Source: Nitrospirota bacterium (GTDB lineage: Bacteria > Nitrospirota > UBA9217). Taken from it: a DNA stretch of 64,000 nucleotides. The notes below the pieces were generated by a model. That model searched no databases and was not told the origin of the DNA. It saw only the letters and a program-made list of their open reading frames with translations. This document shows positions 1 to 64,000 of this stretch, piece by piece. How positions within the stretch are numbered: the stretch's first letter is position 1; the number at the start of each line of letters is the position of its first letter. Both the position numbers and the translations under genes were made by a program. The stretch covers positions 148,838 through 212,837 of the forward strand of contig CAWIIS010000008.1 in assembly GCA_963836175.1 (NCBI GenBank), read 5' to 3'.

Positions 1-311
1 TAAATTCTAGGTCGAGTCAATCTTGAAATTGTGACAAAGTGTTCTGAAAGAAGAAATTCAACGAGTGACGTAGTTGCAGGTTGTCCACGTTACCCCTTGG
101 TGCCAGTTGCGATATCCCAAATGGAAGGTATTCTCGATTAAGACACATTTTGGGAATAGATCTTGAAATATACAGGATTGCATCGGTTACAAAACATGGG
201 AGAGCGAGGGTAAAGGCTGGTTAAGCGTCGTGATCGGCTGGAAAATGTAACTGGTAAGTGATTTTAATAAGGATAAAATCTTATAGGCTGTTTTATAGGA
301 GAAGTATTCTC

Positions 312-1706
312 ATGAAGAAGTTGCTCTCGCTGCTGTTGCTCGTTGTTGCGTTCTCAGGGTGCGCACACACATGGCCGAATGAGGGAGTGGTTGATAACAT
401 CCTTGCCGTCGATAAGCTTGGCGCGCCGCTTAATCCTGCGAAGGGTGAGGTCTTCGTCAATGCTGTCGAGATAGATGAGCATATCAGGAAACTGCTTCCT
501 CATGACCAGAACTCAGTCCTTATCTTCATACACGGCGGTCTTAACATCGAAAGTACCGCCAATGAACGGGCGAATATTTATACCGAACATATGAAAACGG
601 ACGGGTATTGGCCCGTATTTATCACCTGGCCTTCGGGGTTTTTCAGTACTTACTTGGAGCATACGTTCTTCCTTCGCCAGGGCGAGTACTGGACCTGGAC
701 CGGCCCCATGACCTCCCCCGTTGTCCTGGTCGAAGACCTCGGTCGGGGAGTTATCCGGACGCCGATGGTGTGGTATTATCAAGGGCGTGATTTCTCAAAA
801 TCGGTGGTCTTTGACTGGCTGCCGAATGAAAAGAATGCCAAAAAGGTCAATCAGATGCTCGCTATAGAGCAGCCGTCCCGATTTGCAGAGGTTCCGTCTG
901 TTGTGGATGCGAAGGGCGATCTGGTCGGCGAGCAAAAATGGCTGAGTGCTATTGGAAATGGACTCAAGGGAGTGGCACAGACGACGCTCGGCTTGATAAC
1001 TGCACCGATTTTCGACAGCTTTGGAACAAGTGCCTGGGACGATATGAAGCGGCGAACGCAACTAACCGTTGCCAGGACCTGGATAGACAAACCAACTTTC
1101 GATACCGTGGACAGTTACGTGAAGGAGCGGGAAGGTGGTGTTGTCGCTTTTTTCGAAGCGCTCAAAAAACGTCAGCAGGAGAATAAGGACCTCAAGATCG
1201 TGCTGATCGGACACAGTATGGGCACGATCGTCGCGAACAATATCCTGAGGCAGTGGCCCGAGATCAAGTATGATCGGATTGTCTACATGGCCGCTGCCTG
1301 CTCCATCGAGGACTTTGAAGCCGCTGTCATCCCGCAGCTGAAAAGCAATCCCGCAGCACGTTTCTTCAACTACATGCTCCATCCCATTGCCGAGAACCGG
1401 GAAGCCCACATGTACGGTTTGGGCGGAACGGGCACGCTGCTGAACCAGATCGACAACATCTACGAGAACGCTGTGTCCATGAACCAGAGGACCCTGGGAA
1501 AATGGGAAAACGTTATGAACGGCATTGAGTTCTTCGACGTTCCCGGCATACAAAACCGGCTCTATTTCCGTACCATGCCATTGAATGGCAGTTCTCCAAC
1601 TACGCACGGGGCTTTCGCCGACAAGGACTTCAATAACGACAATGTAGGCTGGTTCTGGCAGGAGGATTTTTCGATTAAGACAAAATCGGAACCAAAGACC
1701 CCGTAA
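312..1706 (+). CDS. Lipoprotein with alpha/beta-hydrolase fold (serine hydrolase, specificity unknown)
   Basis: ORF 258..1706. Internal ATG at 312 is preceded by AGGAG. MKKLLSLLLLVVAFSGC gives a signal peptide plus lipobox. GHSMG is a nucleophile elbow (GxSxG). Confidence 0.7.
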   Translation: MKKLLSLLLLVVAFSGCAHTWPNEGVVDNILAVDKLGAPLNPAKGEVFVNAVEIDEHIRKLLPHDQNSVLIFIHGGLNIESTANERANIYTEHMKTDGYWPVFITWPSGFFSTYLEHTFFLRQGEYWTWTGPMTSPVVLVEDLGRGVIRTPMVWYYQGRDFSKSVVFDWLPNEKNAKKVNQMLAIEQPSRFAEVPSVVDAKGDLVGEQKWLSAIGNGLKGVAQTTLGLITAPIFDSFGTSAWDDMKRRTQLTVARTWIDKPTFDTVDSYVKEREGGVVAFFEALKKRQQENKDLKIVLIGHSMGTIVANNILRQWPEIKYDRIVYMAAACSIEDFEAAVIPQLKSNPAARFFNYMLHPIAENREAHMYGLGGTGTLLNQIDNIYENAVSMNQRTLGKWENVMNGIEFFDVPGIQNRLYFRTMPLNGSSPTTHGAFADKDFNNDNVGWFWQEDFSIKTKSEPKTP

Positions 1707-1902
1707 CGAACTATCTCAGGGACGTTGTCTCCGAAGTGGCCTTAGTTAAGCAACGTAGGAACCAACGTTATATATAAATAAGCGAATAGACAAACCGATC
1801 AGTATAGCTGAAAGAAAATTATTTTATAAGCTATCAAAAAGAGAAGCCTCCTGCTAAGAATAAGTTTATCCCGAAACTAAATTCTCGCACAGGAGGCCTC
1901 TC

Positions 1903-3194
1903 ATGAATGATTCAGATGGTATCAGGCTGCAGGAATTTTGTCAATTCAAGAAAGAGATTCGCGGTTCGACGGATTATTTGATCGTCGGTCTGGATATTGC
2001 CAAGGAACGGCATAATGCTTTCTTCGGCACGGCGACCGGCAGGACGCTGCACAAAGGGATGTTCTTTGATAATACGTACGATGGTTTCCAAAAGCTTCTG
2101 ATCCAGCGGACGCGCTCAAGGTGCAACATGGCCTGCGCAAAGTGGTTTTCGGCCTGGAACCCACGGCCAATTACCATAAACCTCTGGGAGAGTATCTCAT
2201 CAAGGGCGGACACCTGGTTGTTCTGGTATCTGCTGCTGCCACGTCAAAGAACCGTGAGCTTATGGATGGCCGATGGGATAAGCACGACACCAAGGATGCC
2301 GCGAATGTTGCCGACCTGATCGCCCTGGGGAAATGCCTGTACTACGACTGCCCGGGGGAGGATCTGCGGTCCTTGCGGGGGCTGTTGTCCTTAAAGAAAC
2401 GGCTCAAAAAAGAGGAGCACGGTCTCCGGGTCCGCATCCGCAATCAGCTTCTGGCCCAGTACTTCCCGGAGATGGACCAGCACTTCGGTTCGGTAGCGAG
2501 TCTGAACGTGGTCCAGCGATGCATGGATCCCTCGCTTATCTCCCTTATGGAATACGACGAGTTCTGCCGGACTGTATCGCCCGGCAAGGTGAATATGGCG
2601 CAGCAGCGGCGGCTTACGCAGATATGGCGGGCTGCCAAGCAGTCCATTGGCTGCATCGTCGGAGAAGCGGTGTCCGTGGAAGCACAGATCATGGTGATGG
2701 GACTTCACCAAGTCCGGGAGACGATCAAGACCGTTGAGGACAAAATCGAGGACATCTGCCTGAAGTTTCCGGAGTACTCGTTCCTTCTCATGATTCCCGG
2801 TTTCGGTCCGGATGTATCATCCAAGGTCCTGGCCGCCATCGGCGATCCCGAACGCTTTACGAACGGCAAGCAGGTCTTGAAGATGGCCGGGTTTGATCTG
2901 TGCGCGAGCCGAAGCGGAAAAACGTCAAACAGCGCCACGCCAGTGATCTCCAAACACGGAAAATCCGATCTCCGCTACGCGCTGTATCAGGCGGCGATCA
3001 TCAGTTCGCTCAACTATAAAGAGTTCATCGTCTACCACACGAATAAGATAAAGGGACGGGAGCGGGAAAAAGGGATCGGCACCAAGATGCGGGTGAAGCT
3101 GGCAGCGAAGCTTCTTATAATTGCCTGGACGCTGATGAAGAAGAAAGAACCGTTCGACCCGAAATACCTCAACCAGGGGGTTAGTAAGGCATAG
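1903..3194 (+). mobile_element. IS110-family transposase gene with one frame break near 2098-2105; element ends not resolved
   Basis: N-terminal piece (1903.. frame 1) has VGLDIAKERHNAFF (DEDD-type start). It continues in frame 3 as DPADALKVQHGLRKVVFGLEPTANYH. The C-terminus has IPGFGPDVSSKVLAAIGDPERF...SGKTSN...ISKHGKSDLR, a Transposase_20-like block. No terminal inverted repeats, as expected for IS110. Confidence 0.85.
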
Positions 3195-3466
3195 GCCGGA
3201 CTGAAAATTGAATTTCGACGTAGAGAGCCCGGGACACAACGTTGAGGCGAATGACCTCGTGAGGGACAATACAGGGCCTCTCATAGAACTTGAGAATCTG
3301 GATAAGGGATGCTTGGCGGCAACGGCACGCCGGATATTTATAACGCTTAGAGAGCAAGTTCGCTTTACGTGAGAAAATCGTCGAAGAAAATGCTGATGTC
3401 CGAACAGGACGCATGGGTGAAGTGCGTCTTCAAGAAAAACCGTCAGTTATCGTATTGGAATTTCAG

Positions 3467-3507
3467 CGAAAGCAAGTTGCACTTGACAAGGGGGCTATAG
3501 GATGTCC
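3467..3507 (+). repeat. Copy A of a 41-42 nt direct repeat (CGAAAGCAAGTTGCACTTGACAAGGGGGCTATAGGATGTCC)
   Basis: Aligned by eye with 6247..6288, a few mismatches or indels. It sits at the junction between the IS110 tail and the truncated IS3 orfB. Confidence 0.7.
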
Positions 3508-3518
3508 CCAAAGTTCGT

Positions 3519-4050
3519 GCGATGATGGCTTCCCGCTCCCAGTCTTCAAGCCAGAAGTCGCGAGGGATGGGGGCGTTATGTTCGTTGGCTTTGCCGTACC
3601 GCTTGATCCAGGTGTAAAACTTGCTCTTGCTGACCGCAGCCAGGCGATGAAGCGCTTCAGCGGGATACTCCGCCTTCTCGCTCCAGGCCTTGGTGAAGTC
3701 AACAACGGCGTCGCGCGTATCATGGGGAACCCAGCCGCCGGTTAAAGCTCCCCAAGTTCTTTTTTTAGCTTGATGTGCTCCTCCATCAGTTCGGAGAGCA
3801 CTTCATGCTTTCTTGCGAAGCTTCTCTTCAAGCTGCTGGATGCGCTGGGTTTCTTCGCGCTTGGGATTCTTGTCTTGAGTGAAGGCTGCTGCTCCGTTTT
3901 CAAAAAACTGCTTCTGCCAGAGGTAGAAGATCGTTCGGCTGCAAGCTGATACTCGTCGCACAGGTCCGATACCGCGATCTGCTCGACCAGGTGACGCTTG
4001 AGGATCGAAACCTTCTCTTCGGGGGTGTAATTGTGACGCTTCTTTCGCAT
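3519..4050 (-). pseudogene. Decayed IS3-family element: orfA with two compensating frame breaks plus the first ~75 codons of orfB
   Basis: orfA reads MRKKRHNYTPEEKVSILKRHLVEQIAVSDLCDEYQL, then TIFYLWQKQFFENGAAAF...QQLEEKLRKK in another frame, then HEVLSELMEEHIKLKKELGEL. An A7G slippery run lies at 3759..3767 (minus strand). It is followed in the -1 frame by TGGWVPHDTRDAVVDF...RDFWLEDWEREAII, after which homology stops abruptly at about 3519. Confidence 0.75.
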
Positions 4051-4172
4051 GGACTTTCCTCCGTTCGTGATGGTTTATCACAAATCGGCTAAAAGTCCAA
4101 TTCACGCTGAGCCAAAACAAACGAAGCTAAAGACTGCCGATCATTCTAACAGTTCAAAAGAGAGTTATTTAA

Positions 4173-4931
4173 ATGTTTTGTGATCTCCAAGTAGAAAAAC
4201 TTATAGATGATTTTTCTACCTTGCAATCGAACCTTGAGCAGTCAATGCCAAGGCTAGCTTTATTCGAGCATTATATAATTGACAACAAGGGCGAGAAAAA
4301 ATTTAACATAACGAAAGGGATAAGGAATATTGCCTTTTTAGACAATTTTCACGCTTGTTTGTTTAGATTGCATGAATTTTGTGTAGCTGTCGAGTTCTTC
4401 CAAGGAAAAGTTAGATTTGAAAGAAAGGAGAACGATTTCCCCGAAGGTTACAAACAAAAATTATTTAGCACGATTGCGGCCGATTCATTAAGATCCGCAC
4501 TTGACATATACTCCAAATCCATAGCTTGGTTTTATGACCTCAAAAACAAAAAAGCACTCGGTTTTTCATATAAGGAATTTATAAAACCCGTAAAAGAGTT
4601 CTCCGTGCCAATCTTTAGAGAGGCTAATAGCATATATCAATCAAAACCGTATCAATTAATCAAAGATTTAAGAGATTCTGAAAAGCATTCAGGTCTTGGA
4701 AAACGTCATTTTAAGCTGGTCATCCATGATAAAAAGTTCGAAGCAGAAGTCAAAAATCCGGAGCCACTTAACTTTCAACAAATTGAAAGCGCTTGTTGTG
4801 ATCTTCTGAATTTGTTATTGAATCTAATGCATGTCTCAACAAAAGAAATTATTGCTCACAATAAAAGCTTTATTTCAAAAAATGATAAATTCGCCAAGCT
4901 CGATAACGACGGTAGGTTAATAGGTATATAG
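4173..4931 (+). CDS. Hypothetical protein in low-GC cassette; possible HEPN-like Rx4H motif
   Basis: Intact 252-aa ORF, much lower GC than surroundings. LRDSEKH (R-x4-H) lies in a predicted helical C-terminal region. No other motif recognised. Confidence 0.55.
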   Translation: MFCDLQVEKLIDDFSTLQSNLEQSMPRLALFEHYIIDNKGEKKFNITKGIRNIAFLDNFHACLFRLHEFCVAVEFFQGKVRFERKENDFPEGYKQKLFSTIAADSLRSALDIYSKSIAWFYDLKNKKALGFSYKEFIKPVKEFSVPIFREANSIYQSKPYQLIKDLRDSEKHSGLGKRHFKLVIHDKKFEAEVKNPEPLNFQQIESACCDLLNLLLNLMHVSTKEIIAHNKSFISKNDKFAKLDNDGRLIGI

Positions 4932-5067
4932 CCACAACCCTGACGCAAGAACGAAATGCATTCTGAGGTAAGACTCTAACCACGTCGAGCGAGTCGCGAA
5001 AACCACGCTCCTCACGGCGGCGTTAAGCGAGCAAAGAGGCCAAGTAAATTAATAAAAGGAGATTACG

Positions 5068-5910
5068 ATGAGAGCACAGCAAAATCAAATTATCTTTTTA
5101 TTTTTGTTCTTTGTTACTTCATTGTCCGCATTTGTAGATAAAGCTGACTGCGAGTGTATTGCAGGACCAAAGAGACCTTTTTCCTGCATAGTCATTCAAG
5201 GCCTTGATGCATGCAACCATGTCCAAGGATGCGAATTTTCAACCATTGCCGGTGCGGCATGTCTAGGTCAGATTGTTTCCTGCACAACTCATACAAATGA
5301 GACTTCATGTATCAACGATTTATGGTGCGACTGGATAATTCCGGCCTGTTCTTCTAGCCACGATTGCCCCAATGGAGGTTGTTGTAACTGGTATATGGAC
5401 GGAACCTCCAAATGTCTACCGCCCAAATGCCAGAGCAATTTTGATTGCCAAAAAGGATTTAGATGTGTCGGAACTCGTTGCGATGCTCATTGTAAAAGTA
5501 TTTTCCTTCCAGAGGGCATCTTCGATTACAAGAAAGGGCCTCTTTGTTACTCGAACGGCAAAGGTCATTATTGTTGCTATCCAGACATGGAACATTTCAA
5601 ATGCTTAACTGGTAAAAGCAATGTACCTGAGGGCACCCCGGTATATGATGTAGATGCGGATTGGAAAGATATGATTTATGATGGTGCCTGTTTATGCCAA
5701 CGCCTTCCAGAAGGCATCTTCGATTACAAGAATGGCCCTCTTTGTTACTCGAATGGCGAGGGGCATTATTGCTGTTACAAAAGCATGGAACACTTTAAGT
5801 GCTTAACTGGTGAAAGCAAAGTACCAAATGGCACTCCTGTATATGATGTAGATGCGAATTGGAAAGATATGATTTATGACGGTGCCTGTTTTTCAGAAGC
5901 ATGCCAGTAG
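5068..5910 (+). CDS. Secreted, extremely cysteine-rich protein with a tandem 66-aa duplication
   Basis: AAAGGAG RBS. N-terminal hydrophobic signal (IIFLFLFFVTSLSAF). Dense Cys spacing throughout. LPEGIFDYK.GPLCYSNG.GHYCCY..MEHFKCLTG.S.VP.GTPVYDVDA.WKDMIYDGAC occurs twice. Confidence 0.7.
   Translation: MRAQQNQIIFLFLFFVTSLSAFVDKADCECIAGPKRPFSCIVIQGLDACNHVQGCEFSTIAGAACLGQIVSCTTHTNETSCINDLWCDWIIPACSSSHDCPNGGCCNWYMDGTSKCLPPKCQSNFDCQKGFRCVGTRCDAHCKSIFLPEGIFDYKKGPLCYSNGKGHYCCYPDMEHFKCLTGKSNVPEGTPVYDVDADWKDMIYDGACLCQRLPEGIFDYKNGPLCYSNGEGHYCCYKSMEHFKCLTGESKVPNGTPVYDVDANWKDMIYDGACFSEACQ
5506..5895 (+). repeat. Tandem duplication, 2 x 198 bp, inside the Cys-rich gene
   Basis: 5506..5697 and 5704..5895 are near-identical at nucleotide level, with scattered substitutions. 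Confidence 0.85.
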
Positions 5911-6246
5911 CTGTTAGTGATTGATAGCTAAAGGCAAGACACTTGGCGAAGACACTTGATACCTGACGTGCATTATTCGAAGGACACATTTTGGGGACAG
6001 GTCTTGAAATATAAGAAAATGATTTTCCAAGACCTGACCCCAGAGGAGTGCGATACGAGGTGTAGATAAGTAGTAACACCAAAATAAAAGACCTGACACT
6101 ATGGTCCTCTATGGTCCTCTGCCCTGGAGCAATAACTGACATCATCCCTTTTGCATGGAGGGGCGGGGAAACTGTTTTCTCCTTGACAACTGTCAACCAT
6201 ATCAGGGTCACGTCTTGACCCCAGAGGTGTGACCCCAGAGGTGTTC

Positions 6247-6288
6247 CGAAAAGCACTTTGCGCTTGACAGGGGGCTTATAGGATGTCC
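6247..6288 (+). repeat. Copy B of the 41-42 nt direct repeat (CGAAAAGCACTTTGCGCTTGACAGGGGGCTTATAGGATGTCC)
   Basis: Matches 3467..3507. It lies in a repeat-dense intergenic region that also has GACCCCAGAGGTGT x2 at about 6219-6246, CTATGGTCCT x2 at about 6100-6120, and a GGTCTTG...CAAGACC hairpin at about 5999-6040. Confidence 0.7.
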
Positions 6289-6358
6289 TTAGAATATTAC
6301 TCACCTGCAGAAGGCGAAATGGTATCACGAACGATAAATTCCGAATGGGAGGTGTGCT

Positions 6359-9300
6359 ATGGCTGGACAAAGCAGTGAACTGTTTCGGTTTGTGTCACTT
6401 CGGGCCCGCTGCGAAGCGGCTGCCATTTCCATTTTTAAAGTATTCGAAGATGATGAAATTAAGAAGATTATTGCTGCACCCAAGAATAATGCGGAGGCAT
6501 TAACGACCGAGATCAAGAAAAACAGCCTGGTCGAACTGTCGGAGCTGCCAAATATGGCCATTGAACGCCTTCGAAAATGGGCGGAAAACAGCTTTTCCGA
6601 CTGTTCAACGAATCACAAACATACCCGGGTACGTGAAGGTGCCACGGAGGGCAGGGCGGGCCTGGTCAAACTGACCGAACTGCCCGAAATGGCCTTAAAT
6701 CGACTCCGAAAATGGGCTGAAAGTTGTTTTTCCGGGAGTTCCATCAAGCCAAATCAGGCGCGCGAGGCCGCCGAGATTGCAGCCGACGGCGCGATCGCAG
6801 CCGATATCAAGCGGGTCTGTTTATCCTGGCTTTTTATCAAGTGTGCATCGAATCAGGACCGCCTGAAGCTGTTCGATCCGAATAAGCACGCAGGATTGCG
6901 GGAACTAGAGGTATATATTCGTGACGCGGCTTTATTAAAGCATGCAACAACGAAGTCCGGGGAGCAGGACATACAGGCGTCCATTTCCATGCTGGCATCA
7001 GCGCCCGTATTCATTCCTGGCAGCGTGTCCATTCCGAAAAAACCAGAAGATAAAAAGAAGAATGACCGGCAGGCGCAGATCATGCAGATACAGACGATAC
7101 TCAAGCGTGTGCCAATCTATAAATCACTGGCAAGAGCTGCTATGGTCTTTGACAGCACTCGATCAGAGGCTGCAGATATCGAGATCGAGAAACTGTCAGC
7201 GGCTTGGCCGCTAAAAGCTGCGTCAAAGACAAAGGCAATAAAGGGCAAGAAAAGCCCGCGGCTGGCTGCCGACGATATAGCGGAAAAGATCCGGCTTGTC
7301 CGGGCATCCGCCGCGTTCGCGGATGCAGAGTACCGCAAGGAGTTTGCAGCTTCGCTTACCCCGGCCGAGCGCGACTTGCTTACAAACGTGTATGGTGGGG
7401 ACTTGGCCCATCTTCCCGGGAGCCTGTCAGCGTTTCTAGACAACCTCGAGAAAAGAAAAAATGAGGAATACAAAATCGTGCTCCTCGCAGCCCAGATGCC
7501 GGGCATACAACTGGGCAGTCGCCCCAGGATTGACTCTCGAGGAAGCGTCGGAGCCGGAAGGAGAGTCGGCTGGCCAGTTGCTCAGCCTGGGATTTGCCGA
7601 TCTCATAGTTGCCCGCGAACGAGTTGTCGAGTATGTCCCGGGGGAGATTGCCTACATTGAGAACGTTCTGCCCGGCGAAACACGCAAGCGCGTGCATACG
7701 CGTACGACCGAGACCGAAGAATTAACTGAGGTCGAGCTGACGGAAACAAGCGAGAAAGAGAAGGATCTCCAGCAGACAGACAAGGCCAGCTTCAAGCAGG
7801 AGATCGACAAGACCATCAACCAGGACCTTGCCGTCAACGCTTCGGTAAACGTTTCCGGAAAATACGGGGCGGTGGAGGTAACGGCGAGCGCCAGCGCCCA
7901 GTATTCGTTGAGCATGAACGAGTCACGCAAATCCGCCTCTGAATTCGCTCAGGAAATTGTCACCCGATCGGTCGAGAAAACCGCGCGCTCTCAGCGGGAA
8001 CTCCGCAGGCAGCGGCGCCTGGAGCGTGTTGAAGAGACGAACGAACACGGTCTTCAGGGACAGAGTGCGCCCTACAGCGCAGTATACCGATGGGTCGACA
8101 AAATTCACGAGATAGAACTCAGGCAATACGGGAAACGTCTGATGATCGAAACGATTCTCCCCGACCCGGGGTATTTCCTGCGCGAGCTCATGCAAGTGGA
8201 CAAGGACCCACTCGATCTTGCGCCGCCTCCGTCATTTAACGTAGTGGCCGACCCAGAAACCCTGGAAGGCAATCTGCCTACTTTGGTAAAGGTATATTGT
8301 GCCGAGGGCGTTCAGCCTCCGCCTGCCCTGCATAAAATCGTTGGAGCAAACTACTCGGCAACCGCGGTAGACGGGTCGTCCGGCGGAAGCATTACGATTC
8401 CCGAGGGCTATCGTCCGGTCAGGGGTAATGTTCTGGTGACCGGCGGCAAAGGCGACGATACGTTCGATATGTTCGTGAGCGTTGGCGACAAGGTTGTTAT
8501 AAATCGTTATGTCGATCCTGACGACTTCGATGGCAGCACGACCTCGAGGAACTATGGCCGGAAGTTTCTCCTGGACAACTGTTATGCGGCCGAACCGAGC
8601 ATCCCTTACGCAATCCGCCTTTCAGGTCTGCATGCGAATTGCGGTGCGGTCAGCATCGAGGTGGTGACCGAGCGCACGAACGAAGCATACCAGCGCTGGG
8701 CTCTCGAGACGTGGGAAAAGCTCTACCAGGCGCATAGCAAGCTGGTGGAACAATACGAAGATAGAAAACGGCGTCTCGAACTGAAACAGACGGAAAAAGC
8801 GAAAGGAGCATCTCCCCAGGACGGCGGAAACCCGCTGCAGAATCGCGGCCGCGAGAAAGCGGAGCTCAAGAAGTGGGCAATCTCGCTTATGAGAAGAAAG
8901 ACTACGCATTTTGACGTGTTGTCCGATGAAGGCCTGGCGCTCGGGAGGCTTGCGTGGGCCAGGAAAGTCATCTCCTTCTTTGAAGTGGCGCTGGAATGGG
9001 AACAGATGAGCTATTTCCTGTATCCTTATTTTTGGGAAGACCAAACACTCGCTTGGAAACAGAAAATGGCTATACGGAACTTCGACGATCAATTCCAGCA
9101 GTTCCTGACGGCCGGTTCCTGCCGCCTTCTGGTGCCCGTTACCGCGGGCTATGAACAGCGGCTGCTCCATTACCTCACGTCCCCCGATGCCGGGACTGCG
9201 GGCGAGGAGAGCCTGCTTGACTGGATCCCGCCACATGACGAAACAGGCCGGGAGGATACGCCTCCCCTCGACGGGCTCGAAGAGCAGTTGGCAAACGTCT

Positions 9301-9641
9301 GGACCGAGGTAGTTAAGACCAGGAATCGGGACCTCGTCACCGGTAGCGGGACCCTGAAGGTGGTCGCCGACAGCGATCTTGTTGAGGTAAATGCCGACAG
9401 TCTCTGGGTGCTTGATCCGCAGATCGACGTGAGCCGCGAAGTCTTCATCAACGGGCTGCGGTATGAAATCATGAAAGTGGAGACGGATACGCAGTTCCAA
9501 ATCGATTGCCCCTTTGAATTGGATTCCAATGATAACGCAAATTACCTGATCGGCAGCGTTCGATTCGGCGCGCCGTGGCGGGTAAAACTCCCGACGTCAC
9601 TAGTCGTGATAGCATCCGAGGCGGACAAGCTCAAAGTCTGA
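6359..9641 (+). CDS. Large (~1090 aa) protein of unknown function, one frame break near 7500-7515
   Basis: ORF pieces 6359..7660 (frame 2) and 7461..9641 (frame 3) overlap. Sensible sequence switches from ...EYKIVLLAAQMPGIQLG to AVAPGLTLEEASEPEGES.... A 27-aa segment is duplicated (LVELSELPNMAIERLRKWAENSFSDCS / LVKLTELPEMALNRLRKWAESCFSGSS). Central block: LGFADLIVARERVVEYVPGEIAYIENVLPGE ... YRWVDKIHEIELRQYGKRLMIETILPDP. No Walker A or other catalytic motif seen. Confidence 0.6.
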
Positions 9642-9662
9642 TCTGCCAGAAGGAAAAGAACG

Positions 9663-11264
9663 ATGGCTAATTTACGGGTACTCTACATCGATGCAGGCGG
9701 GTGGTACGGCGGCCAAAAGAATTTAGCCGGCAAAGACTTGGATCCATTGTTCCCCACCACTACATTTGTTCTGATTGCCCATGACAGCGTAGCCCTCTGT
9801 TCCTTCAATCACATTCCGGGAGGGTGGAGGTGGTCGGGTCCATCCCTTACTCCAGGGGAAATGACGTCAGTTACGAGGAGAGGGTCCGGACTGTGGATGG
9901 AAAACTGGATATTCAAATTCCTTGATACGATGATGGGGACCAAGCTGGGAAAGCAGCTCCCGCAGCCAGACCTGATCGGGCTCCACCAGCATATTCTCAA
10001 TTTTGAACGGTTTGCCCCCGGGACATTCTTTGAAGCAACCGGCCCGAAAAAGCTCGTGGTGCTGATCCCCGACCTGCACCTCTCCTATTTCAAGGACAGC
10101 GCGCTGGACAATTTTGTTACAGATTATGAAGAAGTCAGACTGAGGGGCCGGCATCGTGACGAGTACGCATTCGCTCGTCTGAAAAAGCGACGCTCGCTCG
10201 AGATCGAATTTGGTCAGTTTTTGGAAACAATATCGATTTTAAGTAAAGCCAATCCAAAAAGCATCGAAGTCTCATTTCTGGGAGACGTATACGAACTCTG
10301 GGAAACCCGTGCAATGGCAAGATGGTTCCAGAATTACAAGCCAGACAATGAACAGAATTTGATAGCACTGCTGCGGACAGTGAACGATATAATAAATCCG
10401 CTGGTAAAGGCAGTCAATCCGGCAGCAGCATTAGACTTGAACGATTACGCGGGCCGGTTTTCTGCATCGTTGGGCCATTACCAAGGCATTCTGTATAACC
10501 CCGACATTTTGAACACGGCCTTGAATCCTATCCAGGCAGACGTTGCCCAATTGATTGCCTCCAGCCACAAGGGGGAGAACGGGAAGACATTTCTCGACTA
10601 TTTCAATGAGATGTTCAGCAATCCGTTGCCCTTCGGGGCCGGATCGCCGCTTGGAGCGACGTGGCGTATAATCGGGAATCACGATAATCTGCTGGTGAAC
10701 GACACGAGTATTCTTGGATACAATTTCATACCGAAACCGTTCAATGTGGACGAGTTCGGCAAGTATCCCGAAAGGGGGGCTGATATGCAAAGAAATGGCC
10801 GAACCCCCTTTTTATATCTGGAGCGGCGATTCAACAGGTCACTCATCTGGGGCCTACATGGACACGAGTTGGATAATTTCAATAAAAACTCATCCTGCGG
10901 CCTGGGCTATTATCTTACGTTTCTTAATGCGCTGAGTGAAGTCAAGGGGCTTGGCGACGAGATCAAAGCGTTTGAACCTTCTCTTATCCCGCCTGAGGTC
11001 AACAGAAAAGCGTACACGACAAAGTATCTGACCTTGCTTGCACAAAAAGAACGAGATCTCGACAGTCTGCGTGTGGTCCTGCTTATCCAAGCCCATACCC
11101 ACAAGCATCATTGGGAAGATTTGAGCTCCAGATTCGAACAGGAGCGCAGCGACTTGCGACGTAGCCAGCCGGACGATCGGTATCTCAAGCTGAACGATCT
11201 GGGCAAGATCGTGCAGAACCAGCTGAAATCAGCGGCAGAAGAATGGCTTTATGATCCTACTTAG
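9663..11264 (+). CDS. Calcineurin-like metallophosphoesterase with a ~130-aa unknown N-terminal domain
   Basis: Ordered motifs: IPDLHL (DxH), LGDVYELWE (GD..), IGNHDN (GNHD), LHGHE, AHTHKH (GHxH-like). Starts 21 nt after the upstream large gene. GGAAAAGAA-type RBS. Confidence 0.75.
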   Translation: MANLRVLYIDAGGWYGGQKNLAGKDLDPLFPTTTFVLIAHDSVALCSFNHIPGGWRWSGPSLTPGEMTSVTRRGSGLWMENWIFKFLDTMMGTKLGKQLPQPDLIGLHQHILNFERFAPGTFFEATGPKKLVVLIPDLHLSYFKDSALDNFVTDYEEVRLRGRHRDEYAFARLKKRRSLEIEFGQFLETISILSKANPKSIEVSFLGDVYELWETRAMARWFQNYKPDNEQNLIALLRTVNDIINPLVKAVNPAAALDLNDYAGRFSASLGHYQGILYNPDILNTALNPIQADVAQLIASSHKGENGKTFLDYFNEMFSNPLPFGAGSPLGATWRIIGNHDNLLVNDTSILGYNFIPKPFNVDEFGKYPERGADMQRNGRTPFLYLERRFNRSLIWGLHGHELDNFNKNSSCGLGYYLTFLNALSEVKGLGDEIKAFEPSLIPPEVNRKAYTTKYLTLLAQKERDLDSLRVVLLIQAHTHKHHWEDLSSRFEQERSDLRRSQPDDRYLKLNDLGKIVQNQLKSAAEEWLYDPT

Positions 11265-11453
11265 AAGTCTGTCGGGGAACAAAATCTAGAACTATTGGGG
11301 AATATTGGGGTCAGACTTTAGAATTGACATTCTGTCTCTTCTCGGAGAGCTACGAAAATCTATAGAGGACACTCATAGGTCTTGCGGCTTGACAAATTGT
11401 ATTTTGTGGAGTTTAAAGGTCACGGACGAATCAAAAAAATGCATTAGCGATGC

Positions 11454-11486
11454 AAGGACCGCCGCCATGTCCCTTGAATTCTGGCT
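11454..11486 (+). repeat. Left copy of 33-bp direct repeat flanking the toxin-antitoxin pair
   Basis: AAGGACCGCCGCCATGTCCCTTGAATTCTGGCT. 30/33 identical to 12242..12274. Confidence 0.85.
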
Positions 11487-11576
11487 CATCTATACGGCGG
11501 GGTTCAGGGTCCAGTGCATGGCGGACGTATGCCCATGATGAACTCGTAAGCCGCGTTAAGGCCGGCCTCGCAACTT

Positions 11577-11882
11577 TTACACGATGTCTTCGAGATGACG
11601 TGATCCATGAAGAACACAGTGTATTTCGACGAGGGGACCCCGTACCTTATAGAAAACGAGATAGGCTTCAATGACGAGCACACGATAGCCGGAGGCCTGA
11701 AGTTTATCGTGTTTCGGGATGCGGCCGGGAAAAGGGTGCGTTGCAAGACGGGCGATTCGTTTGTCAAATTTATCCGTAAAGGAAGCGGCCCGTGCGGGAC
11801 TGTCTGCCGCGATCCAGTCCGAGATGGAGAGAAGATCGTCAACGGCAATGGGAAGATAGCGGATAACGTATTTATCCGGCAT
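11577..11882 (-). CDS. ParE/RelE-superfamily type II toxin
   Basis: 101 aa, overlaps the upstream antitoxin gene by 11 nt. Typical ParE-like layout (YLPIAVDDLLSISDWIA...RFTDKFDKRIARLATHPFPGR...YRVLVIEAYLVFYKV). Confidence 0.8.
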   Translation of the reverse strand: MPDKYVIRYLPIAVDDLLSISDWIAADSPARAASFTDKFDKRIARLATHPFPGRIPKHDKLQASGYRVLVIEAYLVFYKVRGPLVEIHCVLHGSRHLEDIV

Positions 11883-12141
11883 GGCTGCGCTGCCGAAGTT
11901 TCTGCATCACCTGCGCATGGGTAATGCCCTTTTCTCCGGACGCGGCCTGCGACTGGGCCACGGCAAGCTTTTCGAAAAGGTCTAACCTGGCGTTCAGCTT
12001 TTCAAAGTGTTCAATGCTCATGACAACCAGGTCACCCTCTCCATTGGTGGTGAGGTAGACCGGTTCATCCTGGTCATGGCAGATCGATGCAATCTCGCGT
12101 GTTTTGTTACGAAGGCTTGATATGGGTTTAATGATCGGCAT
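11872..12141 (-). CDS. Phd/YefM-family antitoxin
   Basis: 89 aa. MPIIKPISSLRNKTREIASICHDQDEPVYLTTNGEGDLVVMSIEHFEKL is a classical Phd/YefM N-terminus. Sits upstream of and overlaps the toxin. Confidence 0.85.
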   Translation of the reverse strand: MPIIKPISSLRNKTREIASICHDQDEPVYLTTNGEGDLVVMSIEHFEKLNARLDLFEKLAVAQSQAASGEKGITHAQVMQKLRQRSHAG

Positions 12142-12241
12142 GATTATCTCCTTGCTTGGTTTTTATGCTATCACCATATAATGATAAAATCAAGAGTAAA
12201 TATTGAGTAAATCTGGAACAGCAGAACATCGCTCACCAGGA

Positions 12242-12274
12242 AAGGACCGCAGTCATGTCCCTTGAATTCTGGCT
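12242..12274 (+). repeat. Right copy of 33-bp direct repeat flanking the toxin-antitoxin pair
   Basis: AAGGACCGCAGTCATGTCCCTTGAATTCTGGCT. Confidence 0.85.
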
Positions 12275-12327
12275 GACGTTGAACAGCTTGGGGCGTTGTT
12301 TCCCCGGAGCGTTGTAAGGAGCGAAAC

Positions 12328-13200
12328 ATGCGAAGCATCGCAGTGGCTGTGTTCCTGATATTTTTTCTGACGCCGTCTTTGTCGCAGGCCGCATTCTTTA
12401 CGTGGACCGACAGCTCCGGGAGGGAATGGTATGTCGATGAAATAGAAAAGGTGCCGCCGGAATATCGCGGCCAGGCGAAAAATCTGTCGCAGACCAACGG
12501 CGAGGTGAACGTCGGGAATACCGTCCGAAAAGACGTACGACCCGGCGTTCCTTCTGTCCCGCACGCGGACAGCTCCGGAAGGGGAGAAAGCTTTTGGAGG
12601 GGCCAGGCCGATGAGCTGCGCAGACAGATCCGGCTGGAGGAAGACAGCATCGCTTTCTTCAAAGAGAAACGGGCGGATTGCGAAGAGTCGCAAAAGAACA
12701 TCGTCGGCCGCAGAAGAGACTGCTCCAGGTTGTACGGAGAAAACCAAAAGCGCTCGGAATGGCGTATCCAGCAGCTCAGGACCAAACTGGACGTCGATCT
12801 ACCGGAGGACGTCAGAAAGGCCGGAGCTTACCCCGGCTGGCTGCGGAAACAGGAACCGACGGCCGGGCCCGCCACCCGGACCGCGGCGGGGAGCATCACG
12901 ACAGGCCCGCATCTCGACAACTTCGGGAGAGGGGAGCGTTGGTGGAGGGACCAGGCCGACGACCTGCGCAGAAAAATCCGTGTGGAGCAGGACAATCTGG
13001 CTTACTACAACGAACGGGAAAACGCATGCGTGGAAGAGCAAAAGAGCTCTGTCGGCTGCAGAAAGAATTGCGCGCTGATGTTCCAGTCATTGAAGCAATA
13101 TGTCGAGCGCAAGATCAAGCAGTTCAGGACGCGCCTTGAAGTCGAACTGCCGGAAGAAGCGAGGAAGGCGAATGCTTACTCCGGCTGGGTGCGGGAATGA
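12328..13200 (+). CDS. Secreted protein with internal ~95-aa duplication (DUF4124-like N-terminus)
   Basis: Signal peptide MRSIAVAVFLIFFLTPSLSQA. FFTWTDSSGREWYVD start. Two repeats: SGRGESFWRGQADELRRQIRLEEDSIAFF...AGAYPGWLR and FGRGERWWRDQADDLRRKIRVEQDNLAYY...ANAYSGWVRE. Confidence 0.65.
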   Translation: MRSIAVAVFLIFFLTPSLSQAAFFTWTDSSGREWYVDEIEKVPPEYRGQAKNLSQTNGEVNVGNTVRKDVRPGVPSVPHADSSGRGESFWRGQADELRRQIRLEEDSIAFFKEKRADCEESQKNIVGRRRDCSRLYGENQKRSEWRIQQLRTKLDVDLPEDVRKAGAYPGWLRKQEPTAGPATRTAAGSITTGPHLDNFGRGERWWRDQADDLRRKIRVEQDNLAYYNERENACVEEQKSSVGCRKNCALMFQSLKQYVERKIKQFRTRLEVELPEEARKANAYSGWVRE

Positions 13201-13266
13201 CCATGTTCCCATTCAAATATCGCAGGGTCCGGTAAGATGAGATCGGCCTCGACAAAAGGAGATGAT

Positions 13267-14129
13267 ATGCAAAAAATGATATTGATGGTTCTGCTGCTCG
13301 CCACGACGGTTTCGCCTGCTTTCGCCAGCGGCGGTGATTGTCCCGACCTTCCGGCGAATCAGCAGGAGCTGGCAGCTTTCCAGTCAGCCTACAGTGCGGC
13401 AAAGGCGGCAGTGCCTCCGGCACCAGGGACTGGGTCATGAAGGACGACACTGCGGCGGGCCTCGGGACGACCGTGCCGAAATGTCCGAAAAGCTCCAACG
13501 ACACGCCCATCTTCTATTGGCTCAGGTTCACGTATGCATACAGCACCGAAGCCTCGGACCGTGCGGACCAGAATGCGGTCAGCGACGCCATGAAGGGGAC
13601 CCCGGAGCAGCAGGCGAAACTGGCGGAACTGGACCGGAAGATCGACGCTTTGGAAGATGCAAAAAAGGAAGCGCGCAAAAACAACGACTCGGCCGCGAAA
13701 AACCGGATCAGGGAGGAAGTCAGCGCCGCGAAGGCGGAAAGAAACAAGATCAAAGATGTGATCACCAAAGCCTATGTGGAGCGGGCCATGTCAGGGCAAC
13801 TGTCCCAGGACATGAACAAGACCAAACCTGACCGCGAGGATGCGGAGTTGATCATCAAGGTCAATGAAGACCATGCCTGGATCCCGGTCCGTGACCAGCC
13901 GGTGTCGATTGCCGGCGCTTCGCAGGCGTATTGGTGCAAGGGGGACAACAACGGAGGCCGCCTCGTGATCCTGCTCGGCGTTTGGGATACAAACTTCAAG
14001 TCGGACCTTGCCAGGACTTCGATTGTTACCAAGGCGCAGAATATGATCATCGAGATCAACGCCGATCGGCAGATGGCCGAGACCCTGGCGCGGCAAATAA
14101 AGCTCGACCTGTTGAAAAAGCAGCTCTAG
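13267..14129 (+). CDS. Secreted coiled-coil protein, unknown function (frame break near 13410-13430)
   Basis: AGGAG RBS plus MQKMILMVLLLATTVSPAFA signal in ORF 13237..13440. The body continues in ORF 13338..14129. Confidence 0.5.
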
Positions 14130-14165
14130 CTCCGCCGGTGGGCCCGTTTTTGATAGAGGAGCGTT

Positions 14166-14821
14166 ATGTTGAAAAAATTGGAGCAGAAACTTCAAAGCAT
14201 GGCCGCTGAAATCAAGAAATACGATCCTTCAGGTTTTGGAGACCCGATTGCCATGCAGACGGAGTGGACGTCCTCACTGGGCGGACCATCCGCTGATAAA
14301 CTGGTCAAAGTCTCTTCCGCGAGACTGGAATTCCGGGCATCCCTCGCCGGCAAGCTGGTTTTTCTTTTTTTTACCTTGACCGGCTTGGGAATCGTGGTCG
14401 GCTTCTCTCTCTACAAGCTTTCGCACGGGGGGCTGTCCTTCGATAACGACACGATCGTGCCTCTCTTGATCGGCCTTGCTTTTACGCTCGCGGGAAGCCT
14501 TATGCTGTATTCCATCACGGCCCCCGTCGTTTTTGACAAGCGCAACGGGTTCTTCTGGAAGGGGCGAAAGGCCCCGGATGAGGTCAGTGACAGGAAGACG
14601 ATTACGCATTGCGCGAAGCTTGAAGATATCCACGCCTTGCAGCTCATCTCCTATGTGTGCGCGGCCCGAAAACGCGCTCGCACTACCGATATGAATTGAA
14701 CCTTGTCCTGAAAGACGCCAGGCGCATCTACCTCGTCCTTGATGACAAGAAGGACAAGGTCAGGGAAGACGCGCGTACGCTTTCTCAATTTTTGGACAAA
14801 CCTGTATGGGATGCCATATGA
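14166..14821 (+). CDS. Two-TM membrane protein, unknown function (frame break near 14655-14665)
   Basis: ORF 14166..14699 has two hydrophobic helices. The third frame continues as VRGPKTRSHYRYELNLVLKDARRIYLVLDDKKDKVREDARTLSQFLDKPVWDAI to a stop at 14821. Confidence 0.5.
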
Positions 14822-15155
14822 ACGTATGTAAATAGTTTTGGATCTTCAGGCTTTCATGTGGGCGGAACAAGCGCCTATATGATTTATTAAGCAGTATTTG
14901 CGCCATTCTTCGCGTTTTCTGTCACCTTTCTTGCTTGCCCAAGAAAGGTAACCGAAAGAAGGGCACCCGGCGGAAATCTTTAACGGCATGCTCGGTCGTC
15001 CTTCGGTACATTTCAGAAACTCGCCCTTCGGGCTCAGACAGTCTGAAATGTTTAACCCTACGGACTCGGTTGCATGCCTAGATTTTCGCATGGGATTACC
15101 CACACAAAACCCGGATCCATATTTTTTACATTCTCGTTCTGATAAAGGAGAAAAA

Positions 15156-15838
15156 ATGAGAGCAGGTTGCTTTTCCGTGTTCAGAAGAATCATCGTTTCT
15201 CTGGTTTTCGCAGTACTGGCATGCGGTTTGATTTCTTTTGGCGTTTCCGCTGTCATCGCAGCAGAGAATCCCGCGAGCTCCGAGTTCAAGGACCCTTACA
15301 ACGGCGGCATAAAGCTTCCGAACGGAGGCGGAGAACCAGGCGGTGCATATATGGCATTTATCAAAGCCTTGTACAGCAAGGATCATATGCGAATCTGTAA
15401 ATTGATGGCCGAGCCCGCTGACGTGCCCAATGTCTTCAGCAAAAGCAAGCCCTGGACAGCACCATCGCGATGTTCACCCAGCCCCAAAGCCATAAGGTTC
15501 TCGGCGGGTTCATGAAAGGAGAAGAGGCAACGCTCAATGTCGAGTACAAGCATAAGGGGGCGCCTGAAAATACCGGGTTTGTTGTAATGAAAAAGGTCAA
15601 AAACAGATGGGTCATGTCGTCTTCCGGAGGCTCGGGGTCCTCGAACATCAGCGCAGAGGCAAGCGCTACTACGGACCTGGCCAGCGGCTCAACAACGGCG
15701 AGTGCCAGTGCCGGGCAATCGCCCGAAGCGGAATATACAGGTCCTGCGTATGGCAAATGGGAGTTCAAAGGACAGGACGATAAGAAAGTTATCTGGACAG
15801 GAACTCTTATGGTCAGAGAAGATGAGGTGAAAGTGTGA
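15156..15838 (+). CDS. Secreted hypothetical protein (frame break near 15440-15480)
   Basis: AAGGAG RBS. The MRAGCFSVFRRIIVSLVFAVLACGLISFGVSAVIAA signal/anchor is in ORF 14988..15515. Continues in 15470..15838. Confidence 0.45.
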
Positions 15839-16474
15839 TGCTGGAGATGGCTAACGAAAATGATGGGTCGAAAGGGCGCGGAGCACCCTGTAAGTGGAAT
15901 CCGGCTAAACGGGAAGTTTCGTTTGGCGGTCCCAAGGGTTCAAAGGAATTCTGTCAACTGACGGCAAAAGAATAACGCAGGGCACGTGGATTGAGGGGGA
16001 CGAGGACTATTATACCAAAAAAGTAACTATACTGGGAACCGGGACCTGGTCGGCTGTCTTTACAGGGAATGTCAGTGCAGCGGCAAGCGGACAGGCTGAT
16101 CCCGGATCTGCGTCCGCTCCGAATCCGCCGGGGCCGCCAATGCCGGCGCGGACCCCGAGTTCGCCGTCATTCAGATATCACCAAACATAGAGGAATACAC
16201 CGGCAAGTGCCCGGTCAGTATCACCTATACTGCGGACATCACGTTCAAGATGCCCCTGCCCGATAAATTTTCCTACCGCTGGGAGCGCAGCGATGGAAAA
16301 AAGACCAGGGATAGGGTCGTAAAACCGCCGCGCAACGGTCACATGTCCATCAGGGAAAACTGGAGAGGCGGGAAGCCGGGAGAGAAACACGATGTCTCGA
16401 TGAGGTTCGTTGCCGAGTCGGGCGGCGCGCAGATGGTACTGGATCCGCCGGGCGCCAAGGTGAAATGTAAATAA
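15838..16474 (+). CDS. Hypothetical protein, at least 2 frame breaks
   Basis: ATG overlaps the previous stop (TGATG). Three frame pieces read through to ...FKMPLPDKFSYRWERSDGKKTRDRVVKPP...GAKVKCK. Confidence 0.35.
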
Positions 16475-16526
16475 AGGTTGGCGTAGCAGAGAGTGTGTGG
16501 GTTGGGCTTATTACAGGGAGGCAATA

Positions 16527-17365
16527 ATGATGAAAAAAAGTGTGATCATGTTTCTGGGCCTGTTCTTTATCATGACAAGTGTCGGTCTTTTTAGTGCGGC
16601 AGCCGAACAGGATGCAAAAGGAGGAAAGGACCATCCCCTGCTGTCGAGGATGCCAGACTTCTTTATATATCTGTACAGGGATAACGATTTCGACAGTCAC
16701 AAATTTAGGGATAAGGACGGCAAGCCGGATTCCGGTCGAAGGCCACCATTATCGTATAAAGTACGTTCTCAACAAGGGCGCAGCACAGCCAGGGAAGCTT
16801 AAGATCATGAGGAACATCCAGAACGCCCTTACCAAGATCGGGGGCAAGGTTCTTCACGAGGACAGCCACACTTCGACGATCATGCTCCAGAAGGACGGCA
16901 GGGAAACATGGGTCGAGGTAAAGCCGTGGCAGACTGGATACGAACTTTTTATCGTCGAAAAAGAAGCGATGAAGCAGGAAGTAGTTGCTGATGCTGCTGC
17001 GATGGGCAACGACATCAACGCGACCGGCCACGTTTCGGTATACGGCATATACTTCGACACCGGGAAGTCGGAGGTCAAGCCCGAATCCGACGCCGCGCTC
17101 TCGGAGATCGCAAAACTCCTTAAGAACGATGGAGCGCTGAAACTCTACGTGGTAGGCCATACCGACAACGTGGGATCCTTCGAATCCAACATGAAATTAT
17201 CGAAAGACCGTGCGGATGCAGTGGTAAAGGCCTTGTCCGGAGAAATACGCAATAGCTGCTGCGCGCTTGAAGCCCCATGGCGTTGCCTCCCTTTCACCCG
17301 TTACATCGAACGACACGGAAGAAGGAAAGGCAAAGAACCGGCGGGTGGAATTGGTCAAACAGTGA
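16527..17365 (+). CDS. OmpA-family (peptidoglycan-binding) protein, at least 2 frame breaks
   Basis: Signal MMKKSVIMFLGLFFIMTSVGLFSAAA. OmpA_C block GHVSVYGIYFDTGKSEVKPESDAALSEIAKLLKNDGALKLYVVGHTDNVGSFESNMKLSKDRADAVVKAL. The last piece ends ...NRRVELVKQ. Confidence 0.7.
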
Positions 17366-17446
17366 TGAAGTTGAGTCCTTCCCTGACCCCGATCGGGTAC
17401 AGACTGACATCATCTTTAATAGAGCCGGTATTATCGGAGGAGCCTC

Positions 17447-20410
17447 ATGAAAAAAGTTTTTCTGTTTGTGATTCTTGCCTGCTGGTTGCCGTCGATCCCG
17501 GCTTTTGCCCAGCAGGCACCCTATGGGCTCCCTCCGGGGTACATGGAAAAGCTCAAAGAAATGCTGCCCCCGGGGACGCAACTTCCCGCGGAAATGGGCG
17601 GGGACGATACAGCCGGGAGCTTCGGGAAACCAAAGCCTTTGATCGACCTGCCTCACGTCCAGGAGACCCGGTACAAACCCCAGCCTTCCTCTTCAGATAC
17701 CCAGTCGCCCTTCGGCTCCGGCAGAACACCGGAACAGAAAGCCGCCGCAATCGCCGCAATCAATGCGGAACTTGATGCAAAGCCCTACATCCTTCCCATC
17801 AAGGCATATGCACCGGCGAAAAGCGAGATCCTGAAGCTCGCCAAGGAGCTCAACACAGAGGCGAAAAAGAAATTCGCGCCCGATGAACTGGCCGCATACG
17901 CACAGACCGTCACCTGGATGCCCCGTTTCGACGGCCTTCAACTCGATCCGAAGAAAGCCACCCAGTATTCGATCCTGGTTTCCACCGCCACCAACTACTT
18001 CACGCGGCCCCGTTACATTGTTGCCCTGGCAACTGCCGTCTTTTCCCTTGATCCGCAAGGCGCCGTGAGCGCCAATAATCTGGCTTCCGCTGTCGTTTCA
18101 GCGGGGGAGCGGCTCGGTTCCGATGCCAGGGCGCTTGCCACGGCCCGCAAGCAGGCAGAAGCCGTGTACGCCTATACCCTGGCAAATTCCCTGGAAGATG
18201 GCGCATGGAAGGAGAAGAGCTTCACGCCGATCCTGAACCTGGGATACCTGTACATCGATATGGGCAGGCCCGACGAGGCATGCTCGCTTTTCCGGGTGGC
18301 GCGCAAATTGAAACCCTTTTCCTGGGACGCGGCCCAGGGGCTTGCAGCATATTTTATCGCCATAGGCCAGCGCGATAAAGCAAAGGCAGTGCTGGAGGAC
18401 GAGAATCTTGACAAGCCGGCCATGCTGATGGTCGCGAAAAAGTCGGCCAAGCTCCTTGAAAAGAGCGATCCCTTCGGCGATATGCCCCTGGACGCGCCCG
18501 AGGAACGCTACAAGGAAGGCATCGAAATCATGAACTCGGAGCCGATCGCAACGGCCGCGGATTTCATTGGCCAGCTGGACCAGAGCGAACGGAACAAGAT
18601 GCGGCATTTCATCGAAAATCTGCCGCCCAAGGGGAGCTTTAACGCGCCTTCCATCACCAAGGTATCCCAGTACTCGAACGTCCAGGCCATCTCGTCGCCG
18701 CAGGGCGTGGGCGGGCTCAAGGAGTTCGCCGAGATGGTCGGCATGTACACCGCCTCAGGATCGGCATCCATCGTGAAAAACCAGATGGAAATGCTGAGCC
18801 GTATGGGGCTGAACATCGATCCGGGGGTGGACCTCGATGACCTTGCCCGGCATCCCGAAAAATACGAAGGGAAAGAGATCGAGACCAGGGTCACCGGCAA
18901 GGAGAAGTTCAAGGCCAATATGCAGGCAATGGCCGACCAGGCGAAATCCGCCAAGCGGGAAACGAAACCGGGCCAGGCTTCCGCCCTGACCGCCATGGTG
19001 AGCACCATAGATCCCTTTTTCACGATACTGCAGATAGAGCCTGAAAAATACGCCGATCCCATGAATGTCGCGATCCAGAAGCATAACTTTGCCGTGCATA
19101 ACCGCAAGACGAACCTCTACAACGGCTATCTCTTCACCGTCAACAAGCAGACCTACAGCGCCGTGCTGGACGTATTCAGGCTGTACGTGGCCAAGCTCGG
19201 GCCGCTTGCTCAACAGAGGGAGGCGGAACTGGAGGCGCTGGAAGAGCAGCTCCAGGGGGCCATGGACGCCATATCGCAGCTCAAGCGGCATGCGGTCCAC
19301 GCGAAATATTTTGAGATGAAGAACAACGCGACCCAGGTTGCGTACGCAAATGCCACGAACGTGTCGTCGGTCGCCTATGTCCAGAAGATAAAGCCGACCG
19401 TGGAAGCCTACTATTACGACGTGATCCGGCATGTTGCCATGATCAGCGACCCCGGGATCAGGAAACAGAAGGACCTGGAGCTGAAAAGTTCGGTCAATGG
19501 AGCGCTCATGTGGGCGCTGCAGACCGTGCTCGTGGCCCATGGCTCGTACTCCTACGACGATGAGTGGGACTGCGACTGCGACATCGAGGCCCTGCTCCGT
19601 CAGCGGGACGCCGAGCAGGCAGCGCTCGACGCGTTGGAGAACGAGCGCATCGCGCGGAACAAGGCCGCCAAAAAAATGTTCGACTCGGGGGAGATCCCTG
19701 AATCGTCGCCGTTGTTCAAGAAGCTCGATGCCTTCGGCACGGACCTCAGCATACCGTTCATCCCGTTTTTGAGCGGAAGGATCTCCTGCGCCCGCACCGT
19801 GGTCAGGCTCGATACCGATGCCTTGCCCATCCCGGGTATTGCAAAGCTTTTCGGGTCCATGTCCAGGAGCGAAAATACCGGGGCTGCCACGTATGCCGGC
19901 GGCGTGGAGGTCGGTCTTTCCGCGGAGGCCGGGGCCGCGAGCGCCGACGCAACGCTCAGCTTGTCCGGCTCGGTGTCCACGGACGGCAACGGGAATGTGC
20001 GGGATTACTCGGTCACACCCGCCACCAGTCTCTCGGTCAGCGTCGGAGACGTGAAGGCATCGCTTGACGCTCAGGTGACGGTCGGGCGCGGTAGTGACGG
20101 CAACGCGACCGTCAGGGATTACTCCATGACCGCCGGCGCTGAATATTCAACTGAGGTCGCGAGCGCCGACGTAAGTGTCGGCGGGAAAATGACCTTCGGC
20201 CCCAACGGACTGGATTCAGACTTCACCGCAGGCATCAGCAAGGATATAAAGACCGGATACAAGCCGGGCAAAGGCTCGCTCGAGGCTTCAACAAAAAAGA
20301 GAGGTTGTTCGGTGTCGACAGAGGTCACCAGCAGTTTCCTGCAAACGGCGCAGGACGTGGCGGACCAGTGGCACGTGAAGGAAATCTGGTCCGGGGAGTT
20401 CAAGATCTGA
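17447..20410 (+). CDS. Large secreted protein (987 aa), TPR-like region, unknown function
   Basis: Intact ORF. Signal MKKVFLFVILACWLPSIPAFAQQ. TPR-like helices around LNLGYLYIDMGRPDEACSLFRVARKLKP. Beta-rich repetitive C-terminus. Confidence 0.7.
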   Translation: MKKVFLFVILACWLPSIPAFAQQAPYGLPPGYMEKLKEMLPPGTQLPAEMGGDDTAGSFGKPKPLIDLPHVQETRYKPQPSSSDTQSPFGSGRTPEQKAAAIAAINAELDAKPYILPIKAYAPAKSEILKLAKELNTEAKKKFAPDELAAYAQTVTWMPRFDGLQLDPKKATQYSILVSTATNYFTRPRYIVALATAVFSLDPQGAVSANNLASAVVSAGERLGSDARALATARKQAEAVYAYTLANSLEDGAWKEKSFTPILNLGYLYIDMGRPDEACSLFRVARKLKPFSWDAAQGLAAYFIAIGQRDKAKAVLEDENLDKPAMLMVAKKSAKLLEKSDPFGDMPLDAPEERYKEGIEIMNSEPIATAADFIGQLDQSERNKMRHFIENLPPKGSFNAPSITKVSQYSNVQAISSPQGVGGLKEFAEMVGMYTASGSASIVKNQMEMLSRMGLNIDPGVDLDDLARHPEKYEGKEIETRVTGKEKFKANMQAMADQAKSAKRETKPGQASALTAMVSTIDPFFTILQIEPEKYADPMNVAIQKHNFAVHNRKTNLYNGYLFTVNKQTYSAVLDVFRLYVAKLGPLAQQREAELEALEEQLQGAMDAISQLKRHAVHAKYFEMKNNATQVAYANATNVSSVAYVQKIKPTVEAYYYDVIRHVAMISDPGIRKQKDLELKSSVNGALMWALQTVLVAHGSYSYDDEWDCDCDIEALLRQRDAEQAALDALENERIARNKAAKKMFDSGEIPESSPLFKKLDAFGTDLSIPFIPFLSGRISCARTVVRLDTDALPIPGIAKLFGSMSRSENTGAATYAGGVEVGLSAEAGAASADATLSLSGSVSTDGNGNVRDYSVTPATSLSVSVGDVKASLDAQVTVGRGSDGNATVRDYSMTAGAEYSTEVASADVSVGGKMTFGPNGLDSDFTAGISKDIKTGYKPGKGSLEASTKKRGCSVSTEVTSSFLQTAQDVADQWHVKEIWSGEFKI

Positions 20411-20457
20411 GATGTTGCAATCCGGCTCCATATACTCCAGACTCACAGAGGTTATCC

Positions 20458-20787
20458 ATGGAAATCCTTAATCATCTCCGTGCCTATCATTATGCAGCCG
20501 GTGTGCTGGCATGTCAGCGGCACGATCTCTACTGCGGCCAATGCAGCGCATGGAACAACACGCTGAACAATATCCGCGAAGCGCTGAAGCAGTTCGAAGC
20601 CGGGCACGCAGCCGAACTTCGCGGCCTCTCTCCGGAGGCCGCGGCGCTCCTGGCCGGGACGCGCAGCCGCCTGGCGGGCCTTGCCAATGCGGCGAATCCC
20701 GCGGGCCAGAAGAAGGCCGGCAACTGCAAACTGCCTGAAGGCGTTTGTTTCGTGAAGGCCTCCCGCGCCCTTCTGGAAAAGGTCTGA
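20458..20787 (+). CDS. Small hypothetical protein (109 aa)
   Basis: Internal ATG of ORF 20305..20787 that does not overlap the upstream gene. No recognisable motif. Confidence 0.4.
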   Translation: MEILNHLRAYHYAAGVLACQRHDLYCGQCSAWNNTLNNIREALKQFEAGHAAELRGLSPEAAALLAGTRSRLAGLANAANPAGQKKAGNCKLPEGVCFVKASRALLEKV

Positions 20788-20835
20788 TCTCTGAAAAAAA
20801 TCTAAGACACCTGTGCTACTATTGAGTCATTAACG

Positions 20836-20945
20836 TCTTAAAATAAAAACGACATGGTTGAGAACCACCACCCCAACCCCTCCTTGTCAAGGAGGGGCTA
20901 TGCAATTCCTCCCCTTGATAAGGGGAGGTGAGGTGGGGTGATTCG
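20836..20945. repeat. Dispersed REP/MITE-like element (AAAATAAAAACGACATG head plus GC-rich hairpins)
   Basis: Hairpins CCCTCCTTGTCAAGGAGGGG and CCTCCCCTTGATAAGGGGAGG. A related copy is at 32581..32700 and a fragment at about 39063-39085. Confidence 0.6.
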
Positions 20946-20985
20946 GGTGTACGGTTCCTGACTGGCTACGAAAACGAGGTCATTC

Positions 20986-21579
20986 ATGTCCATTCGCATG
21001 CAGGTCTTTTCTGATTACATCTGACCCTTCTGCTACATCGGCGAGGGCATCGTCGAAAAGCTGAAACAGGAATTCGACCTCGAGGTCGAATGGCGGGGCA
21101 TGGAGCTCCATCCCGAGACGCCTTCGGAAGGGACCCTTATGACCGCGAGGTTCCGGGAAGAGGACATCAAGCGCATGATGGGGCACCTTCGTCTCATGGG
21201 TACGCCCTTCGGGATCGCTTTTGTGGACCGCCCTCTCCTTTCCAACTCCCGTCCGGCCCTCCTGGCAGCGGAATTCGCCAGGGAACAGGGCAAATTTCAG
21301 ACATTTCACGAAGCAGTGTTCGCTGCCTATTTTTCTCATGGCATGGATATCGGCGATCTCGATGTCCTCAGGCAGATCGCACGCGATATCGGGATGGATG
21401 CGGACGAGCTCGGAGACGCTGTTAAAAGCGGGAAGTACGCGCCGACGCTCGAAAAGGCGAAAGAAGAAGCCGCACGTCTGGGCGTGACCGGCGTGCCCAC
21501 GTTCTTCATCAACGACAAAAGGTCCATTGTCGGCGCGCAGTCCCTTGACGTATTCCGGAAGACCCTTCGTTCTGTGTGA
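20986..21579 (+). CDS. DsbA/FrnE-like thiol:disulfide oxidoreductase with in-frame UGA in the redox motif (UPFC); selenoprotein candidate
   Basis: ATG 20986 is in the same frame as ORF 21100..21579. It reads MSIRMQVFSDYI-TGA(21022..21024)-PFCYIG, so the UGA sits where the first Cys of CxxC is expected. The DsbA-like body follows (GVTGVPTFFINDKRSIVGAQS). Confidence 0.7.
21038..21056 (+). promoter_or_regulatory. Candidate SECIS hairpin
   Basis: UCGGCGA-GGGCA-UCGUCGA (7 bp including one G-U, 5-nt G-rich loop), starting 13 nt after the UGA. Confidence 0.45.
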
Positions 21580-21888
21580 GCTGTCGCTTTTTCTTGTTTC
21601 CGTCGAAGTTACGACCCTCTGTGGCCGTTTTTTCGTAACCTCATTGACACCTTTTTTTTGCTATGCTAGATTAGCTCCCGTACGGCACGCATCCGCAAGG
21701 TAATATTCGCAACTGGTTAACTGTATTTTTATCGATGCGTTTTCCGCCTACCCTTAAAATACCCCGCACAGGGTATTTACATTGGATCGTACTTTCCCTT
21801 ATTCTATTGCCTGTTGCCAGTATTGTGATTCCGCATGCGTCATACTGAATGGGACACCGTTTTTCTCACGAGCTTGAACTCAGCGTGC

Positions 21889-21910
21889 GCGAACAACTGT
21901 CTTTGTTCGC
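21889..21910. promoter_or_regulatory. Perfect 8-6-8 inverted repeat upstream of cooS (candidate operator)
   Basis: GCGAACAA-CTGTCT-TTGTTCGC, 35 nt upstream of the cooS ATG. Confidence 0.3.
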
Positions 21911-21944
21911 TTAAGTTCATATAATCATCGATCGGGAGGTCAGT

Positions 21945-23847
21945 ATGGAAAAGTCTATTGACAGTGCTACACTCTCTGCGTTAAAGACCGCGGAGACGTC
22001 GGGGATCAAGACCGTCTGGGACCGGTACGAAGCGCAGAAGCCGCAGTGCGGGTTCGGCGAGACCGGCCTGTGCTGCAGGAACTGCATGCAGGGGCCCTGC
22101 AGGATCGATCCCTTCGGCGAGGGGCCCCAGACCGGCGTCTGCGGAGCGAACGCGGATGTGATGGTCGCGCGCTGGGTTGCCGGGCCGTGGCGGCAGGCAC
22201 GGCATCGCACGGCGGCCACGCCAAGCACCTGGCCCACACGCTGCTGAAATCGGCCAACGGCGAGGCCGCCGATTATCCGATCAAGGACGAGGCCAAGCTC
22301 AGGGCGGTCGCCGCCGGATCGGCGTGACCGGCGGCGACGTGAAGACGCTCGCGCGGAACGTGGCCCTGAAGGCGCTGGAGGAATTCTCCGAGAAGGAGTC
22401 CCCGCTCACCTGGGCGGCCTCCACCGTGACCAAGGGCCGCGTGGACACCTTCGTGAAGCTCGGCGTGGTGCCCACGGGCATCGACAGCGTGGTGGCGGAG
22501 TCCATGCACCGGACGACCTACGGCGTCGACGCCGATCCGGTGAACCTGCTGCTCGGCGCGATCAAATGCGCCCTGGCCGACTATGCGGGGTGCCATCTGG
22601 CCACGGACCTTGCGGACATCCTCTTCGGCACGCCGCAGCCCGCGGTGACGAGCGCGAACCTCGGGGTGCTCAAGAAGAACGCCGTGAACATCGCCGTGCA
22701 CGGCCACAACCCGCTCCTCTCCGACATGATCGCGCAGGTGGCGGACGATAAAGGAGCTGAACGACAAGGCCAGGGCTGCCGGCGCTTCGGAAGGGATCAA
22801 CGTCGTCGGCGTCTGCTGCACCGGGAACGAAGTGATGATGCGCCACAAGATCCCGCTGGCAACAAGCTCCGTGTCCCAGGAGACCGCGATCCTGACCGGC
22901 GCCCTGGACGCCATGGTCGTCGACTACCAGTGCATCATGCCCTCCCTCGCGAACGTGGCCGAGTGCTATCACACCAAGCTCATCACCACCATGTCCATCG
23001 CAAAGATACCCGAAGGCCATGCATATCGAGTTCCAGGAGGCGAACGCCCGGGAATCGGCAGCGAAGATCATCCTCGCCGCGATCGAAGCGTTCAAGAAGC
23101 GCGACCCGAAGAAGATCAACATCCCCGACGATCTCAAGCCCGGCGATCGTCGGGTTCTCCACCGAGACGATCGTGGGCGCCCTCGCGAAGGTGAACAAGG
23201 AGGACCCGCTCAAGCCGCTCATCGACAACATCGTTTCCGGCAACATCTACGGCGTCTGCCTGTTTGCCGGGTGCAATACCGTCAAGGTCACGCAGGACGC
23301 GAACTATGTCGCGATGATCAAGGAACTGGCGAAGAACAACGTGCTGATCCTGGCAACGGGCTGCGCCTCCGGCGCCTTTGCGCGCCACGGGTTCATGACG
23401 CCCGAGGCGACGAACAAGTACGCCGGGCCGGGGCTCAAGGCCGTGCTCACGGCGGTGGGACAGGCCGCGGGCCTGGGCGGGCCGCTGCCGCTGGTGCTCC
23501 ATATGGGCTCCTGCGTGGACAATTCGCGGGCCGCGGACGTGGCGGTTGCGGTGGCGAACAAGCTCGGCGTGGACCTGAACAAGCTCCCGGTCGTTGCTTC
23601 GGCGCCCGAGGCGGTGACGGAAAAGGCCGTGGCCATCGGCACGTGGGCCGTGGCAGCGGGGCTGCCGACCCATCTCGGCGTGGTGCCGCCCGTGCTCGGC
23701 AGCAAGGTGGTGACCCAGGTGCTCACGTCGACGGCAAAGGACCTCTTCGGCGGCTAGTTCATCGTGGAGCCCGATCCGGTCAAAGCGTCAGGACAGCTGC
23801 TTGCAGCCATGGCCGAGCGCCGCAAAGGCCTCGGGCTCTCGGCATAG
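21945..23847 (+). CDS. cooS: Anaerobic Ni-Fe carbon monoxide dehydrogenase catalytic subunit, about 6 frame breaks plus an in-frame TAG at 23755
   Basis: N-terminus QCGFGETGLCCRNCMQGPCRI...GVCGANAD. Pieces in ORFs 21945.., 22046.., 22177.., 22832.., 23019.. together give a continuous CooS-like sequence. The C-terminal ...DLFGG-TAG-FIVEPDPVKA...RRKGLGL still looks CooS-like. Confidence 0.85.
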
Positions 23848-23856
23848 GAGGACGAC

Positions 23857-24354
23857 ATGGACCAGATATTCGTGAAACCGGAAAAGTGCATGGGCTGCAG
23901 AAGCTGCGAGATCGCCTGCGCGGTCCAGCATTCGAAAGACAAGAACCTGTTTTCCGCCGTGCTCCAGTCGCCGCCGCCGATGAAGCGGCTCTTCGTGGAG
24001 GCAGCCGACGGCATCAGGATGCCGGTCCTCTGCAGGCACTGCGAGGATGCGCCGTGCCTGAACGCCTGCATCAGCGGCTGTCTCTACCGGGACGACAAGA
24101 AGTTCGTGCGCAGGAGGAAAGAGCGCTGCATCGGGTGCTGGTCCTGCGTCATGGCCTGCCCCTTCGGCGTGATTTCCCGGGACAGGGAGAAGCACATCGC
24201 GGTAAAATGCGACCGTTGCCATAAGCTCGATGTCCCGGCCTGCGTGAACGCCTGCCCTACGCGGGCGCTCGTCCTGGCCGAGGTGGACCGGATGTCGGAG
24301 GAAAAGCGGCAGAAGGTCGTGTTCGCCGAAACAGCAGGCGCGGGCCGGCCATAA
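23857..24354 (+). CDS. cooF: CooF-like 4Fe-4S ferredoxin
   Basis: Intact, with multiple CxxCxxCxxxCP clusters (CMGCRSCEIAC, CRHCEDAPC, CIGCWSCVMACP, CDRC...CVNACP). Sits directly after cooS. Confidence 0.8.
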   Translation: MDQIFVKPEKCMGCRSCEIACAVQHSKDKNLFSAVLQSPPPMKRLFVEAADGIRMPVLCRHCEDAPCLNACISGCLYRDDKKFVRRRKERCIGCWSCVMACPFGVISRDREKHIAVKCDRCHKLDVPACVNACPTRALVLAEVDRMSEEKRQKVVFAETAGAGRP

Positions 24355-24368
24355 CAGAGGAGGACAGC

Positions 24369-25624
24369 ATGCGTTACGTGATCATAGGCGGCAGCATTGC
24401 GGGGGTCTCCGCGGCACAGGCCATTCGCGAGCAGGACAGCGCCGCCGACATCAGGGTGATCTCAGGAGAAAAGTCCGGCCCGTACTACCGGCCCGTCATT
24501 CCCGTATCTTATCAGCGGGCAGAAGAGCGAGCGCGAGATCTTCTATCCCGAGGACCCGCTCACGGGGAAGGACATCGCCTCAGTCCTCGGGACCGCGATC
24601 GGGGTGGATGCGAAGAAGAAGGAGGTCCTGCTTGCGTCAGGGGAGCGGCTGTCCTACGATGCCCTCCTGCTTGCCACCGGCAGCGTCCCGCTGAAACCGC
24701 CGATCCCCGGGATGGACGGGGAGGGCGTGTATCCGCTCAGGAACATGGACCAGGCAGGTCAGGATCCGCGATGCCGCGAAGGCCGCGGGGAGCGCCGTGG
24801 TCATCGGCGGCGGCCTGGTGGGGATCAAGGCCGCCCTTGCCCTGCGGGAGCGGAGCCGGTCTCAAGGGAACGGGCCCGCGGGAGGTGACCGTCGTCGAGA
24901 TGCTTCCGGAGATCCTGAGCGGGCGGCTCGACCGGCGCGGCAGCCGGATCATCCGGGACGCCGTGGAACGGGAAGGCGTCACGGTGCTCACGAACAGGGG
25001 CGTGGCGAAGGTCGTCCGCGACGCAAGGGAAGCCGTGACTCGGGTGCAGCTCAGCTCCGGCGGGACGCTCAAGGCGGACCTCGTCATCGTTGCGGCGGGC
25101 GTTCGGCCGAACATCTCCTGTCTCAAGGGGTCGGGCGTGCAGGACCAACAAAGGCGTTCTGGTGGATGGGTCGCTCCGGACGAACGTTGCCGGGATCTAC
25201 GCGGCCGGCGACGTGGTGGAAGGCAGGGAACTGCTGAGCGACAAGAACGCCGTGAGCGGGCTCTGGGGGAATGCCGTCGAGATGGGCCGCGCCGCAGGCA
25301 TGAACATGGCGGGCGGAAAGGTGAACTATCCCGGGTTCCTCTCGGTGATGAACGCCTCGGAGATAGCGGGCGTTCCCTTTGTCTCCGTCGGGCTCATTGA
25401 CGCCGAAGGGAAAGAAGTACAGAACGACCTCGCACGACGACGGGAAGAGCTACTGGAAGCTGGTGTTCGAGGGAGATTTCCTGGTCGGCGCGGTCTTTGT
25501 CGGCGACCTGAAGAACGCGGGGCTTTACACCGCCCTGATAAAGAACCATGTCCCGATCACCCGGTTCAGAGACAGGATCGAGCGGAGGACCGCTTCGTAT
25601 CCGGACCTGCTTGTCGCGGGGTGA
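24369..25624 (+). CDS. FAD/NAD(P)-dependent pyridine nucleotide-disulfide oxidoreductase (CODH-associated flavoprotein), about 4-5 frame breaks
   Basis: MRYVIIGGSIAGVSAA dinucleotide fold. Second Rossmann motif VVIGGGLVGIKAAL. YAAGDVVE. Pieces are in ORFs 24369.., 24604.., 24797.., 25090.., 25379... Confidence 0.7.
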
Positions 25625-25812
25625 CATTCGTCATAACGTGATATGCGCCGGGCCATTGTCTCTTGATATCCCTCTTGTCGCAACCATTTCCGTTTTCAAT
25701 GTCAGCGTTCCTCCGTCCAAGCTGCCTTCCTCCGGATGAAAAATATCCCCCCGCACACGTATTTCTCAAAGTGTACGAAAATGGTATACTATTTCCATGC
25801 GGGAGAATTCTC

Positions 25813-26796
25813 ATGGGACATGAATCAAGCGGCTATTCAGAAAAAGAACTCCTTCGCATGATCCGCAAATGGGTGGCGCGGGAGCGCGTGCCGAAGCGGG
25901 TCCGGGTCAAGGACACGTCGGATTTTTTTCGCGTGGACTACGATGACGTGGTCGTGCTCGACAACGTGCCCTATTTCGTCAGGAACAACGAGCGCGAAGG
26001 CAGGTTCGGGATCGACGACGAGCAGAAGTTCTGGGTCAAGCGCGCCCGGGACCTCCTGACCGGCGACGTCAAGATCCTGAAATGGGTCTTCCGCGAGCGT
26101 TTCGAGGCCAGGATCGGGAACCTCGTGTTCGACTGCGTGCGCAGCCCGCAGAAAGAGGCGCGGATCCTCGAACTGGTGAGCGGAAAGCCGGCGTTCATGC
26201 AGGGCAAGACCGTGCTCGATACGGCCGGCAATCAGCTGCGCATCCTGGACTATATCAGGGGCAAGACCCTGGGCCAGGTGGCGCTGGAGCTGGGCTCGGG
26301 CCATGAGGACTATTTCCATAACCACTTTCCCGCGCTGCTCCGCGAGTTCATGGGGCTCGTCGAGGCGATCCGTTTTCTGCACGACCATAATGAGAAGCAC
26401 GGCGACATCAGGCGCGACCACATCATCAGGGACGATGCGACCGGGCACTACCGCTGGATCGACTTCGATTTCAACTACCGCCACGGCGAGAGCAGGTTCG
26501 GCTACGACCTCTTCGGCCTCGGGAACGTACTCCTGTTCCTCACCGGACGGGGCGATATCACGACCTACCGGCTCGCGCGCGAGGATCCGGAGGCCTTCGA
26601 CCGCCTGACCGGGGACGATGTGAACATCGTTTTCCACAACCGGGTGAACAACCTCAAAAAGATCTATCCCTATATCCCGGAAAAGCTGAACCGGGTGCTG
26701 ATGCACTTTGCCGTCAGCGCGCCGGTGTACTATGAGGAGACGCAGGAACTGCTCGACGACCTGGGAGAAGCGGGGGGGGAGCTCACTGAAGGGTGA
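25813..26796 (+). CDS. Protein-kinase-like fold protein (atypical)
   Basis: HGDIRRDHI (HRD-like catalytic loop) and IDFDF (DFG-like). The start was chosen at the ATG with a GGGAGA RBS. Confidence 0.45.
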   Translation: MGHESSGYSEKELLRMIRKWVARERVPKRVRVKDTSDFFRVDYDDVVVLDNVPYFVRNNEREGRFGIDDEQKFWVKRARDLLTGDVKILKWVFRERFEARIGNLVFDCVRSPQKEARILELVSGKPAFMQGKTVLDTAGNQLRILDYIRGKTLGQVALELGSGHEDYFHNHFPALLREFMGLVEAIRFLHDHNEKHGDIRRDHIIRDDATGHYRWIDFDFNYRHGESRFGYDLFGLGNVLLFLTGRGDITTYRLAREDPEAFDRLTGDDVNIVFHNRVNNLKKIYPYIPEKLNRVLMHFAVSAPVYYEETQELLDDLGEAGGELTEG

Positions 26797-26993
26797 TTCG
26801 TTCGGAGTCTGGAGTTTGGAGTTCGGAATGCGGAATTTGGAATGCGGAACAAAAAGGCAAGGCGTCTCGCGCAGAGCCGCAGTGCCCGCAGAGAAAAAAA
26901 ATTAAAAAAGATTTAGGCCTTTCTCTGCGCCTCAGCGTCTCTGCGCGAAAGTTTGTTCTATTTTGAACTGTTGTAAAATGAAAGGAGCCTTGC

Positions 26994-27470
26994 ATGGACA
27001 CCCAGCCTGAGAGTCCCATAAAAGACAAACACCTCCTTATTGCGGTGGACGAGTCGGACAGCTCGCGCCGTGCCGTGCTGTACGTGGCTGATTTTCTCGG
27101 GGGGTTCCCCGGTTTCACGGTCACGCTCCTGAGCATCATACCCGAGCCGGAGCAGGATTTTTACGAGACCGAGGCGGAGCTGAAGGCGTGGGTCGAGGAA
27201 AAGATCGCCAAAGCGAATAAACTGCTGGAGCATTACCGGACGATCCTGATCCAATCCGGATTTCCCGAGGACAAGGTGCGCTTTCACACCTGCGTGGGAG
27301 ATGCAAAGTCGCTGTCTGACGCCATTCTCTCGATCCGCTGCGACCTTACGTGCTGCACGGTGGTCGTGGGCCGCCACCACAAAACCAAGACCGAGGAGTT
27401 CCTCTTCGGCAGCACCTCGAACCGGCTTGTCCACGAAGCAAAGAACTGCGCTGTCTGGGTGGTGGAGTAG
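26994..27470 (+). CDS. Universal stress protein family
   Basis: HLLIAVDESDSSRRAVLYVA ... VVVGRHHKTKTEEFLFGSTSNRLVHEAKNCAVWVV. Confidence 0.8.
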   Translation: MDTQPESPIKDKHLLIAVDESDSSRRAVLYVADFLGGFPGFTVTLLSIIPEPEQDFYETEAELKAWVEEKIAKANKLLEHYRTILIQSGFPEDKVRFHTCVGDAKSLSDAILSIRCDLTCCTVVVGRHHKTKTEEFLFGSTSNRLVHEAKNCAVWVVE

Positions 27471-27655
27471 GGCAGGGTGATGAAATGCGGATTGCGGATT
27501 GCGGAATGCGGAATGGGAAACTGAAGCACAACAGGGGGCAGGGTGATGAAATGCGGATTGCGGAATGCGGATTGCGGAATGGGAAACTGAAGCACAACAG
27601 AGGGGCAGGGTGATGAAATGCGGATTGCGGAATGCGGATTGCGGAATGGGTAACT
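27471..27655. repeat. Tandem repeat, about 66 bp x 2.8, built on GCGGATT/GCGGAAT heptamers
   Basis: Units start at 27471, 27537 and 27604 (GGCAGGGTGATGAAATGCGGATTGCGGA...GGGAAACTGAAGCACAACAG). Related heptamer runs are at about 26805-26860 and 47165-47255. Confidence 0.85.
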
Positions 27656-27668
27656 CTAAGGAAAAAAG

Positions 27669-28220
27669 ATGCATCATCATACCTGCCCCTGGTGGCTGGG
27701 CTATGCGCTTGCCAGTCCGTTTCGCCGTATCATGCATGAACCGGAAACGATCCTCGCTCCCCATATCCGCGAGGGAATTACCGCGGTCGACCTTGGCAGC
27801 GGCATGGGTTTCTTTTCCCTGGCCATGGCGAGGCTGGTGGGGGAGCAGGGGAAGGTCATCTGCGTCGATCTGCAGCAGGAAATGCTCGATGCGCTCCAGA
27901 AGCGCGCCGAGCGGGCCGGGCTTGCCGGACGCATCCGGCTCCAGCGGGCGGCCCAGGACGATATTCACGCGACCGGTCCGGTGGATTTTGCCCTTGCCTT
28001 CTGGATGGCGCACGAGGTGGATGATGTACGGAAGTTCCTGGGCCAGGTTTTCTCGGCGCTGAGGCCGTCCGGGAGCGCGCTCCTGGTCGAGCCGCGCATC
28101 CATGTTTCGAACCGGGAGTTTCAAAGGATCATCGCCAACGCCCGTGACGCCGGATTCACGGTGGAAGATGCTCCCCTCGTCAGGATCAGCAGGTCCGCGA
28201 TCCTCAGGAAAATCCGCTAG
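27669..28220 (+). CDS. Class I SAM-dependent methyltransferase
   Basis: VDLGSGMGFFSL (motif I), VICVDL, and the rest of the fold. Confidence 0.75.
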   Translation: MHHHTCPWWLGYALASPFRRIMHEPETILAPHIREGITAVDLGSGMGFFSLAMARLVGEQGKVICVDLQQEMLDALQKRAERAGLAGRIRLQRAAQDDIHATGPVDFALAFWMAHEVDDVRKFLGQVFSALRPSGSALLVEPRIHVSNREFQRIIANARDAGFTVEDAPLVRISRSAILRKIR

Positions 28221-28367
28221 CCCTGGAATAAAACAGCGTCTCAATGCAGTAGTACCGAAGAAAAAACTAGTGCGGGAGCGCCCCCGGAGTTGTATAATAC
28301 TTTAGTCAAACAGGAAGGGCCGCAATTTCCCGCAAAAGGGTTTAGATTCCGGCACAGGTACCACCAT

Positions 28368-29354
28368 ATGAAATTCATCAATCTCCATGAAGCGATCCTG
28401 AACAGCATGAGCGAAGCGGTGTATGTTGTCGACCGGGACATGGACATCCTCTACGCGAACACGGCAGCGGAAGGATTGACCGGCTTCTCCCCGCAGGAAT
28501 CCGTGGGGCAGGTCTGCCACGATATCTTCTGCGAGCGGTCGGAGCTCTGCAACGGCAGGTGTCCGCTGAAGCGCGTCATGCTGGACCAGACGCCGGTCCT
28601 GCACAAGGGTGCGGAGACGAGGACCAAGTCGGGAGCGGTGCGCCAGACGCAGATCTCGATCTCGCCCTTTTACGAAAAAGAAGAATGTGTCGGCGTGGTG
28701 CTGATCATCAAGGACATTACGGACCTCAAGGTTGCCGAGGACAAGATCCGGAAACAGAATGTCTTCCTGACCGCGGTGATCGATGCGCTGCCGCACCCCT
28801 TCACGGTCATTGACGCCGGGACCTATCAGCTCAAGCTGGCGAACTACGCGGCCTACCCGGGCAAACTGCCGGAGAACATGACCTGTCATGAACTCTCTCA
28901 TCACAGCGATGCGCCGTGCAGCGGCGACGCTCATCCCTGCCCCTTTGAAAAGGTGAAGGAAACGGGCCAGCCCGTGACCGTGGAGCATACGCATTGCGTC
29001 GCTGACGGCAAATGCCGCGACATGGAGGTCCATTGCTTCCCCCTTTTTGACGACCGGGGAAAGCTCGTGCAGGTGATCGAGTATTGCATCGATATCTCGG
29101 AGCGGAAGCAGGCGACTGCCGAGCGGGAGAAACTGATCGTGGACCTGCGGAAGGCCCTTGATGATGTCAAGACCCTGCAGGGGCTGCTGCCGATCTGCGC
29201 CGGCTGCAAAAAGATCCGCGATGACAATGGTTACTGGAACACCATTGAATCCTATCTCTGCGAGCATACTGATGCGGAGTTCACCCACGGCCTCTGCCCC
29301 GACTGTGTAACCCGGCTCTATCCCGAGTATGCCGGCAGCATGAAGCAGAAATAG
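28368..29354 (+). CDS. PAS-domain sensor protein with C-terminal Cys-rich LPICxxCKKIRDD...HGxCPxC motif
   Basis: Two PAS-like segments. The C-terminus is LQGLLPICAGCKKIRDDNGYWNTIESYLCEHTDAEFTHGLCPDCVTRLYPEY. The start is uncertain (28290 or 28368). Confidence 0.7.
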   Translation: MKFINLHEAILNSMSEAVYVVDRDMDILYANTAAEGLTGFSPQESVGQVCHDIFCERSELCNGRCPLKRVMLDQTPVLHKGAETRTKSGAVRQTQISISPFYEKEECVGVVLIIKDITDLKVAEDKIRKQNVFLTAVIDALPHPFTVIDAGTYQLKLANYAAYPGKLPENMTCHELSHHSDAPCSGDAHPCPFEKVKETGQPVTVEHTHCVADGKCRDMEVHCFPLFDDRGKLVQVIEYCIDISERKQATAEREKLIVDLRKALDDVKTLQGLLPICAGCKKIRDDNGYWNTIESYLCEHTDAEFTHGLCPDCVTRLYPEYAGSMKQK

Positions 29355-29484
29355 GGCGAGAAGTCAATTCGAGGTCTTGATTTATCCGTATCATAGGTTT
29401 TATTCTCTGGTTGTGGCCGGAGGCCAGGCTATGATATAGTATGGCCGTGGTAAAAAAATCATCGATCTAAGGAGAATAGTTGGT

Positions 29485-29891
29485 ATGTCTTTACAGTGGA
29501 GTGAAAATCTTGCATCGGGCTCGTCGGATATCGACACCCAGCACAAGGAACTGTTCCTGCGCGTGAACAGCCTGCTTCTTGCCGTTGACCGGGGGCCACT
29601 GCCCGGGAAGAGGTGTCAAAGATCGTCCAGTACCTGACCGACTACGTGGTGTTTCATTTCGGGAACGAAGAGAAGTATATGGCGAAATACAATTACTCGA
29701 GCGCCACGGCGCACAAGGCCCAGCACGAGCAGTTCGTGAAGACGTTCATGAAGCTCAGGGACAGGCTCATGATGGAAGGCATCAATGCCCCCCTCGCGCA
29801 GGAGATCAAGGATCTGTGCGTCGACTGGCTGATCAATCATATCAAGTACTCTGACCGGGCGCTGGGCATGTACTTGAAGCTGAAAATGTAG
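29485..29891 (+). CDS. Bacteriohemerythrin-like protein (frame break in the G5 run near 29590)
   Basis: MSLQWSENLASGSSDIDTQHKELF ... VVFHFGNEEKYM ... HKAQHEQF ... WLINHIKYSD. Confidence 0.75.
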
Positions 29892-29967
29892 GAAAGCCGG
29901 GGATGGTCTTTAAAAGGGTTGAGAGTTTTTCTCAGCCCTTTTTGTTTTTCGGGAGAAGCAAGAAAGG

Positions 29968-30128
29968 GCAAGATTTTGTCTCGCAAAGTGCGCAAAGGCC
30001 GCAAAGGGAACCATGGATCTAATCCTTTTTTGTTTAAAGCCAGAGCAAGCCGTGGTTTAAGTTTTTCTTGGCGAGCTTTGCGGCTCATCGTGGTCTGGGA
30101 CCATTGCGAGAGACGCCTTTTGTTTTAG
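29968..30128. repeat. Left arm of a ~165-bp inverted repeat
   Basis: The reverse complement of 30603..30769 aligns over almost the whole length (CGCAAAG-rich). The shared core is GCGGCTCATCGTGGTCTGGGACCATTGCGAGAGACGCC. Confidence 0.8.
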
Positions 30129-30154
30129 GTTTGTCAGGCAATCGGGGGGAAATA

Positions 30155-30601
30155 ATGGTTGGAACTTATTGGTGGTTGGTTGGAGCAAAAGTGTTCTTTT
30201 CAGGTCCCTGGTTCCCGCTCTTTCAGATTTTTATGATCGTCCGGGACCATAGGCAGCACCGGGACTGGCGCAGCACGATACTGGCGGTCGTCTGGCCGCT
30301 TATGTGCATCTCCATGATCTATGTGCTGCAGGGGGGCATGGACCCGCCCTTGTTTGGCGTCCCACTGGTGGTCCTTTTTCTGACCGCGTGGTGGAGGAAT
30401 ATGTGGGTGTTCATGCCCGGCGTCGTTCTCTACTATGTGACGAGCGCCGTCGTGCTCATTGTCTCTGCGCTACATGGCTCTCAAGTCCACTGGCCCTTTC
30501 TGCTGCTCTGGCCCATATCCTTTGCGCTTCTGTTCATGTGGCGCTATCTGAGAATGCGGGCGCTGTTCGTGGCGGAGCATGCACGGGAAAACAAGAGTTA
30601 A
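30155..30601 (+). CDS. Small polytopic membrane protein, unknown function
   Basis: 148 aa, 4-5 hydrophobic helices. It lies exactly between the two inverted-repeat arms. Confidence 0.55.
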   Translation: MVGTYWWLVGAKVFFSGPWFPLFQIFMIVRDHRQHRDWRSTILAVVWPLMCISMIYVLQGGMDPPLFGVPLVVLFLTAWWRNMWVFMPGVVLYYVTSAVVLIVSALHGSQVHWPFLLLWPISFALLFMWRYLRMRALFVAEHARENKS

Positions 30602-30602
30602 A

Positions 30603-30769
30603 AGGTCAAAGCAAAGGGCGTCTCTCGCAATGGTCCCAGACCACGATGAGCCGCAAAGGTCGCCAAGAAAAGCGTAACCCACGGCTTGCTTTTGCTTTTA
30701 AACCCACAAAAAGACTCTTGATTAAAGGTTCCCTTTGCGTTCTTTGCGACCTTTGCGAAAAATTCTTGC
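30603..30769. repeat. Right arm of the ~165-bp inverted repeat
   Basis: See 29968..30128. Confidence 0.8.
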
Positions 30770-30795
30770 TGTTGATCCTAGTCAGGAGGTCCCTT

Positions 30796-31587
30796 ATGAG
30801 CGAACGATCGTCGATAATGCAATCGCAGGTCATCACGCTTTCGGGAAGGAAAGTGCACTTCTGGAAAGGCGGTTCCGGTCCGGCCCTGCTCTTGCTCCAT
30901 GCGGCATGGGGAGACGCTGAAATGTCCTGGAGCAGGGTATGGGACCAGCTCGCACAGTCGTACACAATCATTGCGCCCGACCTGCCGGGGTTCGGGCAAT
31001 CGGAAAAACTTTCCGCACCCACGCTGTCAGATATGGCAACGATGCTCAAGGAACTTCTTGGTGCGCTCCATCTGGACCGGGTCATGGTCGTTGGAAACTC
31101 TTTTGGAGCAGGCGTGGCCATAAAGTTTGAGAACGACCATCCTCAGCTCGTCTCAAAGCTTGTACTCGTGGACGGTGGATACATGCCGGTCATTCCCGGT
31201 TTCATGAAAAAGCTTATTTCGGTGCCCGGGGTGAACCAGGGATTTCGCGCGCTTATCCGCAACGTTACTTTTTCCAGAAAGACCCTGAATCGGTCCTTTG
31301 CAAATCCAACTAAACTGCCTGCCGGTTTCCTCGAAGATATCGAGCAGAGCACCATGGATTATTCAAGGATCTCCTTTGATACGATCATGAACCATAGTTC
31401 GCCGCTCACGAAGCCGACGGCTCCGACCCTGCTGGTCTGGGGAGCGGAGGACGGTCTTTCGACCCTGAAGCAGGCAGATGCGATTCAAAAGTGGATACCC
31501 GAAGCCAGGCTCATCACGATCGACGGCGCAGGTCATATGCCGCAGGTGGAAAAACCGGAGGAGTTTGTTGCGGCGGTGATGGGATGA
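30796..31587 (+). CDS. Alpha/beta hydrolase
   Basis: GGAGG RBS. LLLLHAAWGD, GNSFG nucleophile elbow, C-terminal GAGHMPQVEKPEEF. The long upstream extension in ORF 30304.. reads through the repeat and is discounted. Confidence 0.8.
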   Translation: MSERSSIMQSQVITLSGRKVHFWKGGSGPALLLLHAAWGDAEMSWSRVWDQLAQSYTIIAPDLPGFGQSEKLSAPTLSDMATMLKELLGALHLDRVMVVGNSFGAGVAIKFENDHPQLVSKLVLVDGGYMPVIPGFMKKLISVPGVNQGFRALIRNVTFSRKTLNRSFANPTKLPAGFLEDIEQSTMDYSRISFDTIMNHSSPLTKPTAPTLLVWGAEDGLSTLKQADAIQKWIPEARLITIDGAGHMPQVEKPEEFVAAVMG

Positions 31588-31619
31588 GCAACGCCGAACA
31601 GAAGGAGAAGTACTAAACC

Positions 31620-32516
31620 GTGGCAAATCGGGAAAAAGATCGTATCAGGCGCTGGTTGAAGCAAAACTTAAAAGACGCTCCCCTGCCAACCTCCATCAAG
31701 GAGGCACGGGTAAATCTCGAAGGGCTTTCGAGCTGGGTGCCGCTGCAGCCTGATACCACGGTTGAGGCAGTCATCGCAGGCGGGGTGCCGGGCGAGTGGG
31801 TCAGCGCTCCTGGTGCAACTGCGGATGCTGTCATCCTCTGCCTCCATGGCGGCGGCTATACCATGGGATCGAGCAAAGCGACCCATGTGGTCGCATCATT
31901 TCTCTCGGCTGCCTCGGGCTGCCGTGTTCTCGTCATCGACTATCGCCTTGCGCCCGAACATCCTTTCCCTGCCGCGCTTGAGGACACGATCGCTGCGTAC
32001 CGCTGGCTGCTTGAACAGGGTATTTCGCGCAGTCGCATCATTCTCATCGGCTTTTCCGCAGGCGGCGGACTTGCCCTGTCTACGCTGGTCTCGTTGCGCG
32101 ATGCCCATGTTGCGCTCCCGGCGGGAGCCGTGCTGATCTCGCCCTGGACCGACCTTGCAGGCACCGGGGAGTCGGTTGTGACTTGCGCCGAGGCCGATCC
32201 CTGGCTTACCGATGAGATGAACCGATATCATGCCGCGCTCTATGCAGGAGGAAAAGACCTGCGCCATCCGCTCATCTCGCCGCTCTATGCCGACATGCAC
32301 GGCCTGCCGCCGCTGCTGATCCACGTGGGCAGCGACGAGATCATGCTGGACGATTCGAAGCGCGTGGCGGAGCGGGCGAAGGCTGCCGGTGTCGAGGTCA
32401 CACTGGAGGTCTGGGAGGGCTTGTGGCATGTGTTCCACGCCTTTGCATACCGGCTGGCGGAGGGGAAGCAGGCCATCGATAAGATCGGGCAGTTCATCCG
32501 GAAGAGGCTGGGATAA
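31620..32516 (+). CDS. Esterase/lipase, hormone-sensitive-lipase (alpha/beta hydrolase fold-3) family
   Basis: HGGGY oxyanion motif and GFSAGG nucleophile elbow. GTG start as given by the track. Confidence 0.8.
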   Translation: MANREKDRIRRWLKQNLKDAPLPTSIKEARVNLEGLSSWVPLQPDTTVEAVIAGGVPGEWVSAPGATADAVILCLHGGGYTMGSSKATHVVASFLSAASGCRVLVIDYRLAPEHPFPAALEDTIAAYRWLLEQGISRSRIILIGFSAGGGLALSTLVSLRDAHVALPAGAVLISPWTDLAGTGESVVTCAEADPWLTDEMNRYHAALYAGGKDLRHPLISPLYADMHGLPPLLIHVGSDEIMLDDSKRVAERAKAAGVEVTLEVWEGLWHVFHAFAYRLAEGKQAIDKIGQFIRKRLG

Positions 32517-32580
32517 AGACTAAGTTCTTTGTACACGGATAAAGGCGGATAAAAGCCGGATAACATCGGATTTAATAATC

Positions 32581-32700
32581 ATCTCAAAATAAAAACGACA
32601 TGCCTCCCCAGCCCTCCTTGTTGAAGACCCATGTTTGCTGTTTGGTTACGATGGCCCCCCCTCACCTCAGTCCTCTCCCGCAAGGGGAGAGGATGGGATG
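32581..32700. repeat. Second copy of the REP/MITE-like element
   Basis: AAAATAAAAACGACATG head and the hairpin TCTCCCGCAAGGGGAGA. Compare 20836..20945. Confidence 0.5.
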
Positions 32701-32885
32701 ACGATTTATCCGCCCTTATCCGCGTTCATCCGCTTCTTCCGTGTTCAAATGATTTATGTTTTTCCGTCTCGCTTTTCCTTGCCACCTGCGTAAAATTCCG
32801 CTACAGTAACCCTATTACGTCATTCCTGTACCGATGTCTGACGTTGGTACGATCTCATTCTTAACGATTTCGCGAAGGAGAGACT

Positions 32886-35584
32886 ATGCAGAGTAAAAAA
32901 ACATCGGGGAACCGGGGGCTTATCATTGCCGCTATCGTGGGGTTCATTCTCCTGGCGACATCGCGCCAGATCATCACCTTTATCGCCGACTGGCTGTTCT
33001 TCCAGGAGGTCGGCTACGCCGCGGTCTTCAGCAAGACCTTTCAGGCGAAGCTGCTGACCGGCCTGCTGTTCGGCGCGGTCGCTTTTGTCGTCTTCCTCAT
33101 CAACCTCACGGTGGCCAGGCGGAAAACTTTTCCGCTCCGCGGCGTGAACCCGCTCTGGCAGAGCATGCCGCAGTTGCAGCACCTCGACCTGGACCGGATG
33201 ATGGGATGGCTCGCTTTTGGCGTGTCCGGCTTTATGTTCCTGCTCTCGTTCACCGTGGGGATGCAGTACTGGGAACAGGCGCTCCTGTTCCTGAACAGCG
33301 TGCCTGCAGGCCTTGCCGACCCGCTCTTTAACAAGGACATCTCGTTCTATCTGTTCTCCTTTCCCTTTGTAAACATGCTGAACACCATGGTGCGCAGCAT
33401 GCTGGTGTTTGCCGCCCTTCTTGTTGTCGTGCTTTATATTTCTCGCGGCGGCGTCGTGTGGCTGGGCAAATTCCTTTCCGTGGACCCGGCGGTGAAACGC
33501 CATCTGGCAATCCTGATATCGCTGTTCCTGCTCAGCCTGTCCTTCAGCTTCGCGCTCGACCGCTACGGCCTGTTGACCACGGAGCACGGCGTGCTCTACG
33601 GCGCGTCCTACACCGATGTGCATGTGCGGCTTTTGATGCTGACCGTTATGGCCGTGCTGAGCCTTGCCACGGCGATCCTGCTGCCGTTCGTTGCGGCGAA
33701 GCGGTCTTTTATCGTGCCGCTCATCGCGCTGGCCGTGCTCAGCGGCGTCTATTTCCTGGGGCTCAAGGTCTATCCCCAGACGATCCAGAGCTTCCAGGTC
33801 TCGCCGAACGAGAGCGTGCTCGAGCTGCCCTACATCGCGGACCATATCAAATTCACCCGCTACGGCTACGGCCTGGAGCATATGGAACTGCAGCCCTTTG
33901 CCGCGGACAAGCAGCTGGCCTTCACGGACATCAGGAAAAACCTGTCCACGATCCAGAACATCAGGCTCTGGGACGAGGAGCCGCTGCTCAAGACCTACAG
34001 CCAGCTGCAGCAGATCAGGACCTACTATCACTTCAGCGACGTGGACAACGACCGCTATACCGTGAACGGCAAATATCTGCAGACAATGCTGTCCCCGCGG
34101 GAGCTGTCCTACGCGGACCTGCCGAACAAATCGTGGATCAATGAGCGGCTCGTGTTCACCCACGGTTTCGGCCTGTCCATGGGGCCCGTGAGCGGCATCA
34201 CCCGGGAAGGCCTGCCGGAGTTCTTTATCAAGGACATCCCGCCGGTCTCGAGCGCAGGGCCGAAGGTGACCCGTCCCGAGATCTACTATGGCGAAAGCCC
34301 CAATGACTACGTGATCGTGAACACGAAGACCAGGGAGTTCAGCTATCCCACGACGAAAGAGAATGTCTATACCGTGTACTCGGGAAGCGGGGGAGTGCGG
34401 CTTACCTCCTTCCTGAAGCGGCTTCTGTATGCCTCCTACTTCGGGAACCTCAAGATCTTCCTGTCCAGCGATGTGACCGACGACAGCCGCATCATTTATA
34501 ACCGCACCGTCCTGGACCGCGTGGACAGGATCGCGCCGTTCCTGTCGTACGATCCCGATCCCTATATGGTCGTGGGAGAGGACGGCAGGTTGTCCTGGAT
34601 CATCGACGCCTACACGCAGAGCAGCAGCCTTCCCTATTCAAAACCGCTTGCCGGCGGCGCCAACTATATCCGCAACTCGGTAAAGGTGGTCGTCGACGCC
34701 TATGACGGCAGCGTCGTGTTCTATGTCGGTCGACCAGCAGGACGTCCTGGCCCGGGCCTATGCGGCGGTGTTTCCAGACGTGTTCAAGCCCCTGTCGGAA
34801 ATGCCCGCCGATCTCCGGAAGCACATCCGCTATCCGCGCGCCCTGCTCCAGATCCAGGCGCGGATGTTCACGACCTTTCATATGACCGATCCGGCGGTGT
34901 TCTACAATAAAGAAGACCTCTGGGAGATCCCGTCGTACCGCGAAAAGACCATGGAGCCCTATTATCTCATCACCAGGCTTCCGGGCGACAAGGCGGAGGA
35001 GTTCATCCTGCTTCTGCCCTTTACGCCGTCAAAGCGTGACAACCTGGCTGCCTGGATGGCTGCGCGCTGCGACGGCGAGAACTACGGCAAGGTCACGGTC
35101 TTTACCTTCCCCAGGGACCGGCTGGTCTTCGGGCCGCGCCAGATCGACGCGCGCATCGACCAGGACTCCTACATCTCGCAGCAGCTCACGCTCTGGGGAC
35201 AGAGCGGTTCCGATGTGATCCGCGGCAGCCTTCTGATCATTCCCATGGAGGACTCGCTCATCTATGTGCAGCCGCTCTACCTGGTGGCCACGGACAAGGG
35301 CGGGTTGCCGGAGCTCCGCAGGGTCATTGTCGCCTACGGGAACGACGTGGTCATGGAGGAAACGCTGGACGCCTCGATCCAGCGCCTGTTCAGCGGCGCG
35401 CTGCCGAGCATGCGGATGACCGAGGGCGGCCCGGCCGCAATCAGTCATCGATCCAAAGGAACTGGGCTCCCGGGCGCTGGAGCAGCTGCGCAAGGCGCGG
35501 GAAGCGCTCCGGAAAGAGGACTGGGCAGGGTACGGGAAGCACTTGAAGGAGCTGGAAGAGACGCTTCGGGGGATGGCGAAGTGA
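32886..35584 (+). CDS. UPF0182-family large membrane protein, at least 2 frame breaks (about 34725 and about 35440)
   Basis: Multi-TM N-terminus. IRLWDEEPLLKTYSQLQQIRTYYHFSDVDNDRY signature. The C-terminal pieces restore ...IDPKELGSRALEQLRKAREALRKEDWAGYGKHLKELEETLRGMAK. Confidence 0.7.
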
Positions 35585-36011
35585 TAAACTAGAAAAGCGT
35601 TTAGCCGCAGATTTCGCAGATGGACGCAGATTTTTACCTGCCGTCGAAAAAGTCCCACTTGGCCGTCATTGCGAGGAGCTTTAGCGACGAAGCAATCTCG
35701 AAGTGGTTTTTTCGTAAATCGAGATTGCTTCGCTTTGCTCGCAAAGACTGCAAAAGACTTTTTTAGTTATCTATTTAAAAAAATAATCTGCGAAAATCTG
35801 CGTTTATCTGCGGCCAAAGTTTTTAGTACCTGAGGTTTCCACGCACCCGAACGACAAGACCGACCGTCGCTTCCTCCAGCTCGAACACGAATATCCGGAC
35901 CAATTCACTCCTTATAGCTCAGAATACCCCCATTTAACGCGGTGATTTAAAGTATCAGTTTATTTTGCCCTGATTTTACGCCTCTTTAACAGTCATTTAT
36001 TACTAAAGTAT

Positions 36012-36064
36012 GACTATATGTTGTATAAAAATCGCCTTGACAACACAAGATGTTGTGTTATACT
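36012..36064 (+). promoter_or_regulatory. nrdJ promoter with two NrdR-box-like sites
   Basis: TTGACA (36037-42), 16 nt, TATACT (36059-64). The spacer is the palindrome ACACAAGATGTTGTGT (36043-58). A second, weaker box GACTATATGTTGTATA lies at 36012-27, and the box starts are 31 bp apart. Confidence 0.5.
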
Positions 36065-36312
36065 CCATACGAGTTTTGCGCTAGCAAGTAGAATAATTTC
36101 TATTGATTTTATCTTCTTCCGGCTTCACCTCAACTACCGTAATAGGCCGCACCCAGGAAAAAGCACATCACTGCAGTGCCATTTGAGCATCTGGCTAAAA
36201 AACTGTTTTATTTTGGCAAGTCCAATCGGACAAGATGTAATATAATGTGGGTTGGTCGTAAGGTCGCCCGCATTGATTTGTATTTATAATTTTTATTCCA
36301 GGGAGGGAATTC

Positions 36313-38674
36313 ATGAAGAGCGCGGCATCTGCTTCAGCATCCGGCACGGGTCTGAATCTGTCCGAGAACTGCCTTAAGGTTCTTGAGAAACGGTATCTTA
36401 AGCGGAACGAGGACGGGACCGTGGTCGAAACAGCCGTGGACATGTTCACGCGCGTGGCCAGGACCATTGCCGATGCCGACCGGGCCTACGGCAAGTCCGA
36501 TGCCGAGATCGAGCGGACCGCGGCCGAGTTCTACCGGCTCATGACCTCGCTGGAGTTCCTGCCGAACAGCCCGACGCTCATGAACGCGGGCCGCGAACTG
36601 GGCCAGCTCTCGGCCTGTTTTGTGCTGCCCGTGGGCGACTCCATGGAGGAGATCTTCGACTCCGTGAAGCAGGCGGCGCTGATCCACAAGTCCGGCGGCG
36701 GCACGGGCTTCTCCTTTTCGCGCATCCGCCCCAAGAACGACGTGGTCAAGTCCACCAAGGGCGTCTCCTCCGGCCCCATCTCGTTCATGACCGTGTTCGA
36801 CGCGGCCACGGAGACCGTGAAGCAGGGCGGCACGCGCCGCGGCGCCAACATGGGCATCCTGTCGGTGGACCATCCGGATATCCTCGATTTCGTCACCTGC
36901 AAGCAGCAGAACGACCGGCTGAATAACTTCAATATCTCCGTTGCCATGACCGACACCTTCATGGACGCCGTGGAGAAGGACGACGGACTACGACCTGGTC
37001 TCGCCCCGGAACCGCGACGTGGTGCGCACCCTGAGCGCCCGCCAGGTCTTCGACACGGTCGTGAACATGGCCTGGAAGAACGGCGACCCCGGCATCATCT
37101 TTATGGACCGCATCAACCAGTACAATCCCACGCCGCATATCGGCAAGATGGAGTCCACCAACCCCTGCGGCGAGCAGCCGCTGCTTCCCTACGAGTCCTG
37201 CAACCTGGCGTCGATCAACCTGGCGAAGATGCTGGCGCCGCACGGCAAGGCCGTGGATTTCGACAAACTGCGCCACACCGTGCAGCAGGGCGTCCATTTC
37301 CTCGACAACGTCATCGACGTGAACCGCTATCCCATCGACAAGATCGACAAGAATGACCCGCTCCAACCGCAAGATCGGCCTGGGCGTCATGGGCTTCGCC
37401 GACATGCTGCTCGAGATGGGCATTCCCTACAATTCCGAAGAGGCGGTGAAGCTCGGCGAGCAGGTCATGCAGTTCGTCACCGACGAAGGCCGGAAAATGA
37501 GCGAAGAGCTTGCACGGAGACCGCGGCCCCTTCCCGAACTTCAAGGGGAGCATCTACGACAAGCCCGGCATGGCGCCGGTGCGGAACGCCACGGTCACGA
37601 CCATCGCGCCCACCGGCACGCTGTCCATCATCGCCGGCTGCTCCAGCGGCATCGAACCGCTCTTCGCGCTTTCCTATATCCGCAGGGTCATGGACGGCGC
37701 CGAACTGATCGAAGTGAACCCCGTCTTCGAGCGGGTCGCCAAGGCGCGCGGCTTCCATTCCGACGCCCTTATGAAGGAGATCGCCGAGCACGGCGGCTGC
37801 ACCGGCATCAAGACCGTGCCCGAGGACGTGCAGCGCGTGTTCGTCACGTCCCACGATATCACCCCCGAGTGGCATATCCGCATGCAGGCCGCGTTCCAGA
37901 AATACACGGACAACGCCGTGTCCAAGACCGTGAACTTCCCGCACAGCGCGACCCAGGACGATGTGAAAAAGGTCTACATGATGGCCTACAAGCTGGGCTG
38001 CAAGGGCGTGACCATCTACCGCGACGGTTCGCGCGACGAGCAGGTGCTCTCCACCGGCGCCACGGACAAGGCACGCAAGGCGGCAGCCGCTGCCGGCCCA
38101 TCCGGTCACGGTCGCCTCCGCCTCGCCGGAACTTGCCGAGGAGAAGAAGCCGCGACACCGGCCGGCCCTTACCCAGGGCGTTACGCAGAAGCTTCCCACG
38201 GGCTGCGGCAACCTCTATATCACGATCAACGAGGACGAAGAGGGCATTTGCGAGGTCTTCTCGACCATGGGCAAGTCCGGCGGGTGCGCCGCCAGCCAGT
38301 CCGAGGCGGTCTCCCGCATGGTATCGCTGGCCCTCCGGTCCGGCGTGTCCATCGATTCGATCATCAAGCAGGTGAAGGGCATTCGCTGTCCGTCGCCGGC
38401 CTGGGTCGAGGGCGGCTCCATCCTGTCCTGCCCCGATGCCATCGGCCGGGCCCTGGAGCGCTACACCAAGGACGCCGGCCAGCAGGCATATGCCGAAGCC
38501 CAAGGCCGCGACCCAGCAGAACGTGGGCTATGCGTCTACGGACTGCGGCGCGGGAGCAGGGACGGCAAGAACCATCTCGGCATCTGCCCGGAGTGCCCGG
38601 ACTGCGGCGGGCTTCTGGAGTTCGGCGAGGGCTGCGCTTTTTGCCGCGGCTGCGGGTTCTCCAAGTGCGGGTAG
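36313..38674 (+). CDS. nrdJ: Class II (adenosylcobalamin-dependent) ribonucleotide reductase, at least 4 frame breaks
   Basis: [69 protein letters not shown], and a C-terminal Zn ribbon CPECPDCGG...[13 protein letters not shown]. Pieces are in ORFs 36313.., 37019.., 37353.., 37510.., 38267... Confidence 0.85.
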
Positions 38675-38781
38675 CATCGTACTGCGGAATACAAGATACA
38701 TTCACAATAATGGTCCGGAGGCACTGTTGAACGATCTCTCCCGGTATCGCAGTTTGAAAAGACCATATGCATCGACACCAG

Positions 38782-38809
38782 CCGGGAGGGTTTTCTCCCG
38801 GTTTTTTTT
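38782..38809 (+). terminator. Rho-independent terminator after nrdJ
   Basis: CCGGGAG-GGTTTT-CTCCCGG followed by T8. Confidence 0.75.
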
Positions 38810-38863
38810 CACATAGCCCGGCCGGGAAATTGCTTTAACTTGTTGTATGTAAAGGAGATATAC

Positions 38864-39055
38864 ATGAAACTCGATGATGTGATCCTGGAACTGTACCGCC
38901 TGGCCGAAACCAGGGAATGGGACGGCGCAGTCACCGATGAGGCGCTCTTCTCCGCCATCGAGGGGATGGAGCAGATATGGGAAGTGCACCAGGCGGACAA
39001 GATGAAGAACGCCATGGTCATGGCGAACAAAAAACAGCCGAGGCTGTGGTCGTAG
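38864..39055 (+). CDS. Small hypothetical protein (63 aa)
   Basis: AAGGAG RBS 7 nt upstream. No motif recognised. Confidence 0.4.
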   Translation: MKLDDVILELYRLAETREWDGAVTDEALFSAIEGMEQIWEVHQADKMKNAMVMANKKQPRLWS

Positions 39056-39246
39056 GCGCATAAAGACCGCTTAAAAACGACATATTTCTTGACATTTTAT
39101 AAATATGATTCTAAAGTAACATTAAGCGCAAACTGCATGAACGCGCGGTTCTCCGAGTATTCTCATATTCTCACGAAGCTATCGTCATTGATCAGTGACC
39201 ACACCCGCCTCGGCGGGTCATCAGCTTACCAAGGAGGAGAATGCGA

Positions 39247-39622
39247 ATGGGCATCGAAAAGATTATGCAGTATGAGTGCAGGGTCTGCGGCAGAAGGATA
39301 GATGTAACGAGGACCGGCGACGTGTATCGAGGAGCCGATATACTGCTGCGGCATGGAGGCCGCCAGCGTGAAGGCGCCTGAGCAGTATGGTATTCCGGTT
39401 GCAGCACCGAAGCCTGCCATGAAGAAACCAGCGAAAAAGGCTGCAAAGAAGCCGGCAAAAAAGAAGGCAGCAAAGAAGGCTGCAAAGAAAGCGGCAAAAA
39501 AACCTGCCAAGAAAAAAGCAGCGAAAAAAGCTGCAAAAAAAGCCGTGAAGAAAGCGGTGAAGAAAAAGGCCGCGAAGAAAGCCGTGAAAAAAGCCTCGAA
39601 AAAGGCGAAGAAAAAAAGATAA
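39247..39622 (+). CDS. Desulforedoxin-like Cys4 domain fused to a histone-H1-like Lys/Ala-rich tail (frame break near 39315-39325)
   Basis: AGGAGG RBS. YECRVCGRRIDVTRTGD ... EEPIYCCGMEA gives a CxxC...CC pattern like the desulforedoxin/Dfx N-domain. This is followed by AKKPAKKKAAKKAAKKAAKKPAKKKAAKK... to the stop. Confidence 0.55.
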
Positions 39623-39939
39623 CCCTGATTTCGATCTTCGAAGGGCCCTGGAGATGATTCCGGGGCCTTTTTTATGTGCGAGGTCAATGATCTTGAAAAG
39701 GCATTTGGACGCGGATACCAGAAGTAGGCGCTTCTAAGCGAGATCGGATGAACGCGGATAAGGCAAGTCCATAAAGGATAAAACTTTTTTGCTGTAAAAA
39801 GGATCGACCCTTGTGGTGGAAGTTGTTCCACCTCAATATCCGGTTTTATCTGCGAAAATCCGCGTTTATCTGCGGCCAAAGGCCGTTTATTTAGGATAAA
39901 TATATTGACTTATTGACCGCCACTCCGTAGGATTTAGCC

Positions 39940-40749
39940 ATGGGCAAGACTGATTACCGAGAACGCCGCATCCGGAAGCTTGTCGGCCGTGCCATCGGCG
40001 ATTTCGGGATGATACAGAACCACGACCGGATACTCGTTGCACTGTCGGGCGGCAAGGACAGCTGGACCCTGCTGCGCGTCCTTACGCGGCTTCAGGATCG
40101 GGCGCCGATCAGTTTTTCGCTTGTTGCGGTCACGGTCCATCCCGGATTCCCGGGATTCCAGACCGGCCTCATCGAGGCCTATCTCCAGGAGCAGGGGTAC
40201 GACTACCGGATCGTACACGCGCCGGTCCACGAACTGATGCTCGAAAAACTGGGGCCTGACGATACCCCCTGTTCGCTCTGCGCCCGCATCAAGCGCGGCG
40301 TGCTCTACACCCAGGCCCGGGAGCTTGGCTGCACCAGGATCGCCCTGGGGCATCACCGCGAGGATTTTATCGAGACGCTGCTGCTGAACCAGTTCTACAA
40401 CGGCAAAATTAAGGCCATGTCGCCGCTGCTCACCGCAGACGACGGCCGTAATATCGTGATCCGACCGCTGGTGTACGTGCCCGAGGATGAGATCATCCGC
40501 TACGCCTCAGAGGCGGGTTTTCCCATTACCTGCTGCGCCTGCCCCGCCTGCGGCGACCAGGGCCTGAAGCGTTCGAAGATCAAGCATTTTCTCTCGATCC
40601 TGGAGCAGGAGCAGCCCGGGATCAAGGCCAGCCTCCTGGCTGCGCTCGGCAACGTCGAACAGCGGCACCTGCTCTCCAGGGAGTCGCTGCCGGACGCGGC
40701 ATTGCGTGCTTCTCCCTGCGGCAATGCAGACTGTGGTCGGCCGGTGTAA
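39940..40749 (+). CDS. ttcA: tRNA 2-thiocytidine(32) synthetase (PP-loop ATPase)
   Basis: LVALSGGKDS PP-loop, CSLCARIKRG, LGHHREDFIET, CCACPACG. Confidence 0.8.
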   Translation: MGKTDYRERRIRKLVGRAIGDFGMIQNHDRILVALSGGKDSWTLLRVLTRLQDRAPISFSLVAVTVHPGFPGFQTGLIEAYLQEQGYDYRIVHAPVHELMLEKLGPDDTPCSLCARIKRGVLYTQARELGCTRIALGHHREDFIETLLLNQFYNGKIKAMSPLLTADDGRNIVIRPLVYVPEDEIIRYASEAGFPITCCACPACGDQGLKRSKIKHFLSILEQEQPGIKASLLAALGNVEQRHLLSRESLPDAALRASPCGNADCGRPV

Positions 40750-40835
40750 AAGATTGACATCCCCTGCATCCATAGCTTATAATCGCATAATATTATTTGT
40801 TAAACACCTGAAATAGTGTGAAATGAGGGCCGCCC

Positions 40836-41519
40836 GTGGCTGAAAAGAAAAAGCTTGGTGAATTTCTGAAGGAAGCCGGCCTGATCGATGACTTTCAGCT
40901 CCAGACTGCGCTGTCGCACCAGCGAAATTGGGGCGGAAAGCTGGGGTCCATCCTCGTTGAAATGGAATTTGTCCGCGAAGAGGAACTTGCCAGGGTGATC
41001 GCGGAAAAAATGGGCATCCCCTATGTGAATCTGTTCGAACCTGAACTTCCCGCGGCATCGATCATGCTCATCAAGGCCGATGTGGCAAAAAAATACGCGG
41101 TCATGCCGGTAAGGAAAGAGGGGAACTCGATCGTGATCGCCATGTCCGACCCGCTGGATATGGAGGCCATCGACGACCTCAGGTTCAGCACGGGCCTTGT
41201 GGTCAAGCCGGCGCTGGCGCTGGAGTCAGAGATCAAAGACGCCATCAGGAAATATTACGACGGCGAAGAAGTGGTCCGGAAACCGAAGGCGGTCCCGGTC
41301 GACAAACCGGGCAAGATGGAGATCATTTTCGGCAGCGATCTGATGTCGGTCAGCGGCGAGGCGCAGGTTGCGGCGATTGCCCAGGACGAGATTTCCCGCA
41401 AGGGGTCGCAGGAGGACCGTCTCCGCCTCGATGCGCTTATCACCCTGTTGATCGAAAAAAACGTCATTAACCGCGAGGACCTGGTCAAGATGATCTATCA
41501 AAAGAAAATCGGGTTGTAG
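40836..41519 (+). CDS. GspE/MshE N-terminal (T2SSE_N) domain protein
   Basis: LGEFLKEAGLIDDFQLQTALSHQ...GKLGSILVEMEFVREEELARVIAEKMGIPYVNL...VKKYAVMPV...IVIAMSDPLDMEAIDDLRF. Confidence 0.7.
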   Translation: MAEKKKLGEFLKEAGLIDDFQLQTALSHQRNWGGKLGSILVEMEFVREEELARVIAEKMGIPYVNLFEPELPAASIMLIKADVAKKYAVMPVRKEGNSIVIAMSDPLDMEAIDDLRFSTGLVVKPALALESEIKDAIRKYYDGEEVVRKPKAVPVDKPGKMEIIFGSDLMSVSGEAQVAAIAQDEISRKGSQEDRLRLDALITLLIEKNVINREDLVKMIYQKKIGL

Positions 41520-41537
41520 GGTTCAGGAAAGGCGTGC

Positions 41538-41951
41538 ATGAAGACCTACCGGGATTTTATCAGGATAACGACGTCGGAAAAACGGGAGATTCGCGATATC
41601 ACCCGGGAAGTGTCCCAGATCATTGCGAAGAGCGGTGTGCAGGACGGAATGGTCCTGCTGTTCCCGCACCACACGAGCGCATCGGTTTACGTGAGCGACT
41701 CGGACGCAACGCTGACCGAGGACTTCATGGGGCTCATGGAGAGGATCGTCCCGGCCGGCGAGTACAAGCATGACCTTGCCGATGCGAAGCAGAACGGCCG
41801 GGCGCATCTCATGTCGCTCCTGTCCGGTCATAACGTGACGCTTCCGGTGACCGAGGGGGCGCTGGACCTGGGCGTGTACCAGACGGTGTATTATGCGGAG
41901 TTCGATGGCATGCGGGAAAAGGAAATTCTGGTCAAGGTCATGGGCGAGTAA
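41538..41951 (+). CDS. yjbQ: YjbQ/UPF0047 family (secondary thiamine-phosphate synthase-like)
   Basis: ITREV...GMVLLFPHHTSASV...NGRAHLMSLLSGHNVTLPVTEGALDLGVYQTVYYAEFDG. Confidence 0.8.
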   Translation: MKTYRDFIRITTSEKREIRDITREVSQIIAKSGVQDGMVLLFPHHTSASVYVSDSDATLTEDFMGLMERIVPAGEYKHDLADAKQNGRAHLMSLLSGHNVTLPVTEGALDLGVYQTVYYAEFDGMREKEILVKVMGE

Positions 41952-42050
41952 TGCCGGCAAGCCGGCACAACGGCGAATGAAAACCCCTCACCCTCCCCTC
42001 GGGGGAGAGGACAAAAGGTGAGGGAGATTTACGGGAAAAGGAGTAGTGCA

Positions 42051-42461
42051 ATGAAACAGCATATACGTGCGATCATGCTCATGACAGTGGCGGCGTGTTT
42101 TTTCTGCCAGCCGCTTCCGGCCCAGGAGCAGAAGGGGCCCCAGATCGAGCTCAAGGAGGCGACCTACGATTTCGGCAAGGTTGTCGAGGGGGCCAAACTG
42201 CAGCATGTGTTCGTGGTGGGGAACACCGGAGATGCCGCGCTCGATATCCAGCAGATTCAGTCTACCTGAGGGTGCACCGCCGCGGTGATTAGTTCTAATC
42301 ACCTTGAACCGGGAGCTCTCGGACGCATTCAGGCAACGGTGGACACCGCCGGCAGGAGCGGTCGCCTGGTTAAGAAAATATCGATCTACTCGAATGACCA
42401 AAGAAATCCGGTACGGACGATCATCATGACCATGAACATCATCCCAAAACCCCTGCCGTAG
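42051..42461 (+). CDS. DUF1573-type secreted protein with in-frame UGA replacing the first Cys of the conserved CGC motif; selenoprotein candidate
   Basis: AAAGGAG RBS plus signal peptide. YDFGKVVEGAKLQHVFVVGNTGDAALDIQQIQST-TGA(42267..42269)-GCTAAV...LEPGALGRIQATVDTAGRSGRLVKKISIYSND continues in the same frame to TAG 42459..42461. Confidence 0.65.
42284..42303 (+). promoter_or_regulatory. Candidate SECIS hairpin
   Basis: Perfect 8-bp stem GGUGAUUA / UAAUCACC with loop GUUC, starting 14 nt after the UGA. Confidence 0.5.
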
Positions 42462-42813
42462 GAATGCGCGGCAAGGACGGCAGGGCGTTCGATTTTTCGC
42501 GTGATTTCCCCCACCCGGCCCCCAGGGGGGCCGGGTTCTATCCGTATTATTTCCTTGACAATTTTCAGCCCCCTGTGCTAATTTCATAGGGCTTTTTGAC
42601 CCAAGTGATCAAAGGAAAGGTAGTTCGACTTGAAACAGCACAGACATCCGCACTATCCCAGCGACACGCCAACCCCGGGCATAGGTCCCGTCCCGGCGGG
42701 ACGGTGACTTCTTCGTTGTGACAGAAAACCCTTTGTGTTTCAGCGCTTGTGTACGATAATACAAAAATTCAAAGCATAATTGCTATTTAGCCGTAAGAAT
42801 TGGAGGAATTCCC

Positions 42814-43952
42814 ATGCAGAAAAAATATCTCCTTGCCCCTGGACCGACACCAGTGCCGCCTGAGGCGCTTCTGGCCATGGCCATGCCGATCATCCATCAC
42901 CGGGCGCCTGACTTTCTGCCCGTGCTCGAATCAGCGAAAAAGGGCCTTCAGTGGCTCTATCAGACCAAGAACGACGTGCTGATCCTCTGCTCCACCGGCA
43001 CCGGCGGCATGGACGGCGCGGTGTCAAATTTCCTGAGCCCCGGCGACGACGTACTCGTGATGAACGGCGGTAAGTTCGGCGAACGCTGGACCAAGATCTG
43101 CCAGGCCTACGGCATGAAGGTGGAAGAGGTCATGGTGGAATGGGGATACGCGGTAAAGCCGGAGCAGGTCGAGGCGAGCGCTCAAGAAGAACCCGAAGAT
43201 CAAGGCCGTGTTCGTCCAGGCGAACGAGACCTCCACCGGCGTGTACCACGACATCAAGTCGATCGCCGCAGTCGTCAAGAAGACCGATGCGCTCTTTGTG
43301 GTCGATGCCATCTCGGCGCTGGTGGCCCATGACATCAAGACCGACGAGTGGGGTATTGACGTCATGATCGGCGGCTCCCAGAAGGGCGTGATGCTGCCCC
43401 CGGGGCTTGCCTTCGTATCCGTCAGCGACAAGGCCTGGAAGATGGCCGATACGGCGAAGACGCCGAAATTCTATTTCAACTTCAAGAAAGAGCGCGAGAA
43501 CCTGGCCAAGAACCAGACGCTCTTTACCTCTCCCGTGACGCTCATCATCGGCCTGAACGCCGCTATTAAAATGCTTCAGGACGAGGGTCTCGAGAACGTG
43601 TTCAAGCGCCACGAAAAGCTCGCCCAGGCGACTCGCGCAGGGGCCTTGGCGCTCGGGCCTCAAGCTCTTTCCCAAGGAAAGTCCGAGCAATGCGCTCACG
43701 GCCATCGAAGCGCCGGCTGGCGTGGACGGCCAGGCGATCTACAAGGACCTGCGCGTGAAGTACGGCATCACCGGCGCAGGCGGCCAGGACAAGCTCAAGG
43801 GCAAGATCTTCCGCATCGCGCACCTGGGCTATGCCGACACTTTTGACGTGATCACGGCGATCGCCGGCATCGAGATGGTGCTGAAGGGCCTGGGCCATCC
43901 GGTGAAGCTCGGCACGGGCGTGGGCGCGGCGCAGGAAATATTGATGAAGTAA
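42814..43952 (+). CDS. Class V aminotransferase (serine-glyoxylate / phosphoserine aminotransferase type), 2-3 frame breaks
   Basis: LLAPGPTPVP start and GGSQKGVMLPPGLAF (PLP lysine). Lies upstream of serA. Pieces are in ORFs 42814.., 43208.., 43722... Confidence 0.75.
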
Positions 43953-44039
43953 CCACCCCCTTTGCCCCCAAGTCCGTAAATTAGGAGGTGGGTAGGACGG
44001 GTTACCTGTCTTTCGTGGATTCTATTTTTGGAGGGTTCC

Positions 44040-45620
44040 ATGAAGGTTCTGATCAGCGACAACCTCTCCCCTATCGGGGTGGAGATATTAAAGAAGGCCG
44101 GGCTCGAAGTCGATGCCCGGAGCAAGACCTCGGTCGAGGAGATCGAGAAGATCATCGGCGATTACGACGCGCTGGTCATCCGTTCCGCCACCAAGGTGAA
44201 CGGCAGCGCTGCTTGAGAAGGCCGCGAAGCTCAAGGTCGTGGGCCGCGCGGGAAGCGGCCTCGACAACGTGGACATCCCGGCCGCCACCAAGAAGGGCGT
44301 GGTCGTGATGAACACGCCCGGCGGCAACACGGTCACCACGGCGGAGCACACCATCGGCATGATCTTCGCCTGCGCCCGCATGATCCCCCAGGCGTACTCT
44401 TCGCTCAAGGCAGGCAAGTGGGAGAAGAAGAAGTTCGAGGGCATCGAGCTCTACGCCAAGACCCTGGGCATCATCGGCATGGGCGCCATCGGCGGCGTGG
44501 TCGCGAACCGCGCCATCGGGCTCGGCATGAAGGTCCTGGCCTACGATCCGTTCATCTCGACCGGAGAAGGCGAAATCCCTCGGCATCGAACTGGCCGATC
44601 TGCCCACGATCTACAAACGGTCGGATTTCATCACGGTCCATACGCCGAAGACCAAGGAAACGGCGAACCTGATCAACAAGGACACCATCAGCCAGATGAA
44701 GGACGGCGTGCGCATCATCAACTGCGCCCGCGGCGGCATCGTGAACGAGACGGACCTCTATGAAGCGATGAAGAGCGGCAAGGTCGGCGGGGCCGCCTTT
44801 GACGTGTTCGAGAAGGAGCCGCCGGAGAACCATCCGCTGCTCACCCTCGACAACTTCATCGCAACGCCGCACCTGGGCGCGTCCACCCTGGAGGCACAGG
44901 AGAACGTGGCCGTGGCAGTGGCCGAGCAGATCGTGGATTACCTCATTGCCGGGACCGTCCGGAACGCCGTCAACGTGCCGTCCGTGCCCGCGGACCAGCT
45001 GCCCGACGCTCAGCCCCTACATCAACCTTGCGGAGCGCATGGGCCTGTTCCAGGCGCAGCTCTGCGAAGGCGGCCTCACCCAGGTAACGGTCGAGTACAG
45101 CGGCGAGGTGGCGAACCTCAAACAGGAGCCGATCACGCTGGCGGCGCTCAAGGGCCTGCTGACGCCGATCCTGAACGAGAACGTGAACTATGTGAACGCG
45201 CCGCTCATTGCCAAGGACCGCGGCATCGAGATCAAGGTTTCCAAATCAGTGGACACCACCGAATATACGAGCCTCATCACGATCAAGGTCAAGGCAGGCG
45301 GCAAGGACCTGTCCGTTGCCGGCACGCTGAACAGCAAGAAAGAGCCCCGCATCATCCAGGTGGACAACTTCCCCATGGAGACCGTGCCCGAGGGCGACAT
45401 GCTCGTGCTCATGAACAACGACAAGCCCGGCGTCATCGGCGGCATCGGCACGATCCTGGGACAGAACGGGATCAACATCGCCCGCATGCAGTTCGGCCGC
45501 GAGAAGCAGGGCGGTCTGGCCATGTCGGTCGTGAGCATCGACGGCACCGTGGCCGATGAGCTCATGGCAAAGATCAGGCAGATGCCGAACGTGCTGTCGG
45601 TGAAGCAGGTCAAGATATAG
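44040..45620 (+). CDS. serA: D-3-phosphoglycerate dehydrogenase with C-terminal ACT domain, about 4 frame breaks
   Basis: [24 protein letters not shown]..., [13 protein letters not shown] motif, [18 protein letters not shown], and an ACT-like tail ending in ...[10 protein letters not shown]. Confidence 0.85.
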
Positions 45621-45660
45621 ACGCGGAATGAGTGCAGCGATGTTTGCTGAAGGAGTCACC

Positions 45661-46968
45661 ATGCCAGTATTAGTCGTAGTCGGGTGCCCAGTGGGGCGAT
45701 GAAGGCAAAGGGAAGATCATTGACCTGCTCACGGAGCGGGCGGACGTGGTCGCGCGGTACCAGGGCGGCCATAATGCCGGCCATACCGTGGTGGTGGGCA
45801 AGAACGAGTTCATCCTGCACCTGGTCCCCTCGGGGATCCTGCATAAAGGCAAGAAGTGCATCATCGGGAACGGCGTGGTCGTGGACCCTGCGGCGCTCCT
45901 CGAAGAGATGGATGCCATGGCCAAGCGGGGCATCAAATTCGACCACAGCCTGCTCATCAGCAGGAACGCCCACCTCATCATGCCGTACCACAAGGCCCTC
46001 GATGTGGCGAGCGAAGCGCTGAAGGGGAACAAGAAGATCGGCACGACCGGCCGGGGCATCGGTCCCGCTTATGCGGACAAGATCAACCGCAAGGGCATCC
46101 GGATGGCCGATCTCCTGGACGAAAAGACCTTTCGCGAAAAGCTGTCCGTGCAATACCAGCGAGGCGAACTTCATGCTCGAGCGTTTCTATAACGCGCCGC
46201 TGGTGAATCAGGACCAGGTCTATGACGAGTACCGGGGCTACGCCAGGAGGCTCAAAAAATACATCGCCGATACCACGCTGTTTCTGAGCGACGCCATCGC
46301 CGGGAAAAAGAAGATCCTGGCCGAAGGCGCCCAGGGAACGCATCTTGACGTGGACCACGGGACCTATCCCTATCGTGACCTCGTCGAGCCCCACGGCCGG
46401 CGGCGCCTGCACCGGCCTCGGCATCGGGCCGAACACGATCACCGAGGTCCTGGGCATCGTCAAGGCCTACACCACGCGCGTCGGCAGCGGCCCCTTTCCC
46501 ACGGAGCTGAATGATAAGACCGGCGAACTGCTGCGGCTGCGCGGCAAGGAGTACGGGGCGACAACGGGCAGGGCGCGGCGGTGCGGATGGGCCGATACGC
46601 TCGTTGTCCGGCATGCAGTGCGGGTGAACGGCATGACGAGCGCGGCCATCACCAAGCTGGACGTGCTCGATACGCTTGATGAACTCAAGATCTGCGTGGG
46701 CTATAAACACAAGGGGAAGCTGTACGAGGAAATGCCGTCGGAGCTTGCGGTGCTCGAGCAGGGCGTTCCGCAGTACATCACCATGCCCGGCTGGAAGCAG
46801 ACGACGGTCGGCATCAAAAAATACGAAGACCTGCCGAAAAAGGCCCGGTCCTACGTGGAAAAGCTTTGCAAACTCTGCGGCGTCAAGCCGTCCATCATAT
46901 CGACGGGCCCGCGACGAGACGAGACCATCATTCTCGAGCGGCCTTTCCAGACGGCTAAAAAGCGGTAA
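45661..46968 (+). CDS. purA: Adenylosuccinate synthetase, about 4 frame breaks
   Basis: MPVLVVVG then (extra G in GTCGGGT) [62 protein letters not shown]. Confidence 0.85.
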
Positions 46969-47031
46969 CATAATATTTTCCCGGCAGGTGGTCGCTTCCG
47001 GACCAGTTTCCCAGTTGAATCTTGTTTTTTG

Positions 47032-47061
47032 TTGACAACTACCCGCATTCTTTGCTAATAT
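47032..47061 (+). promoter_or_regulatory. Sigma-70-type promoter for the tRNA pair
   Basis: TTGACA (47032-37), 18 nt, TAATAT (47056-61). It lies about 24 nt upstream of tRNA-Lys. Confidence 0.5.
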
Positions 47062-47084
47062 ACGCCTCTTCCATCGAGGTTGAT

Positions 47085-47160
47085 GGGCCGGTAGCTCAGT
47101 TGGTAGAGCACCGCCCTTTTAAGGCGGGTGTCCTGGGTTCGAGTCCCAGCCGGCTCACCA
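47085..47160 (+). tRNA. tRNA-Lys (anticodon UUU), CCA encoded
   Basis: Cloverleaf folded by hand: acceptor GGGCCGG/CCGGCUC, anticodon stem CCGCC/GGCGG, loop CUUUUAA, T-arm CUGGG-UUCGAGU-CCCAG. Confidence 0.9.
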
Positions 47161-47164
47161 GTTT

Positions 47165-47255
47165 TTTAATTGCGGATTGCAGATTGCGGATTTCGGATTA
47201 TAGAGAAAAGGCAGTATTATAAATCCGCAATCCGAAATCCACAATCCGAAATACA
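47165..47255. repeat. Imperfect hairpin made of GCGGATT-type heptamers between the two tRNAs
   Basis: Arms are ATTGCGGATTGCAGATTGCGGATTTCGGATT and AATCCGCAATCCGAAATCCACAATCCGAAAT, around an AT-rich loop. Confidence 0.6.
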
Positions 47256-47257
47256 AT

Positions 47258-47335
47258 GTCCCCATCGTCTAGTCCGGCCCAGGACACCGCCCTTTCACGG
47301 CGATAACGCGGGTTCGAATCCCGCTGGGGACGCCA
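47258..47335 (+). tRNA. tRNA-Glu (anticodon UUC), CCA encoded
   Basis: GTCCCCATCGTCTAGTCCGGCCCAGGACACCGCCCTTTCACGGCG...GGTTCGAATCCCGCTGGGGACGCCA. Close to the canonical bacterial tRNA-Glu. Confidence 0.9.
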
Positions 47336-47619
47336 TTTAAACTTTAAGAATCAGCGCACTTAACTGCATGATTCTTATTTTTTTTACACAAATGGTACAC
47401 AGAATCGGGATGCAGCGCATTTCGATTTTCATGCTCTCCCTCCGTTTTCCCACGCCAAATGAAGAAAGCGCTCAGTTTGGTTTCGGTTCGAACTGAAGAA
47501 TAAGCACCTTTCTACTTTTTTTTCACCGAGTCCATTTTGTGAACCGATTTACGAGAAGCATGGTGGTAATCTTCTATCGACTTTTTCCATCCTGAGTCTC
47601 TATTTATCATCGTTTTAGA

Positions 47620-47676
47620 AATGAAGAGCACCGTAATCGAGAGGATCTTCGGTTCCACGATCTGAGACATGATTGA
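47620..47676 (+). pseudogene. Possible tyrosine-recombinase (integrase) remnant
   Basis: Short frame reading ...NREDLRFHDLRHD-stop, with an HxLRH box typical of integrases. Low-GC DNA immediately 3' of tRNA-Glu. The evidence is only this short motif. Confidence 0.3.
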
Positions 47677-47703
47677 AGGCGAGTTACTCCCGGTTCTTTG
47701 TCC

Positions 47704-47719
47704 CTACCCGAACGGGTAG
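47704..47719. promoter_or_regulatory. Perfect 16-bp palindrome CTACCCGAACGGGTAG (candidate transcription-factor site)
   Basis: About 90 bp upstream of the -35 of the receptor/peptide operon. The same motif occurs x3 at 61205..61256. Confidence 0.45.
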
Positions 47720-47809
47720 TATCCATTTCTGCCTTAATTCCGTATAATCTCTATGAACCTGATCCCTTGATATGCTGCACACATCGCCAATGAATAGAGA
47801 ATAAATTTG

Positions 47810-47838
47810 TTGACAATAAAATACCCTGCTCATATACT
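47810..47838 (+). promoter_or_regulatory. Sigma-70-type promoter of the receptor/peptide/rSAM operon
   Basis: TTGACA (47810-15), 17 nt, TATACT (47833-38). Confidence 0.5.
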
Positions 47839-47964
47839 TTTTTATTTTTAGACACGTGATCGTTTAATAAAATTGCACATAAAGCAGGTGATCATGATGA
47901 CTTCACGTTTTTCACATCAGCGCCGTGTCGTTACCACAGGCGCATCGGCCGCGGGAGCATAGAA

Positions 47965-49839
47965 ATGATGCTCCTTATCCGTTTGTCCTGCATCTTCTTT
48001 ATTTTTGTCAACTTGATGGTTCTGTTCCGCTCCTCCGCCTCCGCCCAGTCGACCGAAGAGAAAAACTTTCTCCTGATGTATTTCAAGGAAGAGGAACTGG
48101 TTGTCGAAGCGCCGACGCGGGCCAGAAAATCCCTGGCCCAGACCGCGGAGAACGTATCGGTGGTCACGGCCGACGAGATCAGGCTCATGAACGCCCATAC
48201 TGCCGCCGAGGTGCTGAACACGGTGACGGGCGTGCAGGTCTTCCTGACGGGCGGGCCCGGCAGCAGCGCGACAGCGTTCATCCAGGGTTCGGGGAGCCGG
48301 CACGTTGCGGTGTTCATTGACGGCGTTCCGCTGAACAACCTCTCGGACAACGCGTCAGAGATCGGGTCGCTCCCGGTCCAGAACATCGAGAAGATTGAGA
48401 TCATCAAGGGGCCGGCATCGTCCGCCTGGGGATCGGCCCTGGGCGGCGTGATCAACATCATCACCAAGGCGGGGCAGCACGAAGGGACCGGCGGGTTACT
48501 TTCGGCCTCCTCAGGAAAGCGCGATACGGTTGACTTCCGGGCCGAGGCATCGGGAAAACAAGCACGTGTCGGCTACTATTTCACCGCAGGCAGGCTGCAG
48601 ACCGACGGCTTCCGGCCGCATAACGATTTTTCGGGAAACAATGGTTACGCGAAGCTGAGCTACGATATCACGAGCCATACGTCTGTGCTTGCAACGGTGA
48701 GCTATGACAAGAGTGAAAGAGCTATCGGGGAGTTGCCGGCGTTTGGCATATATGTGGGTTATGACCTGAAAACAATAAGGTCTTCGCTCGAAGTGAAATC
48801 GGCTCTGACTGAGAAGGCAGATGTTCAGCTGACTCTCTGGCACCTCCGTCAGCATAGCGACTTCAGTAATACATTAATTGCAACGGATACGGAGCTTTCG
48901 GCGGACCACTATCTAGATGACGGGTATGGCGGGAGCCTCAAACTGACATGGAAAGGGCAACTTCACAGCATTGTCCTCGGCGGTGACTTTGATTCCAGGA
49001 CTCTGGACTCGAACGCGATCGCGGGAAACAGACAGGGGATAGAAAAACAGGCAGCCTTTATCAACGACACGATGTCTTTCGGTCGCCTGACTGTCACGCC
49101 GGGTCTACGGTATGATAAAACGGACACGAACGGCGATTTCGCGAGCCCGGGCCTTGGCATGACCTACCGGATCGGGGAGACCACACTCCTCCGTGCTACT
49201 GCAGCCCGGGGGTTCAGTGTACCGGCCCTTGCGGGCACCTATGGCGACAATCTCTTTCATGTCTCCAATCCCGATCTAAAAATGGAAAAGGTCAAGTCCT
49301 ACCAGATAGGCGCTGAAACCGCTGTTGAGAAGTATCTTTGGGTCAAAGTGTCGGGCTTCAGGCACGATCTTGACGATGTACTCGAGAACGTGGCGCTCTC
49401 TCCCGCGTCGTTCATCACCTTGAACACCGGCAGGGAGAGACGGGAAGGGCTTGAGGTCGAGCTAAGAACAGCTTCGGTTTATCATACAACGCTCAATGCC
49501 GGGGCGTCGTTCATCAGCGCCAAGGACAGGGACACGGGTGAGACGATCAAGAGCGTCGCACAAAGAACCTATGACATTGGCCTGCAGTACGATGGTGACT
49601 CGTTCAAGGCCTTAGTGAAGGGACATTATATCTACTGGAACACGGACAAGTTCTTCGAAGGGAAATACGATGCTTTTATTGTCGATGCCCATGTCATGAA
49701 GGCCTTGTATACGCGAAACGATCACTCCCTTGAGGCCTTTGCCGATGTTCATAATATCTTCAATGACGAGCAATATCCAGCTGCTATATATAAAAATCCC
49801 GGCAGATGGTTCGAGGCCGGGGTCAGATACGTCTTTTAA
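47965..49839 (+). CDS. TonB-dependent outer-membrane receptor
   Basis: Signal peptide. Plug block LVVEAPTRARKSLAQTAENVSVVTADEIRLMNAHTAAEVLNTVTGVQV. Beta-barrel body. C-terminal ...FEAGVRYVF. Confidence 0.85.
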   Translation: MMLLIRLSCIFFIFVNLMVLFRSSASAQSTEEKNFLLMYFKEEELVVEAPTRARKSLAQTAENVSVVTADEIRLMNAHTAAEVLNTVTGVQVFLTGGPGSSATAFIQGSGSRHVAVFIDGVPLNNLSDNASEIGSLPVQNIEKIEIIKGPASSAWGSALGGVINIITKAGQHEGTGGLLSASSGKRDTVDFRAEASGKQARVGYYFTAGRLQTDGFRPHNDFSGNNGYAKLSYDITSHTSVLATVSYDKSERAIGELPAFGIYVGYDLKTIRSSLEVKSALTEKADVQLTLWHLRQHSDFSNTLIATDTELSADHYLDDGYGGSLKLTWKGQLHSIVLGGDFDSRTLDSNAIAGNRQGIEKQAAFINDTMSFGRLTVTPGLRYDKTDTNGDFASPGLGMTYRIGETTLLRATAARGFSVPALAGTYGDNLFHVSNPDLKMEKVKSYQIGAETAVEKYLWVKVSGFRHDLDDVLENVALSPASFITLNTGRERREGLEVELRTASVYHTTLNAGASFISAKDRDTGETIKSVAQRTYDIGLQYDGDSFKALVKGHYIYWNTDKFFEGKYDAFIVDAHVMKALYTRNDHSLEAFADVHNIFNDEQYPAAIYKNPGRWFEAGVRYVF

Positions 49840-49882
49840 TACATGATTCAAAGTAGTCAACTACTCTAGGGGGGAGGATAGC

Positions 49883-49984
49883 ATGAAAAACAGGATCGTT
49901 GTGCTGAAGAAGGGCGTTGAGAAAAAGCAGGTCGTTGAAGGGCTTTGCTGTATGGGAGCACTTATCCCGTACCTATGGATGTAG
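49883..49984 (+). CDS. Unannotated 33-codon ORF: candidate RiPP precursor MKNRIVVLKKGVEKKQVVEGLCCMGALIPYLWM
   Basis: GGGGGGAGG RBS 6-8 nt upstream of the ATG. Basic leader-like N-half and hydrophobic Cys/aromatic C-half. Located 79 nt upstream of a radical SAM/SPASM gene. Too short for the ORF track. Confidence 0.6.
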   Translation: MKNRIVVLKKGVEKKQVVEGLCCMGALIPYLWM

Positions 49985-49995
49985 GTTGTGCTATT

Positions 49996-50030
49996 GAGGG
50001 AGAGCGCTCCGCTCTCCCTCTTTTTTATTT
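49996..50030 (+). terminator. Intrinsic terminator/attenuator hairpin directly after the peptide ORF
   Basis: GAGGGAGAGCG-CTC-CGCTCTCCCTC (11-bp perfect stem) followed by TTTTTTATTT. Confidence 0.7.
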
Positions 50031-50062
50031 CTCATGAAGAAAGGCATCATTGCTGGCTGCTG

Positions 50063-51352
50063 ATGAAATTATCCCGTTATTCCAAAACCTATCCATCCGC
50101 GGACGACCCGGAGTCGGTCATTCTGTTCTCCACCAAGCGCGCCTCGGCGGTGCTTGTCCCGAAGGCCCTCCTCGCGGACATCGAGGCGGGCAGGCTTTCC
50201 ACAGAGGAGCAGGCCGAACTTGCTAAGCTGGGCTTCCTGATATCGGGCGACAAGGAGGAACGGCAGGAGCTGTTGTCCTATATCCAGGACATGAACGCCC
50301 TGGACCGGTCCATGAAGTTCATCGTCGTCGTGAACATGGACTGCAACCTCGCCTGCCGCTACTGCTTCGAAGGCGTCAGGAAAGGGAAACACTATCTTTC
50401 TGACGAGGTCGCAGCGAGGTTCGTCGATTTCGTCAAGACCCGTGACTACGCGGACAAGGACGATATCAAGATCACCTTCTACGGCGGAGAGCCGCTCCTG
50501 TCGGTGGACCGGATCGCCTCCATCTCCGAACAGATCAAGACCTTTTCCGAGGGCAGGGGGCTGCGGTACGTCTTCTCCCTCGTGACCAACGGAGTGTTGC
50601 TGACTCCCGGGGCAGTGAAACGGCTTCAGCCCCTCGGATTGAGAAGCGCCAAGGTGACGCTCGACGGACCGAAGGAGGTCCATGACGCCTTCCGGCCCTT
50701 CAGGAACGGCACAGGGTCTTTCGATACGATCCTCCGGAACGTGGAAGTCGTATCCGGCCTGATCAAGGTCCAGGTCGGCGGCAACTTCACGCAGGACAAC
50801 TACCGCCAATTTCCCCGCCTGCTGGACTTCCTGGTTGAGCGGGGGCTCGGCCCGGAGCGGATCGCGGCGGTCAAATTCGATCCTGTGGTGAACGAGAGCC
50901 GCGAGTTCGCCCTCCCGGACTTCCGGGACGGCTGCGACTCCATGGACGAGCCTTGGATTGCCGGGGCCTCATTGTTGCTGCGCGAGGAAGTGCTGAAGCG
51001 CGGCTACAATACGCCGAAGATCATGCCCTCGCCCTGCCTGATGGAGCATGACGACAGCTTCGTGGTGAACTACGATGGGATCCTGTACAAATGCCCCGGC
51101 CTGATCGGGCGGCAGGGCTGCGGTGCAGGCGATCTGGTGAGCGGACCGGTAAAATACCTCGCGTCCCACGGGCTCGACGACTGGAAGAACGACGATTGCC
51201 TGGCTTGTGCCTATCTGCCGCTTTGCTTCGGGGGCTGCAAATACCTCAAGCTCGTCCGGGAGAACAGCATGGGCGGTGTAAATTGCCAAAAAAAATATTT
51301 CGACCGGGTCCTCGCCACACTGGTGGCCCAAGACATCCGGTACGGGCTGTAG
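50063..51352 (+). CDS. Radical SAM / SPASM-domain peptide maturase with N-terminal RRE (PqqD-like) region
   Basis: CNLACRYC (CxxxCxxC). C-terminal auxiliary-cluster cysteines YKCPG...CLACAYLPLCFGGCKY...NCQ. The ~90-aa N-terminal extension (ILFSTKRASAVLVPKALLADIEAGRLSTEEQAELAKLGFLI) resembles a precursor-recognition element. ATG 50063 lies downstream of the hairpin. Confidence 0.8.
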   Translation: MKLSRYSKTYPSADDPESVILFSTKRASAVLVPKALLADIEAGRLSTEEQAELAKLGFLISGDKEERQELLSYIQDMNALDRSMKFIVVVNMDCNLACRYCFEGVRKGKHYLSDEVAARFVDFVKTRDYADKDDIKITFYGGEPLLSVDRIASISEQIKTFSEGRGLRYVFSLVTNGVLLTPGAVKRLQPLGLRSAKVTLDGPKEVHDAFRPFRNGTGSFDTILRNVEVVSGLIKVQVGGNFTQDNYRQFPRLLDFLVERGLGPERIAAVKFDPVVNESREFALPDFRDGCDSMDEPWIAGASLLLREEVLKRGYNTPKIMPSPCLMEHDDSFVVNYDGILYKCPGLIGRQGCGAGDLVSGPVKYLASHGLDDWKNDDCLACAYLPLCFGGCKYLKLVRENSMGGVNCQKKYFDRVLATLVAQDIRYGL

Positions 51353-51365
51353 TCCCGGTCACTTC

Positions 51366-52286
51366 ATGATTAACCGCTTCTCTTTCATAGTAAAACCCGA
51401 CAAGGCCCTCCCCGTCCTACTGGTTGCGCTCGCGGTCCTTGTGTGCCCTCTTCCCGCGACTTCGTCCGCGTGCGAGACGACCGTCGTCGTGAGCGCTGAC
51501 CTGAAGCCCTATCGGGAGGTCCTCCAGGGTATCCGCGATGCCTCCGTCTGCACCGTGCGGGAAGTGACACTGCGCGATGGCGACGCCCTGGAACGGGTCC
51601 GCCGGACATCGCCCAATGTCGTGGTCGCGATAGGGACCGAGGCTTTCCGGACGGTCCGGCCGCTCCTGGACGCGCCGGTCATCCATGTCATGGTGATCCC
51701 CTCCGAGGTCGAGCGCTTCCCGTCGGCAAACTTGTCGGGAGTGAGCATGAGCATCGCTCCCGAGGCATGGCTGTCGGCGATCAAGCGCGTGTTCCCCGGC
51801 GCGAAGCGGATCGGGCTGCTCTTCGATTCCCGGAATACGGGCCCCTTCGTCTCCGAGGCGGTGCGCGCCGCTCCGGCTGCCGGGTTGACGCTGATAACGG
51901 CGGAGCTCGATGGAGCCGATGAGGTTCCGAAGGCGCTGAACTCTCTCCGCGACTCGGTTGACGTGCTCTGGATGCTGCCGGATCCAGCGGTGGCATCGGC
52001 GCCGGTCCTCGAGTACCTGGTCCGCTTCTCCATCCAGCATCGCATTCCCATCATGACCTTTTCAGAAAAATACCTGGAACTTGGCGCCGTGGCGTCGCTG
52101 GACGTGGACCCCTATGACATGGGCGTCCAGGCCGCGGAAATGGCGGCGCGGCTCGCGAGGGGCGGGGACGGTCCCGTGCGCGTCTACGCGCGGAAAACAA
52201 AGCTCTCGCTCAACCGGAGCGCGGCGGGGAAGATGGGGGTCGTGATCGGCGCGGCGGTTTCTGAGAGGGGCCTTGACGATGAATAG
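51366..52286 (+). CDS. Periplasmic ABC-type substrate-binding-like protein (ABC_sub_bind family type)
   Basis: Signal peptide. Periplasmic-binding fold pattern (NVVVAIGTEA..., GVSMSI..., AKRIGLLFDSRNTG..., VDVLWMLPD..., IPIMTFSEKYLELGAVASL). Overlaps the kinase start. Confidence 0.6.
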   Translation: MINRFSFIVKPDKALPVLLVALAVLVCPLPATSSACETTVVVSADLKPYREVLQGIRDASVCTVREVTLRDGDALERVRRTSPNVVVAIGTEAFRTVRPLLDAPVIHVMVIPSEVERFPSANLSGVSMSIAPEAWLSAIKRVFPGAKRIGLLFDSRNTGPFVSEAVRAAPAAGLTLITAELDGADEVPKALNSLRDSVDVLWMLPDPAVASAPVLEYLVRFSIQHRIPIMTFSEKYLELGAVASLDVDPYDMGVQAAEMAARLARGGDGPVRVYARKTKLSLNRSAAGKMGVVIGAAVSERGLDDE

Positions 52287-54192
52287 CCCCTTCAGAATGA
52301 TCCTCAAGGAGCGATTCGGACTCAAGGTCATTACGGCGTTCATTATCGTCATCGCTGCGTCCTTCATCCTCTATACGGTCGTCTGGGCGGTCTATGAGAT
52401 CGGCAGGCTCAGGCACAAGCTCGAGGACCAGGGTATTATGCTGACGTCTCTCCTCGCGCGGGGGGCAGTGGTGGGCATCTTCACGGAGAACGAAGCGGAG
52501 CTCAAGCGGTCGGCGGCGGATGTCCTGAAGCTGCCCGACGTGGTGTCCGTATCGCTGTTCAATGCGGAAGGACGAATGCTCTACAGAGGCAGCAGAATGG
52601 TCGGACGGCCCGATCCCGGGACGTTGCCGGAGCGAAATGCACCGGATCCGCCGGCTGGCACGGAGTTGGAGATCGCGGACCAGGCGGACGCGGTCAGGAT
52701 CTCCCGGCCGGTCTTCAGCGCGTCCCTAGCCGATACGGACGAAACGCTGTATTTCAGCTCGTCGACTGGTCTCGCGCGGGAGCGGGTGATAGGTCATGTC
52801 CTGATCGTGATGAGCAAGGACAGCTACCGCAGCGAGATCATCGCGCTCGCGGGAAGGAATTTGGGATTGATGGCGCTGTTCATCGCGGTAAGCGGCATTG
52901 TCGTGTGGGGCGCCGTCCGCAAGGTCACGCGTCCGCTCGAGCGCCTGACCGAGAGCGTAAGGGACTTCGAACGGGGAGTGCCGGTGGAGCCGGCGCCGGT
53001 CGAGACCAGCGACGAAATCGGAAGGCTGGCATCGGCATTCAACGACATGGTCGCTGCGCGGCGGAAAACGGAGCTGTCCCTGCGCGAGAGCGAGGAGCGC
53101 TACCGGCGGCTTGTCGAACTCTCCCCGGACGCGATCTACGTGCAGCTTGAGGGAAGGATCGTCTTCATCAATAACGCGGGCGCGAGACTGCTGGGAGCGT
53201 CCGCTCCCGCGGACATCCTGGACCGGAAGGTCCTGGACCGCATTCACGAGGAAGACCACGAGACCGTCGTGAAGCGGGCACTACAGGTCGAGGAAGGGGG
53301 GCTCGTTGTCACCTTCCTCCCAGTCAGGTATCTCCAGCCCGACGGGACGGTCGTGGATGCCGAAGTGGCCGCCGCGCCCTTCCCGTTCCAGGGCAAGAGC
53401 GCCGTGCTCGTCATGGCCCGCGATATCACGGAGCGCAAAAGCCTGGAAGAGCTGGTCAGAGCATACCAGCGGGAACTGCATTCCGTGGAAAACGCAATGT
53501 CCTCGCTGGAATCGCAGATCGAGGAACGGGAGCGGCATCTTATTGCAGCGGACCTGCATGATCATGTCGGCCAGAACCTGGTGGCGTCGCTGTTCAAATT
53601 GGGGCTCCTGCAAAAGGGGATTTCCGCGCCCGACGCGCTCAGGCACCTGGAGGAGATCCGCGATCTTATCGGCCAGACCATCCAGTATACGAGGTCGTTG
53701 ACTGTCGAGCTCAGCCCGCCGGTCCTGTCGGCGATCGGTTTCAAAGCCGCTGTGGAGTCCCTAGCGGAGGGAATCGAAGCGGCTTACGGAATAACGGTCG
53801 CCGTCGAGGATGACGGCGGGTCCGATCTGATCGGCGAAAACGTCCGGAACCCGCTCTTCCGGTGCGTGCGCGAGCTGCTCATGAACGCCGTCAAACATTC
53901 CCGGGCGAGCGGCGTCGCGGTCTCCCTGGGAAGGGACAACGACCGGATAAAAATTACCGTTGTTGATAACGGGATGGGGTTCGATGCATCGGCGATAACC
54001 GGGAAAAAGTCGGGGTTCGGGCTGTTCTCTGTCAGGGAGCGGATAAAGAGGCTGGGCGGCTCGTGCAGGATCGAAAGCCGGCCGGGGTCCGGAACAAAGG
54101 TTGTCCTGGAGGCGCCCCTGCATGACGACGTACAGGATAAAAATCTCGGCGCACCGGAACAGGACGACAGGATAACAGAATCGACAGGATAA
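52279..54192 (+). CDS. Sensor histidine kinase (TM-HAMP-PAS-HisKA_3-HATPase)
   Basis: HAMP (EIGRLASAFNDMV), PAS (YRRLVELSPDAIYV), H-box AADLHDHVGQNL (HisKA_3), N and G boxes (MNAVKHS, DNGMGF, GFGLFSVRERI). Confidence 0.85.
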   Translation: MNSPFRMILKERFGLKVITAFIIVIAASFILYTVVWAVYEIGRLRHKLEDQGIMLTSLLARGAVVGIFTENEAELKRSAADVLKLPDVVSVSLFNAEGRMLYRGSRMVGRPDPGTLPERNAPDPPAGTELEIADQADAVRISRPVFSASLADTDETLYFSSSTGLARERVIGHVLIVMSKDSYRSEIIALAGRNLGLMALFIAVSGIVVWGAVRKVTRPLERLTESVRDFERGVPVEPAPVETSDEIGRLASAFNDMVAARRKTELSLRESEERYRRLVELSPDAIYVQLEGRIVFINNAGARLLGASAPADILDRKVLDRIHEEDHETVVKRALQVEEGGLVVTFLPVRYLQPDGTVVDAEVAAAPFPFQGKSAVLVMARDITERKSLEELVRAYQRELHSVENAMSSLESQIEERERHLIAADLHDHVGQNLVASLFKLGLLQKGISAPDALRHLEEIRDLIGQTIQYTRSLTVELSPPVLSAIGFKAAVESLAEGIEAAYGITVAVEDDGGSDLIGENVRNPLFRCVRELLMNAVKHSRASGVAVSLGRDNDRIKITVVDNGMGFDASAITGKKSGFGLFSVRERIKRLGGSCRIESRPGSGTKVVLEAPLHDDVQDKNLGAPEQDDRITESTG

Positions 54193-54268
54193 ATTCGTAT
54201 CCGCTTTTTTTCCGGCAGCCCTGTTAAAAAACTCTTTGGTTTCGGTTTGTAACTGAAAAGGGGGTGGC

Positions 54269-55102
54269 ATGAGCATACGGATACTTCTTGCTGATGATCA
54301 TAAACTGCTGCGCGAGGGGTTGCGCTCGTTGATATCCGAACAGTCGGACATGTCGGTGGTAGCGGAAGCCGAGGACGGCAGGTCCGCTGTTCAACTGGCA
54401 GCCAGACTATCGCCGGATATTGTGATCATGGACATTTCGATGCCGGGGATGAACGGTATCGAAGCTACGCGACTGATCCTGGCGGAAAATCCCGCCGTGC
54501 AGATCATGGCACTATCAATGCATCTGGACCGGCGCATGGTGCTGGAAATGTTCAAAGCCGGCGCATCCGGCTATCTCCTGAAGGAATGCGCCTTTGACGA
54601 GGTGGTCCATGCCGTGCAGCTCGTTGCGTCGAAAATCATCTATCTCAGTCCGAGGGTAGCAGACGTTCTTCTCAAGGACTATATTCACGGCGTCCGGAAG
54701 GGAGAACTGGCACCGTTATCCGAAGTGCCGAAGCAGCAGCGGGCAGTTCTTCACCTGCTGGAGGATGGCAAAGATATGAAAGACATCGTTTCCTCCCTTC
54801 ATATAAGCATCAAGAATGCCGAGTCCTGCCGCAGGCAGATGATCCTTGATCGCATCCTGCCGTATCTTCTCCGCGCACAGAGTGAAACTGCGGCTGGATT
54901 TGCCGTCTCACTGACGCCGCGGGAACGGGAAATCCTAGTCTGGGTCAAGGACGGCAAGAGCACCGGTGAGATCGCATCCATTCTCACAATAAGCCAGGAC
55001 ACGGTGAAATTTCATATGAAAAACGTATTCCAGAAGCTCAGCGCCACCAGCAGGTCGCAGGCCATCGCCATCGCGATCGAGAATAAGCTCATAGAGTCTT
55101 GA
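54269..55102 (+). CDS. NarL/LuxR-family response regulator with an extra degenerate HTH segment
   Basis: REC (ILLADDHKLLREG...DIVIMDISMPGMNG). Middle segment QQRAVLHLLEDGKDMKDIVSSLHISIKNAESCRRQM. Canonical GerE HTH LTPREREILVWVKDGKSTGEIASILTISQDTVKFHMKNVFQKL. Confidence 0.85.
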   Translation: MSIRILLADDHKLLREGLRSLISEQSDMSVVAEAEDGRSAVQLAARLSPDIVIMDISMPGMNGIEATRLILAENPAVQIMALSMHLDRRMVLEMFKAGASGYLLKECAFDEVVHAVQLVASKIIYLSPRVADVLLKDYIHGVRKGELAPLSEVPKQQRAVLHLLEDGKDMKDIVSSLHISIKNAESCRRQMILDRILPYLLRAQSETAAGFAVSLTPREREILVWVKDGKSTGEIASILTISQDTVKFHMKNVFQKLSATSRSQAIAIAIENKLIES

Positions 55103-55132
55103 TCGCGCAGGATCGCGCAGTGACAGAACGCA

Positions 55133-56394
55133 TTACCTGTCCAGTACGGTCCTGACCTTTTGCAATAAATCCTTCGGCGACACGGGCTTCAGCAGGAATT
55201 CAGTCCCATTGTCGGCGACGCCATTGTCCTCAATGAGTGCCCTTGCGTAACCGCTGATAAAGATCGTCTTGGTGTTCGGGTTTATCGACCTGATCTCTTC
55301 GCACGCCTGCTTGCCGCTCTTTTTCGGCAGGATAACATCGAGCAGAACCAGCTTTATCCGCTCCCGGTTGTCTTTAAACGCGCTCACCGCGTCCTCGCCG
55401 TCGACCGCCTCTATCACCGAATAACCGAATTCGTTAAGTAGTTGCCTGGTGAAGCCCCTGACCGCCGCATCATCCTCCGCAATAAGTATGGCCTCCTCAC
55501 CGCGCGCCGGAGACGTCTTTTCCTTTTCTTCTCGCTGCGCGGCCCCCGCAGCTGCAACAGGCAGGTAGATCTTGAACATCGTCCCCTTCCCCGGTTCGCT
55601 TTGACATTCCAGAAAGCCTCTATGCTGCTTGACGATGCCGAACGCTATCGAGAGACCCAGTCCGGTGCCTTTTCCCAGCTCCTTGGTGGTAAAGTAGGGC
55701 TCAAAGATTCTTTGCCTCGTCTTCTCGTCCATGCCTGTGCCCGTGTCAGTAATAATGATCGTGGTGTACCCGCCCGGTTGGCCGAAGCCGTTCGCAGCGA
55801 TGAAGCGGCTGTCCATGGTCATGCATTCCGTCTCTATCGTCAGCGTCCCTCCCTGCGGCATGGCGCCCGTGCGTTCGCGGCAAGGTTCATCAGCACCTGT
55901 TCGATCTGCCAGGCATCGGCCAGAACGAGCAGCTCGCCCTGGGCGGCGATGACCCTGAATTCGATGTCCTCGCCGATGATCGGTTCGAGCGTCTTTTTGA
56001 AGTTCGCAACGATGCTGTTGACTTCCACGGTCCTCAGGTCCAGCATCCGTTTCCTGCTGAAAGCAAGAAGCCCACGGATAAGCCGGGTCGCCCGTTCGCC
56101 CGCAGAGAGTATTTCCCCTAAGTACGGCAGGGTGGGATCGTCAGGCTTCAGCTTCATTCGCATGAGAGTTCCATACCCCACAATGACGCTCAGGATATTG
56201 TTGAAATCATGCGCAATACCTCCGGCGAGCGTGCCTATTGCCTCCATCTTCTGGGCATGCTGCAGCTGCTCTTCGAGTATCTTTACTTTTCTGATAAGCG
56301 CCTCGTTCATTTGCAGGACCGTCGACGTTTTTTCCGATTCGGCCATTGCTTTCAAAACGCCGTTTCTATGCTCTCGCTCATCTGAAACCATCAC
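55133..56394 (-). CDS. Hybrid sensor histidine kinase (HisKA-HATPase-REC), one frame break near 55850
   Basis: GIAHDFNNIL H-box (ORF 55840..56394). DTGTGMD, GTGLGLS and the REC domain ILIAEDDAAVR...LLDVILP are in ORF 55133..55861. Confidence 0.8.
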
Positions 56395-56778
56395 GGCACC
56401 TCACATTCCGATAAATAAATACCTGCATGCAGGATGCGCACAGGGTTCGCGTTATTCCAAAAACCGGTCATGCGTTTAAGTGTCGCTGTTGAAGCTGTTC
56501 CCGGAAACATTTTTTCCAAAATACTTATTTGAGCCATGATTGCCGAACTGAAAGAGGATCCTGGACGTTCAGAGGGGATTTTCCTGTCCGTGCAGATGAG
56601 TGAGCAGGCACTGCCCGGCATTTAACAGCTTACTGCATAAGTCTTACGCGAAATAGGTTGACTCGTTAACAGCCTGTTCATGCTCTTGCCCCCGTACCTG
56701 TTCTTTCCCTGATCAAAACCCTTCCGTTCGCCCGCCGTCCGGTACGGATCACGGCCGGCACGCCGAGTCTCTAAAACA

Positions 56779-57276
56779 TCATTGAGCCTGCTCCGCCTGG
56801 ACCGTTTGCGCCAGCGATATCTCTTCGGTGGAAAATACCTTGTCGATCTCAAGGACGATGATGAACCGGTCGTTCTGTTTTCCCATTCCCTGGATGAATT
56901 CCGTGTTCAGGCGCGCCCCGATCAGCGGCACCGGCTGGAGCGTGTCCGCATCCAGCTCGATCACTTCCTGCACGGAGTCTGCGAGTGCCCCGAGGATCGT
57001 GGTCTTCCCGTCCACCTCGATTTCCGCGATGATTACGCAGGTGTTCACCGATCTCTTCGTCACGGCCATGCCGAGCTTGAGCCCGAGGTCCACCACGGCT
57101 ACCACACTTCCCCGCAGGTTGATCACTCCCCGCAGGAAGTCCGGCATCCGGGGCACCTTCGTCACGGTCGTGAAATCCAGCACTTCGCGGACCCTGGCGA
57201 TGTCAAGGGCGAAAACCCCGTCGCCGAGCCCGAAGGTCAGATACTGTTTCGTTGCTGTTATATCCGTTGTTGTCAT
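56779..57276 (-). CDS. cheW: Chemotaxis coupling protein CheW
   Basis: QYLTFGLGDGVFALDIARVREV...VPRMPDFLRGVINLRGSVVAVVDL. The start was taken at the internal ATG MTTTDIT. Confidence 0.8.
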   Translation of the reverse strand: MTTTDITATKQYLTFGLGDGVFALDIARVREVLDFTTVTKVPRMPDFLRGVINLRGSVVAVVDLGLKLGMAVTKRSVNTCVIIAEIEVDGKTTILGALADSVQEVIELDADTLQPVPLIGARLNTEFIQGMGKQNDRFIIVLEIDKVFSTEEISLAQTVQAEQAQ

Positions 57277-57328
57277 CGGTTCCTTTCCGCGGGTTAGAGC
57301 CGCCCCCAGGCCCCCGGTCCGTCCACTC

Positions 57329-58902
57329 CTAGAATTTCTCGAACTTCCTGTCGCGGGAGTCGCCGTTCCCGCCCGACCCATGCCGACCCATGTCGAGTGT
57401 TATGCCGGAAGGCCGGGTCGCGCGATGCGCCGTTCCGGAAGCGGCGAAGCGCGCGATCGGGGCCAGGACTGCGGGAGCGGCCAGTGCCCGGGGCGTCGCG
57501 CTTTTCATTGCTGCGCGTGTGCTGTCGATCGTGAAGAATCCCATTGTTTCCAGGAGCTGATCCGACTGGGATGAAAGTTCCTGTGCCGTCGAGGCCATCT
57601 CCTCGGCCGATCCCGCATTTTGCTGGATCACCTTGTTCAACTGCTGGATCGAACTGTTGATCTGGTCCGCTCCCAGGCCTGCTCCTTGCTGGACGCGCTG
57701 ATCTCCTGCACGAGCTCGGATGTTTTCTGGATATCGGGGACGAGCCTGTTCAGCATGGCCCCGGCGTTCTCGGCCACATCGACGCTCGAGCTGGACAATT
57801 TGCCGATCTCTCCGGCAGCCACCTGGCTCCGTTCCGCGAGCTTCCGCACCTCGGCAGCCACCACGGCGAACCCCTTGCCGTGCTCGCCGGCGCGCGCTGC
57901 CTCGATCGCGGCATTCAACGCCAGCAGGTTGGTCTGCCGGGCGATCTCCTCGATTATCGGAGATCTTCCCGGCAATGTCCTTCATGGCCTTAACCGCCTC
58001 GGACACGGCCTTGCCGCTCTCCCTTGCGTCGTTAGCGCTTTTTCGTGCGATCGTTTCAGTCTGCTACGGCGTTGTCGGCATTCTGCCTGATCGTTGCATG
58101 CATCTCCTCGATCGACGCGGAAGCTTCTTCAGCCGAGGCCGCTTGTTCAGTCGTGCCCTGTGACATCTGCTCGGACCCGGACGATAGCTGTCTGCTGCCG
58201 AAGGCAACATTATCGGCCGCGTTCTTCACATCCGACACGACGCCTTGCAGTTTCCGCACCATGGTTCCGATGGAAATGAAGAGCTTCCCTATCTCGTCAC
58301 CTGACTCGGCCGTGATGGAACGGGTCAGGTCGCCGCTGGCCACCTGCGCGACCGCTGCGTTCAGGCGGTCGATGGGCTTCAGCGCAAGGTACCGGAAGAG
58401 CTGGTAAACGATGAGCGATACCAGGAGCATGGTCCCGATGGACAGACCGGCGAGGATTGCCTGCGACTGCCGCAATGCGTTCCCGATGCTGGCCGTGGTA
58501 ATACCCGATCCTGACCATACCGATCTTCTCGCTCTCTTGCTGGATCGGACTGGAGAACTCTATGACGTTCGCCGTTGTCGAATCGGTCTGCCGATACTCC
58601 GTCAGCACCTTGTCTTCACGGTCCGTAACGGCAGCGAAGACGATGTTTTTATCCCCAGCGCCGACATACCGCACCTGGTTCTCCAGTGCGGCGAAGTTGA
58701 AGCTCAGAATCGGCTCAGCGGAGATCGCCGCCAGTATCCTCGCCACGTTCGCGCCCTTCCCGCCGAGCTCGTTCACGAGCACCCTCTTTTCATGGGCGTT
58801 GATGACGAGGCCCATGGCGGTGAAGATCAGCAGAAGGCCTAGCAGGATGCTCACCAGGAATTTCCTGGTGAGCGTCCAGTGGAACAGAAAACTGTTTGTC
58901 AT
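57329..58902 (-). CDS. Methyl-accepting chemotaxis protein, about 3-4 frame breaks
   Basis: TM-sensor-TM-HAMP ([20 protein letters not shown]). Signalling-domain core [40 protein letters not shown]. Pieces are in ORFs 58297.., 58056.., 57637.., 57329... Confidence 0.8.
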
Positions 58903-58969
58903 GGTTTCATCTCCTTGTTCACGCCGCCGTCAGCCGAAAACGGGGAGGGGTCGCGACGCGGTTCGCGTC

Positions 58970-59833
58970 CTAGAGCGCCCCGGCTACCTTCGCGGCCTTC
59001 CGGAGCTCGTCGTACTCCTTGTCGATGATCGGGATAAAGCCGGTAAGCCGTGCCGGACCGAGGATATTCTCGTTCTGCGGGTCGTTCGGCTTCAGCTTGA
59101 GCAGGGCGGTCCGTATCTTTGACGCCATCTCCGGCTTCAGCTTCGGCGTGGCGAAGAATGGCCAGTTGGGGAAATAGTCGGTATAGCCCACGATCCTGAT
59201 CTGGGAAATATCCAGCTTGCCCTTCATCTTTTCCAGCTCGTCTTCCCGGATACCGCCTGCATCGGCAGTCTTGTTGAATACGGCCGTGGTGATGTTCTCA
59301 TGCTTCTTCGCAAAGGGAAGAACAGAAATGTCCTTGTTGACGTCGAACCCCGCCTTGCTCAAAAGCAGCATCTGAAAGATGTACCCCGCGGCGGAATCCT
59401 TGTCCATGAAGACGAACTTCTTTCCTTTCAGGTCCTGGATCTTGTTGAAGCCGCTGTCCTTTCTCACGATAATGATCCCGCGGAACCGGGTGCCGCTCTT
59501 CACCTCCGATGACAGGGCGAGGGGTTCAATGTTGCTCATCTCCTTCGCCTGGACATAGATGAGCGGATTTGCGAACCCCACGTCTATCTGTCCCGTTTTC
59601 ACGGCGTCCTTGAAGGCATTGAAGTCCTTGGGGATCACGATGGTGACCTTTTCCCCGGTTTCCCTGCTCAAGTACTCGGCAAGGGGACTATACATGGCCT
59701 GCAGCTCAGGCGCGCTGAGGCGTGGCAGCGTCCCGAACTTGATCTCCGCCGAAGCAACGCCTGCCCCGAACGCGATGAACGCCGCGGCAACAAGCACAAC
59801 CGTCATTACCGTCTTCATGAAACTCCTCTTCAT
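58970..59833 (-). CDS. PhnD-like (phosphate/phosphonate ABC-type) periplasmic binding protein
   Basis: Signal peptide. IKFGTLPRLSAPELQAMYSPLAEYLSRETGEKVTIVIPKDFNAFKDAVKTGQIDVGFANP. Heads the MCP/CheW operon. Confidence 0.7.
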   Translation of the reverse strand: MKRSFMKTVMTVVLVAAAFIAFGAGVASAEIKFGTLPRLSAPELQAMYSPLAEYLSRETGEKVTIVIPKDFNAFKDAVKTGQIDVGFANPLIYVQAKEMSNIEPLALSSEVKSGTRFRGIIIVRKDSGFNKIQDLKGKKFVFMDKDSAAGYIFQMLLLSKAGFDVNKDISVLPFAKKHENITTAVFNKTADAGGIREDELEKMKGKLDISQIRIVGYTDYFPNWPFFATPKLKPEMASKIRTALLKLKPNDPQNENILGPARLTGFIPIIDKEYDELRKAAKVAGAL

Positions 59834-60010
59834 ACAACCTCCTTTTGTTATGGTTATTTTTGCTCAAGTATCAAATTATGCTCAGCAAGGGAATGAACGA
59901 TCAAGCCCTTCATTCAGGACCACCAGGAAACGCAAAGTCTTGACATCCGATGCCCACTCTGTTCGTCCTCCCCGGTTTCCTGTTTTGAGCCTGTCCTGCG
60001 GCGGACTGGA

Positions 60011-61099
60011 TCATGCAACCCGGCCGCCCACCCTGCTCCAACTGGCCTCCAGAAGGCGCTCCCGCACCATGCGCAGGTAGTCCGCCCGGAATTTCCGCAG
60101 CTGATAATCGCGGTAATTGCTCTCCCTGAGATCGGCCCATGCCCGCAGCTTGTTCGCTTCGTTCCGTTTCCTGGCAGCGGCGATCATCTCCGGCGTTATG
60201 ACCGCCGGGCGCGTAGTGAGCTTTTCGTATCCATAGTAGTCCATAAATTCGCCTGCCAGGGTCTCGATGACGGCGATCTCATCGAGGGACAGTGTCTGCT
60301 TGAACTTGTCGATGTTCGCCGGGATGGGAGCTTTGGCATTGGATTCCCACAGGGAGGACATGACGGAGATCTTCCGGGCCTCTTGGGAGCGGGAGACGTC
60401 GAGCATGGCGGGAAAATATTCGATGCCGAAGAACGAGCAGATCTTCCTGAGCACGGCCTCCTGGCTGGACACGAAGTCCTCGTAGCGGATGGTCAGGACC
60501 CTTTTAGGATACCTGTCCGCAAGCTTTTTGCCCGCTTCGTAGGCATTCACCCAGATCATGGCGTTCAGGAGCGTGTCGAAATCGTGAATGATGGCCTTAT
60601 TCATACTGCTGACCTGGGCGCGCGGATCGCGCACCACGTTCAGGAACAGGAGATCGTCGAAGAGCGACATCAGCTCGTCCGCGTTCTGTACGCTGTCCAG
60701 CGATTTATCCATGACGACGCGGGCCCCCCTCTTCGCGCCTGCCTGGAACAGCAGCTCTGCGACCACCCGGTGCACGCTCCGCGGTTCGTCCTTGACGGCG
60801 TCCAAGATCTCTTCCGGATCGAAGACCACGTCGGGCCATTTCACCATGCTCACGGTCTGCAGGCCGATGACGTCGACGATCATCTGAAAATAGGCCCGGT
60901 CGTCGCGCAGGTCGCCGTAAAGCTCCACGAGGGGCATGAAGTCGACGATATGCAGGGGGTAGGGCGCATAGAACTCGGGATTGAAGTTCAGCCTGAGCCG
61001 AAGCGCGTGGCTGCCGCATCGCCGGAGCGGGATCATCAGCACCGGTCTCGGTCTGTTGCGTGATATGACTTCGCCCTGTTGCACGGTATGGTTCGCCAT
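60011..61099 (-). CDS. Sulfotransferase-family protein (PAPS-dependent type)
   Basis: 5'-PSB-like IPLRRCGSHAL, 3'-PB-like VVRDPRAQVSSM, and IRYEDFVSSQEAVLRKICSFFGIEY. AGGAG RBS upstream of the ATG at 61099. Confidence 0.7.
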   Translation of the reverse strand: MANHTVQQGEVISRNRPRPVLMIPLRRCGSHALRLRLNFNPEFYAPYPLHIVDFMPLVELYGDLRDDRAYFQMIVDVIGLQTVSMVKWPDVVFDPEEILDAVKDEPRSVHRVVAELLFQAGAKRGARVVMDKSLDSVQNADELMSLFDDLLFLNVVRDPRAQVSSMNKAIIHDFDTLLNAMIWVNAYEAGKKLADRYPKRVLTIRYEDFVSSQEAVLRKICSFFGIEYFPAMLDVSRSQEARKISVMSSLWESNAKAPIPANIDKFKQTLSLDEIAVIETLAGEFMDYYGYEKLTTRPAVITPEMIAAARKRNEANKLRAWADLRESNYRDYQLRKFRADYLRMVRERLLEASWSRVGGRVA

Positions 61100-61204
61100 G
61101 ATGAACAGTCTCCTTTCACGTTTTTCCAGCATTCCTATGCACGAAACGATCGGCACGTTTCGGCATCAAGTGCGACAAACTATAACACCCTGCCGCAGAC
61201 AATA

Positions 61205-61256
61205 CTACCCGCCCACTTGGGTAGGTACCCGAATGGGTAGGTACCCGATCGGGTAG
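61205..61256. promoter_or_regulatory. Array of three TACCC-N-GGGTA palindromic sites in the divergent sulfotransferase/cysQ promoter region
   Basis: CTACCCGCCCACTTGGGTAG (61205-24), GTACCCGAATGGGTAG (61225-40), GTACCCGATCGGGTAG (61241-56). Compare CTACCCGAACGGGTAG at 47704. Confidence 0.45.
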
Positions 61257-61295
61257 TTACGCACGGCGCAGGAATTGTGTACATTGGTGCTAATC

Positions 61296-62087
61296 ATGAA
61301 CATGATCATACGGGATCCAGACATCCTTAATTATCTCGCAGACGCCGAACGCAAGGCTGGGGAGGCGATCCTGGGCCTCTACAGCAGTGCCGTGCAAGCG
61401 GAGTTCAAGGCCGACTCAAGCCCGGTGACCGCGGCGGACCGGCTCTCTCACGGCGTCCTGGTGGATTATCTTGCCCGGACTTCCTCATTTCCGGTCCTGA
61501 GCGAAGAAGGGAAGGACATCCCCTACGATGTACGAAGGCACTGGGAAACCTTCTGGCTTCTGGACCCGCTGGACGGAACCAGGGAGTTCATCAGCCGGAA
61601 CGGGGAGTTCACGGTGAACGCGGCGCTCATCCGCCGGGGACTGCCGGTCATGAGCGCTATCTACGCACCGGTGAAGGACCTGCTCTATACCGCGATCAAA
61701 GGCGGGGGCGCATACCGGACAGCGCACGGCGAGACCGTCCGGCTCCCCGTCGATCTACGGCGAAAGGGCTGTGTCGTTGCAGGAAGCCGTTCCCACGCGT
61801 CCCGGGAGTTCGACGAGTACGTGCAAGCGCTCCGGGCCAGGCATGACGATCTTGTGTTCTTGCCGGCCGGCAGCTCGCTGAAATTCTGTCTCGTGGCTGA
61901 AGGGGCCGCCGACCTGTATCCGCGCCTCGGGACCACCATGGAATGGGACACCGCCGCGGGCCAGCTGATCGTGGAGGAGGCGGGGGGCCGGGTGGTGGAG
62001 GCGGCAGGCGGCAGGCCACTTCGGTACAACAAAGCTGATCTACGGAATCCTCATTTTATCGTCTCCGGGAGGGAATGGCATGAATGA
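61296..62087 (+). CDS. cysQ: 3'(2'),5'-bisphosphate nucleotidase
   Basis: Inositol-monophosphatase fold motifs: VLSEEG, WLLDPLDGTREF, and WDTAAG near the C-terminus. Confidence 0.8.
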   Translation: MNMIIRDPDILNYLADAERKAGEAILGLYSSAVQAEFKADSSPVTAADRLSHGVLVDYLARTSSFPVLSEEGKDIPYDVRRHWETFWLLDPLDGTREFISRNGEFTVNAALIRRGLPVMSAIYAPVKDLLYTAIKGGGAYRTAHGETVRLPVDLRRKGCVVAGSRSHASREFDEYVQALRARHDDLVFLPAGSSLKFCLVAEGAADLYPRLGTTMEWDTAAGQLIVEEAGGRVVEAAGGRPLRYNKADLRNPHFIVSGREWHE

Positions 62088-63900
62088 GAAAGCACTTATA
62101 GGGAAACTCGTGGCGCCTTACGGCGGCAAGCTGGTGGACCTCTTCGTTCCCGAAGGGGAGCGCGACATCCTCGTGCAGAGGGCGAAACACCTGCCCTCCA
62201 TCCAGATATCCTTTCGGTCTGTTTGCGACCTGGAACTGATGGCGGTCGGCGCCTTCTCGCCCCTGGAGCGGTTCATGGGTGAGAAGGACTATCGTTCCGT
62301 GCTTCAGCACATGCGGATGGCCGACGGAACGCTCATGCCAATTCCCATTACCCTGCCTGCCGACAGTGTTGACGGTCTGACGATCGGCAAGGAGCTGGTG
62401 CTGCGAAGCCCGACGAACGAGATGCTGGCCATCATGCTCCTGGAGGAGGTGTTTCCCTGGGACCTCGAACAGGAGTGCGCCGCAGTGCTCAACGCAACCG
62501 ATTCGAGACACCCCCTGGTCTCGGAGATGCATACCTGGGGCAGGCATTACCTTTCCGGGCCGCTGAGGGTCCTGAACCTGCCTCGTTACAACGACTTTCC
62601 GGACCTGAGAAAGACGCCGGCCGAGGTCCGCGTGATGCTGGAGGCAATGGGGCGGGACCATGTGGTCGCCTACCAGCCGCGGCATCCCATGCACCGCGCC
62701 TACGAGGTCCTTACGAAAGCGGCCGCCGAGGAGACGGACGGATCGCTCCTCATCCACCCCTTCGCCAGCATCACCGGGTACGGCGACCGGGAGCACTTCA
62801 CGCGAATGCGGTGCTACAGGACGCTCATCGAAAACCACTACGATCGCGGCCGGACGCTGATGAACCTCATCCCTCTCGCGGTGCGCATGGCGGGGCTCCG
62901 GGCCGGGCTGTGGCACGGCATCATCAACCGGAATTACGGCGCCGACCACTTGCTCATCGGCGGCGACCCCCAGGGCCCCGGCAAGGATTCCCGCGGCAGG
63001 GCCTTGTACACGTCCCGCGACGCCCGGGAGTTCTTTCGGGCACTTGAGGACGAGATCGGCGTACGCATAACCCCCCTTAAGGAAATGGTCTACCTGCCCC
63101 GAAAAGACCGGTTCGAAGCCGCCGATACGGTCGTGCACGGATCGGAGGAATACATCCGCGTATCGTCTGTGAAGGAGATCGAGGAATCCCTGTTCCGCGG
63201 TACGCTGCTTCCCGAATGGTTCACTCATCCGGAGGTGGCGCAGATCCTGTACGAGGCGAACCCGCCGAAGACGCGTCAGGGCTTTTGCGTCTGGCTCACC
63301 GGACTGCCGAGTTCGGGGAAGTCGACTATTGCCGATATCCTCGTGCCCCTGCTCATGGCCGCGGGCAAGAAGGTGACGCTTTTGGACGGAGACGTGGTGA
63401 GGACGCACCTGACCAAAGGCCTCGGTTTCAGCAAAGAGGACCGGATCACGAACATCCTGCGCGTCGGATTTGTTGCGTCCGAAGTGGTGCGGCACGAGGG
63501 TGTGGCGGTCTGCGCGCTGATCAGCCCCTTCGAGGTGGCCCGGGACCAGGTGCGGGCCCTCGTTGATGGGGAGCGGTTCATCGAGGTGTTCGTGGACACG
63601 CCCGTCGCTGTCTGCGAAGTGCGGGATGTGAAGGGCATGTACACCATGGCGAAGAACGGCAAGATCAAGGGCTTCACCGGCGTCGACGATGCCTATGAGC
63701 CGCCCCGGTCGCCGGAACTTTGCATCGATACCGTCGCTGTATCGCCGGACAAGTGCGCCCGGATGATCATGACGCTTCTGATGGAAAAAGGGTTCCTGCC
63801 GGCGAACGGCAGGGAGGCGTCGCGGCAGGCCGTTCGCCAGGAGCTCGCGCGGGGAATGAGCAACCGCCCGGAGAACGTGCAAATGGATGAAGTAGCATGA
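62080..63900 (+). CDS. cysC: ATP-sulfurylase-like domain (catalytic motifs diverged) fused to adenylylsulfate (APS) kinase
   Basis: Intact 606 aa. C-terminal APS kinase motifs: GLPSSGKST P-loop, LDGDVVR, GFSKEDR, LISPF. The N-terminal Sat fold has QPRHPMHRAY instead of QxRNPxHxxH, and IGGDPQGPG instead of GRDHAGPG. Confidence 0.8.
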   Translation: MNEKALIGKLVAPYGGKLVDLFVPEGERDILVQRAKHLPSIQISFRSVCDLELMAVGAFSPLERFMGEKDYRSVLQHMRMADGTLMPIPITLPADSVDGLTIGKELVLRSPTNEMLAIMLLEEVFPWDLEQECAAVLNATDSRHPLVSEMHTWGRHYLSGPLRVLNLPRYNDFPDLRKTPAEVRVMLEAMGRDHVVAYQPRHPMHRAYEVLTKAAAEETDGSLLIHPFASITGYGDREHFTRMRCYRTLIENHYDRGRTLMNLIPLAVRMAGLRAGLWHGIINRNYGADHLLIGGDPQGPGKDSRGRALYTSRDAREFFRALEDEIGVRITPLKEMVYLPRKDRFEAADTVVHGSEEYIRVSSVKEIEESLFRGTLLPEWFTHPEVAQILYEANPPKTRQGFCVWLTGLPSSGKSTIADILVPLLMAAGKKVTLLDGDVVRTHLTKGLGFSKEDRITNILRVGFVASEVVRHEGVAVCALISPFEVARDQVRALVDGERFIEVFVDTPVAVCEVRDVKGMYTMAKNGKIKGFTGVDDAYEPPRSPELCIDTVAVSPDKCARMIMTLLMEKGFLPANGREASRQAVRQELARGMSNRPENVQMDEVA

Positions 63901-64000
63901 AAAAACAGGACATGACCGCGGCGGGAACCCGGCCCGCCTGTCCGGAATCGCTGGGATCGCTGTTCCTCACGTTCCTCAAGATCGGGAGCACCGCTTTCGG
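63897..64000 (+). CDS. Chromate-transporter (ChrA) family protein, 5' partial (runs off the window)
   Basis: ATG overlaps the upstream stop (ATGA). LFLTFLKIGSTAF(GG) is a typical N-terminal motif. Confidence 0.55.
   Translation, partial: MKKQDMTAAGTRPACPESLGSLFLTFLKIGSTAF

Follow-up and report, generated by a model that had tools for sequence, protein, structure and literature searches.

The window, the whole 64,000-nucleotide stretch of Nitrospirota DNA that was analysed, carries a big gene and a downstream partner gene between mobile-element remnants and a ParE/Phd module:

1903-3194, IS110 transposase, a split gene
3742-4050, minus strand, IS3 orfA remnant
6359..7660, plus strand, 5' ORF of the big gene, 433 aa, variable N-terminal region of the big protein
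7440..7539, plus strand, interval bearing a +1 frameshift, between the frame-0 stop and the start of homology
7461..9641, plus strand, 3' ORF of the big gene, 726 aa, conserved core and C-terminal part
9642..9662, plus strand, intergenic spacer of 21 nt with the RBS GAAGGA at 9649-9654, 8 nt before the ATG
9663..11264, plus strand, partner gene for a 533-aa calcineurin-type metallophosphoesterase (from its motifs and BLASTP to a relative)
11577-11882, minus strand, ParE (Pfam)
11872-12141, minus strand, Phd (Pfam)

This arrangement is much as a preliminary description of the locus had it: IS110 and IS3 lie on one side and Pfam-recognised ParE and Phd on the other, and the spacer of the two-gene module is operon-like, with an RBS and no terminator-like site found between the big gene and its partner. 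The four sequence blocks quoted there (4/4) are all present in the window translation. The big gene, however, had been described as a single ORF of ~1090 aa, and we found two ORFs (433 and 726 aa) across a +1 frameshift. Their span, 6359-9641, is 3283 nt (3 x 1094 + 1), and the two lie in different frames. The 5' ORF has a strong SD sequence (GGGAGGTG) upstream, carries the N-terminal motif of the family (ELFRFVSLR) at its N-terminus, and matches positions 5-306 of a family HMM with its residues 4-351 (E 3.6e-11); the 3' ORF matches positions 354-955 of the same HMM, which was built without the window sequence (E 2e-165), and is 35% identical to homologues of 1030-1142 aa that are encoded in single ORFs. 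Because both ORFs match one family HMM in successive model ranges, they were shown, at the level of sequence, to be one family gene with a +1 frameshift. The 5' ORF is genuine only to residue ~360-385, and its remaining tail is out-of-frame read-through. The frame-0 stop is at 7437-7439, family homology in the 3' ORF begins near its residue 26-27 (near 7539), and an A6 run (7457-7462) and a C4 run (7522-7525) are candidate sites of the shift. The frameshift is probably a single-base assembly or sequencing error, since housekeeping genes of the window are also frame-broken: the gene for a class II ribonucleotide reductase runs through at least three frames, with fragments matching PDB 1xje residues 124-247, 384-445 and 481-639, and the ORFs at 22177-24224, 24369-25400 and 32886-35592 appear broken in translations judged by eye only. 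The split IS110 transposase adds to this picture.

Within the big protein, the following regions were distinguished:

6527..6742, plus strand, 27-residue repeat in two copies (LVELSELPNMAIERLRKWAENSFSDCS and LVKLTELPEMALNRLRKWAESCFSGSS) in the variable N-terminal region, read from the translation
7587..7679, plus strand, signature block LGxADL...Y..GEIA(H/Y)IENVL.GE, here LGFADLIVARERVVEYVPGEIAYIENVLPGE, from alignment and model
~7827..7898, plus strand, amphipathic beta-hairpin, residues 123-146, from column hydropathy of 113 sequences
8331..8675, plus strand, putative jelly-roll beta-sandwich domain, residues ~291-405, from structural neighbours and a weak consensus
8994..9041, plus strand, aromatic block EWEQMSYFLYPYFWED, the best-conserved motif in the C-terminal alpha/beta domain
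9354..9614, plus strand, C-terminal small beta domain, residues ~632-718, from model strands 632-718

In the signature block, Y58, I66, E67 and N68 are invariant and G44, D47, L48, L70 and E73 nearly invariant in a 35-sequence alignment. In the AF2 model of the 3' ORF (mean pLDDT 74.7), the block supplies the long beta-strands with which the core begins (40-69 and 73-88). The alternating-polarity segment pointed out in the preliminary description is indeed a conserved amphipathic hairpin, with two ~9-residue strands of strict polar/apolar alternation, a turn (G/A)(S/K)YG(P), and Y135 and G136 nearly invariant among the 113 sequences. Long strands flank the insert that holds it (residues 89-182), which is modelled at low confidence; pLDDT falls below 50 at residues 83-150 and 170-190. 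The YRWVDK...ILPDP block follows at 8085-8168. The jelly-roll is the sole part of the model with structural neighbours in Foldseek (capsid jelly-rolls, CBMs and phage receptor-binding proteins, TMq <= 0.14); as modelled, it resembles lectin, CBM and receptor-binding domains, and its alignment consensus across the family is weak. Long helices (residues 407-477) come next. In the aromatic block, W513 and Y523 are invariant and F511, E512, Y521, P522 and W525 nearly so. The small beta domain is specific to the window-like subfamily and ends in a family-wide PW.V..PT.LV motif, with W706 and T712 invariant in smaller alignments; conservation extends past residue 700 in 14 of the 57 loci with a complete partner. 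One family member carries a chitin-binding CBM_5_12 module in its N-terminal region. No pore-forming-toxin or translocator fold appeared among the Foldseek matches of the model.

The partner gene is divided as follows:

9663-10037, plus strand, conserved N-domain of 125 residues
10071-10079, plus strand, motif I, DLH (D137-x-H139)
10281-10295, plus strand, motif II, GD..E (G207-D208)
10674-10688, plus strand, motif III, GNHDN (N339-H340-D341)
10857-10865, plus strand, motif IV, HGH (H399-G-H401)
11094-11102, plus strand, motif V, HTH (H478-T-H480)

The preliminary description had recognised five motifs and an extra N-domain in this protein, and the motifs proved invariant in 4/4 family members. 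They follow the canonical order of calcineurin-like phosphoesterases (PF00149; Mre11/SbcD-, LpxH- and CpdA-type), and motif II (LGDVYELWE) may resemble the GDLFE.W of LpxH-type enzymes; unlike those enzymes, the partner has long inserts, a helical one of ~125 residues between motifs II and III and one of ~75 between IV and V, besides its N-domain. The window partner itself reaches no Pfam score, and its relative L106 (BLASTP E 9e-13) passes the Pfam Metallophos gathering score. Judged by these motifs and this relative, the partner is a genuine calcineurin-type metallophosphoesterase. Its family is very rare, with ~10 loci found worldwide. Locus L105 reads ClpV - VgrG - LysM/PG_binding - MPE - PAAR, L001 has the same core, and L106 adjoins TssK; a T6SS link is shown directly for the phosphoesterase family only. 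At L101 and L104, a phosphoesterase homologue directly follows proteins of 1139 and 936 aa, which are remote homologues of the big-protein family (hhalign probability 96.75%, E 3e-10), so the co-occurrence that the preliminary description had wanted looked for does exist. Whether the phosphoesterase always follows the big gene had also been asked; it does not, being known behind a big-family gene in only three loci (the window, L101 and L104), and the position is hypervariable.

The conserved block of the big protein had been linked to large uncharacterised proteins of actinobacteria and cyanobacteria, and it does mark such a family, in these and many other phyla. The family comprises 5,007 clusters (50% identity) at E <= 1e-3 and at least 534 loci in species-representative genomes, the archaeon Methanoperedens among them; a second archaeon, Natronorubrum, comes on top of these. 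No match to the big protein was found in Pfam, NCBIfam, PADLOC, PHROG or PDB, or by tblastn against 50,697 phage genomes, and its BFVD matches are confined to the jelly-roll domain. By these searches it stands outside known structural families, phage or other.

A same-strand gene lies within 210 nt downstream of the big gene in 60 of 80 related loci, with a median gap of 13.5 nt (<= 60 nt in 49/60, overlapping in 10). The big gene and its partner are thus an operon, and the pairing exceeds chance, since hundreds of genomes show both the family and this pairing of genes. The partner itself is hypervariable. PT-TG proteins, whose domain is the commonest among partners, occupy the position in 11 loci, patatins in nine locus records (eight distinct contigs) and in Natronorubrum, and PLD, PAD (arginine deiminase), LodA, PhoD-like, OmpA C-terminal domain and PT-TG + CdiA_C proteins in others; many partner genes are orphans. 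Unrelated partner families are swapped even where the big proteins share 60-73% identity. We found no conserved third gene in the cassette loci and no immunity gene consistently after the partners, which weakens the reading as a classical interbacterial toxin. The PT-TG partner cluster is conserved over its whole length, with no variable tip. A crude hydropathy test picked out N-termini resembling signal peptides in one of the 80 big proteins and three of the 60 partners. The flanks show no general linkage of the cassette to secretion, lysis or T6SS genes, and none is linked to it in the window either.

We propose, with an even chance of being right, that the locus is one copy of a widespread stand-alone cassette in which a conserved carrier or translocator is paired with a toxic enzyme that can be exchanged. 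The partner would be the toxic effector and the big protein, conserved and ~1,000-1,100 residues long, the invariant carrier or translocator, like a binary-toxin B component or a VgrG platform. Selection of the target surface would fall to the variable N-terminal region and jelly-roll domain of the big protein and engagement of the membrane to its beta-rich core with the amphipathic hairpin, while its conserved C-terminal half would hold the enzyme; in the window, the binuclear metallophosphoesterase may act on the target by hydrolysing some phosphoester substrate. As both proteins lack a signal peptide, they would leave the cell via lysis or another non-classical route, and export of either protein is our proposal from gene content. 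An outward-facing role is hinted at by the CBM_5_12 member, the variable jelly-roll, the conserved hairpin, the PT-TG partners and the haloarchaeal patatin, which would be unable to attack the membrane of its producer because archaeal membrane lipids are ether-linked. An ordinary surface hairpin explains the hairpin equally well, given its short (~9-residue) arms, charged residues and conserved tip.

Several known systems share parts of this design. T6SS VgrG/PAAR loci likewise have a conserved large protein followed by an exchangeable, leaderless enzymatic effector as a separate gene; phospholipases (patatin, PLD) and PT-TG are common effector types there, and the phosphoesterase family of the window lies between VgrG and PAAR (L001, L105) or by TssK (L106). 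However, the big protein resembles VgrG, gp27 and gp5 in neither sequence nor fold, no T6SS genes were found in the window or recurring in the flanks of other loci, and the big-protein family occurs in Gram-positives and archaea, where T6SS is absent. Binary A-B toxins (with B components of the anthrax protective antigen, C2 or iota type) may offer an analogy in the separation of binding/translocation protein from enzyme, in a beta-rich core whose very long strands frame a labile, amphipathic hairpin rich in Ser and Gly, and in a variable putative binding domain. Unlike them, the cassette has no signal peptide and far greater partner diversity, and no homology was detected by Pfam or by Foldseek against PDB. 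Polymorphic toxin systems (PMC3482391; PMC13483458) likewise join a constant module to a reused set of toxin domains, shared here in PT-TG, CdiA_C and the lipase-type enzymes patatin and PLD, and the patchy distribution of the cassette similarly suggests horizontal mobility, whereas the putative cassette toxin is a separate polypeptide instead of a C-terminal fusion, has no consistent cognate immunity gene and, in the PT-TG cluster, lacks a variable tip. PT-TG is otherwise known from T6SS, T7SS and CDI toxins (PMC13483458); Zhang et al. 2012 make no mention of PT-TG, LodA or calcineurin-type partners (PMC3482391).

The main rival reading, possible if rather doubtful, is that the cassette serves anti-phage defence or abortive infection. 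The big protein would act inside the cell as a sensor or regulator and set free or switch on the downstream enzyme, here the phosphoesterase, which would kill or arrest the infected cell, the variable partners being swapped suicide effectors. A two-gene cassette that swaps its effector is a typical form of defence system; in CBASS with CapV patatin, Lamassu and Avs, one component stays constant and the effector, of patatin, PLD or phosphoesterase type, can be exchanged, and the patatin and PLD partners, the want of immunity genes and the apparently cytoplasmic, signal-peptide-free proteins would fit. The window has IS elements, a HEPN_Cthe2314-like ORF and ParE/Phd, and some other loci lie in defence/TA-rich islands: HipA, Dcm-Vsr-HATPase and Mrr at L011, AbiEii at L008 and DUF4238 at L109. 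Such genes near several individual loci count against an exported-toxin cassette. A Trypco1 gene directly precedes the cassette in L004, and L016 and L034 have close copies of it upstream. However, no PADLOC-DB model matches either protein, the cassette has no nucleotide-binding, cyclase, SMC or STAND module, and no defence family recurs among 150 flanking proteins from ~65 loci, a survey unable to measure island enrichment properly; the defence-island context suggested at the outset thus gained no specific support. PT-TG, CdiA_C, LodA, PAD and the OmpA C-terminal domain typify exported toxins, several of these partner types not being known as Abi effectors, and the T6SS cargo positions of the phosphoesterase family, the haloarchaeal patatin and the CBM_5_12 module also speak against defence. 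The kinds of partner found and the association of the phosphoesterase family with T6SS point to an exported-toxin role at least as strongly as to defence.

It is unlikely that the frameshift is real and the window copy a decaying pseudogene, inert in this organism, in a mobile-element graveyard. In favour of this reading, the neighbouring IS110 and IS3 genes are broken along with the big gene, and a low-GC patch described as foreign lies at 4001-6000. However, with the ribonucleotide reductase and, by eye, three ORFs broken likewise, assembly indels are the simpler explanation; both halves of the big gene score well on the family model without internal stops, and no catalytic motif is missing from the partner ORF, which is intact. 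Were the frameshift real, the window copy of the cassette would be inactive.

Much less probable is a cargo-loading shell, in which the big protein would self-assemble like an encapsulin or capsid around an enzyme with a C-terminal docking tag. Small viral capsid proteins are among the best structural neighbours of the jelly-roll, and a C-terminal proline ends 44% of partners versus 7.9% of background ORFs and varies together with the kind of C-terminal region that the big protein has. Yet those neighbours are generic and include CBMs and lectins, no encapsulin or HK97 fold was matched, the cargo is toxin-like instead of metabolic, and the window's own partner lacks the terminal proline. Hardly credible at all is an SbcCD/Mre11-Rad50-like nuclease pair, or a prophage structural protein beside a phosphatase: despite the Mre11/SbcD superfamily motifs of the partner and the long helices of the big protein, Pfam and NCBIfam searches with the latter gave no match to a P-loop, ABC or SMC family, the preliminary description having already seen no Walker A or ABC signature in it, the phage searches reject a structural protein, and unrelated enzymes fill the partner position in other genomes.

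We found no published description of such a two-gene cassette. Because the same big gene precedes different toxin-like enzymes in hundreds of bacteria and a few archaea, the cassette looks like an undescribed two-gene effector or toxin system.

The preliminary description had treated the big gene of the cassette as coding for one protein of about 1090 aa. This does not hold for the sequence as given, in which the gene is divided between two open reading frames (ORFs) in different frames and the big protein is not encoded in one frame. The window features discussed here are listed below.

6359-9641 (+): big gene, 3283 nt (3 x 1094 + 1)
6359-7660 (+): first ORF of the big gene, 433 aa
7461-9641 (+): second ORF of the big gene, 726 aa
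6527-6607 and 6662-6742 (+): two copies of a 27-residue motif in the big protein, 45 residues apart
9663-11264 (+): partner gene, calcineurin-type metallophosphoesterase, 533 aa
4173-4931 (+): 252-aa ORF in a low-GC (40%) patch
5068-5910 (+): cysteine-rich protein of 280 aa; signal peptide, two C-terminal repeats that are nearly identical
17447-20410 (+): 987-aa secreted TPR-containing protein
1903-3194: IS110 transposase, frame-broken
22177-24224: frame-broken stretch, translation in and out of sense, by eye a CO-dehydrogenase-like gene
24369-25400: frame-broken stretch, translation in and out of sense, by eye an FAD oxidoreductase
32886-35592: frame-broken stretch, translation in and out of sense, by eye a UPF0182-like membrane protein
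36313-38730: frame-broken stretch

A family HMM was constructed leaving out the window sequence and was run on both ORFs. The first ORF aligned with model positions 5-306 at E 3.6e-11, the second with positions 354-955 at E 2e-165. The first ORF starts with MAGQSSELFRFVSLR, which corresponds to the homologue consensus N-terminus LFRF...R, and the homologues of the second ORF, where all the motif blocks quoted in the preliminary description lie, are single proteins, mostly of 900-1180 aa. Because both ORFs match consecutive parts of one family HMM, the big gene is a single gene carrying a +1 frameshift. The shift lies after the frame-0 stop at 7437-7439 and before homology sets in near 7539, an interval with A6 and C4 homopolymers; its exact position is not fixable, as identity to even the closest homologues is only about 35% in this part. 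Frames are also broken elsewhere in the window. A class II ribonucleotide reductase is split into three ORFs in three frames that represent consecutive parts of one protein (residues 124-247, 384-445 and 481-639 of PDB 1xje), and the breakage of such a housekeeping gene points to assembly indel errors, in which the assembly appears to be rich. We therefore treat the big gene as probably intact in the organism, and ORF-based readings of the window require frameshift tolerance.

In a search of 1.84 billion representative proteins with a family profile, 5,007 clusters passed E <= 1e-3 and 3,201 passed the stricter E <= 1e-30; the proteins are nearly all 900-1150 aa long and match end to end. When one genome per species was scanned, at least 534 loci came to light, in Actinomycetota, Pseudomonadota, Bacteroidota, Cyanobacteria, Chloroflexota, Acidobacteriota, Bacillota, Planctomycetota and Myxococcota and in the archaeon Methanoperedens. 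The range also includes Vibrio, with a patatin pair of the Vibrio penaeicida type, and plasmid copies occur in B. thuringiensis HD-771 (p01), Sinorhizobium, Tsukamurella, Streptomyces and the haloarchaeon Natronorubrum. The big protein and partner on p01 are WP_000344219 and WP_000007501. The family is defined by an N-terminal LFRF..R, the GEIA(H/Y)IENVL block, an SG.YG hairpin, Y.WV.K...YG.R, the FEW..M.Y..YPYFW block and a C-terminal PW.V..PT.LV. The window ORFs contain all of these motifs and are tightly linked to the enzyme gene, which starts 21 nt past the big-gene stop. Each copy inspected is annotated as "hypothetical protein", the label that members also have in RefSeq, and the big protein had no match among Pfam, NCBIfam, PADLOC or PDB models, profiles included. 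Against PHROG, the second ORF and the phosphoesterase had no match and the first ORF had a chance-level match only (E 0.063). The most variable part of the family is the N-terminal 350 residues. This region contains a chitin-binding CBM_5_12 domain in one member, and in the window protein it contains the duplicated 27-residue motif (L-V-x-L-(S/T)-E-L-P-x-M-A-(I/L)-x-R-L-R-K-W-A-E-(N/S)-..-F-S).

The second ORF (726 residues) was modelled with AF2 from a 70-sequence alignment, with a mean pLDDT of 74.7.

Table. Elements of the AF2 model of the second ORF
Residues 40-69 and 73-88: two very long strands
Residues 89-182: low-confidence insert of helix, short hairpin and helix
Residues 183-198 and 205-234: two further long strands
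Residues ~291-405: jelly-roll sandwich
Residues 407-477: long helices
Highly conserved alpha/beta domain bearing the FEW..M.Y..YPYFW block
Small C-terminal beta domain, in the window's subfamily

When this model was compared with PDB and BFVD by Foldseek, the jelly-roll domain alone was matched (TMq <= 0.14), its neighbours being capsid proteins, CBMs, lectins and phage receptor-binding proteins. Weak Foldseek rows for the Cry1 protoxin (probability 0.12-0.41, rmsd > 30) were treated as noise. An alternating-polarity segment had earlier been proposed as a membrane-inserting beta-hairpin. The hairpin itself stands, as its pattern of two nine-residue strands with strict alternation and a (G/A)(S/K)YG(P) turn is kept across 113 sequences; membrane insertion is compatible with this pattern, not proven by it.

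The partner gene has its own ribosome-binding site, and a terminator between the two genes is absent. Judged by the PF00149 motif series (DxH, GD, GNH(D/E), H and GHxH, in order), the window protein has the complete set, as D137-L-H139, G207-D208, G338-N-H-D341, H399-G-H401 and A477-H-T-H480. The catalytic residues of the five motifs are invariant in 4/4 members of this small family, and conservation among them extends to the N-domain (residues 1-125), which bears out the earlier view of an atypical metallophosphoesterase with an extra N-domain. Only three homologues were found in an index of 5.8 billion proteins; a second search with the 4-sequence profile found no further members, and a metagenome scan gave eight loci. 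The window phosphoesterase had no Pfam match even at E <= 10 and none beyond chance in NCBIfam, and its homologue P0037 scored 19.0 bits against PF00149, under the cut-off of 21.5. A relative in locus L106 scored 26.5 bits over the full Pfam Metallophos profile, above that gathering score, and aligned with the window protein by BLASTP (E 9e-13) motif for motif through all five. Because L106 passes the Pfam cut-off and BLASTP connects it with the window protein, PF00149 membership of the latter can be taken to hold by transitive homology only, and the window enzyme is, as judged from its sequence, a genuine metallophosphoesterase. Its AF2 model (4-sequence alignment), with a mean pLDDT of 40.5, was unusable for judging the four-layer alpha/beta sandwich fold of the superfamily, and no PDB sequence match was found.

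Gene neighbourhoods were compared in 80 loci, comprising the 71 of 80 genome-scan loci in which ORFs were callable, eight loci fetched earlier and the window. In 60 of the 80, a same-strand gene lies within 210 nt downstream of the big gene. The gap has a median of 13.5 nt and is at most 60 nt in 49 of these 60 loci, with an overlap in 10. The downstream genes are not conserved, as they fall into 26 unrelated clusters, and different partner families are found behind big proteins that are 60-73% identical.

Table. Partners encoded directly downstream of big-family genes
PT-TG proteins of ~615 aa: 11 loci
Patatin: 9 locus records on 8 distinct contigs
Orphan "MGDISRHRDIF" family of ~770 aa: 7 loci
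Vertebrate-type arginine deiminase (PAD): 4 loci
LodA lysine oxidase: 3 loci
PhoD-like proteins: 2 loci
975-aa protein with an OmpA C-terminal domain: 2 loci
Also PLD, PT-TG + CdiA_C, Amidase_3 + SPOR, and many orphans

No third gene, whether upstream, second downstream or immunity, is conserved across the loci. Among 150 flanking proteins scanned with Pfam, 111 families were represented but none in more than three loci, and no secretion, phage or defence family recurs in the flanks; the top count of three belongs to DAO proteins, presumably LodB-like flavoproteins beside LodA. Since no family occurs in more than three loci, the cassette is an autonomous unit of exactly two genes. Signal-peptide-like N-termini are nearly absent from big proteins and partners by a crude hydropathy test, and no N-terminal tag common to the partners was seen by eye.

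Several loci have additional features. In the Natronorubrum plasmid (L095, 3282-8337), the big protein (1147 aa) is followed by a 71-aa ORF and then by a patatin-like phospholipase. In locus L004, a 112-aa Trypco1 (trypsin-co-occurring domain 1) protein is encoded at 9673-10011, directly upstream of the big gene. Close copies of it are present in L016 (85% identity) and L034 (69% identity), in each case some 1.2 kb before the match; Trypco1 has otherwise been described in NTP-dependent conflict systems (PMC7159879). In Tenacibaculum (L007, 14615-15458), the big gene is closely followed by a CHAP peptidase and a phage-type holin and has an S24 LexA-like peptidase upstream; this arrangement may serve release by lysis or may be no more than the remnant of a prophage. 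In the window, the 252-aa ORF scored 26.6 bits for HEPN_Cthe2314, just under the Pfam cut-off of 27.1, and may be a stand-alone HEPN RNase or toxin beside the cassette. The 280-aa protein had no Pfam match, and its repeats read LPEGIFDYK(K/N)GPLCYSNG(K/E)GHYCCY... The 987-aa protein is not related to the big family; its C-terminal ~150 residues are Ser/Ala/Gly/Thr-rich alternating segments (..LSAEAGAASADATLSLSGSVSTDGNGN..), recalling beta-barrel or amphipathic beta repeats.

The pairing of big gene and phosphoesterase seen in the window does recur elsewhere, but it is rare. In L104 and L101, a phosphoesterase homologue is encoded directly downstream of a 936-aa and a 1139-aa protein, respectively. 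These large proteins are remote big-family homologues (hhalign probability 96.75%, E 3e-10, 225 core columns), and the YPYFW-equivalent and FL.AGAARV.VPVRPG motifs also match in collinear order. The remaining phosphoesterase loci are T6SS loci. The order in L105 is ClpV - VgrG - LysM/PG_binding_1 - phosphoesterase - PAAR, L001 has the same core, TssK is near the homologue in L106, and a PAAR protein is present in L107. If a T6SS cargo is defined by a place beside vgrG/PAAR/hcp or in a T6SS cluster, the homologues in L001, L105 and L106 belong to this class and the window enzyme does not; the 64-kb window has no similarity to VgrG, ClpV, PAAR or TssK. Thus, members of one rare enzyme family are encoded either as cargo in T6SS loci or as the partner in the cassette. 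In L001, L098 and L105, a 210-aa LysM + PG_binding_1 protein, missing from the window, is always encoded directly before the T6SS-linked homologue and could be an adaptor, a co-effector or an immunity candidate.

The C-termini of the partners were surveyed in L013-L092, L093, L094 and L096. A terminal proline was found in 25 of 57 complete partners (44%) versus 7.9% of other ORFs in the same loci (Fisher p 1.3e-11). It spans at least eight unrelated partner families, and three independently annotated plasmid partners also end in proline. The occurrence of the terminal proline tracks which type of C-terminus the big protein has, with 24/43 partners in the major subfamily versus 1/14 in the window-like subfamily (p 0.0015); the window phosphoesterase ends in ...YDPT. 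This enrichment, together with its concentration in the major subfamily, suggests that the terminal proline is a candidate docking or recognition signal read by the C-terminal region of the big protein.

Taken together, the cassette combines a constant large protein with a swappable enzyme, and the enzyme family in the window otherwise serves as T6SS-linked cargo. The partner would then be a toxic effector, with the big protein as its carrier, translocator or controller. Our preferred model is directed outward and resembles a binary toxin or a VgrG platform, because the partner vocabulary includes PT-TG and CdiA_C, LodA, PAD, lipases and cell-wall-binding domains, because the phosphoesterase family is common to T6SS loci and the cassette, and because the big family has a CBM insertion and a variable jelly-roll domain. 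The haloarchaeal patatin partner argues in the same direction, since haloarchaeal lipids are ether-linked and a phospholipase A could not attack those of its host. In its full statement, we regard this model as evenly balanced between right and wrong. A further-reaching and rather doubtful version is that the big family is a previously unrecognised, self-contained delivery device, a new binary-toxin B class in bacteria and archaea. Such a device would bind leaderless, interchangeable enzymes, which in the major subfamily would dock by means of a C-terminal helix-plus-proline tag, and would bring them to target membranes or through them with no dedicated secretion system; the window phosphoesterase would be one cargo, in common with T6SS. 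Unlike polymorphic toxin systems, the cassette encodes its enzyme as a separate ORF, not as a C-terminal fusion to a trafficking or repeat protein, and has neither a consistent small, immunity-sized ORF downstream in the PT-TG cluster nor a conserved third gene. It also differs from binary toxin B components (PA / Binary_toxB), as the big protein has no signal peptide, no Pfam or PDB sequence match, and only the jelly-roll in Foldseek.

The main rival explanation is that the cassette is a defence system composed of a sensor and a suicide effector. The missing signal peptides and immunity genes would fit such a system, and so would the TA/HEPN/IS context in the window and some other loci. However, a positive match is lacking: all three window ORFs matched zero PADLOC-DB v2.0 families at E <= 0.1, which sets the cassette apart from catalogued anti-phage systems, and we consider this explanation possible but somewhat unlikely. 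An SbcCD or Mre11-Rad50 pair, which the preliminary description had already rejected, is contradicted by the lack of any P-loop, SMC or ABC match (Pfam, NCBIfam) in the window protein and 35 homologues and by a partner gene that is not kept as a nuclease across loci. A phage virion or tail structural protein is dismissed, as tblastn found no big-family relative in 50,697 phage records and BFVD matches were confined to ~150 residues of the jelly-roll.

Polymorphic toxins, T6SS and defence systems are well-known cases in which a swappable effector is combined with a constant module. Here the constant protein is not related to any known carrier or sensor, and there is a substantial chance that the cassette represents a new delivery principle. 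We found no description of the big family in the searchable literature; it has no name, domain model or structure despite thousands of sequence clusters. A constant gene followed by an ever-changing toxic enzyme is among the clearest genomic signatures of a conflict system. The rare effector family common to T6SS loci and the cassette provides a direct experimental handle, and the proline signal at the partner C-termini hints at a docking code that is open to testing. If the cassette delivers toxins outward, it would represent a new toxin-delivery principle; if it acts by suicide on infection, it would represent a new family of immune systems. Either outcome would give context to dozens of orphan enzyme families, including the phosphoesterase, the ~770-aa "MGDISRHRDIF" family and the non-canonical PT-TG proteins.

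What the first reader, a model, noticed from the sequence alone, without database searches (positions are those of the whole stretch)
42051..42461. In-frame UGA at the conserved Cys of a DUF1573 protein, with a perfect hairpin 14 nt downstream: candidate new selenoprotein
The ORF track stops at 42269, but the same frame continues for 64 more codons. That continuation matches the remainder of the DUF1573 fold (…PG..G.I.V……G…K.I.V.SND). The stop codon replaces the first Cys of the family's hallmark S-C-G-C-T motif, giving S-T-U-G-C-T. A perfect 8-bp stem with loop GUUC starts 14 nt after the UGA, the geometry expected for a bacterial SECIS. A second UGA/Cys/hairpin case in the same window (20986..21579) shows the organism plausibly decodes Sec. 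I do not recall DUF1573 being an established selenoprotein family, so this may be new. It would also imply a redox role for the CGC motif of this very common secreted domain.
Basis: partly seen in the sequence, partly recalled or inferred. Interest (0 to 1): 0.7.

Follow-up and report, generated by a model that had tools for sequence, protein, structure and literature searches.

The report
Known DUF1573 selenoprotein, Nitrospirota member
The in-frame UGA is real and almost certainly encodes selenocysteine in a small exported DUF1573 protein, but DUF1573 proteins with a Sec-Gly-Cys motif have been a predicted selenoprotein family (OS_HP2) since 2007, so this is an unannotated new member, not a new family.

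Summary
The ORF 42051..42269 ends at a TGA, and the same frame runs on for 63 sense codons to a TAG at 42459-42461. The read-through product is a signal peptide plus one complete DUF1573 domain with the motif S-T-U-G-C-T. A perfect 8-bp hairpin with loop GUUC starts 14 nt after the UGA.

Twelve distinct orthologues, from independent metagenomes and from MAGs labelled Nitrospirota, all carry the TGA. In all of them the frame stays open to a TAG at the same place (one codon earlier in L007). dN/dS is 0.30 downstream of the TGA and 0.24 upstream. The hairpin is identical in all twelve, and its codons show no synonymous change (0/8 against 36/49 elsewhere). Two relatives at 45-46% identity keep the GUUC loop and have compensatory changes in 3 of 8 stem pairs. 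About 50 more distant homologues have Cys at this position.

The hairpin meets all four criteria of the published bacterial SECIS model. A DsbA-like gene in the same window behaves the same way.

The novelty claim fails. OS_HP2 (pfam07610, UxC/UGC) was published in 2007 and 2008, appears in the 2022 and 2026 reviews, and is modelled by NCBIfam NF041425. The window protein scores 85.7 bits against that model's cut-off of 100, and public gene calls truncate it. The Sec machinery could not be checked. Function remains unknown.

The parts
42038..42043 (+). Ribosome-binding site AAGGAG, 7 nt before the ATG
   Evidence: Read from the sequence. The GGAAAAGGAG-like stretch is kept before the M-K-Q start in most of the 12 orthologues, whereas the longer starts chosen by gene callers are not conserved.
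42051..42461 (+). Complete gene for a DUF1573 (OS_HP2-like) selenoprotein: 136 residues with Sec at residue 73, plus the TAG stop
42051..42122 (+). Predicted Sec-type signal peptide (residues 1-24: K/R n-region, hydrophobic core, P-L-P-A|Q-E)
   Evidence: Inferred from the sequence pattern and its conservation in orthologues (PLPAQE, PLWAQE, PLQAQE). This stretch has low pLDDT in the model. No signal-peptide predictor was available.
42267..42269 (+). In-frame UGA read as selenocysteine (residue 73), at the first Cys of the family's C-G-C-T motif
   Evidence: TGA is present in all 12 distinct orthologues and in three more distant relatives. More distant homologues have Cys here.
42284..42303 (+). 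SECIS-type hairpin: stem 42284-42291 / 42296-42303 (8 bp), apical loop GUUC at 42292-42295, loop starting 22 nt after the UGA
   Evidence: -9.6 kcal/mol, z = -5.0. Identical in 12 orthologues. 0/8 codons with synonymous change against 36/49 elsewhere, p = 1.2e-4. Compensatory changes in 3 of 8 pairs, loop invariant. Meets the four bSECIS criteria quoted in PMC13188914.
42459..42461 (+). True stop codon TAG
   Evidence: A TAG ends the frame at the same position in 11 of the 12 orthologues and one codon earlier in L007.
20986..21579 (+). Second selenoprotein gene in the window: DsbA-like (form 1, UxxC) with UGA at 21022-21024 and a candidate SECIS hairpin at 21038-21056 (UCGGCGA-GGGCA-UCGUCGA). 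This supports Sec decoding in this organism.
   Evidence: The family is listed in PMC13188914.

Best explanation
The gene at 42051-42461 encodes a 136-residue exported protein made of a signal peptide and one DUF1573 domain, an Ig-like beta-sandwich of the PapD/ASH type. Codon 73 (UGA) is most likely recoded to selenocysteine. The hairpin at 42284-42303 lies inside the coding sequence. Its GUUC loop starts 22 nt after the UGA. It would act as a bacterial SECIS that recruits SelB with Sec-tRNA(Sec) to the ribosome, so that translation continues to the TAG at 42459. Sec replaces the first Cys of the family's invariant C-G-C-T motif. In the model this motif sits in the tight turn (T72-U73-G74-C75) between two strands. 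Shown: the UGA and the downstream frame are conserved and under purifying selection, the position pairs with Cys in homologues, and the hairpin is constrained at the RNA level. Inferred: the inserted residue is Sec, the protein is exported, and the U-G-C turn is a redox-active (selenylsulfide, CXC-type) or metal(loid)-binding site. The biochemical function is not known for any member of the family.
For: (1) The TGA and the open downstream frame are present in 12 distinct orthologous sequences from independent assemblies. Four of these are MAGs labelled Nitrospirota. This excludes a consensus error or a private truncation. (2) dN/dS is 0.30 downstream of the UGA against 0.24 upstream. The read-through protein matches PF07610 end to end. 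(3) About 50 homologues from Aminicenantes, Phycisphaeraceae, Bacteroidota and Chlorobiota have Cys at this position, and it is one of seven invariant columns. (4) The hairpin is identical in all 12 orthologues. Its 8 codons have no synonymous change against 36/49 elsewhere (Fisher p = 1.2e-4). In the 45-46%-identical relatives L068 and L070, the loop GUUC is kept and 3 of 8 stem pairs change on both sides (G-C>C-G, A-U>G-C, U-A>C-G). 96.4% of cells are paired against 19-46% when the partner is slid. (5) All four bSECIS criteria are met: loop 3-9 nt, stem 4-16 bp, G then G/U at the start of the loop, 16-37 nt from the UGA, MFE <= -7.5. (6) TGA is an ordinary stop for 9 of 25 Pfam-backed ORFs in the window, so the code is not reassigned. 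(7) A second gene in the window, DsbA-like, has a UGA at the first Cys of CPFC. The UGA is conserved in another MAG (L067) and in a 51%-identical relative (L071), a Cys form exists (P0026), and there is a model-conforming hairpin with one compensatory pair. (8) The family is a published predicted selenoprotein family, and NF041425 is the top NCBIfam hit.
Against: No selA, selB, selD or tRNA-Sec was found in the 64-kb window or in any fetched locus, and the rest of the genome could not be searched. No Rfam family matches the hairpin. No DUF1573 selenoprotein has been verified experimentally; the 2026 review lists the family among computational predictions. The covariation rests on only two divergent sequences, and the tested structure was derived from the window sequence. 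The protein scores 85.7 bits on NF041425, below the cut-off of 100. The fold is not thioredoxin-like and there is no redox partner in the neighbourhood, so the proposed chemistry is conjecture.
Confidence: 0.85

Rival explanations
1. The UGA is recoded through the same SECIS/SelB route, but the residue inserted is cysteine, delivered by a selC*-type tRNA(Cys). The product would then be an ordinary C-G-C DUF1573 protein.
For: Mukai et al. (PMC5389517) report selC* tRNA(Cys) genes in anaerobic bacteria, including Nitrospirae and Thermodesulfovibrio. Nothing in the DNA distinguishes Sec from Cys insertion.
Against: In that paper all selC*-carrying genomes also had the complete Sec apparatus. No selC* or selC gene could be looked for here. 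Keeping a UGA plus SECIS across at least 12 lineages, when TGC or TGT is one mutation away, argues that Sec itself is selected.
Confidence: 0.07
2. The UGA is a genuine stop. The gene makes a 72-residue half-domain, and the downstream sequence is a decaying remnant or is conserved for another reason.
For: All public gene callers end the protein there (P0001-P0008, 74-85 aa). The Sec machinery has not been demonstrated.
Against: The downstream frame stays open for 62-63 codons in all 12 orthologues, ending at a TAG at the same place (one codon earlier in L007). Its dN/dS is 0.30 with excess change at third positions. It supplies the missing half of the DUF1573 domain. The full-length model folds with pLDDT 86. 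Half a beta-sandwich would not fold.
Confidence: 0.03
3. The TGA is an assembly or consensus error (TGC or TGT > TGA) in an error-prone assembly.
For: The window is clearly indel-prone. UPF0182, the ribonucleotide reductase and the class V aminotransferase are split by frameshifts that are absent from syntenic contigs.
Against: The same TGA occurs in 12 distinct sequences from ENA, JGI, Logan and NCBI assemblies, and in three distant relatives. The window's errors look like indels, not substitutions.
Confidence: 0.01
4. The conserved hairpin has a role unrelated to Sec, such as a pause, attenuator or processing site. The UGA is passed by SECIS-independent near-cognate read-through.
For: There is no Rfam match. 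The bona fide OS_HP2 relative L069 has a different hairpin whose loop lacks G in its first two positions.
Against: Position, loop sequence and geometry fit the bSECIS model exactly. The UGA sits precisely on a Cys column, which is the signature of Sec rather than of leaky termination. Bacterial SECIS elements are known to differ between genes (PMC13188914).
Confidence: 0.03

Closest known systems
OS_HP2 / 'DUF1573 domain-containing protein' selenoprotein family (Zhang & Gladyshev 2007, PMC1976440; PMC2398784; Table 1 of PMC9312934 and PMC13188914; NCBIfam NF041425)
   Same: Same Pfam domain (PF07610). Same Sec position, the first Cys of C-G-C (U-G-C / UxC). The in-frame hairpin starts 14 nt after the UGA in both the window gene and the bona fide member L069. 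NF041425 is the best NCBIfam hit and aligns end to end (2-96 of 98).
   Different: The window protein scores 85.7 bits, below the curated cut-off of 100. L069 scores 102.7. The window protein has a single domain and comes from uncultured Nitrospirota. L069 has an extra C-terminal region and sits next to an ArsR/SmtB regulator and an ArsE/MTH895 thioredoxin-like gene. The SECIS sequences differ (GUUC loop on an 8-bp stem against UCGAC on a 5-bp stem). The original members came from deltaproteobacterial worm symbionts.
E. coli fdhF-type bacterial SECIS and the bSECISearch consensus model
   Same: A hairpin inside the coding sequence just 3' of the UGA. A small apical loop beginning G-U. The loop lies 16-37 nt from the UGA. 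Stability meets the <= -7.5 kcal/mol criterion.
   Different: From my own knowledge of fdhF: that minimal element has a bulged U in the stem, a GGUC loop and an 11-nt spacer. Here the 8-bp stem is perfect, the loop is GUUC and the spacer is 14 nt. Binding by a Nitrospirota SelB is untested.
DsbA-like selenoprotein form 1 (PF01323, UxxC), present in the same window at 20986-21579
   Same: A Sec-for-Cys replacement at the first Cys of a short Cys pair. The family is a computational prediction. The UGA is conserved in relatives, with a model-conforming hairpin.
   Different: It has a thioredoxin fold with a classical UxxC redox motif. The DUF1573 protein is an Ig-like sandwich with UxC, a spacing not used by thioredoxin-fold enzymes.
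PapD-like / ASH / HYDIN-VesB Ig-like domains (PDB 2qsv, 2e6j, 3qbt, 4lk4, 6bqm)
   Same: Same beta-sandwich fold by Foldseek (E from 2e-7 to 1e-4, TM 0.55-0.67). PF22544 also hits the sequence.
   Different: These are binding or scaffold domains, and nothing in the match descriptions points to a catalytic site. 2qsv is of unknown function. I did not check whether any of them carries the C-G-C turn.

Membership tests
Bacterial selenoprotein gene (UGA-Sec with in-frame SECIS) | In-frame UGA aligned with a conserved Cys in homologues (Sec/Cys pair) | tested here: met
   U73 aligns with the first Cys of C-G-C-T in about 50 homologous loci. The column is invariant in an 18-sequence alignment.
Bacterial selenoprotein gene (UGA-Sec with in-frame SECIS) | The reading frame downstream of the UGA is conserved and under purifying selection | tested here: met
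   In 12 distinct orthologues the frame stays open to a TAG at the same place (one codon earlier in L007). dN/dS is 0.30 downstream against 0.24 upstream.
Bacterial selenoprotein gene (UGA-Sec with in-frame SECIS) | bSECIS model: loop 3-9 nt, upper stem 4-16 bp, G in the first two loop positions, 16-37 nt between UGA and loop, MFE <= -7.5 kcal/mol | tested here: met
   Loop GUUC (4 nt), stem 8 bp, G-U at the start of the loop, 22 nt spacing, -9.6 kcal/mol. The hairpin shows RNA-level constraint and covariation.
Bacterial selenoprotein gene (UGA-Sec with in-frame SECIS) | selA, selB, selC (tRNA-Sec) and selD present in the same genome | not testable with these tools
   None was found in the 64-kb window or in the fetched loci. 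Indirect support comes from a second conserved UGA/Cys gene in the window and from literature reports of Sec machinery in Nitrospirae.
Bacterial selenoprotein gene (UGA-Sec with in-frame SECIS) | Selenium demonstrated in the protein | not testable with these tools
   This needs 75Se labelling or mass spectrometry.
DUF1573 / OS_HP2 selenoprotein family (literature definition) | PF07610 domain above Pfam's gathering score | tested here: met
   81.2 bits against 26.1, profile positions 1-94 of 98.
DUF1573 / OS_HP2 selenoprotein family (literature definition) | Sec in a U-x-C / U-G-C motif | tested here: met
   S-T-U-G-C-T. The motif is as listed in PMC2398784, PMC9312934 and PMC13188914.
NCBIfam NF041425 OS_HP2 family (seleno)protein (curated subfamily) | Score at or above the curated cut-off of 100 bits | tested here: not met
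   85.7 bits for the window protein, 82.6 for L004, 78.5 for L068. L069 reaches 102.7. A Cys-form Aminicenantes homologue scores 88.0. So this is a sister subgroup, not a member of NF041425 by NCBI's rule.
Thioredoxin-fold thiol-disulfide oxidoreductases | Thioredoxin fold with a CxxC/UxxC motif | tested here: not met
   The model is an all-beta sandwich. The Foldseek neighbours are PapD-like/ASH/Ig-like domains. The motif spacing is UxC.

The most novel reading that the evidence does not exclude
The Nitrospirota clade, together with relatives L068 and L070, may be a distinct Sec-bearing DUF1573 subgroup that falls outside NCBI's OS_HP2 model. In it, a U-G-C turn on an exported, non-thioredoxin Ig-like domain would act as a minimal CXC-type selenylsulfide redox centre or a metal(loid)/chalcogen-binding site in the periplasm. 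That would assign a chemistry to the very widespread C-G-C motif of DUF1573. The in-frame SECIS also appears to shape the protein itself: the loop A-GUUC fixes the codons AGU UCN, giving Ser-Ser, in every Sec form with this hairpin type.
Probability: 0.2. Interest if true: 0.5.

Novelty: new member of a known kind. Interest (0 to 1): 0.3.

Why it matters
For annotation: public gene calls truncate this gene at the UGA in every metagenome and MAG examined (74-85 aa fragments). NCBI's OS_HP2 model misses it by about 14 bits. The clade is therefore a systematic false negative that a lowered cut-off or a Sec/Cys-pair search would recover.

For biology: Sec at the first Cys of the invariant C-G-C-T turn is the only functional clue for DUF1573. 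This domain has thousands of members (at least 7,530 hits at E <= 1e-8) and no known function. The clue points to that Cys as a reactive nucleophile. The same conclusion has been available in the selenoproteome literature since 2007-2008, so the finding extends existing knowledge rather than changing it.

Tried and rejected
- Rfam, at gathering thresholds and at E <= 10 on 42200-42400, gave no SECIS or other RNA family.
- A sequence search of the PDB gave no hit at E <= 0.01.
- AlphaFold on the single sequence gave pLDDT 34, which is unusable. It was redone with a 40-row alignment.
- Pfam scans of about 40 window ORFs for sel genes found none. ARAGORN found no tRNA-Sec in the window or in 13 loci.
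- A brute-force scan of the window for other read-through TGAs near Cys was too noisy to use in this GC-rich sequence.
- Handing the read-through protein to the representative search failed, because of the stop codon and because of the exact-match rule. The 72-residue N-terminal part was used instead.
- Looking up the window's own DsbA-like protein to identify the source record returned 'not on record'.
- Neighbour-gene clustering around 47 Cys-form and Sec-form loci, to find a redox partner, showed only Bacteroidota housekeeping synteny (YajC, CoaE, a MeaB-like GTPase).
- A literature search for DUF1573 function found four papers, none functional.
- I suspected that the CTCCCCT...GGGGAG hairpins upstream of both Sec genes were a Sec-related signal. 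I rejected this because they are absent from all orthologues.
- Lipoprotein idea: the window's V-A-A-C resembles a lipobox, but the Cys is not conserved in orthologues.

Full report
**1. The observation**

The ORF that starts at the ATG at 42051 ends at a TGA at 42267-42269. The same frame continues for 63 sense codons to a TAG at 42459-42461. An AAGGAG ribosome-binding site lies 7 nt upstream of the ATG.

With Cys placed at the UGA, the 136-residue product matches Pfam DUF1573 (PF07610) over residues 32-125. This covers profile positions 1-94 of 98, at 81.2 bits against a gathering score of 26.1. It also matches the HYDIN/VesB-like Ig domain PF22544. The sequence after the stop is therefore the second half of the domain.

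The motif is S-T-U-G-C-T. The hairpin GGTGATTA-GTTC-TAATCACC occupies 42284-42303, 14 nt after the TGA. It folds at -9.6 kcal/mol with z = -5.0, and none of 200 shuffles folds as well.

**2. Is the UGA real, and is the downstream frame translated?**

The protein search returned eight close relatives at 67-82% identity. All were called as fragments of 74-85 residues ending at exactly this position. I fetched their contigs and scanned genomes and metagenomes. This gave 12 distinct orthologous gene sequences: window, L001=L037, L004=L012, L007, L008, L009, L010, L011=L036, L013, L033=L034, L035 and L038. They come from ENA, JGI, Logan and NCBI assemblies.

Four are MAGs labelled Nitrospirota or Nitrospirae. 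Synteny is conserved: PP-loop ATPase, MshEN-domain protein, YjbQ/UPF0047, this gene, class V aminotransferase, SerA, PurA.

Every one of the 12 has TGA at the same codon, followed by G-C-[TA]-A-A-V-I-S-S-N-H-L-E-P-G. In every one the frame stays open to a TAG at the same place (one codon earlier in L007).

By my Nei-Gojobori calculation, dN/dS is 0.24 for the 43 codons before the UGA and 0.30 for the 62 after it. It is 0.29 when the hairpin codons are left out. The downstream part is therefore translated in this frame.

This excludes both a consensus error and a private truncation. That matters because the window assembly is visibly indel-prone: UPF0182, the ribonucleotide reductase and the aminotransferase are split by frameshifts that the syntenic contig L001 lacks. 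TGA also serves as the ordinary stop for 9 of 25 Pfam-backed ORFs in the window, so the genetic code is not reassigned.

**3. Sec/Cys pair**

All more distant homologues recovered at the DNA level have Cys at this codon, in the motif [ST]-C-G-C-T. There are about 50 such loci, from Aminicenantes, Phycisphaeraceae, Bacteroidota, Chlorobiota and others, at 27-43% identity. In an 18-sequence alignment the only invariant columns are F41, G42, F54, N58, C73 (the Sec position), C75 and T76.

**4. The hairpin as a SECIS**

The 20-nt hairpin is identical in all 12 orthologues. The eight codons that cover it (A-A-V-I-S-S-N-H) show no synonymous variation. Of the other amino-acid-invariant degenerate codons, 36 of 49 vary (Fisher p = 1.2e-4). 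This indicates a constraint on the RNA itself.

A search of 1.84 billion representative proteins with the 72-residue N-terminal part found three more truncated relatives at 41-46% identity: P0374, P0384 and P0391. Their DNA (L068, L069, L070) shows TGA, then G-C-[TS], then an open frame.

In L068 and L070 the hairpin sits at the same place with the same GUUC loop. Three of its eight stem pairs differ on both sides: G-C>C-G, A-U>G-C and U-A>C-G. Of the pair cells, 96.4% are paired, against 19-46% when the 3' partners are slid by 1-3 columns. No shuffle of 500 reaches the observed covariation score.

Two caveats apply. The covariation rests on only two divergent sequences, and the structure tested was derived from the window.

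The 2026 review gives the bacterial SECIS model as four criteria (PMC13188914):
- a 3-9 nt loop on a 4-16 bp stem
- G in the first two loop positions, usually followed by G or U
- 16-37 nt between the UGA and the loop
- MFE <= -7.5 kcal/mol

The hairpin meets all four, with a 4-nt loop, an 8-bp stem, G-U at the start of the loop, 22 nt spacing and -9.6 kcal/mol. Rfam has no matching family.

A side observation: the loop A-GUUC fixes the codons AGU UCN, which is why every Sec form with this hairpin type reads Ser-Ser there.

**5. Does the organism decode Sec?**

This could not be tested directly. No selA, selB, selD or tRNA-Sec lies in the window or in any fetched locus, and the rest of the genome is out of reach.

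Indirect evidence is good. The DsbA-like gene at 20986-21579 (PF01323, E = 9e-40) has a TGA at the first Cys of C-P-F-C. The orthologue on the 2.35-Mb contig of MAG MFD00905.bin.2.216, the same contig as L010, has the same TGA. A 63%-identical homologue has Cys there (P0026). A 51%-identical homologue whose database translation shows Trp at that position actually has TGA (L071).

A model-conforming hairpin lies at 21038-21056: UCGGCGA-GGGCA-UCGUCGA, at -9.4 kcal/mol, with the loop starting 20 nt after the UGA. It is identical in L067. In L071 it shows one compensatory G-C>A-U change with the loop unchanged.

The literature reports Sec machinery in Nitrospirae. It also reports selC* tRNA(Cys) genes there, which could insert Cys at SECIS-directed UGAs (PMC13188914 and PMC5389517). 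That possibility is kept as a rival.

**6. What the protein is**

The first 24 residues look like a Sec-type signal peptide ending P-L-P-A|Q-E. The pattern is conserved in orthologues. The window's lipobox-like V-A-A-C is not conserved.

AlphaFold2 with a 40-row alignment gives a confident beta-sandwich, with mean pLDDT 86 and above 94 over most of the domain. T72-U73-G74-C75 forms the turn between strands 64-71 and 76-80.

The nearest solved structures by Foldseek are 2qsv (a Porphyromonas gingivalis protein of unknown function), the PapD-like domains of HYDIN, the ASH domain of OCRL, and the Ig-like domains of VesB and VesC. This is not a thioredoxin fold.

The Nitrospirota gene neighbourhood offers no redox partner. 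Clustering the neighbours of 47 Cys-form and Sec-form loci showed only Bacteroidota housekeeping synteny.

The only contextual hint comes from L069. There the gene follows an ArsR/SmtB metalloregulator and an MTH895/ArsE-family thioredoxin-like gene.

My mechanistic proposal for the mature protein is a selenylsulfide-forming CXC-type site or a metal(loid)-binding site in the periplasm. This is inference only.

**7. Comparison with what is known**

- Zhang & Gladyshev described OS_HP2 in 2007 from the Olavius symbiont metagenome (PMC1976440).
- Their 2008 GOS paper lists 'OS_HP2, pfam07610, UxC', with 2 Sec forms and 354 Cys homologues (PMC2398784).
- NCBIfam has NF041425, 'OS_HP2 family (seleno)protein', which is the top hit of the window protein.

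Membership in the family as the literature defines it (PF07610 plus U-G-C) is met.

Membership in NCBI's curated subfamily is not met. The window protein scores 85.7 bits against a cut-off of 100, the Nitrospirota orthologue L004 scores 82.6 and L068 scores 78.5. L069 reaches 102.7.

The Nitrospirota clade is thus a sister subgroup that current annotation misses. Every public gene call is a truncated, unnamed fragment.

**8. Verdict**

The selenoprotein interpretation is well supported: about 0.85 for Sec and about 0.95 for recoding of some kind. The 'new selenoprotein family' claim is not supported.

This is a new, unannotated member of a known, computationally predicted family. Interest is modest. 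The finding has value for annotation, and it adds a clean SECIS and covariation data set. It does not reveal a new kind of system or the function of DUF1573.

Noticed in passing
window 32886-35592, 36313-38730, 42814-43846, 22177-24224: Several genes are split by frameshifts: UPF0182 into 2 pieces, ribonucleotide reductase into 3, class V aminotransferase into 2, and possibly the hybrid-cluster protein. The syntenic contig L001 has intact genes of 898, 786 and 378 aa. This suggests an indel-prone (long-read?) assembly rather than pseudogenes.
   Followed up: partly
window 20909-20927 and 41993-42007 (extended hairpins about 20875-20945 and 41983-42019): The palindrome CTCCCCT..GGGGAG occurs at two sites in 64 kb (3 matches, one site on both strands; 0.01 expected by chance). 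Both copies lie just upstream of the two selenoprotein genes. Both are insertions absent from all orthologous loci, so this looks like a small genome-specific palindromic repeat (REP/MITE-like) and not a Sec signal.
   Followed up: partly
window 20986-21579: A DsbA-like selenoprotein (form 1, UxxC) with UGA at 21022-21024 and a candidate SECIS at 21038-21056 (loop GGGCA). Public gene calls start at a downstream Met (159 aa) or translate the TGA as Trp (P0027 and P0100; confirmed TGA for P0100 in L071:337-339).
   Followed up: yes
L069:419-2300: A bona fide OS_HP2 member (NF041425, 102.7 bits). It has a UGA, is 235 aa long and has an extra C-terminal region. It sits directly after an ArsR/SmtB metalloregulator and an MTH895/ArsE-family thioredoxin-like gene. 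This is a possible functional hint towards metal(loid) or thiol redox chemistry, from a single locus.
   Followed up: partly
window 1-16000: A lower-GC stretch (0.46-0.54 against about 0.58 elsewhere). It carries an IS110-family transposase (2121-3194), a weak HEPN match (4173-4931, just below Pfam's cut-off) and many long ORFs without Pfam hits (5068-15838). It may be a mobile or defence island.
   Followed up: no
L006:3259-3268: The JGI contig Ga0260547_10007464 has a run of 10 N right after TGA-GG in the orthologous gene. This is most likely a scaffold gap that shifts the frame, so the locus was left out of the codon analyses.
   Followed up: no
L016, L018, L019, L023, L028 (about 3349-3669 in L019): In several of the distant Cys-form loci (Bacteroidota-type MAGs and a Chlorobiota-labelled one), the Cys-form DUF1573 gene is followed by a YajC-like gene, identified from the sequence only. 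In three of these loci a CoaE-like gene follows as well. This is a conserved housekeeping neighbourhood with no obvious redox link.
   Followed up: no
one search hit list (P0249-P0265 and others): The best-scoring relatives of the N-terminal half-domain are giant proteins of 1,000-7,000 residues with 10-20 repeats of this Ig-like module. The fold is widely used as a repeat unit in very large proteins.
   Followed up: no

What the first reader, a model, noticed from the sequence alone, without database searches (positions are those of the whole stretch)
47810..55102. Tightly packed operon: TonB-dependent receptor, hidden 33-aa peptide, RRE/radical-SAM/SPASM maturase, periplasmic binding protein, HisKA_3 kinase, LuxR regulator
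Six co-directional genes have gaps of 43, 78, 13, -8 and 76 nt behind a single good sigma-70 promoter. A peptide precursor next to an rSAM/SPASM enzyme that carries an N-terminal precursor-recognition-like domain is the hallmark of a RiPP locus. Here there is no exporter or protease. Instead the pair is embedded between an outer-membrane uptake receptor and a periplasmic-binding-protein/two-component sensor set. That layout suggests a modified peptide that is sensed or re-imported, as a signal or a metallophore-like molecule, rather than a classical bacteriocin. I vaguely recall a Geobacter 'geopeptide' plus rSAM maturase family in TIGRFAMs, but I cannot verify that this locus belongs to it. 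I do not know of a described receptor-peptide-rSAM-SBP-TCS architecture.
Basis: partly seen in the sequence, partly recalled or inferred. Interest (0 to 1): 0.8.

Follow-up and report, generated by a model that had tools for sequence, protein, structure and literature searches.

The report
Geopeptide RiPP cassette with uptake-sensor genes
A tiny 33-residue peptide gene, the radical-SAM enzyme that most likely cross-links it, an outer-membrane uptake receptor and a periplasmic sensor set form one cassette that is inherited together in anaerobic Nitrospirota and Geobacter relatives; databases name it ("geopeptide") but I found no experimental study, and it may be a self-made peptide that the cell takes back up and senses.

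Summary
Six intact co-directional genes lie at 47965-55102 with exactly the stated gaps, behind an 11-of-12 sigma-70-like promoter.

- **Maturase.** The radical-SAM enzyme scores 561 bits against NCBIfam TIGR04280, "geopeptide radical SAM maturase" (cutoff 400). It has the CX3CX2C motif, a full SPASM cysteine set and a predicted RRE-like N-terminal domain.
- **Peptide.** The 33-aa ORF is a true gene: strong Shine-Dalgarno, dN/dS 0.04-0.09, and a homologue in all 20 other loci examined. A profile of it finds 244 peptide clusters. Their core is C-C-x-G-[AP]-x-x-P-[FY]-R-x, with 8-10 residues after CC. The curated peptide model TIGR04229 misses it, because this Nitrospirota subtype has a basic leader instead of an acidic one.
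- **Cassette.** Receptor, peptide and maturase are adjacent in every locus. The PF04392 binding protein and an sCache_4 kinase are adjacent wherever the contig reaches. No exporter or protease is conserved.
- **New detail.** A terminator-like hairpin follows the peptide gene in 18 of 20 loci.

Best reading: a cross-linked peptide, probably a thioether, re-enters the periplasm through the receptor and is sensed. Signal versus metallophore is unresolved. This is a new member of a named but uncharacterised family.

The parts
47810..47838 (+). sigma-70-like promoter TTGACA-17-TATACT
   Evidence: 11 of 12 consensus matches. Both hexamers and the spacing are kept in the closest relative L001. Not recognisable in more distant loci.
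47965..49839 (+). TonB-dependent outer-membrane receptor (624 aa): signal peptide, TonB-box-like EELVVEA, plug and barrel
   Evidence: PF07715 Plug 4.5e-23 and PF00593 barrel 4.1e-36. Best NCBIfam match is the BtuB type, 154 bits, far below its cutoff of 600. An orthologue lies directly upstream of the peptide gene in all 20 other loci.
49869..49878 (+). strong Shine-Dalgarno GGGGGGAGGA for the peptide gene
   Evidence: Read from the sequence. Comparable purine-rich sites precede the short ORF in the other loci.
49883..49984 (+). geopeptide-type precursor MKNRIVVLKKGVEKKQVVEGLCCMGALIPYLWM: basic leader with the IVVL-x-x-G motif, core CCMGALIPYLWM
   Evidence: dN/dS 0.04-0.09 at dS about 1. Homologous short ORF in every locus. 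A profile finds about 100 clusters at 90% identity and 244 representatives at E <= 0.001. Only the second Cys is invariant. No hit to TIGR04229.
49996..50030 (+). terminator-like hairpin (11-bp stem, 8 G-C pairs, 3-nt loop) plus T-run between the precursor and maturase genes
   Evidence: An equivalent hairpin lies 0-25 nt after the peptide stop in the other loci, with different stem sequences in different clades. It ranks in the top 5% of all 45-nt windows of its own locus in 18 of 20 loci, median 0.8%.
50063..51352 (+). geopeptide radical-SAM/SPASM maturase (429 aa): RRE-like domain aa 1-80, CX3CX2C at C94/C98/C101, SPASM cysteines C325, C344, C379, C382, C388, C392, C408
   Evidence: TIGR04280 at 1.3e-168, 561.5 bits, cutoff 400, model positions 1-427 of 428. 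The cysteines are invariant in 37 homologues. AlphaFold model pLDDT 84.9; the N-terminus is three strands then three helices with pLDDT 88-95. Best fold match is the sactipeptide synthase CteB over the full length, E 1.6e-17, also best by sequence. The start at 50063 (MKLSRY) is conserved in orthologues.
51366..52286 (+). periplasmic PF04392 (ABC_sub_bind) binding protein with signal peptide, no partner permease or ATPase
   Evidence: PF04392 5.3e-27. Distant match to the tryptophan-binding TrpX model, 75 bits against a cutoff of 390. Closest solved structures are 3lkv and 3lft. Orthologues sit next to the cassette in 16 loci. Homologues of the Geobacter copy down to 44% identity all lie in such loci, 3 of 3 sampled.
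52279..54192 (+). membrane sensor histidine kinase: periplasmic sCache_4, HAMP, PAS, HisKA_3, HATPase_c. Its start overlaps the binding-protein gene by 8 nt
   Evidence: The sCache_4-HAMP sensor part is kept in all clades, while the transmitter differs: HisKA_3 here, a HisKA hybrid kinase with receiver in Geobacteraceae. The two genes overlap by 8 nt or lie up to 11 nt apart in all loci.
54269..55102 (+). NarL/LuxR-type response regulator (receiver plus GerE helix-turn-helix), 277 aa
   Evidence: PF00072 1.3e-29 and PF00196 8.5e-26. Orthologues follow the kinase in Nitrospirota loci.

Best explanation
This is a geopeptide-family RiPP cassette.

1. The 33-aa precursor is translated at a high level (strong Shine-Dalgarno).
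2. Its leader motif RIVVLKKG docks as a beta-strand on the RRE-like N-terminal domain of the radical-SAM/SPASM enzyme.
3. The enzyme modifies the 12-residue core CCMGALIPYLWM. The most likely chemistry is one or two Cys-to-carbon thioether cross-links that use the invariant second Cys.
4. The hairpin after the peptide gene keeps precursor and receptor mRNA above maturase mRNA.
5. The leader is removed and the product leaves the cell by functions not encoded in the cassette.
6. The product is carried back across the outer membrane by the dedicated TonB-dependent receptor.
7. In the periplasm it is bound by the PF04392 protein. That protein has no permease and is translationally coupled to the kinase.
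8. The loaded binding protein activates the sCache_4 kinase. The kinase phosphorylates the LuxR-type regulator, which changes transcription, probably including that of the cassette itself.

How firm each step is:
- Shown by sequence and comparison: the identity of all parts, the coding status of the peptide, and the inheritance of the parts together.
- Inferred: the leader-RRE docking, which is supported by charge covariation.
- Also inferred: the chemistry, export, re-uptake, the sensing route and autoregulation.

My estimates: peptide is the maturase substrate, about 0.9. Receptor, binding protein and kinase act on the product, about 0.75. Thioether chemistry, about 0.5. Whole scheme, about 0.45.
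For: - Maturase membership: TIGR04280 at 561 bits against a cutoff of 400, full length.
- Motifs: CX3CX2C and SPASM cysteines are invariant.
- RRE-like beta3-alpha3 N-terminus, and a full-length fold match to the thioether-forming CteB.
- The next-best family models are Cys-peptide, ranthipeptide or sactipeptide maturases: TIGR04463, CefB, PapB, SCIFF.
- The peptide is conserved and under purifying selection. It has one invariant Cys and a fixed 8-10-residue tail.
- Leader net charge anticorrelates with the net charge of the maturase's first 85 residues: Spearman -0.71, p 0.0014, n 17. The sign also flips within Geobacteraceae (L084 against L007, L008, L010, L011).
- Receptor, peptide and maturase are adjacent in 20 of 20 other loci. 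The binding protein and sCache_4 kinase are adjacent whenever the contig allows, in two gene orders and with two transmitter types.
- This binding-protein subfamily was found only in such loci.
- Identities of all five proteins fall in parallel across loci.
- The hairpin is conserved.
- Flanking genes differ between loci and include transposases, so the cassette is self-contained.
Against: - No exporter, leader peptidase or inner-membrane importer is conserved in any locus, so the extracellular loop needs unlinked functions.
- No chemistry was measured. The enzyme could instead make a C-C cross-link, epimerise, or oxidise Cys.
- No regulator binding site was found upstream.
- A locus with almost the same core as the window (L087, CCMGALIPYRW) has a receptor only 40% identical. 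Receptor divergence therefore follows phylogeny, not core sequence.
- The charge correlation is not corrected for phylogeny.
- The binding protein's nearest curated-model match is the tryptophan-binding TrpX, not a peptide binder.
Confidence: 0.45

Rival explanations
1. Metallophore reading. The modified Cys-containing peptide is released, chelates a scarce thiophilic metal in sulfidic anoxic habitats, and the metal-peptide complex is taken up through the receptor. The binding protein and kinase sense the loaded complex in the periplasm and induce the receptor, much as PfeS/PfeR induce PfeA in response to enterobactin (from my own knowledge).
For: - A TonB-dependent receptor plus a periplasmic binding protein next to a RiPP precursor parallels methanobactin operons (MbnT, MbnE) (established knowledge; one search lists the methanobactin genome-mining paper).
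- A CC pair is present in all 244 peptides whose core was scored.
- All hosts are anaerobes from sediment or groundwater.
Against: - Only the second Cys is invariant. Cultured Geobacter copies have a single Cys: ICFGSYFIIR, ICIIIFGRTV.
- The nearest characterised enzymes consume the thiol to form thioethers.
- No inner-membrane permease or ATPase is present to bring a metal into the cytoplasm.
- The rest of the core is hydrophobic or aromatic, not made of ligand residues.
Confidence: 0.22
2. Antimicrobial reading. The product is a narrow-spectrum bacteriocin, and the receptor and sensor genes serve producer regulation or immunity.
For: Many radical-SAM/SPASM RiPPs are antimicrobial, and several microcins exploit TonB-dependent receptors (review PMC8183687, listed). 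The receptor-peptide-maturase half of the cassette is 5-20 times more diverged at synonymous sites than the kinase-regulator half relative to the closest relative.
Against: - No exporter or immunity gene is conserved.
- The core motif is conserved across two phyla and under strong purifying selection, unlike typical bacteriocin diversification.
- Encoding the uptake receptor for one's own toxin would be self-harming.
Confidence: 0.08
3. Export reading. The TonB-dependent receptor-like protein carries the peptide out across the outer membrane rather than in, as reported for Myxococcus Oar and PopC (from my own knowledge). The binding protein and kinase sense an unrelated periplasmic ligand.
For: No other outer-membrane exit route is encoded. 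The receptor and peptide genes share the transcript segment upstream of the hairpin.
Against: The inner-membrane step would still be missing. The dedicated binding protein and kinase co-inherit with the peptide, which argues that they see the product. The TonB-box-like motif and plug are those of ordinary importers.
Confidence: 0.1

Closest known systems
Geopeptide system of TIGRFAMs/NCBIfam (TIGR04280 maturase plus TIGR04229 peptide), defined by comparative genomics in Geobacter
   Same: The maturase scores well above the curated cutoff over its full length. A short Cys-containing precursor lies immediately upstream. The leader motif I-V-V-L-x-x-G is shared. The core is nearly identical to that of a JGI-annotated 'putative radical SAM-modified peptide' (P0315, CCMGALIPYRW).
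   Different: The leader is basic (KKGVEKK) rather than acidic (DEGIDVED), so TIGR04229 does not detect it. The binding protein, kinase and regulator are co-directional downstream and use HisKA_3/LuxR, instead of a divergent hybrid kinase. The host is Nitrospirota.
Sactipeptide and ranthipeptide synthases (CteB, PapB, SCIFF maturases)
   Same: RRE plus radical-SAM plus SPASM architecture. CteB is the best sequence and fold match. The substrate is a Cys-bearing peptide.
   Different: About 20% identity to CteB. The core is very short, with one or two Cys. The chemistry is untested. The context is a Gram-negative receptor and sensor set rather than an ABC/C39 exporter.
Methanobactin operons (MbnA precursor, MbnT receptor, MbnE binding protein)
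   Same: A RiPP precursor is encoded with a TonB-dependent receptor and a periplasmic binding protein for re-uptake of the secreted product.
   Different: No MbnB/MbnC-type enzymes and no exporter. A two-component system replaces the sigma/anti-sigma pair. No evidence of metal binding.
Binding-protein-dependent two-component sensing (LuxP-LuxQ, TorT-TorS) and siderophore-sensing PfeS/PfeR-PfeA (from my own knowledge)
   Same: An orphan periplasmic binding protein is coupled to a membrane kinase. The receptor gene is linked to a two-component system that would report the imported ligand.
   Different: The binding-protein family (PF04392) and the sensor domain (sCache_4) differ. Here the presumed ligand is encoded in the same cassette.
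Bacteroidota radical-SAM RiPP clusters with a TonB-dependent transporter (Bacteroides itf cluster; an uncharacterised Parabacteroides cluster)
   Same: Precursor, radical-SAM enzyme and TonB-dependent transporter, with a two-component system in one case.
   Different: Those clusters include a peptidase-ABC exporter and other tailoring enzymes, and they lack the PF04392 protein. The enzyme families are unrelated.

Membership tests
Geopeptide system (TIGR04280 / TIGR04229) | Maturase scores above the curated TIGR04280 cutoff (400 bits) over its full length | tested here: met
   561.5 bits, E 1.3e-168, model positions 1-427 of 428. NCBI gives this name to 54-58% identical Nitrospirota proteins.
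Geopeptide system (TIGR04280 / TIGR04229) | Precursor scores above the curated TIGR04229 cutoff (30 bits) | tested here: not met
   No hit even at E 10. Of eight related peptides, only the L009 peptide gave 11 bits. Homology is shown instead by a profile built here: the peptide of the closest locus (L001, 31 of 33 residues identical to the window's) scores 71 bits, and the search finds 244 representatives.
Geopeptide system (TIGR04280 / TIGR04229) | Short precursor gene immediately upstream of the maturase | tested here: met
   78 nt upstream in the window. Present in all 20 other loci.
Radical-SAM/SPASM RiPP maturases | CX3CX2C radical-SAM cluster motif | tested here: met
   C94-x3-C98-x2-C101, invariant in 37 homologues.
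Radical-SAM/SPASM RiPP maturases | SPASM seven-cysteine motif for two auxiliary clusters | tested here: met
   C325-x13-G-x4-C344, then C379-x2-C382-x5-C388-x3-C392, then C408. All are invariant.
Radical-SAM/SPASM RiPP maturases | N-terminal RiPP recognition element (three strands plus three helices) | tested here: met
   Predicted only. Strands 7-11, 18-23, 28-33; helices 34-42, 47-55, 63-80; pLDDT 88-95. The alignment to CteB spans the whole protein. Leader and domain charges covary. Pfam PqqD was not detected.
Sactipeptide/ranthipeptide class | Cys sulfur to carbon thioether in the product | not testable with these tools
   Needs mass spectrometry and NMR of the modified peptide.
TonB-dependent transporters | Plug domain, 22-strand barrel, TonB box, signal peptide | tested here: met
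   Plug and barrel from Pfam. The signal peptide and the EELVVEA motif are read from the translation. No N-terminal signalling extension. The substrate is unknown: no substrate-specific model reaches its cutoff.
Binding-protein-dependent sensor kinases | Orphan periplasmic binding protein coupled to a kinase that has a periplasmic domain | tested here: met
   No permease or ATPase in any locus. The genes overlap by 8 nt or lie up to 11 nt apart. sCache_4 lies between two membrane helices. Physical interaction was not tested.
Anaerobic sulfatase maturases | Score above the TIGR03942 cutoff, and an adjacent sulfatase | tested here: not met
   65 bits against a cutoff of 349. No sulfatase in the window region or in related loci.
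PQQ system (PqqA/PqqE/PqqU) | PqqE-type enzyme and PqqU receptor above their cutoffs | tested here: not met
   PqqU model 68 bits against a cutoff of 1200. PqqE ranks only 50th in the fold search.
Methanobactin operons | MbnB/MbnC modification enzymes | tested here: not met
   No such genes in the cassette or among the conserved neighbours.

The most novel reading that the evidence does not exclude
The cassette is a peptide-based autoinduction (quorum-sensing-like) circuit of Gram-negative anaerobes. A radical-SAM cross-linked 10-12-residue peptide is released and pumped back into the periplasm by its own TonB-dependent receptor. It is handed by an orphan PF04392 binding protein to an sCache_4 kinase. 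This would be a signalling route with no described equivalent. The mosaic divergence of the receptor-peptide-maturase half would reflect exchange of signal types between lineages.
Probability: 0.3. Interest if true: 0.85.

Novelty: new member of a known kind. Interest (0 to 1): 0.55.

Why it matters
The family exists in annotation pipelines only as a name. Seven full-text searches here found no experimental work on it, and none of the three family names (geopeptide, TIGR04280, TIGR04229) appears in any paper.

This analysis shows four things:
- The family is much larger than its name suggests. The maturase search returned at least 120 clusters at 53% identity or more, and the peptide profile found 244 representative clusters.
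- It spans Nitrospirota and Desulfobacterota.
- Its unit is five components that stay together: receptor, peptide, maturase, binding protein and sensor kinase.
- The curated peptide model misses a whole basic-leader subtype.

If the product is re-imported and sensed, it would be a new kind of peptide signalling or metal scavenging in environmentally important anaerobes. These include iron and sulfate reducers. The cassette is also present in genetically tractable Geobacter sulfurreducens PCA and G. metallireducens GS-15, so the hypothesis is directly testable.

Tried and rejected
1. **Sulfatase maturase, PQQ and methanobactin memberships.** Rejected on curated scores and missing partner genes.
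2. **Riboswitch or other known RNA in the 120-nt leader before the receptor gene.** None found. Rfam at gathering thresholds gave only two tRNAs, and the permissive scan gave only a chance snoRNA hit at E 0.24.
3. **Receptor-core co-variation.** L087 has almost the window's core, but its receptor is only 40% identical, no closer than other distant loci. Uninformative.
4. **Is receptor + binding protein + sensor a general triad without a peptide?** Every homologue of the Geobacter binding protein that I sampled (63%, 47% and 44% identity) again lay in a geopeptide locus. The subfamily looks dedicated, but the general question stays open. Weak hits to the NCBIfam TOL_0244 receptor model and the 'kinase near YfiR-like' model hint at related triads.
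5. **Link to the sulfotransferase and PAPS-synthesis genes 5-9 kb downstream** (the core contains a Tyr). These genes accompany the cassette only in the close Nitrospirota relatives L001-L004, so this is probably local synteny.
6. **Exact-match look-ups of window proteins.** They returned nothing.
7. **Regulator binding motif upstream of the receptor genes.** None was visible by eye.
8. **Internal duplication in the regulator.** BLASTP found no similarity.
9. **Geobacter transcriptome papers.** Two mention radical-SAM genes, but not this locus.


Full report
**1. Observation**

The region holds six intact + strand ORFs:

| Gene | Coordinates |
|---|---|
| TonB-dependent receptor | 47965-49839 |
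| 33-aa peptide | 49883-49984 |
| radical-SAM maturase | 50063-51352 |
| PF04392 binding protein | 51366-52286 |
| sensor kinase | 52279-54192 |
| response regulator | 54269-55102 |

- The gaps are 43, 78, 13, -8 and 76 nt, as reported.
- A TTGACA-17-TATACT site lies at 47810-47838 and is kept in the closest relative.
- The maturase start at 50063 (MKLSRY...) is the conserved one. The longer GTG ORF from 49988 would run through a hairpin.

**2. The maturase**

- It matches NCBIfam TIGR04280, "geopeptide radical SAM maturase", at 561.5 bits (cutoff 400) over model positions 1-427 of 428.
- The next models are all Cys-peptide maturases: TIGR04463, CefB, Clo7bot, PapB, SCIFF. The anaerobic sulfatase maturase model scores 65 bits against a cutoff of 349.
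- C94/C98/C101 (CX3CX2C) and the SPASM cysteines C325, C344, C379, C382, C388, C392 and C408 are invariant in 37 homologues.
- An AlphaFold model (pLDDT 84.9, pTM 0.85) gives an N-terminal three-strand, three-helix domain at pLDDT 88-95. That is the topology of a RiPP recognition element.
- The best sequence and fold match in the PDB is the sactipeptide thioether synthase CteB, aligned over the whole length.

**3. The peptide**

- MKNRIVVLKKGVEKKQVVEGLCCMGALIPYLWM is preceded by GGGGGGAGGA.
- Against the two closest loci, dS is about 1 while dN is 0.04-0.10, giving omega 0.04 and 0.09.
- A short ORF with a strong ribosome-binding site lies between the receptor and maturase genes in all 20 other loci examined.
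- A profile of these peptides retrieves about 100 called peptides at 90% clustering. Nearly all are unnamed or "hypothetical".
- The same kind of profile retrieves 244 representatives at E <= 0.001 among 1.84 billion proteins.
- Across the family, the leader carries I-[IV]-V-L-[DK]-[EK]-G.
- The core is C-C-[RWAG]-G-[AP]-[FLY]-x-P-[FYL]-R-[GW], with 8-10 residues after CC in 236 of 244.
- Only the second Cys is invariant once the single-Cys Geobacter copies are included.
- 186 leaders are acidic and 50 basic. The window belongs to the basic minority. This explains why TIGR04229 (22 positions, cutoff 30 bits) does not detect it.
- One acidic-leader peptide, P0315, which JGI calls "putative radical SAM-modified peptide", has almost the window's core.

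**4. Leader-enzyme fit**

- Leader net charge and the net charge of the first 85 maturase residues are anticorrelated: Spearman -0.71, p 0.0014, n 17.
- The sign also flips within Geobacteraceae. L084 has leader +4 and domain -9; L007, L008, L010 and L011 have leader -3 or -4 and domain 0 or +1.
- This is not corrected for phylogeny, but it fits a leader-RRE contact.

**5. The cassette**

- A genome-collection scan found orthologues in Nitrospirota MAGs (53-88% identity), Geobacteraceae (42-49%) and a Desulfobacterales MAG (47%).
- The receptor gene is directly upstream in every case.
- The PF04392 protein and a kinase with an sCache_4-HAMP sensor are always adjacent when the contig extends far enough. 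This holds for 16 loci.
- In most Nitrospirota loci they are co-directional and downstream, with HisKA_3 and a LuxR regulator.
- In Geobacteraceae, Desulfobacterales and one Nitrospirae MAG they are divergent and upstream. There the kinase has a HisKA core in most loci, with a fused receiver in the two Geobacteraceae proteins scanned; the Desulfobacterales copy keeps HisKA_3.
- The sensor part is therefore kept while the transmitter is exchanged.
- Binding-protein and kinase genes overlap by 8 nt or lie at most 11 nt apart.
- Homologues of the Geobacter binding protein at 63%, 47% and 44% identity all lie in such loci, 3 of 3 sampled.
- Identities of all five proteins fall together across loci.
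- No exporter, peptidase or permease is conserved. None was found among the other ORFs of the window that I scanned.
- Flanks differ between loci and include transposases.

**6.

- An 11-bp hairpin with 8 G-C pairs, followed by a T-run (49996-50030), lies 11 nt after the peptide stop codon.
- An equivalent hairpin follows the peptide gene in the other loci. Stem sequences differ by clade: GGGAGAGC in Nitrospirota; GGGGGGA, AAGGGGGAAA or GGGAGGCC elsewhere.
- It ranks in the top 5% of all 45-nt windows of its locus in 18 of 20 loci, with a median of 0.8%.
- I read it as an attenuator that sets precursor and receptor mRNA above maturase mRNA. This is inference.

**7. Mechanism and rivals**

- The scheme in the best explanation follows from the anatomy.
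- Thioether chemistry is favoured by three things: the nearest enzymes, the single invariant Cys and the fixed tail length.
- Re-uptake and sensing are favoured by the dedicated receptor, the orphan binding protein and the coupled kinase.
- The missing exporter and peptidase are the main weakness.
- A metallophore role is weakened by the single-Cys variants and the absence of an inner-membrane importer.
- A bacteriocin role is weakened by the conserved core and the lack of immunity or export genes.

**8. Comparison with the closest relative**

- The cassette (47788-55114) is 90.1% identical to L001, while the downstream flank is 97.1% identical.
- Synonymous divergence against L001:

| Segment | dS |
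|---|---|
| receptor | 0.51-0.87 |
| peptide | 0.93 |
| maturase | 0.21-0.53 |
| binding protein | falls from 0.28 to 0.06 along the gene |
| kinase, regulator | 0.04-0.15 |
| CheW (flank) | 0.04 |

- The receptor-peptide-maturase half has therefore been exchanged by recombination with a more distant allele.

**9. Known or new**

- No paper in the searchable library contains "geopeptide", TIGR04280 or TIGR04229. None describes this architecture.
- Radical-SAM RiPP clusters with a TonB-dependent transporter are known in Bacteroidota, but with an ABC/C39 exporter.
- NCBI already names Nitrospirota homologues "geopeptide radical SAM maturase".
- The locus is thus a new member of a named but uncharacterised family, belonging to a basic-leader subtype.
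- The cassette also occurs in G. sulfurreducens PCA and KN400 and in G. metallireducens GS-15. This makes experiments practical.

Noticed in passing
window 42814-46968: Housekeeping genes upstream are split over reading frames. Adenylosuccinate synthetase is in three ORFs (45746-46192, 46071-46514, 46345-46968). A 2-hydroxyacid dehydrogenase is in two (44239-44763, 44696-45559). A class-V aminotransferase is in two (42814-43332, 43208-43846). This points to indel errors in a long-read assembly, or to pseudogenes. The six cassette genes are intact.
   Followed up: partly
window 47085-47960: tRNA-Lys(ttt) and tRNA-Glu(ttc) are followed by a low-GC spacer (44.6%). The spacer holds a short tyrosine-recombinase-like remnant...LRFHDLRHD*, at about 47650-47680. 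L001 carries about 3 kb of different sequence at this spot. This may be an old integration site.
   Followed up: partly
window 55115-56770: A 1.65-kb stretch absent from L001 holds fragments of a hybrid kinase on the - strand, split over two frames: HisKA at 55840-56394 and HATPase plus receiver at 55133-55861.
   Followed up: partly
window 47788-55114 versus L001: Mosaic divergence. Synonymous divergence is 0.5-0.9 in the receptor and peptide genes but 0.04-0.15 in the kinase, regulator and flank. The switch lies inside the binding-protein gene.
   Followed up: yes
window 47894-47962: A 22-codon upstream ORF (MMTSRFSHQRRVVTTGASAAGA) with an AGGTGA ribosome-binding site lies in the 5' leader and ends 2 nt before the receptor start. 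L001 has a similar ORF with a diverged C-terminal half. It is not seen in more distant loci.
   Followed up: partly
L005, L006, L012, L082, L083 (peptide genes): Some Nitrospirota precursors have very lysine-rich repeat leaders (KKKATKKKAAKKK...). The four whose charge was computed carry +18 to +23, and the fifth (L083) looks the same. All keep the CC core. This is unusual for RiPP leaders.
   Followed up: no
L083 9001-11229: One homologous maturase is fused to an N-terminal PRMT-like (arginine methyltransferase-type) domain. Its peptide core ends in NRYRH, so extra arginine methylation is conceivable.
   Followed up: no
window 54269-55102: The regulator is 277 aa, about 60 aa longer than the 215-217-aa orthologues in L004, L081 and L082. 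NarL-type models already align to residues 3-191, and a canonical GerE domain follows at 214-269. This suggests a degenerate first helix-turn-helix. BLASTP shows no internal repeat.
   Followed up: partly
window 60011-63900: A sulfotransferase (60011-61156, - strand) and a fused ATP-sulfurylase/APS-kinase (62080-63900, + strand) lie 5-9 kb downstream. They accompany the cassette only in the close relatives L001-L004.
   Followed up: yes
window 6359-11264 and 17447-20410: Large ORFs of 433, 726, 533 and 987 aa have no Pfam match at E <= 1e-5.
   Followed up: no
L081 5360-8769: In this Nitrospirota MAG the receptor gene of the cassette seems to be interrupted by a Transposase_mut insertion. A Plug fragment lies at 5360-5641, the transposase at 5804-7072, and the rest of the receptor at 7165-8769.
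   Followed up: no
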